NCBI GenBank assembly: GCA_964247055.1
Contig: OZ176050.1
Span: 2,604,001-2,668,000, forward strand
Direction: 5' to 3'
DNA from: Paragordius varius
Lineage: Eukaryota > Animalia > Nematomorpha
Length of the DNA stretch: 64,000 nt
The position numbers and the translations under genes were made by a program. The stretch's first letter is position 1. The number at the start of each line of letters is the position of its first letter. The notes beneath the pieces were generated by a model. The model was not told the DNA's origin, did not search any database, and was given only the letters and a program-made list of their open reading frames with translations. Below, one piece after another: positions 1 through 64,000 of the stretch.

Positions 1-440
1 CATTGCTACACCTTAGAAAATGGCGGAATTTGCGCGCATTTTTGATAAATAAAATTATTTTAGTAAAAGCTAAATGCTTAATTTTAAAATATCATTAAAT
101 TATATTATAAACTACATATAAAAAGCAAAACAATTTAATATTTTAAATTTTGGATGCTGCGAAAGTCCCGATTTTTTAGCCCTTCTAATATGGGCATGTT
201 CTCTTCAAATAAATGCAAAAATGCTGAGATTGCGCAATAAAACTTTTAATATGCTAAATATTCACATTAAAAAAAAGTTTTTTTCCGTAAAAATGGATAT
301 TTTGGTTAAAAATTTAATTTATAGCATTGTTTTAAAGCTTACTTCATCTTATTTGGCATGATAGAAACGGTATAAAAACAGTTTATACCATTTGCACTTT
401 AAGAGTGTCCTTTAACACTTCAAGTTAATCCTTGAACTTT

Positions 441-980
441 TCATGTTGGTTCAGAAAATGATCTTTTTTCCGAAGTATCATTAGTTAAAAAATATATTAA
501 TAATGAAAAACTTAAATTATGGACAACAGAAAAAAAATACAGTAGAAAAGAAATGGCTAGAAATATTTCATCATTTTGAAACAAACTAAGTTCCATACAA
601 AAACATTTTAAAAATTGTGGAAGTTGCACTATCTTTACCTGGAACCAACGCTGCTACTGAACGCGTTTTTTTCCACAGTAATTCAGGTGTGGACATCGGA
701 AAAATCAAAATGTGCAAACTTTAAAGGCCATTTTATCTGTTTGACAAATTCTTGCGAAGACTGCTGCAATATTTTAAAAAATAATGACAATCTGCTAAAA
801 TTCACTCATATAAAAAATATACCAAAGAATAAAATGTTTTTTATATTTATAATGTATTTGTCTTAAAAATATAAGTATTACAATAAATTTTTTGCATAAA
901 AATTTTTGGTTGTAACCCCCCCATTCCCCCCTTTTCTCAAATTTGTCCCGCTTTTTCCTTCATAAAATCTGGTCACCTTA
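441..980 (+). mobile_element. 3' fragment of Blackjack-type hAT transposon (transposase C-terminus plus right TIR), unit 1
   Basis: Encodes the LSLPGTNAATERVF hAT C-terminal motif and ends in tctggtcacctta (968-980). Homologous to 36290-36660 and 37510-37667. Confidence 0.85.
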
Positions 981-1166
981 AGTATTATATATATATATAT
1001 ATATATTAATATTATTTTAGAAATTGACGTTTTATTGATGGTTTAATACGTCATGTTTAAGATTGATATTAACAATCAAAATTATCGTCATATAAAATAA
1101 CTTTTAATTACATAATGTTGTGTTTTTCATAATTTAATAAATAGTACACGCATACACTGATCAATA

Positions 1167-2378
1167 ATGAGTTAATTTGTCTTGCCATAAACCTTTAAAC
1201 CAATGTAGTACTTGTTTAGTACCATTTATCATGGATGAAAAAGATCCAAATCTTGCAACTTTCAATTTTCAACCACAAAATTCTCCATCACCTTTTCAGT
1301 TTAATACAACGAATACACCCCATCCTTACTCAACCGCCGCCTATTTGTCCCCAATTAGCAATTATCAAAACGTAATTAGTACAGCTAACAATGAATCTTC
1401 TCCTAAAACAATTGAAGACACCAGCTCTGACACAGAGAATCTTGTAGATTTTAAAGTTGAAGCAGTAAATGAAAAGGATATTATATCCCAGGAAGACGAT
1501 ACACAAAATAATTCGCAAAATGATGCTAATATTAATTATAACGATACAAAATCACCAGATACTGATAAAGCTGCCTTAATTAATGATACATATAAAAATG
1601 ATTTCTACAACACTGCTGGAATCAGGAAATGGCAAGAAATAATAGCCTATTTTACCATACAAACACTATTAAGCATATGTTTAGACAATTAAATAAATGT
1701 CTTAATAAGTCTACAAATAATTTACCAAATAAAGATCCATACGAAGAAACGGAAGATAATCAATCAGTTAGGGGAGAAAAGAAAGACAAAACGCCAGAAA
1801 TGTATGGACCAAATGACAGTTTTTATATATCCCGTTCGTTTGAGCTTTGGCAAAAGACAAAGCCTAACCCCTGTATATTACAAGGACCAGCCATAAGTAC
1901 ACAACAGAGAAAAAGTAAATAGACGTCCCTTCATTTTGAGGAGAATTTAAGCCAAGAAGCCGAAATTTGCAAACAGTTGGAGGAATATTCGCGACAAGTT
2001 TCGCAAAACTTGGAGTCCATATATGTGATGTATAAAAATGAACGGTATAGAGAACGTCAATTTGAAAAAAAATAGTCCAAAAATTAGTGAAAAAATATAC
2101 AGACCTTGAAGTAGAATCTCTAACTGATCTTGTGGTGGGACCCAATAAAAAAGGTTTCTAATATACATTATTTCATCAATATTGCTTTCATCTCTAAAGA
2201 ATTAAATCATTGATCATTCATAGTAAAACATAAGCTGTTACAGAAAGTAAAAATAATTAAATTTTTAAACATGCTTTTGTCCCTTAAAAGTTTTCATGTA
2301 AATATGGTTAATTTTTAAAATAAAATTTAGAAATGCCGCTTAACAAATTATTTTAAAAATTATGATAAGAATGAATAA
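1167..2378 (+). pseudogene. Orphan gene family member, disrupted copy, unit 1 (putative exons 1167-2153, 2200-2246, 2331-2378)
   Basis: Homologous to the 292-aa and 309-aa ORFs at 17955 and 23034. Deletions after the start give ATG AGT TAA; there is a frameshift near 1690 and further stops at 1920-1922 and near 2073. GT-AG pairs at 2154-2199 and 2247-2330 keep the ancestral frame. Confidence 0.75.
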
Positions 2379-2562
2379 AAGGTATAATTCTCTATGGACG
2401 TCTTATTATTAATAATTCTTAAGCTTAATAAACATTTCTGTTTCCTTTTTAGAACGAAAGCAATCCAAGACCGCTGATACAAACACAAGAATGAAAGTAA
2501 AGGGCAAAGGGAAAAAGTCATTTCAAAAGAAGAAACGAAGCAAGTCGTTGCAAAGCGCAAAC

Positions 2563-3060
2563 TATTAAGTGTATCGTCTTCATGGAATATCACATCCTTT
2601 CCATTTACGGCTTCAGTTTTAAAATCTACAAGATTCTCTATGTCAGCGCTGGTGTCTTCAATTGTTTTAGGAGAAGATGCATTGTTAACTGTACTAATTA
2701 CGTTTTGATAATTGCTAATTGGGGACAAATAGGCGGCGGGTGAGTATGGTTGGGGTGTATTCGTTGTATTTAGTTGAAAAGGTGATGGAAAATTTTGTGG
2801 TTGAAAATTGAAAGTTGCAAGATTTGGATCTTCATCCATCATGAATGGTACTAAACAGGTACTGCATTGGTTAAAAGATTTATGGCAAGTTTGACAAATT
2901 ATAAACTCGTTATTGATCAGTGTATGCGTGTACTATTTATTGAAATATTAAAAAACACAACTTTATGTAATTGAAGGATATTTTTCTATGACGATAATTT
3001 TGATTGTTAATACCAATCTTAAACATGACGTATTTACCAACAATATAACGTCAATTTCTT
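2563..3060 (-). repeat. Inverted copy of the orphan gene 5' half and upstream region (pairs with 1019-1510), unit 1
   Basis: The reverse complement matches 1019-1510 at roughly 90% by eye. Minus ORF 2360-2842 shares its first ~90 aa with the plus-strand gene. The original ATG is mutated to ACG. Confidence 0.92.
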
Positions 3061-3383
3061 GTATATAAAATATGATAAATTAATATTAATATAAATATTG
3101 ATCAATAACCTCGGAATTTTGATTTACGTGGTTCGATATTCGAATATTAATTGAACAAATTATTTTTCAATGTACTTAAATATGTAGGCAAAATAAATAA
3201 AAATTATAGAGCCATAGAAATGTTTATTATCGTATTCTATAAATAAAGTGTATTTAATATTTTAGGGTTTGACTGTCGTTTTTACTATGCTCCGTAATAC
3301 CATACTTTATTAATATTTTATTCAACATTAAATTCTGTTAATAAGTATGCATAATTTTAAAACAATTATTTTGATGATATCAT

Positions 3384-4174
3384 AAGGGGTGGCCAACCTT
3401 TTTTTCCCGCGGGCACGTATAAATATTAAGTAATAAAAGATTTATTTATCACAACATATATATATATATATATCCCTATTTACGTATTGGGGTGACTAAC
3501 ACAGGTCATTACAAAATTAATTCTACAAAAAATAATTATTTTTGGGGAGTTATTTTTATATAGAATCTTAATTTTATCAAAATATATAATAATGATTAAG
3601 AAGATCTCTGGTTACCATAATCAGTGTATAAATACTAAAACTTTTACATTCAATTTATTAAATTTACAATGTATAATTAACTGTACATCTTGCAACGGAT
3701 TTCGGATGATTGAAATAAAAAATGGATCTGTAGCTCTTGGCCAAGAATATAATTTACCAGATTTTATGGATCTCTGCATACCTGGTTTAAAATAATGGAC
3801 ATATGCTTCAAGTTAGCAGTCAAATCGAAAAGAGTGTCACGCCGCAGTTTTAAGTTTAGTTACAAGAAATTGGTGTAGACATACTAATTGATACAGATGA
3901 AAGATGGTTAAGTCAGGCTCAATTTTTAGAATTTTTACTAAAACTATATATAACAGACGAAAGATTATTATATCCACAATTAAAAGATCTTAAATCGCTT
4001 CTTGATAATGCTTTTTGATGTAATATTTCAGAAAAATTGCACACTACAGATCAATTGAAAAACAGTGATTTAAAATTTAATTGACGTAATCTGAAATGTT
4101 GCTTTTATAAATATATCGATAATATAATTAATCATTTTGAGAAAAGATTTTTGTCAATACATAAGCTCAAATAC
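3384..4174 (+). mobile_element. Left part of Charlie/SPIN-type hAT element, truncated (copies at 8984-9774 and 14577-15367)
   Basis: TIR-like aggggtggccaacc. Transposase remnants ATD..MIEIKNGSVAL, PDFMD.CI, RWLS and YPQLKDLKSLLD. Homology to the full copies stops at 4174. Confidence 0.8.
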
Positions 4175-5109
4175 TGTTACATGCGGATTTTCATTGATAT
4201 TGTCATTATATTCGGAAAAGATCAAAAGAATAATTGTGTCCGTGGCATCACGACGCATTAAAACTAAGCCAACAACTTTGGAAAATAATACCACGGGGAT
4301 AATAAGTAATCAAATTGATGCAAATACGGAATATTTCCCTAAAAGTAATGATTATACGCCATTTAACGAAATAATTAATAAGCGAATTCCTCGGTTTACA
4401 TATAGCCCATTAATTACAATGTTATCTACATTGATACCGGTTCCCAACTCTAATGTACGAAACCGGATTTTTATTTACCCAGAAAATAGTACAACAAATA
4501 CTGGACAATCTAAACTTCGACAAAACAAAATCAAATCCAATGATTAATTATCAAATGTAAATCGAGCATTGGTACTTAAGGACACACCTGTTAAAACGCA
4601 TTACATAAACATAACGAATCACAATATTAGAAATATTAGAGTGGATTTACACAGGATAAAGGTGGGCCCTGATTCGAATGTGACAGAACAAAAATTAGTG
4701 GCTAAAGATACATTTGTATCAATCAGTCCTCAAACAAATGCATCATTGTTAAATAAAGCCAATATTATGTACACCACTCCATTGGCATATAATACGCGCA
4801 AAAAATTATACTTTTTCCCGCGTAAATTAAAAAATGGTCAGAAAAATTTCACGAGTCTACCAAAATTCACAGATTACAAAAACTTTAGTTTTGCAACTAT
4901 GTACAAAAAGATGGATAAGTATTCTCTTTTCAAACATATATTTGGTTACAAATCCAATCAAGCAACACCCCTAACTAATATTTTAAAAAAATAATGATAT
5001 GAAAAACAGACTGCATTCAAATTGCTTAATAATACTCAATCGAAAAAAATACTGCAATAATTCCGTGCTCTTGCTTTTTAGTGCTGCTTTTATTATTGTA
5101 TCATTATAA
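4175..5109 (+). pseudogene. Captured coding segment: Asn/Thr-rich reading frame with one in-frame stop and a hydrophobic C-terminal tail (copies 9775-10709 and 15368-16305)
   Basis: ORFs 4137-4547 and 4569-4994 are in the same frame, separated by a single TAA. After a homopolymer shift the sequence reads KKYCNNSVLLLFSAAFIIVSL*. It has many N-x-S/T sequons. Confidence 0.5.
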
Positions 5110-5128
5110 ATATATTGTATAGTTAAAT

Positions 5129-5350
5129 CAAAATATGCACATTGATGTCGGTCAATTTATAATTTTTGGCCAATAGGCAATACACTATCATATGGGTTAA
5201 AAGAACAAACGATTGAAATTACAATTTTTTCCTATCTCACAACAATAAATTTTATTTAGTTATGGACAAAGTTCGTTTTATGTCATACGCCACTGTATTA
5301 CTAATTGGCCAACCATAATAAGATTTGACCAACATTAATGTGCATGTTGT
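5129..5350. mobile_element. Small MITE-like element with ~55-bp imperfect inverted repeats (copies ~10729, ~16325)
   Basis: aatatgcacattgatgtcggtcaa..ttggccaataggcaatac (5132-5183) is the imperfect reverse complement of 5295-5348. Confidence 0.55.
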
Positions 5351-6033
5351 GAATATAATAAATATCATTTGTGTCCTTTAAACTGAATTTTAAACAACCT
5401 GATTATTGGTATAAATCGTGAGAAAGTAAAAAGAATGCTCAACTTAAAAATAATATTGGTATTACACTGCTTCCGAAATCGGGGAGTGTAAAAAATATCC
5501 TGAAATATGTATATTCTGATAGGAAATAGTATTTGGAATATCATAGTGCTTTTGGCATTGGGCTTTACAGGTGATATAAGTAAGTTATTGCCACATTGCT
5601 ACACCTTAGAAAATGGCGGAATTTGCGCGCATTTTTGATAAATAAAATTATTTTAGTAAAAGCTAAATGCTTAATTTTAAAATATCATTAAATTATATTA
5701 TAAACTACATATAAAAAGCAAAACAATTTAATATTTTAAATTTTGGATGCTGCGAAAGTCCCGATTTTTTAGCCCTTCTAATATGGGCATGTTCTCTTCA
5801 AATAAATGCAAAAATGCTGAGATTGCGCAATAAAACTTTTAATATGCTAAATATTCACATTAAAAAAAAGTTTTTTTCCGTAAAAATGGATATTTTGGTT
5901 AAAAATTTAATTTATAGCATTGTTTTAAAGCTTACTTCATCTTATTTGGCATGATAGAAACGGTATAAAAACAGTTTATACCATTTGCACTTTAAGAGTG
6001 TCCTTTAACACTTCAAGTTAATCCTTGAACTTT

Positions 6034-6573
6034 TCATGTTGGTTCAGAAAATGATCTTTTTTCCGAAGTATCATTAGTGAAAAAATATATTAATAATGAA
6101 AAACTTAAATTATGGACAACAGAAAAAAAATACAGTAGAAAAGAAATGGCCAGAAATATTTCATCATTTTGAAACAAACTAAGTTCCATACAAAAACATT
6201 TTAAAAATTGTGGAAGTTGCACTATCTTTACCTGGAACCAACGCTGCTACTGAACGCGTTTTTTTCCACAGTAATTCAGGTGTGGACATCGGAAAAATCA
6301 AAATGTGCAAACTTTAAAGGCCATTTTATCTGTTTGACAAATTCTTGCGAAGACTGCTGCAATATTTTAAAAAATAATGACAATCTGCTAAAATTCACTC
6401 ATATAAAAAATATACCAAAGAATAAAATGTTTTTTATATTTATAATGTATTTGTCTTAAAAATATAAGTATTACAATAAATTTTTTGCATAAAAATTTTT
6501 GGTTGTAACCCCCCCATTCCCCCCTTTTCTCAAATTTGTCCCGCTTTTTCCTTCATAAAATCTGGTCACCTTA
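6034..6573 (+). mobile_element. 3' fragment of Blackjack-type hAT, unit 2
   Basis: Copy of 441-980 at +5593. Confidence 0.85.
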
Positions 6574-6759
6574 AGTATTATATATATATATATATATATT
6601 AATATTATTTTAGAAATTGACGTTTTATTGATGGTTTAATACGTCATGTTTAAGATTGATATTAACAATCAAAATTATCGTCATATAAAATAACTTTTAA
6701 TTACATAATGTTGTGTTTTTCATAATTTAATAAATAGTACACGCATACACTGATCAATA

Positions 6760-7971
6760 ATGAGTTAATTTGTCTTGCCATAAACCTTTAAACCAATGTA
6801 GTACTTGTTTAGTACCATTTATCATGGATGAAAAAGATCCAAATCTTGCAACTTTCAATTTTCAACCACAAAATTCTCCATCACCTTTTCAGTTTAATAC
6901 AACGAATACACCCCATCCTTACTCAACCGCCGCCTATTTGTCCCCAATTAGCAATTATCAAAACGTAATTAGTACAGCTAACAATGAATCTTCTCCTAAA
7001 ACAATTGAAGAGACCAGCTCTGACACAGAGAATCTTGTAGATTTTAAAGTTGAAGCAGTAAATGAAAAGGATATTATATCCCAGGAAGACGATACACAAA
7101 ATAATTCGCAAAATGATGCTAATATTAATTATAACGATACAAAATCACCAGATACTGATAAAGCTGCCTTAATTAATGATACATATAAAAATGATTTCTA
7201 CAACACTGCTGGAATCAGGAAATGGCAAGAAATAATAGCCTATTTTACCATACAAACACTATTAAGCATATGTTTAGACAATTAAATAAATGTCTTAATA
7301 AGTCTACAAATAATTTACCAAATAAAGATCCATACGAAGAAACGGAAGATAATCAATCAGTTAGGGGAGAAAAGAAAGACAAAACGCCAGAAATGTATGG
7401 ACCAAATGACAGTTTTTATATATCCCGTTCGTTTGAGCTTTGGCAAAAGACAAAGCCTAACCCCTGTATATTACAAGGACCAGCCATAAGTACACAACAG
7501 AGAAAAAGTAAATAGACGTCCCTTCATTTTGAGGAGAATTTAAGCCAAGAAGCCGAAATTTGCAAACAGTTGGAGGAATATTCGCGACAAGTTTCGCAAA
7601 ACTTGGAGTCCATATATGTGATGTATAAAAATGAACGGTATAGAGAACGTCAATTTGAAAAAAAATAGTCCAAAAATTAGTGAAAAAATATACAGACCTT
7701 GAAGTAGAATCTCTAACTGATCTTGTGGTGGGACCCAATAAAAAAGGTTTCTAATATACATTATTTCATCAATATTGCTTTCATCTCTAAAGAATTAAAT
7801 CATTGATCATTCATAGTAAAACATAAGCTGTTACAGAAAGTAAAAATAATTAAATTTTTAAACATGCTTTTGTCCCTTAAAAGTTTTCATGTAAATATGG
7901 TTAATTTTTAAAATAAAATTTAGAAATGCCGCTTAACAAATTATTTTAAAAATTATGATAAGAATGAATAA
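6760..7971 (+). pseudogene. Orphan gene family member, disrupted copy, unit 2
   Basis: Copy of 1167-2378 at +5593, with the same lesions. Confidence 0.75.
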
Positions 7972-8162
7972 AAGGTATAATTCTCTATGGACGTCTTATT
8001 ATTAATAATTCTTAAGCTTAATAAACATTTCTGTTTCCTTTTTAGAACGAAAGCAATCCAAGACCGCTGATGCAAATTTTAAACACAAGAATGGAAGTAA
8101 AGGGCAAAGGGAAAAAGTCATTTCAAAAGAAGAAACGAAGCAAGTCGTTGCAAAGCGCAAAC

Positions 8163-8660
8163 TATTAAGTGTATCGTCTTCATGGAATATCACATCCTTT
8201 CCATTTACGGCTTCAGTTTTAAAATCTACAAGATTCTCTATGTCAGCGCTGGTGTCTTCAATTGTTTTAGGAGAAGATGCATTGTTAACTGTACTAATTA
8301 CGTTTTGATAATTGCTAATTGGGGACAAATAGGCGGCGGGTGAGTATGGTTGGGGTGTATTCGTTGTATTTAGTTGAAAAGGTGATGGAAAATTTTGTGG
8401 TTGAAAATTGAAAGTTGCAAGATTTGGATCTTCATCCATCATGAATGGTACTAAACAGGTACTGCATTGGTTAAAAGATTTATGGCAAGTTTGACAAATT
8501 ATAAACTCGTTATTGATCAGTGTATGCGTGTACTATTTATTGAAATATTAAAAAACACAACTTTATGTAATTGAAGGATATTTTTCTATGACGATAATTT
8601 TGATTGTTAATACCAATCTTAAACATGACGTATTTACCAACAATATAACGTCAATTTCTT
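8163..8660 (-). repeat. Inverted arm, unit 2
   Basis: Copy of 2563-3060 at +5600; minus ORF 8002-8442. Confidence 0.9.
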
Positions 8661-11633
8661 GTATATAAAATATGATAAATTAATATTAATATAAATATTG
8701 ATCAATAACCTCGGAATTTTGATTTACGTGGTTCGATATTCGAATATTAATTGAACAAATTATTTTTCAATGTACTTAAATATGTAGGCAAAATAAATAA
8801 AAATTATAGAGCCATAGAAATGTTTATTATCGTATTCTATAAATAAAGTGTATTTAATATTTTAGGGTTTGACTGTCGTTTTTACTATGCTCCGTAATAC
8901 CATACTTTATTAATATTTTATTCAACATTAAATTCTGTTAATAAGTATGCATAATTTTAAAACAATTATTTTGATGATATCATAAGGGGTGGCCAACCTT
9001 TTTTTCCCGCGGGCACGTATAAATATTAAGTAATAAAAGATTTATTTATCACAACATATATATATATATATATCCCTATTTACGTATTGGGGTGACTAAC
9101 ACAGGTCATTACAAAATTAATTCTACAAAAAATAATTATTTTTGGGGAGTTATTTTTATATAGAATCTTAATTTTATCAAAATATATAATAATGATTAAG
9201 AAGATCTCTGGTTACCATAATCAGTGTATAAATACTAAAACTTTTACATTCAATTTATTAAATTTACAATGTATAATTAACTGTACATCTTGCAACGGAT
9301 TTCGGATGATTGAAATAAAAAATGGATCTGTAGCTCTTGGCCAAGAATATAATTTACCAGATTTTATGGATCTCTGCATACCTGGTTTAAAATAATGGAC
9401 ATATGCTTCAAGTTAGCAGTCAAATCGAAAAGAGTGTCACGCCGCAGTTTTAAGTTTAGTTACAAGAAATTGGTGTAGACATACTAATTGATACAGATGA
9501 AAGATGGTTAAGTCAGGCTCAATTTTTAGAATTTTTACTAAAACTATATATAACAGACGAAAGATTATTATATCCACAATTAAAAGATCTTAAATCGCTT
9601 CTTGATAATGCTTTTTGATGTAATATTTCAGAAAAATTGCACACTACAGATCAATTGAAAAACAGTGATTTAAAATTTAATTGACGTAATCTGAAATGTT
9701 GCTTTTATAAATATATCGATAATATAATTAATCATTTTGAGAAAAGATTTTTGTCAATACATAAGCTCAAATACTGTTACATGCGGATTTTCATTGATAT
9801 TGTCATTATATTCGGAAAAGATCAAAAGAATAATTGTGTCCGTGGCATCACGACGCATTAAAACTAAGCCAACAACTTTGGAAAATAATACCACGGGGAT
9901 AATAAGTAATCAAATTGATGCAAATACGGAATATTTCCCTAAAAGTAATGATTATACGCCATTTAACGAAATAATTAATAAGCGAATTCCTCGGTTTACA
10001 TATAGCCCATTAATTACAATGTTATCTACATTGATACCGGTTCCCAACTCTAATGTACGAAACCGGATTTTTATTTACCCAGAAAATAGTACAACAAATA
10101 CTGGACAATCTAAACTTCGACAAAACAAAATCAAATCCAATGATTAATTATCAAATGTAAATCGAGCATTGGTACTTAAGGACACACCTGTTAAAACGCA
10201 TTACATAAACATAACGAATCACAATATTAGAAATATTAGAGTGGATTTACACAGGATAAAGGTGGGCCCTGATTCGAATGTGACAGAACAAAAATTAGTG
10301 GCTAAAGATACATTTGTATCAATCAGTCCTCAAACAAATGCATCATTGTTAAATAAAGCCAATATTATGTACACCACTCCATTGGCATATAATACGCGCA
10401 AAAAATTATACTTTTTCCCGCGTAAATTAAAAAATGGTCAGAAAAATTTCACGAGTCTACCAAAATTCACAGATTACAAAAACTTTAGTTTTGCAACTAT
10501 GTACAAAAAGATGGATAAGTATTCTCTTTTCAAACATATATTTGGTTACAAATCCAATCAAGCAACACCCCTAACTAATATTTTAAAAAAATAATGATAT
10601 GAAAAACAGACTGCATTCAAATTGCTTAATAATACTCAATCGAAAAAAATACTGCAATAATTCCGTGCTCTTGCTTTTTAGTGCTGCTTTTATTATTGTA
10701 TCATTATAAATATATTGTATAGTTAAATCAAAATATGCACATTGATGTCGGTCAATTTATAATTTTTGGCCAATAGGCAATACACTATCATATGGGTTAA
10801 AAGAACAAACGATTGAAATTACAATTTTTTCCTATCTCACAACAATAAATTTTATTTAGTTATGGACAAAGTTCGTTTTATGTCATACGCCACTGTATTA
10901 CTAATTGGCCAACCATAATAAGATTTGACCAACATTAATGTGCATGTTGTGAATATAATAAATATCATTTGTGTCCTTTAAACTGAATTTTAAACAACCT
11001 GATTATTGGTATAAATCGTGAGAAAGTAAAAAGAATGCTCAACTTAAAAATAATATTGGTATTACACTGCTTCCGAAATCGGGGAGTGTAAAAAATATCC
11101 TGAAATATGTATATTCTGATAGGAAATAGTATTTGGAATATCATAGTGCTTTTGGCATTGGGCTTTACAGGTGATATAAGTAAGTTATTGCCACATTGCT
11201 ACACCTTAGAAAATGGCGGAATTTGCGCGCATTTTTGATAAATAAAATTATTTTAGTAAAAGCTAAATGCTTAATTTTAAAATATCATTAAATTATATTA
11301 TAAACTACATATAAAAAGCAAAACAATTTAATATTTTAAATTTTGGATGCTGCGAAAGTCCCGATTTTTTAGCCCTTCTAATATGGGCATGTTCTCTTCA
11401 AATAAATGCAAAAATGCTGAGATTGCGCAATAAAACTTTTAATATGCTAAATATTCACATTAAAAAAAAGTTTTTTTCCGTAAAAATGGATATTTTGGTT
11501 AAAAATTTAATTTATAGCATTGTTTTAAAGCTTACTTCATCTTATTTGGCATGATAGAAACGGTATAAAAACAGTTTATACCATTTGCACTTTAAGAGTG
11601 TCCTTTAACACTTCAAGTTAATCCTTGAACTTT

Positions 11634-12173
11634 TCATGTTGGTTCAGAAAATGATCTTTTTTCCGAAGTATCATTAGTGAAAAAATATATTAATAATGAA
11701 AAACTTAAATTATGGACAACAGAAAAAAAATACAGTAGAAAAGAAATGGCCAGAAATATTTCATCATTTTGAAACAAACTAAGTTCCATACAAAAACATT
11801 TTAAAAATTGTGGAAGTTGCACTATCTTTACCTGGAACCAACGCTGCTACTGAACGCGTTTTTTTCCACAGTAATTCAGGTGTGGACATCGGAAAAATCA
11901 AAATGTGCAAACTTTAAAGGCCATTTTATCTGTTTGACAAATTCTTGCGAAGACTGCTGCAATATTTTAAAAAATAATGACAATCTGCTAAAATTCACTC
12001 ATATAAAAAATATACCAAAGAATAAAATGTTTTTTATATTTATAATGTATTTGTCTTAAAAATATAAGTATTACAATAAATTTTTTGCATAAAAATTTTT
12101 GGTTGTAACCCCCCCATTCCCCCCTTTTCTCAAATTTGTCCCGCTTTTTCCTTCATAAAATCTGGTCACCTTA
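11634..12173 (+). mobile_element. 3' fragment of Blackjack-type hAT, unit 3
   Basis: Copy of 441-980 at +11193. Confidence 0.85.
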
Positions 12174-12359
12174 AGTATTATATATATATATATATATATT
12201 AATATTATTTTAGAAATTGACGTTTTATTGATGGTTTAATACGTCATGTTTAAGATTGATATTAACAATCAAAATTATCGTCATATAAAATAACTTTTAA
12301 TTACATAATGTTGTGTTTTTCATAATTTAATAAATAGTACACGCATACACTGATCAATA

Positions 12360-13571
12360 ATGAGTTAATTTGTCTTGCCATAAACCTTTAAACCAATGTA
12401 GTACTTGTTTAGTACCATTTATCATGGATGAAAAAGATCCAAATCTTGCAACTTTCAATTTTCAACCACAAAATTCTCCATCACCTTTTCAGTTTAATAC
12501 AACGAATACACCCCATCCTTACTCAACCGCCGCCTATTTGTCCCCAATTAGCAATTATCAAAACGTAATTAGTACAGCTAACAATGAATCTTCTCCTAAA
12601 ACAATTGAAGAGACCAGCTCTGACACAGAGAATCTTGTAGATTTTAAAGTTGAAGCAGTAAATGAAAAGGATATTATATCCCAGGAAGACGATACACAAA
12701 ATAATTCGCAAAATGATGCTAATATTAATTATAACGATACAAAATCACCAGATACTGATAAAGCTGCCTTAATTAATGATACATATAAAAATGATTTCTA
12801 CAACACTGCTGGAATCAGGAAATGGCAAGAAATAATAGCCTATTTTACCATACAAACACTATTAAGCATATGTTTAGACAATTAAATAAATGTCTTAATA
12901 AGTCTACAAATAATTTACCAAATAAAGATCCATACGAAGAAACGGAAGATAATCAATCAGTTAGGGGAGAAAAGAAAGACAAAACGCCAGAAATGTATGG
13001 ACCAAATGACAGTTTTTATATATCCCGTTCGTTTGAGCTTTGGCAAAAGACAAAGCCTAACCCCTGTATATTACAAGGACCAGCCATAAGTACACAACAG
13101 AGAAAAAGTAAATAGACGTCCCTTCATTTTGAGGAGAATTTAAGCCAAGAAGCCGAAATTTGCAAACAGTTGGAGGAATATTCGCGACAAGTTTCGCAAA
13201 ACTTGGAGTCCATATATGTGATGTATAAAAATGAACGGTATAGAGAACGTCAATTTGAAAAAAAATAGTCCAAAAATTAGTGAAAAAATATACAGACCTT
13301 GAAGTAGAATCTCTAACTGATCTTGTGGTGGGACCCAATAAAAAAGGTTTCTAATATACATTATTTCATCAATATTGCTTTCATCTCTAAAGAATTAAAT
13401 CATTGATCATTCATAGTAAAACATAAGCTGTTACAGAAAGTAAAAATAATTAAATTTTTAAACATGCTTTTGTCCCTTAAAAGTTTTCATGTAAATATGG
13501 TTAATTTTTAAAATAAAATTTAGAAATGCCGCTTAACAAATTATTTTAAAAATTATGATAAGAATGAATAA
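12360..13571 (+). pseudogene. Orphan gene family member, disrupted copy, unit 3
   Basis: Copy of 1167-2378 at +11193, with the same lesions. Confidence 0.75.
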
Positions 13572-13755
13572 AAGGTATAATTCTCTATGGACGTCTTATT
13601 ATTAATAATTCTTAAGCTTAATAAACATTTCTGTTTCCTTTTTAGAACGAAAGCAATCCAAGACCGCTGATACAAACACAAGAATGAAAGTAAAGGGCAA
13701 AGGGAAAAAGTCATTTCAAAAGAAGAAACGAAGCAAGTCGTTGCAAAGCGCAAAC

Positions 13756-14253
13756 TATTAAGTGTATCGTCTTCATGGAATATCACATCCTTTCCATTTA
13801 CGGCTTCAGTTTTAAAATCTACAAGATTCTCTATGTCAGCGCTGGTGTCTTCAATTGTTTTAGGAGAAGATGCATTGTTAACTGTACTAATTACGTTTTG
13901 ATAATTGCTAATTGGGGACAAATAGGCGGCGGGTGAGTATGGTTGGGGTGTATTCGTTGTATTTAGTTGAAAAGGTGATGGAAAATTTTGTGGTTGAAAA
14001 TTGAAAGTTGCAAGATTTGGATCTTCATCCATCATGAATGGTACTAAACAGGTACTGCATTGGTTAAAAGATTTATGGCAAGTTTGACAAATTATAAACT
14101 CGTTATTGATCAGTGTATGCGTGTACTATTTATTGAAATATTAAAAAACACAACTTTATGTAATTGAAGGATATTTTTCTATGACGATAATTTTGATTGT
14201 TAATACCAATCTTAAACATGACGTATTTACCAACAATATAACGTCAATTTCTT
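13756..14253 (-). repeat. Inverted arm, unit 3
   Basis: Copy of 2563-3060 at +11193; minus ORF 13553-14035. Confidence 0.9.
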
Positions 14254-17230
14254 GTATATAAAATATGATAAATTAATATTAATATAAATATTGATCAATA
14301 ACCTCGGAATTTTGATTTACGTGGTTCGATATTCGAATATTAATTGAACAAATTATTTTTCAATGTACTTAAATATGTAGGCAAAATAAATAAAAATTAT
14401 AGAGCCATAGAAATGTTTATTATCGTATTCTATAAATAAAGTGTATTTAATATTTTAGGGTTTGACTGTCGTTTTTACTATGCTCCGTAATACCATACTT
14501 TATTAATATTTTATTCAACATTAAATTCTGTTAATAAGTATGCATAATTTTAAAACAATTATTTTGATGATATCATAAGGGGTGGCCAACCTTTTTTTCC
14601 CGCGGGCACGTATAAATATTAAGTAATAAAAGATTTATTTATCACAACATATATATATATATATATCCCTATTTACGTATTGGGGTGACTAACACAGGTC
14701 ATTACAAAATTAATTCTACAAAAAATAATTATTTTTGGGGAGTTATTTTTATATAGAATCTTAATTTTATCAAAATATATAATAATGATTAAGAAGATCT
14801 CTGGTTACCATAATCAGTGTATAAATACTAAAACTTTTACATTCAATTTATTAAATTTACAATGTATAATTAACTGTACATCTTGCAACGGATTTCGGAT
14901 GATTGAAATAAAAAATGGATCTGTAGCTCTTGGCCAAGAATATAATTTACCAGATTTTATGGATCTCTGCATACCTGGTTTAAAATAATGGACATATGCT
15001 TCAAGTTAGCAGTCAAATCGAAAAGAGTGTCACGCCGCAGTTTTAAGTTTAGTTACAAGAAATTGGTGTAGACATACTAATTGATACAGATGAAAGATGG
15101 TTAAGTCAGGCTCAATTTTTAGAATTTTTACTAAAACTATATATAACAGACGAAAGATTATTATATCCACAATTAAAAGATCTTAAATCGCTTCTTGATA
15201 ATGCTTTTTGATGTAATATTTCAGAAAAATTGCACACTACAGATCAATTGAAAAACAGTGATTTAAAATTTAATTGACGTAATCTGAAATGTTGCTTTTA
15301 TAAATATATCGATAATATAATTAATCATTTTGAGAAAAGATTTTTGTCAATACATAAGCTCAAATACTGTTACATGCGGATTTTCATTGATATTGTCATT
15401 ATATTCGGAAAAGATCAAAAGAATAATTGTGTCCGTGGCATCACGACGCATTAAAACTAAGCCAACAACTTTGGAAAATAATACCACGGGGATAATAAGT
15501 AATCAAATTGATGCAAATACGGAATATTTCCCTAAAAGTAATGATTATACGCCATTTAACGAAATAATTAATAAGCGAATTCCTCGGTTTACATATAGCC
15601 CATTAATTACAATGTTATCTACATTGATACCGGTTCCCAACTCTAATGTACGAAACCGGATTTTTATTTACCCAGAAAATAGTACAACAAATACTGGACA
15701 ATCTAAACTTCGACAAAACAAAATCAAATCCAATGATTAATTATCAAATGTAAATCGAGCATTGGTACTTAAGGACACACCTGTTAAAACGCATTACATA
15801 AACATAACGAATCACAATATTAGAAATATTAGAGTGGATTTACACAGGATAAAGGTGGGCCCTGATTCGAATGTGACAGAACAAAAATTAGTGGCTAAAG
15901 ATACATTTGTATCAATCAGTCCTCAAACAAATGCATCATTGTTAAATAAAGCCAATATTATGTACACCACTCCATTGGCATATAATACGCGCAAAAAATT
16001 ATACTTTTTCCCGCGTAAATTAAAAAATGGTCAGAAAAATTTCACGAGTCTACCAAAATTCACAGATTACAAAAACTTTAGTTTTGCAACTATGTACAAA
16101 AAGATGGATAAGTATTCTCTTTTCAAACATATATTTGGTTACAAATCCAATCAAGCAACACCCCTAACTAATATTCTATAATAGTAATAATAATAATATG
16201 AAAAACACATTGCATTCAAAGGTTAATAATACTCAATCGAAAAAATACTGCAATAATTCTGTGCTCTTGCTTTTTAGTGCTGCTTTTATTATTGTATCAT
16301 TATAAATATATTGTATAGTTAAATCACAATATTGACATTGATGTCGGTCAATTTACATGATTTTTGGCCAATCGGCAATACACTATCATATGCGTTAAAA
16401 GAACAAACGATTGAAATTACAATTTTTTCCTATCTCACACCAATAAATTTTATTTAATTATGGACAAAGTTTGTTTTAGTCTACTGTATTACTAATTGGC
16501 CAACTATAATGTGATTTGACCAACATAAATGTGCATGATATAATAAATATTATTTGTGTTTAAAACTCAATTTTAATCAACCTGATTATTAGTATAAATT
16601 GTGAGAGAGTAAAAAGATACTATGCTCAATGAAAATAATATTAGTATTACACTGCTTCCGAAATCGGAGAATGTGAAAAATATCCTGAAATATGTATATT
16701 CTGATAGGAAAAAGTATTTGGATTTATCATGGTGCTTTTGGCTTTGGGCCTTACAAGTGATATAAGTAAGTTATTACCACTTTTATACAAACTGCTCCAT
16801 ATGAGAAAATGGCGGAATTTGCGCGCATTTTGATAAATAAAATTATTTTGGTAAAAGCTAAATGCTTAATTTAAAAAAATATCATTAAATTATGTTATAA
16901 ACTACATACAAAAAGCAAAACAATATTTTAAATTTTATATCTTATGTGCGAACCTAATTTTTTTAGCCCTTCTAATATGGCCTAGTACTCTTTAAATAAA
17001 CGCAAAAATGCTGAGCTCAATAAAATTTTAAATATATGCTAAATATTAACATAAAAAAAAGTTTTTTTCCGTAAAAATGGATATTTTGGTTAAAAATTTA
17101 ATATATAGCAAAATTGTTTCAAAGCTTACTTCATCCTATTTGGCGTGATAGAAACGGTATAAAAACAGTTTAAGATATATTATTTGCACTTCAAGAGTGT
17201 CCTTGAACTTCAAGTTAATCCTTGAACTTT

Positions 17231-17774
17231 TCATGTTGGTTCAGAAAATGATCTTTTTTCCGAAGTATCATTAGTTAAAAAATATATTAATAATGAAAAA
17301 CTTAAATTATGGACAACAGAAAAAAAATACAGTAGAAAAGAAATGGCTAGAAATATTTCATCATTTTGAAACAAACTAAGTTCCATACAAAAACATTTTA
17401 AAAATTGTGGAAGTTGCACTATCTTTACCTGGAACCAACGCTGCTACTGAACGCGTTTTTTTCCACAGTAATTCAGGTGTGGACATCGGAAAAATCAAAA
17501 TGTGCAAACTTTAAAGGCCATTTTATCTGTTTGACAAATTCTTGCGAAGACTGCTGCAATATTTTAAAAAATAATGACAATCTGCTAAACGCATTCACTC
17601 AAATAAAAAATATACCAAAGAATAAAATGTTTTTTATATTTATAATGTATTTGTCTTAAAAATATAAGTATTACAATAAATTTTTTGTATAAAAATTTTT
17701 GGTTGTGACCCCCCCCATTCCCCCCTTTTCTCAAATTTGTCCCGCTTTTTCCTTCATAAAATCTGGTCACCCTA
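17231..17774 (+). mobile_element. 3' fragment of Blackjack-type hAT, older unit
   Basis: Same fragment, ending in tctggtcacccta (reverse complement of TAGGGTGACCAGA, the Blackjack-type terminus). Confidence 0.85.
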
Positions 17775-17954
17775 AGTATATATATATATATATTAATATT
17801 ATTTTAGAAATTGATGTTTTATTGTTAGTAAATACGTCATGTTTAAGATTGGTATTAACAATCAAAACTATCGGCATATAAAAATATCCTTCAATTACAT
17901 AATGTTGTGTTTTTCAATATTTCAATAAATAGTACACGCATACACTGATCAATA

Positions 17955-18833
17955 ATGAGTTTTATAATTTGTCAAACTTGCCATAAACCCTTTAACCAAT
18001 GCAGTACCTGTTTAGTACCATTTATGATGAATGAAGATCCAAATCTTGCAACTTTCAATTTTCAACCACAAAATGCTCCATCACCTTTTCAACTAAATAC
18101 AACGACACCCCAACCATACTCACCCGCCGCCTATTTATCCCCAACTAGCAACTATCAAAACGCAATTAGTACAATTAACAATGCATCTTCTCCTAAAACA
18201 ATTGATGACACTAGCGCTGATATAGAGAACCTTGGTGATTTTAAAGCTGAAGCAGTAAATGAACAGGATATCATATCCCAGGAAGACGATACACAAAATA
18301 ATTCGCAAAATGATGCTAATATTAATTATAACGATACAAAATCACCAGATACTGATAAAACCGCCTTAACTGATGATACAAGTAAAAATAATTTCTACAC
18401 TGCTGAAATCAGGAAATGGCAAGAGTTAATAGCCTATTTTACCATACAAACATTAATTAGCATATTATTAGACAATTGTGTACAATGTCGAAATAATAAG
18501 TCTACAAAGAATTTACTCAATAAAGATCCATACGAAATTGAAACGGAAGATAATCAATCAGTTAGGGGAGAAAAGAAAGACAAACCGCCACAAATGTATG
18601 GACCAAATGACAGTTTTTATATATACAGACCTAAGCCGTTTGAGCTTTGGCAAAAGACAAAGCCTGGCCCCTGTATATTACAAGGAACCGCCATAACTAC
18701 ACAACAGAGAAAAAGTAAGTTGACGTCCCTTCATTTTGAGGAGATTCTACGCCAAGAATCCGAAATTTGCAAACAGCTAGAGGAATATTCGCGACAAGTT
18801 TTGCAAAGCTTGGAATCCATATATAATCTTTAA
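17955..18833 (+). CDS. Hypothetical protein, 292 aa (CxxC-x6-CxxC N-terminus, N/S/T/D-rich linker, predicted helical C-terminus); probably a prematurely terminated first exon
   Basis: Uninterrupted 292-codon ORF in very AT-rich DNA, conserved with the paralog at 23082. It starts MSFIICQTCHKPFNQCSTC. The stop arises from a 2-nt shortening relative to the unit-1 copy. Confidence 0.7.
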   Translation: MSFIICQTCHKPFNQCSTCLVPFMMNEDPNLATFNFQPQNAPSPFQLNTTTPQPYSPAAYLSPTSNYQNAISTINNASSPKTIDDTSADIENLGDFKAEAVNEQDIISQEDDTQNNSQNDANINYNDTKSPDTDKTALTDDTSKNNFYTAEIRKWQELIAYFTIQTLISILLDNCVQCRNNKSTKNLLNKDPYEIETEDNQSVRGEKKDKPPQMYGPNDSFYIYRPKPFELWQKTKPGPCILQGTAITTQQRKSKLTSLHFEEILRQESEICKQLEEYSRQVLQSLESIYNL

Positions 18834-19372
18834 AAATGAACGGTGTAGAGAACGCCAATTTGAAAAAAATATAGTTCAAAAATTAGTGAAAAAATAAACG
18901 GGGCTCGAAGTAGAATCTCTAACTGATCTTGTGGTGAAACCGAATAAAAAAGGTTTCATACATATAATATACATTGTATCATCAAAATAGTTTTCATCTA
19001 TAAAGAATTAAATCATAGATCATTCATAGTAAAACATAAGCTGTTATAGAAAGTAAAAATAATTAAATTTTTAAACATGCTTTTGTCCCTTAATAATTTT
19101 CATGTATATATGGTTAATTTTTAAAATAAAATTTCGAAATGCCGCTTAACAAATTATTTTAAAAATTATGATAAGAATGAATAAAAGGTATAATTTTCTA
19201 TAGACGTCTTATTATTAATAATTCTTAAGCTTAATAAACATTTCTGTTTCCTTTTTGAACGAAAGCAATCCAAGACCGCTGATGCAAATGTTAAACACAA
19301 GAATGAAAGTAAAGGGCAAAGGGAAAAGGTCATTTCAAAAGAAGAAACGACGCAAGTCGTTGCAAAGCGCAA

Positions 19373-19872
19373 ACTATTATGTGTATCGTTTTCATGGAAT
19401 AACACATCCTTTCCATTTACGGCTTCAGTTTTAGAATCTAAAAGATTCTCTATGTCAGCGCTGGTGTCTTCAATTGTTTTAGGAGAAGATGCATTGTTAA
19501 CTGTACTAATTACGTTTTGATAGTTGCTAGTTGGGGAAAAATTGGCGGTGGTTGGGTAAGGATGGGGTGTATTCGTTGTATTTAGTTGAAAAGGTGATGG
19601 AGAATTTTGTGGTTGAAAATTGAAAGTTGCAAGATTTGGATCTTGGTCCATCATGAATGGTACTAAACAGGTACTGCATTGGTTAAAAGGTTAATGACAA
19701 GTTTGACAAATTATAAAACTCATTATTGATTATTGTGTGAGTTTACAATTTATTGAAATATTGAAAAACACAACATTATGTAATTGAAGGATATTTTTAT
19801 ATGACGATAATTTTGATTGTTAATACCAATCTTAAACGGGACGTATTTAACCATCAATAAACGTCAATTTCT
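19373..19872 (-). pseudogene. Inverted arm of orphan gene, older unit
   Basis: Minus ATG at 19723 is followed by an early TAA (CQTCH*). The ORF resumes at MMDQDP (19166-19654). Confidence 0.8.
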
Positions 19873-20199
19873 TGTATATCAAATATGATAAATTTATGTT
19901 AATATAAATATTGATCAATAACCTCTAAATTGTGATTTACGTGGTTTGATAGTTTTCGAATTTTAATTGAACAAATTATTTTTCAATGTACTTAAATATG
20001 TAGGCAAAATAAATAAAAATTATAGAGCCATAGAAATGTTCTTTATCGTATTCTATAAATATAGTGTATTTAATATTTAAGGTTTAACTATCGTTTTTAC
20101 TAGGCTCCGAAATACCATAGTTTATTAATATTTTATTCAATATTAAATTCTGTTAATAAGTATGCATATTTTTAAAACAATTATTTTGATGATATGTAC

Positions 20200-21588
20200 C
20201 AGGGGTGGCCAACCATTTTTTTCCCGGGGGCAACTTTTTTGGGAGAAAATCTCCAGCGGGCACATATAAATACAAAGTAATAAAAAGATTCATTTATCAT
20301 ATATATATATATATATATATCCCTATTTACGGATTGGGGTGACTAGAACAGGTCATTGCCAAATAAATATTACAAAAAATATTTTTGGGCAGTTATTTTT
20401 ATATAGAATCTTAATTATATCAAAATATATAATAATAATTAAGAAGATATCTGGTTACTTCAATCAGTGTACAAATAGTAAAACATTTATATTCAAATAT
20501 TAATTTATAATGAATAATTAACTGTACATCTAACGGATTTCAGTTGAAGTAAAATATATATTTGTAGCTCTTGACAAGTTCTTTAAAATTTACGAGATTT
20601 TATGGATCACTGCATACCAGGTTTAAAATAATGGAAATATGCTTCAAGATAGTGGTCAAATCGAAAAGAGTGTCGCGCCGCAAATTTTCGGTTTAGTTAA
20701 AAGGAATTGGTGTTGACATAGTTAACTAATTAATACAGATAGAAGATGGTTAAGTCGTGTTGCATTTTTAGAAAGATTAGGAAAATTTTTTTACAACTAT
20801 ATATATTTAACAGACGAAAGATTATTATTTCCACAATTAAAAGATCTAGAATCGCTTCTTGATCTTGCTTTTTGATGCAATCCCTCAAAAAAATTGTACA
20901 TTGCAAATCAATTGAGAAACAGTGATATAAAACATTTTTCTAATTTGACGTAATCTGAAATGTTGCTTTTAAAAATGTCAATGATATTTCCTTTTCTAAT
21001 TGAGATTTTTGTCAATACATACACTCAACATTTCTATGTTTTATTACCGTATGTTGGATTTAAAACTAAAATTCTCTACCATTTTCTTAAAGCTAAATTT
21101 CCAGATTTGGATGTCGAATAAAAACTAATCAGAGATCGTTAGAATTTGGAATGTGATTGAAAATTATCCTGATGTCATATGACTAAATGTGGAACACTCG
21201 ATGTTTCTATAAAAAATATTTAAGAAGAAGATTGAGTATACCAAAATTCAGAAAATTTTTCAAAATTAGATTCATATAAAGTCAGTGGAATTCTAGGCAA
21301 GATTCCAAATGTTTATCAGTTAATCTCTGTTCAATCATATAAGAAAAAGCCCTGCACATAAATATGTGTATCCAAAAAGAATTGAAAAGTGCATCAATTT
21401 GCCAAATATGTGGGTATTCTTTATTTAAGTTAGTTATATATAAATTTGTGTTAACTAGTAATTTTACACAAATTAAAAATAAAAAATTATGTGGAAAAAA
21501 AATTCTATGCAAAAATATTTTTTACATTTTTTCTAAAATTTTCAGATGGTTACGAATTCGACCGCGGTCGACCGTTTTGCCACCCCTG
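20200..21588 (+). mobile_element. Defective Charlie/SPIN-type (GTF2IRD2/ZBED5-like) hAT element
   Basis: caggggtggccaacc ... ttttgccacccctg termini. Flanks atatgtac and tcatatac are a degenerate 8-bp TSD. Degenerate transposase motifs are present. Confidence 0.85.
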
Positions 21589-21879
21589 TCATATACCGTA
21601 TATTAAAGATTCTTATACGTCATACTTTTTAAAACTATTTCGTAAAGGGCCAAAAATTTGAGACTTTCGGACCTGGCCCTTGATTGATATTTGAAATTAT
21701 TTAATAATAACTTTTTAAATATATATATATTATATATATAAATGATATTTAAAATGAAAAGGATATTGTTCTCACAAAAAAATTTCATTTAGCTTTGTGT
21801 GATCAAATTTTTGCCATTTTTTGATTTGGAGTATTTAACATAAAAGTGTAATTTTTTCTTAAATTAATCGTTCCCAAAG

Positions 21880-22148
21880 CAGAAACATAGCTTGCGTTTC
21901 TGGCACCCGGTGCATGAATCCGTGATGGCGCCCCCTACCCCTCCATGCGATCCCTTGCATTTTAAAAAAATTCAAATTCAAATCGTGGTTACGACTACTC
22001 ATAATTGTGTGATTTTTTTGTGTATTATTTAAAATAATAACTTTAACTATTTTTTTGAAATAAAGATAAAATTTTTATAAAATATGGCCCCCTTTCAACT
22101 ATGGCGCCCGGTGTATCAGCCTCCCTTCCCCCTCTAGCTACGCCTCTC
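21880..22148. mobile_element. hAT-type MITE (CAGAGGCGTAGC termini); copies at 27189-27450, 30748-30935 (truncated) and 33351-33622
   Basis: 8-bp TSD tcccaaag (21872-21879) / tcctaaag (22149-22156). The TIR consensus cagaggcgtagc..gctacgcctctg is assembled from the four copies. Confidence 0.8.
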
Positions 22149-23081
22149 TCCTAAAGTCAAAAGTATTATATAAATGCTAGTAAATTATATCAGAATATAT
22201 TATATATATATATATATATATTATTAAGTTTGTTCACAGTGTAATACATTTATAAAAATGTACAACTTAGAAGCAATAACGTATATTATGATACTGATTT
22301 GAAAAGGCATTTGAGATGTCTCCATACGTAAATAATGATTAACACTTCATAAAACCGACCTGTTACAGGAAATCGTAATGTTGGTTGATATTCCACCACT
22401 TTTAAAACCTATTTTGCATAATTATATACTTAACAATTCCTAATCATGGAATCCAAAATAAAACAGTATAAAATTTTTTATACTCATAAACCAGATGACA
22501 AAAAAATGCAAAAATAAAAAACAATATTTTTGGTTATATTCTGATTTAGAAGTTTATTTTATTAATAAAATATGATTGTTAAGATTTTAATAGTGAGTTT
22601 AGGTTAATTAAAAAAAATCATTTTAATATGGTTTCATTAAACTTTTTGTCTTTTAAGCGTGGTAAAAGAAAAACGCCATTTTTTGGTCTGAAATTATATA
22701 GAAACCCTAACTATATGATTTTAGGCTATATTGAATATATCTCCTAAAATGATAATAAACGATAATATTTCAGTTTTTATCATTATTTGTTGAATTATCA
22801 TATTTCAAAAACCAGGTTGTCAACAAATAAATTTTTTGCGGCAAATGAATACGCTGGTCATAAGCTATCTCATGAAAAAAAATTTTCGAAAATGAACCTC
22901 TTTTTTGCACACAGATATATAAATATTAATATTATTTTAGTAAATTTATTGTTAGTAAATACGTCATGTTAGAGATTGGTTTTAACAATCAAAATTATCG
23001 GCATATAAAAATATCCTTCAATCACATAATGTTGTGTTTTTCAATATTTCAATAAATAGTAAACGCAGATATTGGTCAATA

Positions 23082-23963
23082 ATGAGTTTTATAATTTGTC
23101 AAACTTGTCAAAAACATTTAAACCAATGTAGTACATGTTTAGTACCATTTATGATGGATGAAGATCCGAATCTTGCAACTTTCAATTTTCAACCACAAAA
23201 TTCTCCATCACCTTTTCAGTTTAATACAACGAATACACCCCATCCTTACTCAACCGCCGCCTATTTGTCCCCAACTAGCAACTATCAAAACGTAATTAGT
23301 ACAGTTAACAATGCATCTTCTCCTAAAACAATTGAAGACACCAGCTCTGACACAGAGAATCTTGTAGATTTTAAAGCTGAAGCAGTAAATGAAAAGCATA
23401 TTATATCCCAGGAAGACGATACACAAAATAATTCGCAAAATGATGCTAATATTAATTATAACGATACAAAATCACCAGATACTGATAAAACCGCCTTAAT
23501 TGACGATACAAGTAAAAATATTTTCTACAATACTGCTGAAATCAGAAAATGGCAAGAGATAATAGCCTATTTTACCATACAAACATTAATTAGCATATTA
23601 TTAGACAATTGTGTACAATGTCGAAATAATAAGTCTACAAAGAATTTACTCAATAAAGATCCATACGAAATTGAAACGGAAGATAATCAATCAGTTAGGG
23701 GAGAAAAGAAGGACAAACCGCTACAAATGTATGGACCAAATGACAGTTTTTATATCTACAGACCTAATCCGTTTGAGCTTTGGAAAAAGACAAAACCTGG
23801 CCCCTGTATATTACAAGGAACCGCCATAACTACACAACAGAGAAAAAGTAAATTGACGTCCCTTCATTTTGAGGAGATTTTACGCCAAGAATCCGAAATT
23901 TGCAAACAAGAGGAATATTCGCGACAAGTTTCGCAAAACCTAGAGTCCATATATAATCTTTAA
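23082..23963 (+). CDS. Hypothetical protein, ~293 aa, paralog of 17955-18833
   Basis: ORF 23034-23963; the homologous ATG is at 23082. Indels relative to the 17955 copy preserve frame. The downstream exon region is partly deleted near 24015. Confidence 0.7.
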   Translation: MSFIICQTCQKHLNQCSTCLVPFMMDEDPNLATFNFQPQNSPSPFQFNTTNTPHPYSTAAYLSPTSNYQNVISTVNNASSPKTIEDTSSDTENLVDFKAEAVNEKHIISQEDDTQNNSQNDANINYNDTKSPDTDKTALIDDTSKNIFYNTAEIRKWQEIIAYFTIQTLISILLDNCVQCRNNKSTKNLLNKDPYEIETEDNQSVRGEKKDKPLQMYGPNDSFYIYRPNPFELWKKTKPGPCILQGTAITTQQRKSKLTSLHFEEILRQESEICKQEEYSRQVSQNLESIYNL

Positions 23964-24299
23964 AAATGAACGGTGTAGAGAACGCCAATTTGAAAAAAAT
24001 ATAGTTCAAAAATTACAGAAGTTTTCATGTAAATATGGTTAATTTTTAAAATAAATTTCGAAATGCCGCTTAACAAATTATTTATAAAAATTATGATAAG
24101 AATGAATAAAAGGTATAATTTTCTATGGACGTTTATTATTAAAAATTTTTTAGCTTAATAAACATTTCGGTTTCCTTTTTAGAACGAAAGCAATCCAAGA
24201 CCGCTTATGGAAATGTTAAACACAAGAATGAAAGTAAAGGGCAAAGGGAAAAAGTCATTTCAAAAGAAGAAACGACGCAAGTTGTTGCAAAGCGCAAAC

Positions 24300-24795
24300 T
24301 ATAATGTGTATCGTTTTCATGGAATAACACATCCTTTCAATTTACGGCTTCAGTTTTAGAATCTACAAGATTCTCTATGTCAGCGCTGGTGTCTTCAATT
24401 GTTTTAGGAGAAGATGCATTGTTAACTGTACTAATTACGTTTTGACAATTGCTAGTTGGGGACAAATTGGCGGTGGTTGAGTAAGGATGGGGTGTATTCG
24501 TTGGATTTAGTTGAAAAGCTGATGGAGAATTTTGTGGTTGAAAATTGAAAGTTGCAAGATTTGATCTTCATCCATCATAAATGGTACTAAACAGGTACTG
24601 CATTGGTTAAAAGGTTTATGACAAGTTTGACAAATTATAAAACTCATTATTGATCAATGTCTGCGTGTAATATTTATTGAAATATTGAAAAACACAACAT
24701 GTAATTGTAAGATATTTTTATATGACGATAATTTTGATTGTTAATACCAATCTTAAACATGACGTATTAAACCATCAATAAAACGTCAATTTCTT
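24300..24795 (-). pseudogene. Inverted arm of orphan gene, frameshifted
   Basis: Minus ATG at 24647; a small deletion in the DPNLA codons shifts the frame. Confidence 0.78.
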
Positions 24796-25105
24796 ATATA
24801 TAAAATATGGTAAATTAATATTAATATAAATATTTAGTAATAACCTCGGAATTTTGATTGTGGTTTGTTTTTCGAATTTTAATTGAACAAATTATTTTTC
24901 AATGTACTGGCAAAATAAATAAAAATTATAGAGCCATAGAAATGTTCTTTATCGTATTATATAAATAAAGTGTATTTAATATTTTAGGGTTTAACTATCG
25001 TTTTTACTAGGCTCCGAAATACCATAGTTTATCAATATTTTATTCAATATTAAATTCTGTTAATAAGTATGCATATTTTAAAATAATTATTTTGATTATA
25101 TATAC

Positions 25106-26483
25106 CAGGGGTGGCCAACCTTTTTTTCTGGCGGTCACGTATGAATATTAAGTAATAAAAGATGAATTTATCATATATATATATGTATATCCCTATTTAC
25201 TATTGGGGTGACTAGCACAGGTCATTACAAAATAAATATTACAAAAAATTATTATTTTGGGGTATTTATTTTTATATAGAATCTTAATTTGCTTAAAATG
25301 ATGATTCAAAAGACCTCTGGTTACCACAACAGTGTACAAATACTAAAATTTTTACATTCAATTATAAATTTATAATGGATAATTAACTGTATATCTTGCA
25401 ACGGATTTCTGATGATTGAAGTAAAAAATGGATTTGTAGCTCTTGGCCAAGATCCTTATAATTTACCAGATTTTATGGATTGCATACCATATTCGTCAAG
25501 ATTCGTCAAATCGAAAAGAGTGTCGCGTTAAAGTTTTTAGTTTAGTTAGAAGGAATTGGTATTGACATAGTTAACTGGTTAATACAGAAAGAGAGTTAAG
25601 CCGGCTGCATTTTTACAAAGATTAGGAAAAAATTTTACTACAACTATATATTTTTAACAGACAAAAGATTATTATATCCACAATTAAAAGATATCGCTGC
25701 TTCTTGCTTTTTGATGCAATATCTCAGAAAAATTGCACATTGCAAATCAATTGAAAAACAGTGATATAAAACATTTTTCTAATTTTACATAATCAATGTT
25801 TCTTATAAAATGTCAATGATATTGCTTTTCTAATTAAGATTTTTGTCAATACATAAACTCAAAATACATTTCTATGTTTTATGTCCGTATGTTAAATTCT
25901 AAAATACTCTACCGTTTTCTTAAAGTAAAGTTTCCAGATTTGGATGTCGAATAAAAACTAATCAGAGATCGTTAAAATTTGGAATTTTGATTGAAAATTC
26001 TCCTGATATCATATGACTAAATGTGGAATACTTGATGTTTCTATAAAAAATATTTATAAGATTGAGTATGCCACAATTCACAAAATTTTTCAGATTCATA
26101 TAAAGTCAGTGGAATTCTAGGCAAGATTCCAAATGTTTATTAGTTAATAGTGATATCTGTTTAGTTTTAATGATAATCATATAAGAAAAAGCCGTGCAAA
26201 TAAATATGTGGATCCAAAAAAGCAAGGAAAAGTTTACCAATTTACCAAATATGTGGGTATTTATCTTTAATTTAAGTTAGTTATATATAAATTTTTATTA
26301 ACAAGTGATTTTTTTTAAACACAAATTTGAATAAATTATGAAAAATATATTAAAAATTTGTGGAAAATAAATTCTATGCAAAAATTTTTTTTTATTTTTA
26401 ATAAAATTATCAGATTCAGACGGTCACGTCTTAAAAGCTTGCGGGCACGAATTCGCCCGCGGTCGACCGTTTTGTCAACCCTG
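25106..26483 (+). mobile_element. Defective Charlie/SPIN-type hAT element, copy 2
   Basis: Same termini and motifs (MIEVKNGFVAL). Confidence 0.83.
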
Positions 26484-26490
26484 TTATGAA

Positions 26491-27011
26491 TACCATTGCA
26501 CTTCAAGAGTGTTTTAGAACACTTCAAGTTGGTCCTTGAACATTTCAAATTGGTCTTTAAAATTTATAATTTTTGCATTTATTTTTTTATTTTATTATTT
26601 ATTAACCTAATTTTTTTATTTATTATGTATTTATTCATTTAAAAATATAATTTTATTGAAAAACCACTTTTTTGTTTCAAACTATTTTTTTTTTAATTGA
26701 ACAAAATTATTGACTTTTATATGTTTTTAATGAAATTTTTTTATTAATAACCCAGAAAACTTATATATTTTTTCATTTCGTGTTAAAATCTTATAAATAT
26801 CCAAAATTATTTTCAAAAAATTATTAAAGATATACGGTTCCTTTATAATTTGTTACATAATAGAAAATAGGTTAAAAACAATAAAATAGATAAATTATTT
26901 ACGATTTGATTGATAAAAGTTAAAAACAAAACAAAAAAGTCAAAGGACCAACTTAAACTGTTTAAGAACCAACTTGAATTGTTCAAGGACACTCTTGAAG
27001 TGTAAATGGTA
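26491..27011. mobile_element. MITE with long TIRs (taccatt(t)gcacttcaagagtgt...); a left-end fragment is also at ~386-440 of each young unit
   Basis: 26491-26560 is the imperfect reverse complement of 26942-27011; T/A-rich interior. It is absent from the equivalent position in the sister modules. Confidence 0.75.
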
Positions 27012-28429
27012 TATTAAAAATTATTTAATAATACTACTTTTTAAATATATAAAATAATATTTAAAATGAATTAAAGATATTGTTCTCACAAAAAATTTCA
27101 TTTAGCTTTGTGCAAATTTATACCATTTTTGGATTTGGAGTATTTAACATAAAAGTGTAAATTTTTCTTAAATTAATCGTTCACAAAGCAGAAACATAGC
27201 TTGCATTTCTGGCACCCGGTGCATGAATCCGTGATGGCGCCCCTCCCCCTCCATACGATCCCTTGCATTTTAAAATTCAAATCGTGGTTACGACCACTCA
27301 TAATTGTGTGATTTTTTTGTGGATTATTTATAATAATAACTTTAAATACCTATTTTTTTGAAATACAGATCAAATTTTTATAAAATTTGCCCCCCTTTGT
27401 TCTATGGCCTAGCGCATCAGCCTCCCTTTCCCCCTCTAGCTACGCCTCTCTCCTAAAGTCAAAAGTATTATTTAAATGCTAGTAAATTATATATTAGAAT
27501 ATATATATATATATATATATTATCAAGTTTGTGCACAGTGTAATTATATATTTATAAAAATGCACAACTTCGAAGCAATAACATTCAATACTATGATACT
27601 GAATTGAGAAGGCATTTGAGATGTCTGAGCACGTAAATAATGATTAACACTTCAAACAGACTTGTACAGGAAATTGTAACGATTGTTGGTTGATATTCCA
27701 CTACTTTTAAAACCTATTTTGCATAATTATATACTTAACAATTCCTAATCATGTAAGAATCTAAAATAAAACAGTATAAATTTATATCTCATAAACCAGA
27801 TGACAAAAAAATTCAAAAATAAAAAACAATATTTTTGGTGTTATTTTGATTTAGAAGTTTATTTTATTAATAAAATATGAATGTTAAGATTTTAATAGTG
27901 AGTTTAGGTTTAATTAAAAAAAATCATTTTAATATGGTTTCATTAAATTTTTTGTCTTTTAAGCGTGGTAAAAGAAAAACGCCATTTTTTGATCTGAAAT
28001 TATATAGAAACCCTGACTATATGATTTTAGGCTATTTTTATATTTAAAATATCCCCTAAAATGATAATATACGATAATATTTCAGATTTTATCATTATTT
28101 GTTATCATTAATAATCCTTAATTTTTACTTTTTGCCCGATTTCGATTTTCTCCAATATTACAAAAACTAGGTTGTCAACAAATAAAATTTTATGCGGCAA
28201 ATGAATACGCTGGTCATAAGCTATCTCATGAAAAAAATTGACCCTTTTTTTGAACACAATGTATATATAATTAATATTTTAGAAATTGACGTTTTATTGT
28301 TAGTAAACACGTCATGTTTAAGATTGGTATTAAAAATCGAAATTATCGTCATATAAAAATATCTTTCAATTATATAATGTTGTGTTTTTTAATATTATGA
28401 TAAATCGTACACGCATACATTGATCAATA

Positions 28430-28910
28430 ATGAGTTTTATAATTTGTCAAACTTGTCATAAACCTTTTAACTAATGTAGTTAGTACTTGTTTAGTTGTAT
28501 CATTAATTAAGGCGGTTTTATCAGTATCTGATGATGCTGTATTGTTATAATTAATATTAGCGTCATTTTACGAATTATTAATTGTATCGTTTTCATGGAA
28601 TAACACATCCTCCCATTTACGGCTTCAGTTTTTAGAATCTACAAGATTCTCTATATCAGCGCTAGTGTCATCAATCGTTTTAGGTGATGGATTGTTAACT
28701 GTACTAATTACGTTTTGATAATTGCTAGATAGGCGGCGGGTGAGTATTATTGGGGTGATTCGTTGTATTTAGTTGAAAAGGTGATGGAGAATTTTGTGGT
28801 TGAACATTGAAAGTTGCAAGATTTGGATCTTCATCCATGATAAATGGTATTAAACAAGTACTGCATTGGTTAAAAGGTTTATAACAAGTTTGACAAATTA
28901 TAAAACTCAT
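28430..28910. pseudogene. Tight fold-back: truncated plus-strand start (28430-28495) fused to a minus-strand copy (28496-28910)
   Basis: Plus strand MSFIICQTCHKPF breaks at ~28495. The minus copy (ORF 28725-28910) runs on into NDANINY..DTDKTALINDT-type sequence of the long gene. Confidence 0.8.
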
Positions 28911-29388
28911 TATTAATCAATGTCTGCGTGTACTATTTATTGAAATATTGAAAAACACAACATTATGTAATTAGAGGATAATTTTATATGACGATAATTT
29001 TGATTGTTAATACCAATCTTAAACATGACGTATTAAACCGTTAATAAAACATCAATTTCTTGTATATAAAATATGATAAATTAATAGTAATATAAATATT
29101 GATCAATAACCTCGGAATTATGATTTACGTGGTTTGATAGTTTTCGAATTTTAATTGAACAAATTATTTTTCAATGTACTTAAATATGTAGGCAAAATAA
29201 ATAAAAATTATAGAGCCATAGAAATGTTTATTATCGTATTCTATAAATAAAGTGTATTTAATATTTTAGGGTTTGACTATCGTTTTTACTATGCTCCGTA
29301 ATACCATACTTTATTAATATTTTATTCAATATTAAATTCTGTTAATAAGTATGCATATTTTTATAACAATTATTTTAATGATATCTAC

Positions 29389-30448
29389 CAGGGGTGGCCA
29401 ACCATTTTTTCTCGCGGTCACGTATAATTATTTAATAAATATTCATTTATCACAATATATATATATATATATATATGCCTATTTACGAATTGGGGTGACT
29501 AGCACAGGTCATTACAAAATAAATACTACAAAAAATAATTATTTAGGGGTATTTATTTTTATATAGAATTTTAATTTTATTAAGATATATAATGATGATT
29601 CGGAAGACCTCTGGTTACTACAATGAGTGTACAAATACTATAACTTTTACATTCAATTATGAATTTATAATGGATAATTAACTGTACATCTTGCAACGGA
29701 CAGTTGAAGTAAAATATATATTTGTAGCTCTTGGCAAGTTCTTTATAATTAACCAGATTTTATAGTGCTTACCAGGTTTGAAATAATGGACATATACTTC
29801 AAGATAATCGTCAAATCGAAAAGAGTGTCGGGCCGCAGTTTTTCGGTTTATTTCTATGTTTTATTACCGTATGTTGAATTTAAAACTAAAATACTCTACC
29901 ATTTTCTTAAAGAGTTTCCAGATTTGGATGTCGAATAAAAACTAATCAGAGATTTGGAATTTTGATTGAAATATCCTGATGTCATATGACGAAATGTGAA
30001 ACACTTAATGTTTCTAAAAAAATATTTAATAAGATTGAGTATGCCCCAATTCACAAAATTTTTCTGATTTATATAAAGTCAGTGGAATTCTAGGTAGGAT
30101 TTTATATTTTCATTAGTTAATGGTGATCTCTGTTTAGTTTTAATGACAATCACATAAGAAAAAGCCGTTCACATAAATATGTGGATCCAAAATTAAAAAG
30201 TGTAGCAATTTTCCAAATATGTGGGTATTTATCTTTAATTTAGGTTAGTTATAAGAAATTTTTGTTAACAGGTAAATTTTTTTAAACACAAATTAAAATA
30301 AATTATGAAAAAAAAATTAAAAATTTTGTGGAAAATAAACTCTATGCAAAAATATTTTTTACATTTTTTATAAAATTTTTAAATTCAGGGTACGTCTTAA
30401 AATTTGCGGGCACGAATTCGACCGCGGTCGACCGTTTTGCCAACCATG
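29389..30448 (+). mobile_element. Defective Charlie/SPIN-type hAT element, copy 3 (internal deletion)
   Basis: Same termini; lacks the RWLSR-containing segment. Confidence 0.8.
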
Positions 30449-30935
30449 TTATATACCGTATATTGAAGATTCTTATCGCCCGTCATTTTTGCCTTTACTT
30501 AACGAGCCTATTTCGGAAAGGGCAAAAAAGTTGAGACTTTGGCGCCCGCCCTTAATATTTAAAATTATTTATAATACTGATTTACTTTTTAAATATATAT
30601 AATATAAATGATATATAAAATGAATTAAGGATATTGTTCTCACTAAAAAATTTCATTTAGCTTTGTGTGATCAAATTTTTGCCATTTTTTGATTTGGAGT
30701 ATTTAGCATAAAAGTGAAATTTTTTTTTAAATCAATTGTTCATAAAGCAGAGGCGTAGCTTACATTTCTGGCACCCGGTGCATGAATCCGTGATGGCGCC
30801 CCTACCATTCCATGTGACCCCTTGCAAAAAAATCAAATTCAAACCGTGGTTATGACCACACATAATTGTGTGTTTTTTTGATGCATTATTTAAAATAATA
30901 ACTTTTAAATACCTATTTTTTTGAATTAAATATAA

Positions 30936-31345
30936 GATTTTCTATGTCAGCGCTGGTGTCTTCAATTGTTTTAGGAGAAGATGCATTGTTAACTGTACTA
31001 ATTACGTTTTGATAGTTGCTAGTTGGGGACAAATTGGCGGCGGTTGGGTAAGGATGGGGTGTATTCGTTGTATTTAGTTGAAAAGGTGATGGAGAATTTT
31101 GTGGTAAAATTGAAAGTTGCAAGATTTGGTCTTCATCCATGATAAATTGTATTAAACAAGTACTGCATTGGTTAAAAGGTTTATGATAAGTTTGACAAAT
31201 TATAAAACTCATTATTAAACATGTCTGCGTGTACCATTTATTAAAATATTGAAAAACACAACATTATGTAATTAATTTTATATGACGATAATTTTGATTG
31301 TTAATACCAATCTTAAACATGACGTATTAAACCATCAATGAAACG
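30936..31345 (-). pseudogene. Truncated inverted arm joined directly to a truncated MITE
   Basis: Minus ORF 30913-31212 begins MSFIICQTYHKPFNQCSTC; junction to the MITE at ~30935. Confidence 0.78.
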
Positions 31346-31680
31346 TCAATTTCTTGTATATAAAATATGATAAATTAATAGTAATATAAATAATTAGCAA
31401 TAACCTCGAAATTTCGATTTAAGTGGCTTGATAGTTTTCGAATTTTAATTGAACAAATGATTTTTCAATGTATTTAAATATGTAGGCAAAATAAATAAAA
31501 ATTATAGAGCCATAGAAATGTTCATTATCGTATTCTATAAATAAAGAGTATTTAATATTTTAGGTTTGACTATCGTTTTTACTATACTCCGTAATACCAT
31601 ACTTTATTAATATTTTATTCAATATTAAATTCTGTTAATAAGTATGCATATTTAAAAAAAAATATTTTGATGATATATAC

Positions 31681-33060
31681 CAGGGGTGGCCAACCTTTTT
31701 TTCTCGCGGTCTGGTATAAATATTAAGTAATAAAAGATTCATTTATTAAAGCATATATATATATCCCTATTTACGTATTGGGGTGACTAGCACAGGTCAT
31801 TACAAAATAAATATTACAAAAAATTATTATTTTGGGGTATTTATTTTTAAATAAAATTTAATTTTATTAAAATATATAATGATGATTCAGAAGACCTCTG
31901 GTTACCACAACAGTGTATAAATACTAAAACTTTTACATTCAATTATTAAATTTATAATGGATAATTAACTGTACATCTTGCAACGGATTATAGTTGAAGT
32001 AAAAAATATATATGTAGCTCTTGGCAAAGATCTTATAATTTACCTTATTTTATAGATTACTGCATACCTGGTTTAAAATAATGGACATATGCTTCAAGTT
32101 AGCCGTCAAATCGAAAAGAGTGTCGCGCCGCAAATTTTCGGTTTAGTTAAAAGGAATTGGTGCTGACATAGTTAACTAATTAATACAGATAGAAGATGGT
32201 TAAGTCGTGCTGCATTTTTAGAAAGATTAGGAAAATTTTTACTACAACTATTTATATATATAATAGACGAAGGATTAATATATCCACAATTAAAAGATCT
32301 AAAATCGCTTCTTGATCTAGCTTTTTGATGCACTATCTCAGAAAAAGGGCACATTGCAGATCAATGGAAAACAGTGATTTAAAATTTAATTGACATAATC
32401 TGAAATGTTGCTTTTAAATATATCGATAATATAATAAATCATTTTGAGAAAAGATTTTTGTCAATACATAAACTCAAATACATTTCAATGTTTTATATCC
32501 GTTTGATAATATGTCGATTTTAAAAGTTAAATACTCTACCGTTTTCTTAAAGCAAATTTTACAGATTTGGATGTGGAATAAAAACTAATCAGAGATCGTT
32601 AACATTTGGAATTTCGATTGAAAATTATCCTGATGTCATATGACTAAATGCGGAACACTTGATGTTTCTTTAAAAAATATTTAAAAAAATTGAGTATGTC
32701 ATAATTCAGAAAGTTTTTCAAAATTAGATTCATATAAAGCCAGTGCAGTTCTCATACAAGATTCCAAATGTTTATCAGTTAATCGTGATCTCTAAGAAAA
32801 AGCCGATTCATATAAATATGTCGATCCACAAAAGAATTAAAAAATGCAGCAATTTACCAAATATGTGGGTATTTATCTTTCATTTACGTTAGCTTTATGT
32901 AAATAACAGGTGAATTTTTTCAAACACGAATAAAAAGAAAATATGAAAAATAAATTAAAATTTTGTGGAAAATAAATTCTATGCAAAAATATTTTTTACA
33001 TTTTTTATAAATTTCAGACGGTTACGAATTCGACCGCGGTCGACCGTTTTGCCACCCCTG
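31681..33060 (+). mobile_element. Defective Charlie/SPIN-type hAT element, copy 4
   Basis: caggggtggc ... gccacccctg. Flanks atatatac and ttatgtac. NTDRRWLSRAAFLERL motif at ~32180-32230. Confidence 0.85.
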
Positions 33061-33685
33061 TTATGTACCATATATTGAAGATTCTTATCGCCCGTCATTT
33101 TTGCGTTTACTTTTAAAAACGAGCCTATTTCGGGAAAAAAGTTAGACTTTCGGAGCCTGCCCTTGCTTGATATTTAAAATTATTTAATAATACTGCTTTT
33201 TAATATATATATATTATATAAAATGAATTAAGGATATTGCTCTCACCGAATAAATTTCTTTTAGCTTTGTGTAATGAAATTTTGCCATTGTTTGATATGG
33301 AGTATTTAGCATAAAAGTGTAATTTTTCTTAAATCAATCGTTCCTAAAAGGAGAAGCGTAGCTTGCATTTCTGGCGTCTGTGCATGAATCCGTGATGGCG
33401 CCCTCTCCCTCTCCATGTGACCCCTTGCATTTTAAAAAAATTCAAATTTAAACCGTGGTTATGACCACACATAATTGTGTGTGTTTTTTTAAGTATTATT
33501 TAAAATAACAACTTTTAAAACCTATTTTTTGAAATAAATTTAAAAAAATAAAAAATCGGGCGCCCCTTCAACTGTGGCGCCCGGTCCATTAACCCCTCTT
33601 CCCCCCTCTAGCTATGCCTCTGTCCCAAAGCCAAAAGTATTATAAAAATCCTAGTACAATTATAGGTCAAAATATAAATATATAT

Positions 33686-33806
33686 AAGGGCTTGGAAAGA
33701 ACCGGTTCAACCGCTAAATTTATAAGAAACCAACGCGGTTCCTGTTCCATTTCCCCGGGGTTCTGTTCCACTTGTTCAGGAACCGACCCGGTTCCGGTTC
33801 CAAGCC

Positions 33807-33809
<3 letters not shown>
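33686..33809. mobile_element. 124-bp deletion derivative of a CAGGGCTTGGAACC hAT MITE, inserted in (AT)n
   Basis: agggcttggaa ... ttccaagccctg termini, atatatat on both flanks, and gaaccg subterminal repeats shared with 42906-43815. Confidence 0.75.
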
Positions 33810-33844
<35 letters not shown>

Positions 33845-34464
33845 CAAGTTTGTGCACAGTGTAATCTATATATTTATAAAAATGGACAACTTCGAAGCAA
33901 TAACGTTCAATACTAGATACAGAATTAAGTAGGCATTTGAGATGTCAACCTACGTTTTAAAATAATGATTAATAACCGTGCATTATAAATAAAATTTTTA
34001 ATATATATATATCAATTTTTGGTAATTTTAATAATTACCATTTCATATTATAAATACAGAATTGCGATAATGTTTATTTGTTATATTCGCGTTTACAAAA
34101 AATATATAAATAAGTTTTGAAACGCATATATGGAGAAAATCCACCAATTAATTATTCTGCTTACGAACCTGATTAAGTTGTCTAGATATTAAATTATTAA
34201 GGTGACCAGACGTCCCGCTTTTTCACACTTTGTCCCGCGTCCCGCTACGTTTTTAAAATGTCCCGCTTTTTCACGATTATTTAAAAAAAATTTTTAATAC
34301 AAATAAATTTTTTTATCCGTTTATATTTTTTATCATTAAATATCTTTAAAATCTATTCAATTTTAAATTAAAATTTTTTATTTTTAAATTAAAAATTTAT
34401 TTTTTTCCAATTTATATCATAGATTATACACTTTGCTTCCTACTACTACTGTCATCATTATCAA

Positions 34465-34865
34465 AAAGCCAAGTTACCACAAATCTCTAGATTAAAAGAC
34501 AAATTAATACCACAAATCGGTAGCTTACACGTTTATTTCAGAAAATTAAGGTAATATAATATTTACTATGCTAATATTTTAGTTTTATTACTTGCTAACA
34601 TATCAAAAAGCCAAATTAATACCACAAATCGGTAGCTTAAAAGACAAATTGATACCACAAATCGGTACCTTACACGTTTATTCCAGAAAATTAAGGTAAT
34701 ATAATATTTATACTAATATTTTAGTTTTATTACTTGCCAACATTATTAAAAAGCCAAATTAATACTTGAAATCGGTAGCTTAAAAGACAAATTGATACCA
34801 CAAATCGGTACCTTACACGTTTATTCCAGAAAATTAAGGTAATATAATATTTATTATACTAATAG
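34465..34865 (+). repeat. Three ~144-bp tandem repeats in the transposon 5' region
   Basis: gaaaattaaggtaatataat recurs, with its gt at 34551, 34696 and 34839. Confidence 0.85.
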
Positions 34866-34877
34866 TAGTTTATAAAT

Positions 34878-36658
34878 ATGAGCACAAAAAGAGGTTGTAA
34901 ATTCAACGATGAATTAATGAAAGATTTTCCTTTTATGAAAAAAAAGAAGGATGAATCATTTGTTAAATGTTTTATATGTGAGTGGGAATTCACCCTAGTG
35001 CATGGCGGCAAGCATGATATTAGAAAGCATATGGAAACACAAAAACATAAAAAATGTTTAGATATGGTGGCATCATCTTTCAAAATGAGCGACATTTTTC
35101 GAAAAACCGCTTTTGGAGAGGAAGAAAAGAATTTGGCACTAGATGAGGCCGTGTTATCTTTTCACGCCGTTAATCACAATCCTTCCTTTAGATCTATGGA
35201 CTGTACCTCACAGGTTTTCGCACGTTATTCCATAAAAAATTTACATATGCCCGTACAAAGGCTGAAGCCATTGTGTGCAATGTCCTTTCGCCACATGCAT
35301 TTTCTGAAATACAAAAAGATTTGCTGAAAATTAATTTCATATCGCTATACTTTGATGCATCTCACAAGGAAACAAAATTATTTTCCACTTTAATAAGATA
35401 TTTTGATCCAGAAACTGGAGTAATTAAAATTTTAGATATTATTTCGCTACCCGGTGTAAATTCCGACATAAGTTTTACTTCAATAATGAATATTTTAGAA
35501 AATAATAATTTAAAAGGCAAAATCATCGCATATTGCGCTGATACCATTACGAACTTCGGTGAAAAAGCAAGGAGGGGAACAAAAAATATTTTTCATAAAT
35601 TACAGATAATCTTAATCAAAACATTATTGGCGTTGGGTGTGCAGCGCATTTACACAACGCTATTCAAACAGCTACTGATTTGTTACCCCTAGATGTGGAA
35701 AATTTAGTTATTAAAATATATACCTTTTTATATATAGACGGTACGCGTTGAAACGCTCAAGAAATTCTGTGAAAATGCAGAAGTTCAATATCAAAAATGG
35801 ATATTGTAAAACTCGTTGGTTAGCTCTTCTGCCTGCTATCGAAAGAATTTTAAAAATGTATGATCCTTTAATGTCCTATTTTTTATCACAGGACAAATGT
35901 CCTACAACTTTGGAAAAGTTTTTTGAAAGTGATTTTTCAAAAATATGGATAGTCCTACATAATCAAGCGTCTCTCTTTCAAAAATGTTATTAAATTGATA
36001 GAAGGTGACAAAATTTCGGCTTAGAACCTAATTCCAATGTCAAGAAAGGTTAGAAAATAATTTTATACCATTAACCATCCGCAATATAAATAATTTAGAA
36101 AAACAAGGCTTAATAAATCGCCAAGATATCCTGTACCATATAAAAATGTTTTATACAAACTGTAAAGATTATTTGGAAGACTGGACGACGCAATTCAATG
36201 AAATTGAACATTTTCATTGGATAACATTAAAACCATAATTTAATTAGTGCGATGTTCAAAAATCATTTGATTATATCTGTTCCCAAAAATTCTTAGTTAA
36301 AAGATATATTAATAATGAAAAACCTAAATTATGGACAAAAAAATATACAGTAGAAAAGAAATGGTTGGAAATATTTCATCATTTTGAAGCCAACTATATT
36401 ACATACAATAATATTTAAAAAATTGTGGAATTTTCGCTATCTTTACCTGGAACCAACGCTGCTACTTAGTGCGTTTTTTCCACAGTAAATCAGGTGTGGA
36501 CATCGGAAAAATCAAATTTAAATGTTGAACCTTTAAAGACCGTTTTATCTGTCTAACATAATTTGACAAATTCTTGTGAATACTTTTACAATATTTTAAA
36601 AAAGGATGACAATCTGCTAAAACGCATTCACTCAAACAAAAAATATACCAAAGAATAA
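34878..36658 (+). pseudogene. hAT transposase, frameshifted
   Basis: BED-like zinc finger (CFIC..HGGKHDIRKH....KH), FDASH and YCADT catalytic Asp motifs, GCAAH (CxxH), TRWLALLPAIERILK and LSLPGTNAAT; multiple frameshifts and stops. Confidence 0.9.
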
Positions 36659-36704
36659 AATATATTTCTTATATTTATAAAGTTTTTATGTTAAAAAATA
36701 AACA

Positions 36705-37505
36705 AAATTACTTAAAATATTGTATAAGTCTTCATAATTTGTCAAATTATATTTAAACACATAAAATGGCACTTTTTCAACATTTAAATTTGATTTTCCT
36801 TACTTAATTTACTGTGGAAAAACGCGTTAAATAGCAGTGGTTCAGGTAAAGATAATGACTACAATTAAAATATTATTTTATGGAACATAATTTGTTTAAA
36901 AATGATTATTTTAACCATTTCTATCCTACGTATTTTTTTCTATTGTCCATAATATAAGTTTTCATTCAATATATTTATTTAATAATGAGACTTCATAAAA
37001 AAGTGTCATTGTGCACCGTCTTGTCTTCCAAATAATCGTTTCCGTTTGTAAACATTTTTTATATTCTGGCTATTCATTGAGCCTTGTTTTTCTGGATGCT
37101 TTATAATATTGCGATTAGGTAATGGTATAAAATTATTTTCTAACCTTTTTTGACTTGGAATTTTGACCTTTGTCCTGTGATAAAAAATAGGATTCTAGGA
37201 GATCACATTTTTATAAATATTTCAATCACTGGCAAAAGAGCTAACCAACACTTCTACAATATCCAAGCATTTTAACATCTATTTTTCCACATCCAGGGGT
37301 AACAAATAAGTAGCTGTTTGAATAGCGTTGTGTATACCAATAATGTTTTGATTAAGATTATTTGCTAAAAATATTTTTTGTGCCGCTTCTTGCATCACCC
37401 AGCGCACTTTGTGATGATTTCGTCTTTATTATTTTTTTCTAGAATATTACAATCACTTCACCCTTTGTTCGTGCACTAAATTTATTGAATAAGGCACAAA
37501 CAACC
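36705..37505 (-). repeat. Inverted, deletion-riddled duplicate of the transposase region (~35200-36610)
   Basis: The reverse complement contains gttggttagctc, aatcttaatcaaaacattattgg and cacaacgctattcaaacagcta, matching 35600-35830 and 36290-36600. Confidence 0.88.
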
Positions 37506-38693
37506 TGTAAGGTACAAATTTTTTTATATTTATAATGTATTTGTGTTAGAAATAAATAAATATTACAATAAATTTTTTGTATAAAAATTTTTGGTTGTAC
37601 CCCCCAATGACCCCCCCCCCTTTCTCAGATTGTCCCGCTTTTTCCTTCAAAAAATCTGGTCACCTTACACATATAGGTTTTAAATTGGCTAGAAGGGTTA
37701 ATCCACGCATTTCTTAGCAAGTAGGGGATTTTTTCTTTTTATTTACATATTTAATTGTGTAGAAAACTAACATAGAACCTGAGTGTGTTCACAATCAAAT
37801 GTCATGGTTAAAAGGAGTGAAACGTTTATTTATGACATGACGACAATTAGGCAATAACTTTATTTGCAAATTTTTAATATTTAAGTTTTATTTTTCATTA
37901 GAAACGTTTTTTTATTATTTATATTGTATTATTGCAGTTGCCTAAATTTTAATAAACGATATTAATTTTTTGATTTATTAGGTGGTGTTAACACCTGAAT
38001 CTACACATTTATTTCAGTCCTTCGATTACAATTGGGGATAAAGCCTGTTTAAAATCAAGTATTCCTAACAATATGGAAAAAATCGGGAAGGTAAGGGCAT
38101 TAAATATGAATATAAAGAAGATAAAATTGATTAATTACCTACTCCTCATGAACCGTTTTTATCATTAATAAAAGGGAAATATACATAGTTGTTTTCTTTC
38201 AAATCGCTTATATCACATATCTCTGGTTATTGTTATATATATATTTATATATACAGCCCACAAAGTTAGGGTATATAAAAATCCTCTAGAGATTATAAAA
38301 TATTCTAATCGATAAATATATCAGGTTCATCTAAACTTTTAGGGCTAACGAGTGATAAAAAAATATTTACAATTTAGTAGTAACTGCTTCATACCGAATA
38401 ATCGCAAAATTTGCCCACCTAAATAAAATATTTTGGGTGAAAGTTAAATGCTCCATTCCAAAAATATCATTTATATATATCATATACCATATGTAAAAAG
38501 CATAACGATATTTTTTTTAATTTTCATTTTAAATGCTGATTTTTGCCCTCTAAAGCCAGTTCTGTTATAATACAAAATGCCAAGATGATAAAACATTTAC
38601 ATGCTAAATTTTGATATCAACTATAAATATTTTTTAAAATAAGCATGTTTTTTTTCAAAAATTTTATTTTTAGCAAAATTTTGTTGAAGCTGA

Positions 38694-39179
38694 CACTTGG
38701 ATACAACACATTCCAGTCTTCCGATTCTTATTGGGGGGTCCTTAGAATCCCCAGGCCTGTTTTAGTTTTAAAAACACGAAACATTGGAATCTTTGCAAAA
38801 GTTTGCACTAACATAACATTGATGCACCGAAATATAGAAAGATTAATTGAAAAACTTGATATTTCATATTTATGGATAAACCTCGAGATTAGAATTTAGT
38901 CAACATGACATATTTGCATAAGCCAAAAAATAAATATACTAAACCACTTTTTCTGTTTATATCAATTTAGGTTCAATTCTAACGTTAGCAAATAACGACT
39001 TTGTAAAAACTTTAAAAGAAAATGGCGTCCAAGTAGTAGTTTAATATAAAACTTGTTTTTTCAAAATTAATTATTTGATATTTTGGCTTATTTATATAAT
39101 TTTTATTAAATGGAACCGTTTATTTCATATATTTTTTAAAAAATATCAACTTAAATATACCCCAATTTGAATCGAGGTG
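38694..39179 (+). mobile_element. piggyBac-like MITE family copy
   Basis: cacttggatacaacacatt ... ccccaatttgaatcgaggtg followed by TTAA; the left TTAA is degenerate. Confidence 0.7.
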
Positions 39180-39657
39180 TTAACTATTAAATAAATATTA
39201 TTTTTGCATTTTTTCTCGGTTTTAAAAATTGATGGCACACCGATTAGTAATAATTCTTTAGACCAGGGGTGTCAAAGACTTCGCGGGCCACAATTGAAAA
39301 ATATATTATTTCAATCGACTTTATCAACGAAGGTATTATAGATGCTATCGACAATTTTTATTAGTTCTTTGTCATACCGGTATATTATAAAGAAAATTAA
39401 AATTTGTGGAAAGTTTTACCGACTATAGATTTCAGATTATGAATTATAGTGCCCCAAATCCGACCTCAAAGGGTCACGTGTAGGGTATTCCTGGTTTACA
39501 CTGATCCGAGCGGTGCGTGAAGATCCACTTTTTATTCAAAAGTTAATTGACTGTGTATTATGATCAGATTTTATAATTTGCTTGCACTTTGTCAAATATG
39601 TTAAAAAACAAAATTTGTGATACCTATGCTTTTTAAGATCCAATTTTAAATGTTTAA

Positions 39658-40001
39658 CACTTGGATACAACACATTAATTTCTGCCCCTCATTCAAATTG
39701 AGGTAGTTGGATACTTGATATTACTTTTTCAGTGGTAAAACCCAAAGGTAGTGTGCATATGCTAATAAAAATGCAAAATATACCACTTTTTCTGTTTAAT
39801 GTTTAATGTGATTTTAATAATAAAGACGATATTTTTCAAAAATGATGTAATTAAAAATGGCGTCGAAGTAGTATATAAAACTTTTTTTCGAAACTAAATT
39901 TTATTTTGAATTTAGATTTGAAATATTTCTTTTCAGTATTTTTTAAAAATATCAACATAAATTTTCAGGGGTATTTAGATACCCCAATTTGGATAGAAGT
40001 G
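39658..40001 (+). mobile_element. piggyBac-like MITE, internally deleted
   Basis: TTAA on both sides (39654-39657 and 40002-40005); CACTT..AAGTG termini. Confidence 0.78.
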
Positions 40002-40743
40002 TTAATCTTAAACAATTTTAAAAGGCGCAAAACAGGTGTATACTTTAATACTTAAACACTTGACAAAACATTCATTTCACTCCGATTCAAATTGGGGTCG
40101 TAGGATACTCCAGGCCTGTTTAAAATCAAATACATCAAAAAATATGGAAGAAAATTGAAACCATGACAAAGGTTTGCAATTAAATAACATTAATGAACCA
40201 AAATATAAAAAAATCATTTAAAAATACTTGTACTTATTTTAACGAACTAAAAGGAAAAATTTTGCCAACAATATTTGTTTGTCTTCAATATGCCAAATAA
40301 TTGTTTTAATTAAAAATCGCTAAAATTTAACCAACCTTTAAATTAAAAGTCTGAAATTTTAGAAATGCTTTAAAAATTGTAAAAAAAATGTTTTCATAGT
40401 ATCTATAAGCGTTTTTATACAGTTTCCGTCAATCCTATATTAGTAAGAAGCACGCTTCACACAATGCTGCTAAGAATTAAATTTTTGTAAAAGTTATGCA
40501 TTTTTTTCAAATATAATTTTTTAGATGTCAAAATTTAGCAAATATTTAAAAGTTTTATAGAACAATCTCGGCATTTTTGCGTTTAAATAGAAAAACCAGC
40601 CTATTTAAAAAGAAGGAAAAAATTTGAGACTTTTGAACACATCTAAAAATTAAAATATTGTAATAATATTGTTTTGCTTTATAATATAATTGGTGATATT
40701 TTTTGTAATGAAGTTCAGCTCTTAATAAAAAAAATTTATTTAA

Positions 40744-41307
40744 CACTTCGATTCAAATTGGGGTACATAATTAACCCAAACTAAATTTGTGTTAGAATTT
40801 TTAAAAAACTATTGAAGGAAACGGTTTCAACTTAAATTTATGCTTCTATCCTAATAAAAATTATATAAATATGCCAAAATATCTAAATAAAATTTTGTTT
40901 TGAAAAAAAAGTTCCATGTCAAACTACTTCGACGCCATTTTTATTTTAAAAATTGCAATATATTGTCCTCATTTAATTGGTGAAATTAAAGCTAATTTTT
41001 TATTTAAATTACATCTAGCATTGATAGAAATAGAAAGAACGGTATATTGTATTATTTTTTAATTTTACTATTGCACACATGTCAAGTTGACTAAATTATT
41101 ACCTTTCGGTTTTATAAAATAAGTAATACCAATTATTTTTGAATAAAATTTTTTATATATCCTGGTTTATTAATGTTATATAAGTGCAAAATTTTGCCAT
41201 GGTTTCGATTCCTTAGATATTTTTAAAAGAATTTAATTTTAAACAGGCCTGGGGTATTTAACTACCCCAATTTGGAAGGACTAAAATAAATGTGTTGTAT
41301 CCAAGTG
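40744..41307 (-). mobile_element. piggyBac-like MITE, opposite orientation
   Basis: TTAA at 40740-40743 and 41308-41311; the family consensus is in reverse. Confidence 0.8.
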
Positions 41308-42905
41308 TTAAAAAAGTACGCAAATTTTGCCATTGTATTGATATGAGCACTTACCACAAAAGTATATATAACTTTCTTATATCACTCGTGAGTACCAAAA
41401 CCAAAATGATAATCCTGATACATTATCCAATCAGAATATATAATTAAACAGGTTATTTTTTGTGGACATAGCGTAAAATGATTTTTTCTATATGTATTTA
41501 ATTTAGCTTTAAAATTAAATAAAAACAATATTTTACAAAAATCAAAGTTGTTTGATATAGAACTTTTTTCAAAACCAAATTTTAATTAGATATTTCGGCT
41601 TATTTATATGATAGATGCCTTAATTTTAATTGGGACTGTTCAGTAATTTTTTAAAATATCAATTTAAATATAATGGGATATTTAGCCAATTTGAATCGAA
41701 GTGCTATTGGTTTTTAAAACTAAGAGACTATAACAAGAGACAAAATTTATTTTAGGGGAATAGTCATGCGAATTTAAGCGTATCACATTATAGAAATGGC
41801 TCGTATAATGAGAGTAAAAATTACATGTGAACCCGTTTTGTTCATAACTTAGTTATAGCACAATTTTATAACATAGGTTAAAATCGAAATTTTTCTAGCG
41901 GTTCAAAAACCTATATTATCAAGCCTGATTATTTTAATTATATTCTTTTATTGAAAAATGAGAGAATAGTCGTTGCATCACGATGATATACCTCATGGTA
42001 ATTAAAACACATATATCAAAATTAAGGGTTGTATAAATTTTGATAGCAAATACAATTAAACGAATATGTATATTTATTAAAATAACAGTCATAATTTTAA
42101 TCGAGGTTTGGGGCCTTGATGAAGAGTTAAAATCTATAAATATATAAAAAAATGTGAATTTTTAAAAATAAAAATTGGATATTTTTTTAAATTTTATATT
42201 TGAGAAACTAGCATTAATAAACGATCGTTACAAATGACTCTGTTCTCATTAAAGATATATAAAAATAAAAACTTGAATGGTAAACGATATGTTGATAATT
42301 AAATTTCCGCAAATCTCAGTGGTTATAGAAAATTATCTGAAGATATATACATGTAATAAAATTTTTATAAATTAAATAATACGATATAATAACAAAATAA
42401 ACTTAAACTATTATTAAAAATATACCGATTTCACTGGGACAAAAACAAATATTGATAGTAGTCGATAACCATTTTACTTCTCTCTGGAATAGAAAGGAAA
42501 GGTAAAACAGGTGTAGAATGAATGTAGATATAAATTGATATTTTAAAATATACTATTATGAAGCAATAAAAACTTCTAAATAATTCAAACCGTCCCTTTC
42601 ATTATTATTAAATAACATAAATTTAAATATGGTCTCTAATCACTAGTTAACCATTTCGAATCAGAGTATAAAATAAATTTTTTTAGAATCAAAATGTGTT
42701 CCAAAAGATATTGTAAAAATATATCATTAAGTGCTTAAAAAACAAATATTTATATTTAAATTTTTGGATGTAGTCTTTGAATGTCCCAATTTTTTTCCTG
42801 CTTCTAAAATAGCCTAGTTCTTACACTTGAAAAATAACATTCATATTAGTGCTTCGATTCAAAGGGTAGTTGGATACCCCAGCCCTATTTAAAATTAAAT
42901 AATAC

Positions 42906-43815
42906 CAGGGCTTGGAACCAGAATCGCATGGAACCGGAACCCCGCTCCTAGGATTTTAATAAGAACCGGTTCCATTGGGATGGAACCGACGCGGTCCCGG
43001 TTACACTTCTTCGGGAACCACCCCGGTACCGATTCCAAAATTTTAGGAACCACCCCGGTTCTATCTATAAATTTTTAGGGACCAACCCGGTTCTGGTTCC
43101 ACCCCCTTAATTACTGGTTCCCATATGACTTTTATCATAAAAATTTTATTTTATTATTTAAACTTGATTGTACCACTATATATTACATACTTTAAACCAA
43201 AAACTAAGCGCCTAATATTATATTCCCGATATTCTCTGAAATATGGACGATTCATCTGTTCTAAAAAAATTAAGTCATAACTCAAGTTTATTTATAATAC
43301 ATATGTTCGTATATATAGTCCGTTGAAAGGAATTTTTCATCCTTAATTTTCTATTTTCAGACTTAAGAAGCTGCTTGACCAACGAATCGCTTGGTGCAAT
43401 AATTTTTTAGTTAAATAAAGTTTTTTTAGATGCCATATAATTTAAATTTTATACCTTTATACTTATACATTTTTCCATTATATTTTTATAATTTGTTTCA
43501 TTTATCATGCTGCACTATACTTTTACTATATATTTGGCAATTTCTAATAAATTGTTTAATTTAATTTTGATTGTATTATTATATTATAAAATTTTGTAAA
43601 TCATTTAACTAAAACTCAGGAGCCGAAAATGGAGGTTCTAAATGTAAAAAACCGGTTCCGGAACCGCTAAATTTTTAAGACCACCCCGGTTCCAGTTCCT
43701 AGATTTCAAGAACCGCCCGGTTCTATTTTTAAATTCTTAAGACCCAACGCGGTTCCCGTTCGACTTGTTCAGGAACCGACCCGGTTTCTCTTTTTTAGAA
43801 CCGGTTCAAGTCCTA
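42906..43815. mobile_element. hAT MITE nested inside a piggyBac-like MITE remnant (~42848-44240)
   Basis: Perfect 8-bp TSD aataatac (42898-42905 and 43816-43823). Termini cagggcttggaacc ... ggttcaagtccta; many gaacc/ggttc subterminal repeats. Confidence 0.88.
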
Positions 43816-44386
43816 AATAATACCAAAAAACGGAATGAATTGAAACCATGGCAAAAATTTGCTTTATCAACTAAATAAAAGTTTATTCAAAAATACTTGA
43901 TATTACTTATTCAGGGGTAAAACCCAAAGGTAAAAATTTAGCAGCCAACATGATATATGTGCATATGTTAATAAAAATAATACAAAAAATACCACTTTTT
44001 CTGTTTATAGCAATGTTAAATGTAATTTTGATAACAAAATTTTAGGCTTAAATCAAAAACGATATTTTACAGAAATATTGCATAAAAATGGCGCTGAAGT
44101 TTGATACGAAACTTTCGAATTGAATTTACTTTAGATATTTTGCCCTTTTTATATTTTTATATTGGAATTGAAGCAAATTATAAAATGAAACCGTTTTTCT
44201 CAGTAGCTGTTTAAAATCAATTAAAATATTGTCTGGGGTATTTATATACACTAATTTAATGTAATCGCTAATACGACAAACAAATAAATGTATGTTATGG
44301 TTCAAAGATGTGCTTTTACTAAGCTTACAAATTACATTATACCACAAAAATTAATATTTATAAGCTGTTTATTTGAATGTGTTTAG

Positions 44387-44916
44387 CACTTAGATACAAC
44401 ACAACCATTTCAGTCCTTCGATTCAAATTGTGGTGGTAGTTAGATACCCAGACCTGTTTAAAATTGAATACTCCAAAAATATGTAAGGAATTGAAACCAT
44501 ACCAAGTTTGCAATTATTTGACATTATTGAACCGAAATATAAAAAAAATTTATTTAAAAATACCTGATATTAGTTATTTTACTGTGAAACCCAAATGTAA
44601 AAATTTAGCCAACCTGACATGTGCATAATAACCACTTTTTCCTTTTCTACCAATGTTAGATGTGATTTAAATAAAAAATGAGCTTTAATTTTAGCTTTAA
44701 ATTAAATAAACAGGTTTTGCAAAAACGTAAAAATGGCACCTAATTACTTCGATATGGAACTTTTTTTGTAAAACTAAAATTTATTGAGATATTTCGGGTT
44801 ATTTATATAATTTTTATGAGGATAGAAGCAATTTAAATTGAGACTGTTTTTTTCAGTAGTTTTTAAAAATATCGAATTGAATTTTGCCTGTAGATACTCC
44901 AAATTGAATCAAAGTG
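44387..44916 (+). mobile_element. piggyBac-like MITE
   Basis: ttag|cactt ... aagtg|ttaa, with the family interior. Confidence 0.75.
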
Positions 44917-45645
44917 TTAAGAGCGGTTTTGATTGACTCCAGAAATTAAAAAAACTGTAAAATATAAGCTTTTTTTCTTCATACAGAAGAATAATAAATA
45001 ATTAAATATTAAAAAATTTTAAACAGTTTATTTATAAGATTGACCTTGGGATATAAAACTTCTCCAATATGTCATCATTTACAAATCAGTAAAAAGGTTA
45101 TAAGTGTTAAAGTTACTTAGCTTAAATTAAATATATCAAACATTTTACTCCTATTAGATAAAGATCATATTTTAACTGTTTTGTTACTTCTAGAGTCTAT
45201 ACTTGATATATAATATGATCGAACTAAATAGCGGATTATGCAATAAATGTTAAATTTTTGCTACTAAAATGCAACATGAAAGCTTACTATATTCAATTTA
45301 TTTCTAGCCATAATATACATTTTATTGCCGTATTAAAAATAAAGTTAGGCGGCGAAAAAGTTTTAGATAAGAATTTTACAATTATACATTTTAAATTACA
45401 TTTGTTTTTATTGTCTTTAAAGACCAAAGATATCAGATTTTAAATTCTATTCATTTAAAACCTTTTTGATATATTCGAATTTTAAATCTCTTTGGGAAAA
45501 ACTATTAACGATCGTGGGGTATAAAAATTGTTTTTATATTTATTTATTATATTTAGAAAACATATTTTTGTAATGCGTGATATCCAACAAAATGACTTTG
45601 ATACCTGGATCAGTGTATATAAACTCCTGAATTTATGAATGTAGG

Positions 45646-46644
45646 ATGGAAATCGACCAAGAGATAAACTCCAATTTGTCTCTTAGTTTTGATGGATTAA
45701 ATACAAATGATCGGGACACCTTATTAAAAAAGTTTCAGGATTTAACCAAAAATAAATTGGATGCAAATGATGCAATATTTTGGCTTGAGATGCACAATTG
45801 GTAAAATATTATTTATTTGGTTTAGGAAACTGGCAGAAGCAATATGCGATTTTTACGATAACCCATCTACCCTCGTAATATCACGTTTATCTATGCGATT
45901 TTTTGAAATAAATCCAAATTCCTATAATAGCGAAGAGGAGTATACGGTACTTGTTGGAAAATCTTTCAACCGAGAGTTTATTCTGCTCAATGATGGTGTT
46001 ATATTTTATTTTTAAATATTACACAGCCTTGCAGCATTATATATTTTAATGTTAGGTAAAACAGAATGGCCCTCAGGATGCACTTTAGCTTATTTCAGTG
46101 GCGATCCAATTGTGTTTGAATATCCCTTACTAAACATAATTCCCTTATTACCAAACGAGAAACAAAATATAAACATAACATTCAAAGCGCCGGAATTGGT
46201 TGCAAATTATTCAACGCAATTACGAATATTTTCACCATCAAACACGCCTTTTGGGGGTATTATATTTACTTATGACATATTTTTAAATATTTGAATTAAC
46301 GTTTTAATAATCAATCTTTTCCATGCCTTTAATTTTATTTTTTTATAGATTTGATTTCAATTTACTTCCACAATTTGTTAATCGATAAATTTCATGAATG
46401 TTATTATTTTCATTCCAATTTTATAAATTAGCTACTTTAGTAGAAACAGGTTAATAAATTTTTTAGATCTAAACTTGGTAATATGAAATACATTAAATTT
46501 TTTAAACTGAGTATTAGTCCGGCAAAATTTATAATATCGGATTTTATTATGTTTTATTTGATAGATTCAATATGGATTATATACAAAGCTGTAGCCGAAG
46601 AAGATATGTCCAATCTTTCAAATGGATTGTCAGATTTAAGTTAA
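45646..46644 (+). CDS. ILRUN: ILRUN / C6orf106 homolog (UBA-like plus NBR1 FW domain), 201 aa; exons 45646-45800, 45826-45995, 46056-46256, 46565-46644
   Basis: The spliced product has TNDRDTLLKKFQDL..FWLEMHNWKLAEAICDFYD, NDGKTEWPSGCTLAYFSGD and FGDSIWII. These recall human ILRUN (TTDKDVLISEFQRL..FFLDMTNWNLQAAIGAYYD, NSGAEAWPPG, YGDVIWVI). All introns are GT-AG and frame-consistent. Confidence 0.9.
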
Positions 46645-47689
46645 TTTTATTATAAATTCCTAGATATTGTTAGTGGCAATCCTTAATGCAATCTCGAAGC
46701 AAATAAATTTATTTTTACTTAATTTATTTAATAAACAATTAATATTATATTTTTACTGTTTAAATAATTTTATTTATTGATAAGAGTATATTATCACCTT
46801 CCTTTTATATAATTTATTAAGTTTAGTGAGCTTCGCTCTGTTATATTGACACGATGACATTAAAAATTATATGAGAAAAAAGGAAAATAATAAAGATTTT
46901 ATTAACTTGGCAGCGAACAGCTTTATTATAATAACCATGATTATTCATTTTTTGTGGCATTATTTGTATCGCATGTTGCCCTTTTGTGGAGGTTACTTTA
47001 AAATAACTGGGCTCAAAAATACGAGACTTTTCCGTATTCACACATAAAAATTAAGGTCTAATATACATTTTTGCCTTTTTAGATATTTATGATATGTTTT
47101 AATATTTTTATTAAATGACGCATGATGGGCTTTAATTTTGCGATTTTCACATATGCAGCCTCCCTTAAAAAGGAGAATCTTTCCTTAATGACGCAACAAA
47201 CACCATACGATTGTGTATACAATCTATAAATCACCATGGTATCTTAAAGTATTTTCGAAACGCCAATCAGTCTTTAGTGTTTTTATGATATTGAATTAAG
47301 TTTTTATATGCGAACGGGTTTATTTGTTACCAAAAATTATAGATTGATCAATATGCGTTTTTACACCGCAACTTTTTTACACCACTTGAAAACTTTATTT
47401 TTAGATTCTTTTAGCCATAGATTCAATTAAAATTCATTTTGGCCGAATAGGCCTTATGGTTTTTTGAATACACGATACAAAAATATATTTTTTTGAAATG
47501 TGACATTATAAATATCATCACGACGTCAAATATTTTAATTTTTACCAAAATTGAAACTTTAGATAGAATATGACAGCAAAGATTTTTTGATCCAACTATT
47601 AAGTTGGAATGAAGAGCTATCTACATTTTGCTAGAAGCTACAAAAGCGTAAGTATTCAAAGTTTATCTGGTATTCCTAAGTCGTATTTT

Positions 47690-48060
47690 TGGTAGTTTGC
47701 ACTATTCGATTTGTTATGTTTTACTGCTACAATCAAATCATTCAATGTCACCTTAGTCACCTCATTTTTCATGTTTAACCACCCATGTAATTGGCCTCGT
47801 TTTCTTTGCCCTTCTAACTTTCCAAACATTATGTCTTACACTTATGAATTAGATGGCATTTATCTATTCTTATATGTTAAATTTTGGAGTTCTTTGTACG
47901 TTTTAGAAGACAAAGAAGGATGTTATCAGAATCAGAATTTTTTGATCAATAAAAACCGATATGTGTCAAACCGCTGACCACAAATATTTTGTCTAACTTT
48001 CTTGGCATGAGGTAAAGCGCTAAATATTTTATCATATGCTAGTTGTCCCCTGCTGTTACG
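47690..48060 (-). mobile_element. 3' remnant of RTE-type LINE
   Basis: The minus strand reads MFGKLEGQRKRGQLHGWL..TLNDLIVA, resembling the RTE/BovB ORF C-terminus (MLGKIEG.RRRGR..W). Upstream sequence is full of stops. Confidence 0.45.
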
Positions 48061-48900
48061 CATCGCTAGGACCTAGTGTGAATCAATTCTTAAGAAATGA
48101 GGATGGCAAATTAAATTATGCCTTATAAATCAAAATAAAAAAATGTCCTGTTACCAATGGAGTTCGTCTTTTCTCATTTGTTTAATTAATTTACTGTCTT
48201 TATACAATATACCTTTAACTTAACATATATCAATAATAACGTAAAAAATTTTATCGCCCGACTTTTTAAATGTTTATTTTGAATGAGTCTTCCGCTTTTC
48301 TGTTTTAAGTTAATAATGATAAAATTCCCATTGGACGCTGGTGTATTTAAGAAGGGCCAATTTATAAAACGGCTCAGGTAAAAAATATTTCCATCTTGAT
48401 GTTAAAACCCTCACGTTTAAAACATTTTACAACAATTCCCAAAAGGTAGGTAAAGCCCCCCTCCCCCATCCTTCAATGAGTGCGTGAAAAATTTGGAGAA
48501 TTGAATTAAAAATAAAACTAACAAATTAAAAGATTTTAGGTGCCAATTATTATTAAATGTCACCGATATGGGAAAAATAATTCAAAAAATGTAGATATTG
48601 GGATTTTTATGAATATATATTTTACATTTTCTTGGTTTATTTGAGATTTTTATTTTCAATTTGGCGTGGCGTGAACAAAACAAGGTTAGAACCACTGTTA
48701 TACAATAATTTAAAAATATTGAGATTATAAAAAGCCCAATGGGTGATTTAAAACTGGGGTTGAAAAACAGCTCAAATCCTTCCTGATTAATAAATTTCTA
48801 CAATGTTATTAATGGGCCCATATGTTTTCCGAAACGTTCGCCAACATTCTAGAGATTATATTTTTTTTAAATAACACGGGATGGAGCAATATGGGGTTAA

Positions 48901-49457
48901 CACTTAGATACAACACATTCATTTTAGTCCTTCGATTCAAATTGGGATAGTTAAATACCCCAGGCATGTTTAAGATGAAATTCTTCAAAAAATATGGAAG
49001 AAATCGAAACCATTGCAAAATTTTGTACTTACATAACATTAATAAACCGAAATATATAAAAGGTTTTATTCAAAAATACTTGATATTACTTATTTTAAAA
49101 CCGAAAGGTTAAAATTTAGTCAACTTGACATGTGTGCAATGGTAAAATTAAAAAATCATACAAAATAAATCGCTTTTTCGATTTTTATCAATGTTAGATG
49201 TAATAATAAAAAATTTGCTTTAATTTTACACTTAAAATTAAATAAAGACGATATTTTGCAAAAATGTTGTAAAATAAAAATGGCGTCGAAGTAGTTTGAC
49301 ATGGAACTTTTTCAAACAAAACTTTATTCATATATTTGGCATACTTATATAATTTTTATCAGGATAGAAGTATAAAATTAAATTGGGACCGTTTCATTCA
49401 GTAGTTTTTTAAAATTTTTAGTCTGGGTATTTAGATACCCTAATTTGAATCGAAGTG
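48901..49457 (+). mobile_element. piggyBac-like MITE, best-preserved copy
   Basis: TTAA TSD at 48897-48900 and 49458-49461. CACTT..AAGTG termini. The internal repeat ttcgattcaaatt lies at one terminus and ~30 bp inside the other. Confidence 0.82.
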
Positions 49458-50564
49458 TTAAAAAAAGTAGCCCAATCACCCCTGACTTTTTTAAAACTTA
49501 TGAAATTTCATTTTTATTTCATAGGCTAACACGTAGAAAATATCTTCGAACTAATATTTGTTCAGAAACTCTTTTTCACACGACATGGACCGATGAATTC
49601 AGGCAAATGGCTCTGTCACGGTGGGCCTTCAGAAAAACTAACCATTATTAAATTTGTAATACCTATACCTTTTCAGGAAATCAGGCAGAGGTCAATATTT
49701 TCAAGTAGGTGAGGCTAAACAGGGGTTTTTAAAAATGCCTCTGTCATTTTAAACCCATTGAAATAAAAAACTTTGCGCATTGGAACTGATAGCTTACACT
49801 TTCCCTAAAATTGTCACGAAGCCAATAACTATTACAATTCCCATTTTCAAGGGGTGGTGGATTAAAGGGCGATAATCAAAAAGATTCTCTTCTCGGGACA
49901 TTAATTGATTATACCTTAATTAGAGTTGGCCTATACACGTTTTTCAAATCCAATTTCACACTCACACGGGAATTAATTGAGCTTAAAAAGGCAAGCCCTT
50001 GGTGCATTCGTATATTATTATAGAATGACATGTACTCAAATATGCATTAAATCAAATATTAAGCGTTTTTTCAAGGATTGGGTCTACAATTAGGGTTATA
50101 ATTTTTTCTAGAATCCGGAAAAAGTCAATAAAGTGATTTTAGAGAACGGTGGGTCAAAACTGTGGCTTTTAAAATATGGCTAAGATTATATCACTATGAT
50201 GCTGAACATTTCTATCACATCACACCAATTTAAAGATTGATTTGTCTTAATATGGTAAATTTTTGTAAAAACTATTTATATATACAATATAAACTAACAA
50301 ATTAATCGAAATTCGGGTGTCATAGAACTGTTTAAAAGCAACGGATTATATAGAAATAGTATTTATATACATATACAAGCTTTTTTATACGGTTTTATCA
50401 TTTAAAATATTTTTAGTTAATATAAAAATTTAGCATATACCTAAAAATTTCATCTTACAATATCGACCTTTAACATTTATAAGAAGACTAATCCATAATA
50501 GAAGCGCAATAAATTGCCACTTTCACGGCCGACATCTAAAAATGAAATTTTTTTTAAAATTTTG

Positions 50565-51480
50565 GGTAGGGTGATAAAAAATTTTTTTGTCTTGACTTGC
50601 AAGTTTTTCAAGTCATGGCTTGCTTTCATGTGATAAAATTAACATTAAACGACTTAAGTCAAGCGAGAAAACTTGAATCGGAGGTGATTAAAAATCATAT
50701 GATCAAGTAAAACTTATAGATTTTGCAAGTGTGGTGTAGGGTGCACTTGACCGATTTTGAATATGGAAAAATTATTTTGGAATATATTTATGGGTAATTT
50801 TAGGCTTTATAATTAATTAAAACCTTTGTTAGTGATATAAATTTTTATTTGATAAATTATGACTATTTAACGTATTCAAATTGGGTGGATACAAAAGAGG
50901 ATAAATATATTGAAAAACTCTGCTAATCATGGCATATAAAATTATGCTCAAAATACAAATTCCGTGAACCCGCAAAAAATTTAATTCTCAAAAATTTCCT
51001 AAAATTATTATTTATATATTAATCTTGAATTTCAATCTTCGTTTTATAAACGCTAAAGGTTACTTAATTATTAACTAATGTATAGAAATAATTAAATTTA
51101 TTTCGAATGTAATGTTATTAATCAAACAAAAAAATAATATGTTATATGGTCAACTTAAAAATTATTACCGGGCTCAATATTTATAAAAATCTATAATATT
51201 AAATAAAATACCTGCCAGCGAGTTTAAAAATAAATGCATATTGTAATGATTGTATATCTTTTTGTGCCTTATTTTATTTTTTTTACCTGATAATGATCAA
51301 AATAATTTTCGTAAAACTCGAATTGGGTGGCAAAAAATTATTATTCATAAGCAAAAGACTTGACTTAAGTGTTTTTTATCACCGATCTTCAAGTGTACTG
51401 CTGGCTTAAGTTAACATGCTCATGCCATGCTTGACTTAAAAGTCAAGTGCGACTTTTATAGCACTCCACCTTGTTTTGTT
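50565..51480. mobile_element. Degenerate element with long imperfect terminal inverted repeats
   Basis: 50590-50720 is an imperfect reverse complement of 51345-51470 (cttgac/gtcaag repeats; ggtgat(t)aaaaa vs tttttatcacc). Superfamily unclear. Confidence 0.4.
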
Positions 51481-51989
51481 TTTTATAAGTAGTTTATAAT
51501 TTATTTAAACTTTAAAGCATTTTAAAATTTTATTAAAAACTATGCGCGAATTTTACGATTTTCTGATATGGAACACTTACTACAAATATATAAATAATTT
51601 TGTTAAATCACTTGTAAGCCCAAAGCCAAAAGAATCATGATAACCATGATTATTTCTTATCAGAAAATTATTCTATGGGGATATTTTTTGTAGACACTGT
51701 TTAGCACAATAAAATAATTGTTGGATTTCTTAACATGCGACAATATATAATTGAATAAAAAATGTAAACTTTGTTACTTATGTTAAAATATAATAAATTG
51801 TTCCATAATAAAAAAAAGTTTTTAATAATGGATAATTTCACAAAATCATCGTATTATATATTAACCTTTAAATGATTCAATGTATACCAAATTACTCAAG
51901 TAATGAAGTGATAATTACGCAATATTTAGCAATGCTTAAAATGAATGTATGCTTAAAATGACTTAATCCGCGTCTAGACTGTTACGATT

Positions 51990-53320
51990 ATGCCACTTTT
52001 TGGTAAATCCCATAAGAGCCCTCAAGAGTTAGTTAAAATACTGCGAGAGGCGCTTTTGGTTTTGGAGAAAGGAGATAAGAAAATTGATAAAGTATTTAGT
52101 ATTTTATATTTATACAGGCTTCGGAAGATATCAGTAAAACCCTAGGAACTATAAAAAATTTGTTGTGTGGCTCAGGAGATCAAGAACCACAACCAGAAGT
52201 AGTTGCCCAGTTGGCTCAAGAAATCTACAATGCCAATCTTTTTTTCCTTTTAATCAAGAATTTGTCTAAAATTGATTTTGAGGTATTGATTTATTTATGA
52301 TTTTTTTTTATAATTATAGAGTAAAAAAGATGTGACACAAATCGTAAATAATTTATTAAGGCGGCAAATAGGCACGCGTTTTCCAACCGTCGAACAAATT
52401 TGCAATAAAAAGGAAATTCTCACTACGCTTCTCAATGGGTATTTTTTTGTTTCAATTATTATTATATATGCGTAAATATTCTTGATACATATAAAATGTC
52501 CAAAACTTCTCTTATTTATTGGTAAATCGCTAATCCTACCAACTACAAGTAAACTAATCATCAATACATAATATTAGTGTCATAATAAACAAAACTTTTT
52601 ATATATGGTGTTAATATCCTTAATATCTTTTTGCAATTGTATTCTGCGCTGGTCTGGTTGATTTAAAACTTATATTTAAGTCTATATATTAGTCTCTTTC
52701 TATGTTGGTTCCGTTATTTTATTTTTCCCATTCAAAATCAATATTTTTTGATTACATTTTATGGTCTGTCTGACTTTCTTTTTTCTGTATGCCTTTCCTT
52801 TTTTTCGATCTATTATTAGATCATAATATACATTTTTTGTTTGTCTGGTTACATTAGGAAAACCACATAGACACTTCAATATCTTAATTAACACAGGACT
52901 ACAATAATTAGGCTACATATTTCGAAATTGTTGTCACCATGTTAATAACCTCAACTTTGATATTTTATTTTTTGGTAATTATTTTTGACATAGAAAACTC
53001 TAAAATTTTATAATCTTTTTCACATTCATGTAATTTTTATGGCGTTCAAGACGAAATTGATAAAATCTATGCCATAAATTAATTTAGTCAATTTGTTGTT
53101 TGCATAATTTGCTTCAACAAATTAATTAATTAATTTTAGCAATAAATGATAAGTAGGAGGTTTAATGTTTGCACGCATACACGCTAAGATTGTTACATAT
53201 CTTGAAACATTTTTGGCACTTTGTTTTATATTGTGTTTTATCTCTCAGTTTTATATATTTTTTATTCAATTTTGACTGTCGTCATTTAACATTTACTTTA
53301 CTATACAAATCCAATCCAAT

Positions 53321-53361
<41 letters not shown>

Positions 53362-56300
53362 AATGAATATTTTAATTTCTTTTTAATGTTAAAATTATTG
53401 TGTTGACATTACTTACATAATACATATTTTTCTATATGTTAAAAATGAAAAAAAACAGGAAGTTGTTTTATAAAATACAAAAATTTTATGTAAAAACACA
53501 ACTATTTGGCTTATAACCAACCATATATGAGTATATTCGGCAAATAAAATACTATTGCACACACACTGAGACATATTATTCGCAGAAAGAGGATTGTCAA
53601 CTTTGTCACCTTAATTTAAAAATAATTATATTTTACTGTTTTCTTGTTATTTGTGTTTTTGTTAAACTATAACTATGTAGTCCAATTACCGTTTATAAAA
53701 TTGTTTTTCATAGGTTATAAACCATGTTAGGTCAAATAATATATTTTTATAAATTATTAAAAATTTGAATATAAGTTTAGGGAAATTTATAACTTACATC
53801 GGTAATAAATGTTTGAAAAGAAAAAAAATATGGTTTAGCTTTTCATATAAGGTAATTAAAAATTAAAAGAATATTTAAATTAGCTTAGTTTCTTTATGAT
53901 ATATTAAACTTTTTCAAAAAACCATAAATCAATCATTTTGTCGGTTTTACTTGCGTTTATATATACATTGCTCGTATATCATTAGGTTAATTTAGATAAT
54001 TTATTCGCTTTATTTTGCAGTAGAGCCAAAATAAGAGATATATAAAATCCATCATTATATTTATTTAAAGACTGGGCACTCACATATATATTAAAAATTA
54101 TCTCACTTTTGAACATAAAAAATTGTTTTTTATGATTATTATTATATTTTGAAATGGTAATATTTGTGGGAGGATACATGCAATTTTTAACCGTTGTTTT
54201 ATGCAACTAAAATTTTATTCGATAGTTTGATATTAGTGTTAATCTTTTGTAGTGGGTTAGCTCAGACCCATATTTGATTACTTAATTAATCCAAAATAAA
54301 TTTAAAAATTTCATATTACAAGGAATTATAAACGATGTATATATATATCACAGGTATGAAAGTCAAGATATTGCCTTGAATTGTGGTATGATGTTGAGAG
54401 AATGTTTAAGACATGAACCCTTAACACGCATTATTCTGCATTCTCCGGAGTTTTACAATTTTTTTGCGTACGTTGAAGTGCCCACTTTCGATATAGCTTC
54501 CGATGCCTTTGCTACTTTTAAAGTAATTAAATTTTTATTTGTTGAAATTTATTTTTATATCGCGATATAAGTCTACAAAAATATTCTTCAGTTTTCAAAA
54601 TTAACATACAGTAAAGATTCTAATTATACGGATAAAACGTTAAAATATAAAGGCAAATAATTTTTTTTCTAAAAGATAACCATACCTTTTTAAATCTTGA
54701 TGTTTTGAATATAACTTATTATTTATTGCAAAGTGTGAAATATAGATATATATTATTAACACAATTGATTTTATAATAAATCATAATTAAATGGCTTATA
54801 TAGGAATTATTACGTTATTTGAAAAAGTATGGTTGTGTTTTAAAAAAAATTAGTTGTCCTACTTATATTTTTACGTTTTGTCCGTATAATTTTAATTTTA
54901 CTGTAAAATATAATCTTTAATATAACCTTTAAGGATTTTTTACCAACAAGGAGGTTACCCTTCGGATAGATGTGCGCCATAAGCATCGGTCCTGCGCATC
55001 TTATTTTCAGATTTAAAATACCCAAATCGTTTTCTACAATAGAAAGCTAACTTTGTAATGGACGTCCTTTACGATTTCGCAAACTTGTAGAAAAATTGAC
55101 CATCAGTGCGGTATAGCCAACTTTCATGTGGGCGTCGGTGAACATGTCCCGCAAATCTCAGACGATTTGTGCGCAAACAGTCGATAAGCGGAGTCATTTG
55201 TAGGACAGTATATGAATCAAATTTATTATTGTAATTATAGAGGTTTGGGTTTGTAGCATAAAGTATAGTTTTTAGAATTCTCCTTTCCGCTTGTTGTAAC
55301 TTTAGTGAATTTGTTTTGGTTACAGCAATAGCTTCTGTTGCGTATATTAGAACGGGTCGTATGGTGGTGGTGTACATAGTCGATTTGGATTTGAATGAGA
55401 TGTATTTTTTGTTTATAATACTTTTGAGTTGGTGGTATTTGACCAGGCATTTTTTATTCTCTTGTTGGGTAGTTTAAGGCCCCCACCAGCGCTTATAATG
55501 TCACTCAAATATGTGAAACTTTGTACTGTTTCAAAAGGTTCTTCATCACGTATTTGTGGAGGCTTAGTTGGGTTGGGCGTGGTGCAATTGCTGCATATAA
55601 AATCGTGATGTTATTTTAGCGATTTCCACTGAGAGCATTTTTTGTGGATCCATTTTTTACATTTGAGACATTGGATTGCGTTGGTTTTGACTTCTTTTTA
55701 TTACATATTGAGCAGGGCCATTTAATGAGATTATATTATTATTTTTGTTTTTGATACATTAACCTTAAGTCCAAACATCTCTAGCCGTTTTTTCCATTTC
55801 GCGAGATTTGTGTTTAATTGCACTTCACCGTTTGCCATTAATACCAAGTCGTCGGCGTAAAGGATGTTGTATGGTAAGCCTTGGTCTAATGGTTTAGTGA
55901 TTTCATCCATGATAGCAATAAACAAGAACGGGCTTAAGAGCTAGCCTTGATGCAGCCCAGCGTTAATTGAGAGAGAGTCGGAGTACCCTACGCTTGTCGC
56001 CACCTGAGCTTTGCACTCGGTATATAATGTCATTATTGATTTAACCATTTCGTCAATGCCCTTGTTTTATAGAACCCATGGGATTAGAGCTCCCGAATCA
56101 AATGCCTTTTCAAGGTCGATGAAGGCATAAGATAAGGGGCTATTTCGAAGGTGTGCTTGTTGAAGTTGTCTTAGTATGAAGATGGCGTCTGTCGTTCCTT
56201 TGTTTGGTAATATCACACGGCATTTCATATATATATCTATCCTATCTTTTAATTTATTTAATAGAATAAGTTTAAATAGTTTAATACCATGTTCGAGTAA

Positions 56301-58903
56301 TTTTATTGGGCGATAGGAGTCAGGGTTAAGTCTGTCCCTTTTGCCCTTATAAAGGGGTATTATTAAGCTATTGTTCCCTTTGTTTGGCGTTTGTGAGATT
56401 CGTTCGTTCTAAACAGCTGTAAACATTATAATCTATTTGAACTTATCCCTTTTCCCACCTTTTTTCTACTACATATTTTCCTCCCGTTCGGGAGGTTGCG
56501 GAAAGGAATCCCATCTTCGCGAAAAAAATTTGGTGAAAAATCGAAATTCCGGATAGCGACTTGGAATGTTAATTTTACTGTAAAAATATTAGTAATTTTA
56601 TTTGTGGAATTTGGAGTAATACACTTCTGTTTTAAGCATAATATATTTGGTTGTTTATCATCATATATAATTGTAATTGATATATTTGCTTAAATATGAG
56701 TGTAAACCTTACAAAGAGTAATGGATAACACATAAATGATTAGGTAAAAAAACAAAAATTGCTTATGTTAATTTCCGATTTTATGGAAAAGCAAGGATAG
56801 CAGACAAAACCATTGACCTTATTTTGTAATATTAAGAAAAATGTTTTAAATGGATGATACAAATAAAAAAATGTTTTATTATATTCAGTTTTACATTTAG
56901 GCTGATAATAAATTTCGCTGAAAAGTTTGCCTTCATTAAATTGCATTTATTTTAAAATGTGTAATCGCAATAACACAATATTTCGCAATTATTTAATGTG
57001 AACATTTTTACAGAATTATTAAAAATAATATATAGCGATGGTATTTCCTCCAAAAAATTTAAAGGCTAACTCTTGTTTTAAGCCTCCCTTATAAAACCGA
57101 TAATTTTTTTGCTGTTTGAAACATTTGTAGATATTTCTATTCAAAACAAATACATTAAAAATTTAATGAATAATTTAGGGCCATAAAAAGCACTCTTAAG
57201 ACCTCATGCGGCCCGTGGACCACGGTTTAAGCGCTGATATATAGCTTTAAAGTTTTTTTAACAAAATTATCAATTCTTTTATAGTTTAAAGTCAACATTA
57301 CCTTTTATTGGTAATTTTGGTGACCTTTTGTTAATTCCATTATTTATTTCAACATGGAGTTTTTTTATTTACAGAATAAAAATCAAAGTTTTCTTACAAA
57401 ATTCTACCTTAAAAGTCCTATAATTTTTTTTATTTATGTTAAATTTTTTTAATTTTAAATATACATAATACTTGTTGAAATATGGTTGTTTTTTATAAAA
57501 TATCTTTAATTTGATAAAGGCAAAAAAATGGGTTATTATCTAATTTTATATAGATTATACTTTTCTCCACAATTAATTATGCGTCCAGTCTAGAAAATTA
57601 TTGTATATAATCGATAACTTTTTTACTTATTTCGCATAAAATAAATGATATTTAAATTTTTGGAAACATTTACAAAAGAATATTATATTTGTAATGCTTT
57701 TTATAGGACCTTTTAACGCGTCACAAATTTCTAGCCAGCGAATTCCTCGAAGCCAATTACGACAAAGTATTTACGCATTATCAAAATCTTTTGATTTCCG
57801 AAAATTATGTTACAAGGCGACAATCCCTGAAGGTAATATTTATGAATTACTTAATTTTTCATTATAAAAAAATTTACCAATATTATCTCAATTTTGATTA
57901 TTATTTAGTTATTGGGCGAATTGATTCTCGATAGACATAATTTTAATGTTATGACACGGTATATTAGTAATCCAGAAAACTTGAAATTAATGATGAATTT
58001 GCTAAAAGACAAAAGTCGCAACATTCAATTTGAAGCCTTCCATGTTTTCAAAGTATATTGAAATTTTAAATAATTATCCACATTATTATTAATAAATTGA
58101 AATAAATGCATAAAACCCGAAAATCATAAGACTATATCTATATAGGATCCTTTAACTTAGATTGGTTTATCATATTTGTTTAAAAATGTTTTTACACTTT
58201 ATTATGTCTTATATATTATCAGTAAGATACATAAAAAATTACTATTTTTTAATTGCCTTCATTAATTGTTCTATATTCACGTCTCACCCCTTTTAAATCT
58301 ATTTATTGTTTTACCTTTATATAGGTATTTGTAGCTAACCCTAACAAAACAAAAGCCGTTGCAGACATCTTGCTCCGGAACCGGGATAGGCTTGTTGAAT
58401 TTTTGTCAAAGTTTCAAAATGATCGGACAGACGATGAACAGTTTAATGATGAGAAGGCTTATCTCATTAAACAGATTAAAGAACTTAAAGTTAGTAGTTG
58501 TACGCCACCAATCTCTACAGTAACCAGCAACACTGTAAATTCTAATCAAGCCAATTTAAGTAATGTAAGCAATAGTTCTTCATCTGGCCTTAACACAAAC
58601 AATAATGGTAATGAGAGTTCTTTCTTTGGAGATTCTGTTTTAAATAGTCCCCCTCCCCCACCTCAAGCAGTGGTTGGACAGACTAATAATAAAAACAATA
58701 CAGGGTTTTCTCATCATTCAAATAACAATAATATGGTATCATCCACCATACCAACAAATAACGTTATGGGTACACCACAATACGTTAATAATAATAGCTC
58801 ACATCTAACAAATCCTAATACCAATAATGTATTATCATCATCATCTTTTAATAATACACCACTTTCGAGTCAACATCACCCACCCTATAATATGCCTAGA
58901 TAA
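51990..58903 (+). CDS. CAB39: Calcium-binding protein 39 / MO25, 467 aa; exons 51990-52091, 52118-52282, 52320-52438, 54354-54522, 57707-57832, 57909-58052, 58325-58903
   Basis: [113 protein letters not shown] and DEQFNDEK are MO25 signature segments. All introns are GT-AG and in frame. Confidence 0.97.
54900..56420 (-). mobile_element. RTE-clade non-LTR retrotransposon remnant (reverse transcriptase), 5'-truncated, antisense in CAB39 intron 4
   Basis: [80 protein letters not shown] and RLRFAGHV, with stops and frameshifts. Confidence 0.9.
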
Positions 58904-61393
58904 TGAAAAGAGTTTTGAAATTTAAAATTTAGTAAAATTTATTAAGCCAAAGAAAGTTTTCCCCGCGTTTTTTTTTTCATTTAGTTTTTTTTGTTTTGAG
59001 AACAATAATAATTTGGTGCTTTTAAAAATATTTAAGTTTTACAATACTTTAAGTATCAAACGTTACTCCAAGTTTGAGATGGTTTCATAAGCTATTTGTG
59101 ATACCCTTATTAACTGTTATATCACTCATTTTATTATATTTTATCTAAAACAATACTAATATTAAATCACATTTTTCTGCCCTCAAAACTACTTATCTAC
59201 ACCCGTTAAAATTCTATTTCATCTAAGACGAAATGATTATCGTTTTTTACATTTAACCTGATGCATTTAGCTTTTATTTTTTCTCTGATACATATATTAT
59301 CATTTTTATTTGCAAACCAATGAATGGTAATCCGTCATACCTTATATAATGGTCAATTTTGATGAATTAGTATTGTTGATGCAAATATGCCACACATATC
59401 ATATTTATCCATTGTGCTATTACTATATGAATGGTTTTTAAATAATTTAGCGAAAAATAAATATTTCACACATGTACACAATTTATTACATGCTGCATCC
59501 TAATTTTTGGATACCCAGTAGATGATTAATGTAGAATCCTTTATTTCTATATAAAGTTTTCAAAAAATAGTAACACATAAAAGATATATTTATGAGGCAA
59601 ACTAATTTCTGGTTAAAAGGAAAACAACTTTTTTACCTCACTAACTTATACCCTCTTTTTTAAAGAAATTTTTTAACACATATATTTGCCTTAGTATAAA
59701 TCTCGTTACAAAAAGTTAATAAGTGTACAAAAATTAATCGTTTAAATTTTTCATATATAAATTATGCGAACATTATATGAGATATTTCTTATTTTATTAA
59801 ATATGATTTTTACATTTTAGTCGCTTTACTTTATAAATAATGTCAAACTTATTAAAAATAACTATAAAATTATTTATTTTACTCTAATGAAAATAAATAA
59901 CGAAAAACAGCTGATTGAGTATTTTCCTTTTATGCTGAGGACACCCGATTTTTTTCGGATTCATAATGCTTTTTGAGATCTTTATCCAAAAATATAAAAA
60001 TTATAATTGCATTTTTGACCCTAAATTTGGCACAGCATATCTAAATATATATATATATATATATATATAGTTATTACAGTGACGTCATAACCTTTTTTAT
60101 ATAAAATTAAGACTTTGCATTCATAAATTTTATAGCTTATAAATGAACGCTCAAATCGGGTATTTTTAAGGCTTAAATATGCGTACACCTCTTAAATGCA
60201 TTTTAAAACTAATTCTGTATTGTTATAAATTTTATGGGTGCAAAAAAATATATAATGCATTTAACAAATTATTTTAAAATATAATTGAAGGAAGCCACTT
60301 TAAGTTTATTTTCCGTTAAAACACTTCGGCTTTAATTTCTTTATTCCCAATCTTACTGTTTAATTACTGTATATGATTTCAAAACTAGATTTACCGTTAA
60401 TTCATCCAACTAAAATTTTTAATAAATTTTTTCTTTTTTTAAATAATAAATATCAAAAGTACCTTTTTGAATCTAGTTTTTCTGTTAATTTCGAGGTAAA
60501 TTTAACTGTTATCAGTATTATCCACAATTATACTTTTTTTGTTTGAAACCCGTATATTATTGAAAATCTATTCATCCCTATAGAACCCTTTTTTAACCAT
60601 AATATTTTTCTTACAATTAACATTTGATTATAAAACATGCAGAAAATTAATATATAATCAACAACCTTTTACACAACATTTGGCTGACTACATTAGAGAA
60701 ATATCTCATAAATATACTAATATGTATTAATAATTGGTCTGGAAATTAGTTATACTATTTTATATGTTTAATACAAAGGTGAGTGCAAAATATAAATGTT
60801 ACCCATTTAAGTATAATATCGTTCAAATACATTAAAGTGCATCAAAAATGTAAAATATTCATGAAAACATTATTGACCTATGATAAGTACCCCTTAAACA
60901 ATTCATAGCTTTATTTGCAAAATTTTTAGTAACAAGGAAGCTAAGTTACGCGTCATAGGAAATTAGGATAATTGAAAAATTTTCTAAAATTTTCAATGTT
61001 AACCAAAAAAGTATTAATGTGATGCCAGACCAAATTAATTTCCCGTTATTCTTTGTGTGTGCTTTTTTAAAAAAATAAAAATTTTGTTTCAATAATTTTG
61101 AAGTGTTATCTTTACCTCCTGTTAGTGGATAAAATATATATTTATGAATTTCTTATCACATTCATTTGGTGCCACACATAAACTTCCCAAATTTGTAACA
61201 GAAAGAAATAAAAGGATGCCAAAATATATTTATATTTATGGTTATAACTACTGTTTTAACAACGCTATTCTTGCACTTTTATTTTATCGTGTATCAGAAG
61301 AAGTTTTGCAATAATGATTTGTTATTGCAAAAACTCAGTTTTCTTACATCTTATTTTTGACATAATAAGTCAATAATTTAAATCATATAAACT

Positions 61394-62617
61394 ATGTTTA
61401 GTCCTTTAGCTATCAAAAATAATTCGATCGAAAACGCTTCTACTATTGTGGATGCTGCAATTATTCCACTTTGGATGTATTGGTTAGCGGGTTGGATATT
61501 GGCCAATTTATTCTTTTTTGGCGTTATTGGGAATTTATTTTCATTTTATGTCATAGTCAGGTAAATATTATTACGTTATTATTTCTAAATAAAACTACCA
61601 CTGAATTGATAATTTTTTTATATTCAAGAATTTCTAAATCTTCGAAATACATTATCATTACCCATTTTTAAAGTTAAGGAATTTTTTTTGTACATAATTT
61701 TACATGTAATTGATAGGTTAATGAGTTAAAAAATGGCAAATCTTATCGTTAAAAGATATTTTATCCTAGATAGGGTTAATAATATTAGATTTTATGATCA
61801 CATTTAAATTCTGTGAAATTCATAAATACAATATTTTAATTAAAAAAAAGTTAATAAAAATATTGATTTTTCAAAATTTATTATCTTCCTAAAAAATCTA
61901 ATCATGGTTATTTTTTATGTAAATACACATGTATCAATCATTGCCACCAACAACCAATATTGGCAATCCAATTGCTTGCTTAAGCAAATATTATTTATTA
62001 CGTTTCTAGAACAAAGCGTCTGCATACGCCTTCCAATTTTCTGATACTTAATTTGATTGTGTCTGACACTTTAATGTTATGCATGAATTGCCCTTTAACT
62101 ATAACGAGCAGCTTTCATGGAAAATGGATGTTTAAAGATTCAAGTATCAAAATTTATATTAAAAATGAAATATTTTAAACATAAACTTTTATCTAAAATT
62201 TGGACACAAACTAGTAATGTCAACTAAACATAAATGTTCGGGCCGCTTAGTGCGTTATTTAATTCGCTTATATGTTGCTTAAAATTAAATCTAGCCTAGA
62301 ATTTTTTAAAATTTTTACAAAATCTAATTTAAAGCAGATTTCTTTCTAAAATAATTTTAGCTTGTAAATTCTACGGATTTTCCGGATGCTTTTTCGGTAT
62401 ACTTTCCATAAATGTCATTGCTTCGATTGCGGTAGAACGAGTGTATGCCATCTCAAGTAACTTACGAAAGAAAAAATTTTCTATAACTATTGTTATCGTA
62501 ACACTGCTCTTTAATTGGTTGTATTGTCTGGCTTGGTCATTGTGCCCTTTGATGGGATGGAACAATTATATTTTGGAAAAATCACTGATCGGTTGTTCAA
62601 TCGATTTCGCTACTCAG
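61394..62617 (+). CDS. Opsin-like rhodopsin-family GPCR, 5' part (TM1-TM4 plus ECL2); exons 61394-61560, 62010-62143, 62361-62617; remainder not found in the window
   Basis: FGVIGN, RLHTPSNFLILNLIVSD, GKWMF, CKFYGFSG, SI..IASIAVER and PLMGWNNYILEKSLIGCSIDF match opsin TM1-ECL2 patterns. The retinal-binding Lys in TM7 is not in the window. Confidence 0.8.
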
Positions 62618-64000
62618 GTACTATCACCTAATATTATAAATGGTTTTTCAAAAAAATTCCCTGAGTTTTAAAGTTTATGTGTCATCTCAATTTGAGACAA
62701 AACAACTTTAGCCTTTCTATACTTTGATATCATATATTTTTTATCTGTAACTCAATTTTAATCCGATTTATGTCTTGTCTTCTTATAAATATAAAAGAAA
62801 CCTAACCACTTAATATGATTAATTACATTAGCAGAATCGTTTAGCTAAGGCAGAAGGCTCATTAATATTTTATTACACATATATCGCTTAAGTAATTATG
62901 AAACTACTTTATTAACTGATAAACAATACAAACAATTTTTCATTATTACATCAATATTTATTATGGTCCTTTCAAAAATTGATTATCGTTCAAAAACCCA
63001 TATTAACTAAATTTAAAGCGGTTGCGTGTAGATTATAATTTAAACAAATTTATTGAAATAATCCTCCTTTAATTGCAATACTTGTTCATAAAAATTAAGT
63101 TAAAACGACATCTTACTTTTGCGTATATTTTAAAAAAACACCACGATATATTATTTATATGGGCAGTTGAATCTTACACTTAGATTTAACCTATATTTAC
63201 GCCTCTTTTATCAGAAATAGAAGTTTTTTAATTTTTGTATTTTTCAATAGAGAAAATTTTTAGAAGATGTAAAAATTTGAGGATTGCATTGCATGGAAGG
63301 AAAATAAACTCAGAAAACCGATTTAAGCAGTTGGTTATTTCAAAAAATTTGTTATAAATTTTTAAAACTTTGAAAATTAATGTAAAATGGGATTTATAAG
63401 TTTTCGATAATCTTCGACATTTATAAAGTAAAGCGTCTTAAATGCAAAATCAATTTTTAATATAAATATTTTAGAAAATGTAGAAATTTGTATTTGAGGT
63501 GTATCTATGATAAATTTAACAAAAATATCAGTTTTATTTCAAAAACACTAGTGTCACATAAGCTTACTTAAATAACATGTGATCAACCCGTTCGGTACCT
63601 GAGTTTAAATATTTAATTAATTTACAAAATTTAACTTTGCATTTTAATAATATTAGCTTTATAATTAATTACTAGGATTTCAATTATTTGAATATAAGCA
63701 GATACGGAACTAATTTTCTACTGCAAATATCAAAATTGTGTGCATAACTACGCGTATTTAAATACTTACTTTATTAGTCAAATTTACATTAGGCCCAGAT
63801 ACAAATTTTTACGAGATTATATAAAATAGTTGAGATTTTGATTCAAAAATCTGATTTTATCATTTTAGTGACTTTTCTTTATAATTGAAGCTTATTGAGA
63901 CACAGCTTTAAATTATTTAACCATTTATAATTTGTAAAGTTTTTTTTACCAAGCCAAATCAATATTTATAACTATATGGCTAAAGCTTTAATTAAGAAAA

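Follow-up and report, generated by a model that had tools for sequence, protein, structure and literature searches.

Fold-back inverted duplications with a single-copy spacer have been described for human germline rearrangements and tumour amplicons, where the spacers span 766 bp to 70 kb and the junctions carry 2-8 bp of inverted microhomology (PMC3907307). Inverted repeats derived from genes are also found at Drosophila hairpin RNA (hpRNA) loci, among them the hp-CG4068 tandem cluster, the hp-tHMG cluster and the Nmy/Tmy suppressors of Dox; the functional hpRNAs described there produce siRNAs with full complementarity to the target, and the inverted repeats of hp-tHMG are near-perfect (PMC10317233, PMC10292708). 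Within Nematomorpha, inverted repeats embedded in mitochondrial coding genes have been described (PMC6649704, PMC10380579). We analysed a 64,000-nt stretch of the genome of the horsehair worm Paragordius varius (contig OZ176050.1, here C1, positions 2,604,001 to 2,668,000; hereafter the window), which holds an array of ~5.6-kb units, each comprising a plus-strand gene remnant (987-2565 in unit 1) and, behind it, a second copy of the remnant's promoter and first ~350 coding bases in inverted orientation.

The array shares with fold-back duplications direct and inverted segments set apart by a short stretch of unique sequence (1,049 nt in unit 1), loss of distal sequence (here ~1 kb of exon 2) and a link to later amplification; a candidate short inverted homology lies where the spacer meets the inverted copy. 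It differs in that the inverted copy is only ~540 nt long with its second junction at a (TA)n tract, whereas theirs is of chromosome scale, and in that the array is fixed in a germline genome and tandemly re-amplified. With the Drosophila hpRNA loci it has in common inverted repeats taken from a protein-coding gene whose family is young and expanding, tandem amplification, and truncated or dead coding copies beside intact paralogues; in contrast to those loci, its two arms agree at only 87-91% of positions without sign of co-evolution, and they have little exact sequence in common with the intact genes. The Dox/Nmy and Stellate/Su(Ste) systems likewise involve an amplified young protein-coding family with intact open reading frames (four copies on C1 and about 13 on contig C3 in the present case), but the arms of the array are only 82-88% identical to the nearest intact genes. 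Pseudogene-derived inverted repeats reportedly give endo-siRNAs in mouse oocytes, as Tam et al. and Watanabe et al. are said to have found in 2008; there too a dead copy and its inverted duplicate offer potential dsRNA related to an expressed parent, and the likeness is one of layout only. The nematomorph mitochondrial repeats are also long and overlap coding sequence in the same phylum, but are perfect palindromes in functional genes, whereas the present repeats are nuclear, imperfect and part of a pseudogene array.

The original prediction, made from the letters of the window, had described an inverted copy of ~490 bp of the 5' region of the gene (1019-1510 versus 2563-3060), recurring along the array. 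BLAST of unit 1 against the window bore this out and extended the arms slightly, to 987 and 3098: positions 987-1516 and 3098-2557 were 87% identical over 546 aligned nt with gaps, or ~91% in ungapped columns, confirming that the inverted arms are real and well beyond chance. The layout recurred at all places named, including a tight fold-back and a lone arm. The features of unit 1 and of the array are as follows.

450-985, plus strand: dispersed repeat whose end coincides exactly with the outer edge of the left arm
987-1516, plus strand: left arm, comprising the (TA)n tract and conserved blocks of the promoter/5'-UTR, then the start codon of the family (1167) and the first ~350 nt of exon 1
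1517-2153, plus strand: loop part 1, the remainder of exon 1, coding for the conserved core of the family protein
2154-2452, plus strand: loop part 2, what is left of intron 1 up to its acceptor tttcctttttag (2441-2452)
2453-2565, plus strand: loop part 3, a 113-nt exon-2 stub that runs directly into the inverted arm
2557-3098, minus strand: right arm, an inverted copy of 987-1516
3385-4184, plus strand: second dispersed repeat; all old units have it colinear with the right arm
1-16779, plus strand: young tandem units 1 (1-5593), 2 (5594-11193) and 3 (11194-16779), 98.6-99.8% identical
6580-7109 and 8157-8698: arms of unit 2
12180-12709 and 13750-14291: arms of unit 3
16793-21028, plus strand: old unit 4, 88.7% identical to unit 1, arms 17778-18306 and 19369-19872, junction as in unit 1
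22915-25863, plus strand: old unit 5, arms 22947-23436 and 24294-24842, junction as in unit 1, unit positions 2087-2287 deleted internally
28259-29842, plus strand: old unit 6, the tight fold-back, with a left piece at 28259-28495 (unit 997-1220) joined directly to a right arm at 28490-29060 (inverted unit 1019-1596)
30931-32481, plus strand: old unit 7, a lone truncated right arm (30931-31354) and downstream segment

Each arm of unit 1 holds ~180 nt from upstream of the family start codon, as had been predicted for the duplicated upstream region, and ~350 nt of coding sequence. In the left arm the start codon at 1167 is followed by two 4-nt deletions, and the right arm has a mutated start codon, ACG (plus-strand CGT, 2908-2910). 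The arms are separated by 1,049 nt of unique sequence (1517-2565). Deletions of 4 nt and 1 nt and in-frame stops disrupt its exon-1 portion, and homology places a putative donor at 2154. Alignment to an intact paralogue showed that the acceptor at 2441-2452, picked out beforehand from the letters, is the family's real intron-1 acceptor, and the 113-nt stub behind it enters the arm. The breakpoint follows ...GCAAACTAT (2565), and the next triplet is an in-frame TAA stop (2566-2568); exon 2 of the intact paralogues has ~380 codons, of which ~1 kb (~340 codons) is absent from the array copies. The right arm overlaps the stub in an imperfect ~10-nt inverted microhomology (2557-2566), where gcaaactatt and the reverse complement of 1507-1516 (gcgaattatt) agree at 8 of 10 positions at a divergence of ~10%. 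All array copies carry frameshifts or stops, in agreement with the prediction of coding-dead units.

As assembled, a number that depends on the assembly of near-identical copies, the array consists of four young units, one of them upstream of the window, and four older, decayed ones. The fourth full young unit lies at C1:2598409-2604000 and is accompanied by a partial one (C1:2597040-2604000 overall). Unit 4 has its own 2-nt frameshift, common to unit 5, and the right arm of unit 6 is longer, with a junction unlike that of the other units. The repeat at 450-985 gave ~2,900 first-look candidates genome-wide, and 35 scored copies outside the array were 83-86% identical; the repeat at 3385-4184 gave 689 first-look candidates, with 71-79% identity for copies outside the array. 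No Rfam family was recognised in window positions 1-34000.

The genome-wide search for intact paralogues called for by the original prediction recovered four intact copies on C1, 0.3-0.56 Mb from the array, and about 13 open copies on C3. The gene had been called an orphan; it does belong to a lineage-restricted family, but one homologue was present in another horsehair worm, Gordionus, and the family is nematomorph-restricted and expanded rather than a strict orphan. This relative was detected by a full HMMER profile search only; the intact 318-aa product of exon 1 returned no match in a word-indexed protein search, and a second HMMER match, P0002, was set aside as a low-complexity repeat protein. 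Exon 1 was used in these homology searches and exon 2 in the Pfam search, which found nothing significant in the unit ORFs and paralogue exons. The family proteins carry repeated EPIYxNQ and PPPLPPR motifs. The C3 paralogues are arranged as a cluster (++++ then ----), and its reading as a large mirror-image duplication was dropped, the tree being unresolved. The intact paralogues are colinear with unit positions 986-2565 and have a single arm, the intron and an exon 2 of full length (~380 codons), which makes the inverted arm the derived state.

The junction between GCAAACTAT and TAAGTGTATCG was identical in units 1, 4 and 5, and the right arm was colinear with 3099-4170 in all units. The inversion is therefore a single event that preceded amplification, and an assembly artefact is unlikely, the same junction being found in units 7-11% apart. 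We consider it probable that the module is a fold-back-type inverted duplication in a truncated pseudogene that was later amplified, a structural scar and not a maintained device. In such a scenario a break would have occurred in exon 2 of one copy of the nematomorph-restricted gene, and the broken end would have primed on a short inverted match ~1 kb upstream, copying the 5' end and promoter backwards. An equivalent route would be a microhomology-mediated deletion between two convergent paralogues. Either route would leave a gene cut after 113 nt of exon 2, an immediate stop, and then an inverted arm of promoter plus 5' exon. A first wave of tandem amplification would be old, its units now being 7-11% diverged with independent deletions, and a second would be recent, giving four 5.6-kb units that are ~99% or more identical; the two arms and the gene body may since have decayed at the neutral rate.

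The 1,049-nt spacer of unit 1 lies within the published fold-back range of 766 bp to 70 kb (PMC3907307), and the sequence distal to the break has been lost, exon 2 ending after 113 nt where the intact paralogues continue for ~1 kb. The imperfect ~10-nt microhomology at the junction appears to fit the fold-back and deletion models equally. Several observations sit less easily with a simple scar. The right arm of unit 6 reaches unit position 1596, which a simple fold-back at 1516 would not yield; this would require a loop flip and a deletion, or an ancestral inverted copy that was longer, and a deletion between convergent paralogues is thus an equally possible origin. Re-amplification to at least four young units of ~99% identity could reflect selection for dosage, and the layout resembles functional hpRNA clusters, which likewise derive from genes and are amplified in tandem (PMC10317233). 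The same 5' gene segment also forms another, tighter palindrome at C1:3587736-3589121, with arms 92-97% complementary around a 148-nt spacer; its internal junctions differ from those of the array module, and this recurrence would need explaining.

The original prediction had gone further, proposing a gene-plus-suppressor array in which dead units act as RNA sources against intact paralogues. On this model each unit would be transcribed from the left promoter through the loop and right arm, Dicer would produce siRNAs, and Argonaute would silence members of the family. The layout, the intact paralogues 0.3-0.56 Mb away and the predicted fold of the module speak for it. A hypothetical read-through RNA of either strand folded arm to arm (358 of 387 arm bases paired), with a predicted minimum free energy of -721 kcal/mol compared to -340 kcal/mol when the right arm was shuffled. 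Setting aside the AATAAA motifs of exon 1 (1692, 1728 and 2144) and taking the intron as spliced, the first plus-strand AATAAA past the start of the exon-2 stub lies beyond the right arm, at 3192. The conserved promoter blocks are intact in the arms, and the genome contains one Dicer-type locus and two Argonaute/Piwi-type (Piwi-domain) loci; a search for RdRP was silent, as were its controls. The inverted repeat derives from a protein-coding gene (promoter and first ~350 nt of exon 1, from a family that has intact members), and known hpRNAs derive from their own targets, often as tandem clusters of 9-20 copies (PMC10317233).

Against this, all sequence tests of hairpin maintenance or of a suppressor relation were negative. 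Arm co-evolution was assessed in quartets of arms, in which 0-4 sites split by unit compared to 1-5 in the control, and 12-20 sites split left from right. Right arms were 91-94% alike among themselves, and left and right arms of the same unit were 86-91% alike, no higher than between units. Differences between arms showed no G:U wobble bias (11/11, 14/13 and 12/11), and about half of them were transversions. Nor were the arms conserved beyond their surroundings between units 1 and 4 (arms 90-94%, loop 90-97%, flanks 91-93%). The dN/dS ratio was ~1 for left-right and right-right pairs, a noisy estimate from 95 arm codons in an N-terminal region that is fast-evolving in the intact genes as well, and stops occur in two right arms. 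The high arm complementarity expected of an hpRNA locus was not seen: the arms of unit 1 had 85 of 510 21-mers in common with a longest exact run of 51 nt, whereas the tHMG hpRNA cluster of D. simulans has near-perfect inverted repeats. Extended perfect antisense matches of the stem to candidate target genes were likewise not found, with exact 21-mers at 0-15 of ~510 arm positions for the four nearest intact C1 genes and at none for the two C3 genes tested, and the 82-88% identity of arms to intact genes falls short of the high nucleotide identity of suppressor repeats to their driver. The units that most resemble sources are dead and lack the native 3' end. Weighing these results, we regard silencing by read-through hairpins as unlikely.

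The right arm also carries the whole conserved upstream region, with blocks invariant even in C3 paralogues of 45% identity, and a promoter there might fire back into the gene, producing antisense RNA over the loop. Such transcription could interfere with that of the left copy, or form dsRNA with sense RNA of the array or its paralogues, giving siRNAs from the loop and not the arms. It is the unpaired loop that lies closest to the intact C1 genes, with 96-200 exact 21-mer positions per gene, but this similarity arises because of past protein constraint on the conserved core. The minus strand lacks AATAAA between 2936 and 1031, where we estimate that roughly 2.5 would be expected, an absence that is not significant in A-skewed sequence; the survival of promoter blocks at ~10% divergence is equally uninformative, and local regulation would have no object, the left copy being dead already. 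A module of convergent promoters therefore strikes us as improbable. If either promoter copy still fires, an imperfect stem of ~390 bp would form as a by-product, and convergent transcripts would pair with each other across the loop.

A foldback-type or cut-and-paste transposon with a captured gene fragment, its long terminal inverted repeats being the arms and the array a product of its activity, would account for the symmetric arms, their sharp outer ends at 987 and 3098 and the dispersed repeats that adjoin or neighbour both sides (450-985, 3385-4184), but is very hard to credit and was rejected: genome searches with the arm and the family protein found the arm-loop-arm module only in the array (the palindrome at 3.588 Mb having different internal junctions), elsewhere in the genome the family consists of ordinary one-armed genes with an intron and a long exon 2, the arm sequence is promoter and exon 1 of the gene itself, the unit ORFs tested yielded no transposase or other Pfam domain, and the copies lie head to tail with shared flanks, as from unequal crossing-over.

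A structural scar thus remains our preferred reading; both the repair mechanism and the apparent lack of a selected function are inferred. If the array is only a scar, it offers a clean natural case of a gene cut short by an inverted duplication that was later swept along in two waves of tandem amplification. The other outcome seems less likely from the evidence at hand: it is doubtful that the array, or perhaps more so the palindrome at 3.588 Mb, is a working or recently retired source of hairpin or antisense small RNAs directed against an expanding horsehair-worm-specific family. Were that true, it would be, within the literature surveyed, the first hpRNA-type gene-versus-suppressor system described in Nematomorpha, and small RNAs arising from the array would extend gene-derived hairpin clusters beyond flies and give a handle on RNA silencing in a barely known phylum. 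In either case, the locus defines an expanded, horsehair-worm-specific gene family that was previously without annotation.

The first 33 kb of the AT-rich window (~28% GC) is a tandem array. In each unit a segment at 987-1516 (+), the left arm, recurs inverted at 2557-3098, the right arm (unit positions follow unit 1). The arms align over 546 nt at 87% identity with gaps and ~91% without, with 1,049 nt between them (the loop). This confirmed the coordinates and the recurrences listed in the original prediction, as the inverted segment was found in every unit. The young 5.6-kb units are 98.6-99.8% identical, and the older, increasingly truncated units are 85-89% identical to unit 1. The features, with C1 denoting the contig that holds the window at positions 2604001-2668000, were as follows.

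1-5593, 5594-11193 and 11194-16779: young units 1, 2 and 3
16793-21028, 22915-25863, 28259-29842 and 30931-32481: older units 4 to 7
C1:2597040-2604000, upstream of the window: a fourth full unit and one partial unit
450-985, also 36280-36701, 36712-37003 and 37516-37667: dispersed repeat of ~535 bp
3385-4184: another dispersed repeat, ~800 bp long
34878-35692 (+): two overlapping ORFs of 149 and 139 aa with no Pfam match, the former with a Cys/His-rich N-terminus by eye, a putative decayed hAT-type transposase relic
55069-55377 (-): 102-aa ORF resembling, by eye, the C-terminal tail of a putative non-LTR retrotransposon reverse transcriptase
58370-58903 (+): ORF in which the final ~40 residues of a Mo25-like domain (PF08569, Pfam E = 5e-12) come first, followed by a long Asn/Ser/Pro-rich low-complexity tail

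The 450-985 repeat, which ends in a C-rich stretch immediately ahead of a (TA)n tract, looks SINE- or MITE-like; it gave ~2,900 first-look candidates genome-wide, and scored copies outside the array were 83-86% identical. The 3385-4184 repeat (689 first-look candidates, 71-79% identity) is a component of every old unit.

Searching the assembly (110.6 Mb, 44 contigs) with the arm and one paralogue's protein located the gene family genome-wide.

C1 at 2.04, 2.05, 2.27 and 2.30 Mb: four intact genes, proteins 92-100% identical
C3 at 11.59 and 12.0-12.34 Mb: ~13 open copies
C4: a pseudogene
C1 at 3.588 Mb: fragments
G000:C3:11999689-12126690: eight family genes in the order ++++ then ----, at roughly similar spacings

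A tree of the 5' segments of these eight genes did not resolve mirror pairs, which leaves a large palindrome there as no more than a possibility. In the intact paralogue L035, exon 1 comprises 940 nt (313 codons plus 1 nt, in an open frame extending to 318 codons) and is separated by an intron of ~300 nt from exon 2, which is ~380 codons long; donor and acceptor preserve the reading frame. Intact paralogues carry a single arm and are colinear with unit positions 986-2565, which identifies the inverted arm as a derived addition. It begins exactly at the cut in exon 2, of which the array retains a 113-nt stub (2453-2565; breakpoint after ...GCAAACTAT, next triplet TAA) and has lost ~340 codons, the repeat-rich C-terminal part. 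The array units are coding-dead, as predicted for the young ones, with frameshifts or stops in all copies. Units 1-3 have two 4-nt deletions directly after the family ATG (window 1167) and, besides stops, two further deletions of 4 nt and 1 nt, and units 4 and 5 share a distinct 2-nt frameshift. None of the frameshifts is shared by every unit, so a truncated protein may still have been encoded by the founder.

Units 1, 4 and 5 have one and the same inner junction, and in all units the ~1.1 kb that follows the right arm is colinear with it. Right arms are 91-94% identical to each other and 86-91% identical to their own unit's left arm, and arm identity is no higher within units than between them. 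Four-sequence site patterns favored the left/right split at 12-20 sites, compared to 0-4 for the unit split and 1-5 for a control pattern. Together these comparisons indicate that the inversion is older than the first amplification and that the arms have neither exchanged sequence nor co-evolved since. High-identity patches between diverged units (450-985 in units 1 and 4, 99.2%; the coding part of the left arm in units 1 and 5, 97.5%) point to conversion from unit to unit and not from arm to arm.

The array is probably an inverted-duplication scar in a truncated pseudogene from a horsehair-worm-specific family, and was amplified twice and is decaying neutrally. Fold-back inverted duplication would leave a direct copy, a ~1-kb unique spacer and an inverted copy, with distal sequence lost. 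Known events of this class have spacers of 766 bp-70 kb and 2-8 bp of inverted microhomology at the junction (PMC3907307). The array fits this class in its direct/spacer/inverted order and distal loss, and its junction has a short, imperfect inverted match (gcaaactatt against the complement of 1507-1516, 8 of 10 positions) that may be such a microhomology. Deletion between two convergent paralogues would also serve, and could use the identical microhomology. Unit 6, in which the right arm extends to 1596 and is joined to left-arm position ~1222, would call for an inverted copy that was longer in the ancestor, or else for a loop flip by arm recombination and a later deletion. Both arms, and all paralogue homology, have their outer ends at the (TA)n tract (987), which in the left arm adjoins the 450-985 repeat with its thousands of copies, and this tract may have served as a breakage-prone boundary.

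In Drosophila, hpRNA loci consist of inverted repeats derived from genes and are often clustered in tandem (hp-CG4068, 20 copies; hp-tHMG, 13 hairpins). Their siRNAs are Dicer-2-dependent and fully complementary to the targets, arms are near-perfect in at least one cluster, and the older hpRNAs, those conserved with D. melanogaster, are reported to co-evolve with their targets (PMC10317233). The array has the same layout, and a hypothetical read-through RNA (1130-2960, either strand) was computed to fold arm to arm with 358 of 387 bases paired (MFE -721 kcal/mol, versus -340 kcal/mol with the right arm shuffled). Unlike those loci, however, it lacked their arm complementarity, target complementarity and coevolution, so that the proposed hairpin/antisense gene-plus-suppressor array stands in its layout but not in these properties. 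G:U-tolerated arm differences were balanced between the plus and minus strands (11/11, 14/13 and 12/11), and about half of arm differences were transversions. Between units 1 and 4 the arms (90-94%) were not better conserved than loop, intron and flanks (90-97%). Left-right and right-right arm comparisons both gave a dN/dS of ~1, stops were present in two right arms, and the unit 1 right-arm start codon was ACG. Of 510 left-arm 21-mers, 85 recurred in the same unit's right arm. Compared with each of the four nearest intact genes, the arms had 0-15 exact 21-mer positions in common (zero for two C3 genes tested), versus 96-200 for the unpaired loop, which codes for the conserved protein core; stem-derived siRNAs would thus be poor guides against the paralogues. 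A hairpin siRNA source is unlikely, and we would not class the array as an hpRNA locus because the defining molecular features were either tested and not found or belong to RNA, namely a single transcript and small RNAs, although it possibly works like one weakly, or did in the past. Judged by these matches, only dsRNA over the loop from convergent transcription would match the paralogues well, and a convergent antisense module is itself quite improbable. A transposon is scarcely credible and was rejected, since genome searches with the arm and a family protein located the arm-loop-arm module nowhere else, and since the promoter and exon that make up its arms belong to the gene itself.

RNA-silencing loci detected in the whole assembly comprised one Dicer-type and two Argonaute/Piwi-type, which suggests a small toolkit; an RdRP search gave no match, but its controls were silent too.

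C4:9128416: Dicer-dimer locus
G000:C2:3353388-3355921 and G000:C1:12319268-12327742: Piwi-domain (Argonaute-family) loci

The gene's 5' segment also forms another, tighter palindrome at C1:~3587736-3589121 (L031:4736-6121), with ~610-nt arms that are 92-97% complementary and a 148-nt spacer. Its order (986-1397 forward, 1605-1411 reversed, then the mirror image, with nested internal inversions) differs from that of the array units, and both arms cluster together in the tree, consistent with either an independent event or homogenization by arm-to-arm conversion. It is a better hairpin candidate than the window units, but its identity to the intact C1 genes is only 77%. Direct repeats of ~1 kb, 2.5 kb apart, flank it.

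The exons were searched unjoined, exon 1 in homology searches and exon 2 in Pfam alone. Pfam returned no match, and searching 5.8 billion proteins by word index gave none either. A full HMMER profile search, run against 1.84 billion representatives, found one true relative (E = 2e-30), CAK9297721.1, an unnamed 667-aa protein from the horsehair worm Gordionus. It has in common with the family an N-terminal CxxC...CxxC motif, a proline-rich tail and, at 33% identity, the coiled-coil core. With this single relative, the gene is not strictly the orphan first proposed, and the family is nematomorph-restricted. Between its CxxC motif and core, the Gordionus protein has an extra BACK domain (residues 96-167, Pfam E = 6e-15) that the P. 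varius paralogues lack, so the family has either lost or gained a domain. Exon 2 of the L035 paralogue (L035:1936-3074; G000:C1:2275435-2276573) encodes the C-terminal ~380 residues, with a lysine-rich start and then tandem EPIYINQ...(Q)PPPLPPRQG repeats; this intact paralogue has no evident signal peptide. In these repeats YxN resembles a docking site for Grb2-type SH2 domains, and PPLPPR resembles an SH3 ligand; the family could be a signalling-adaptor-like one expanded in a host-manipulating parasite.
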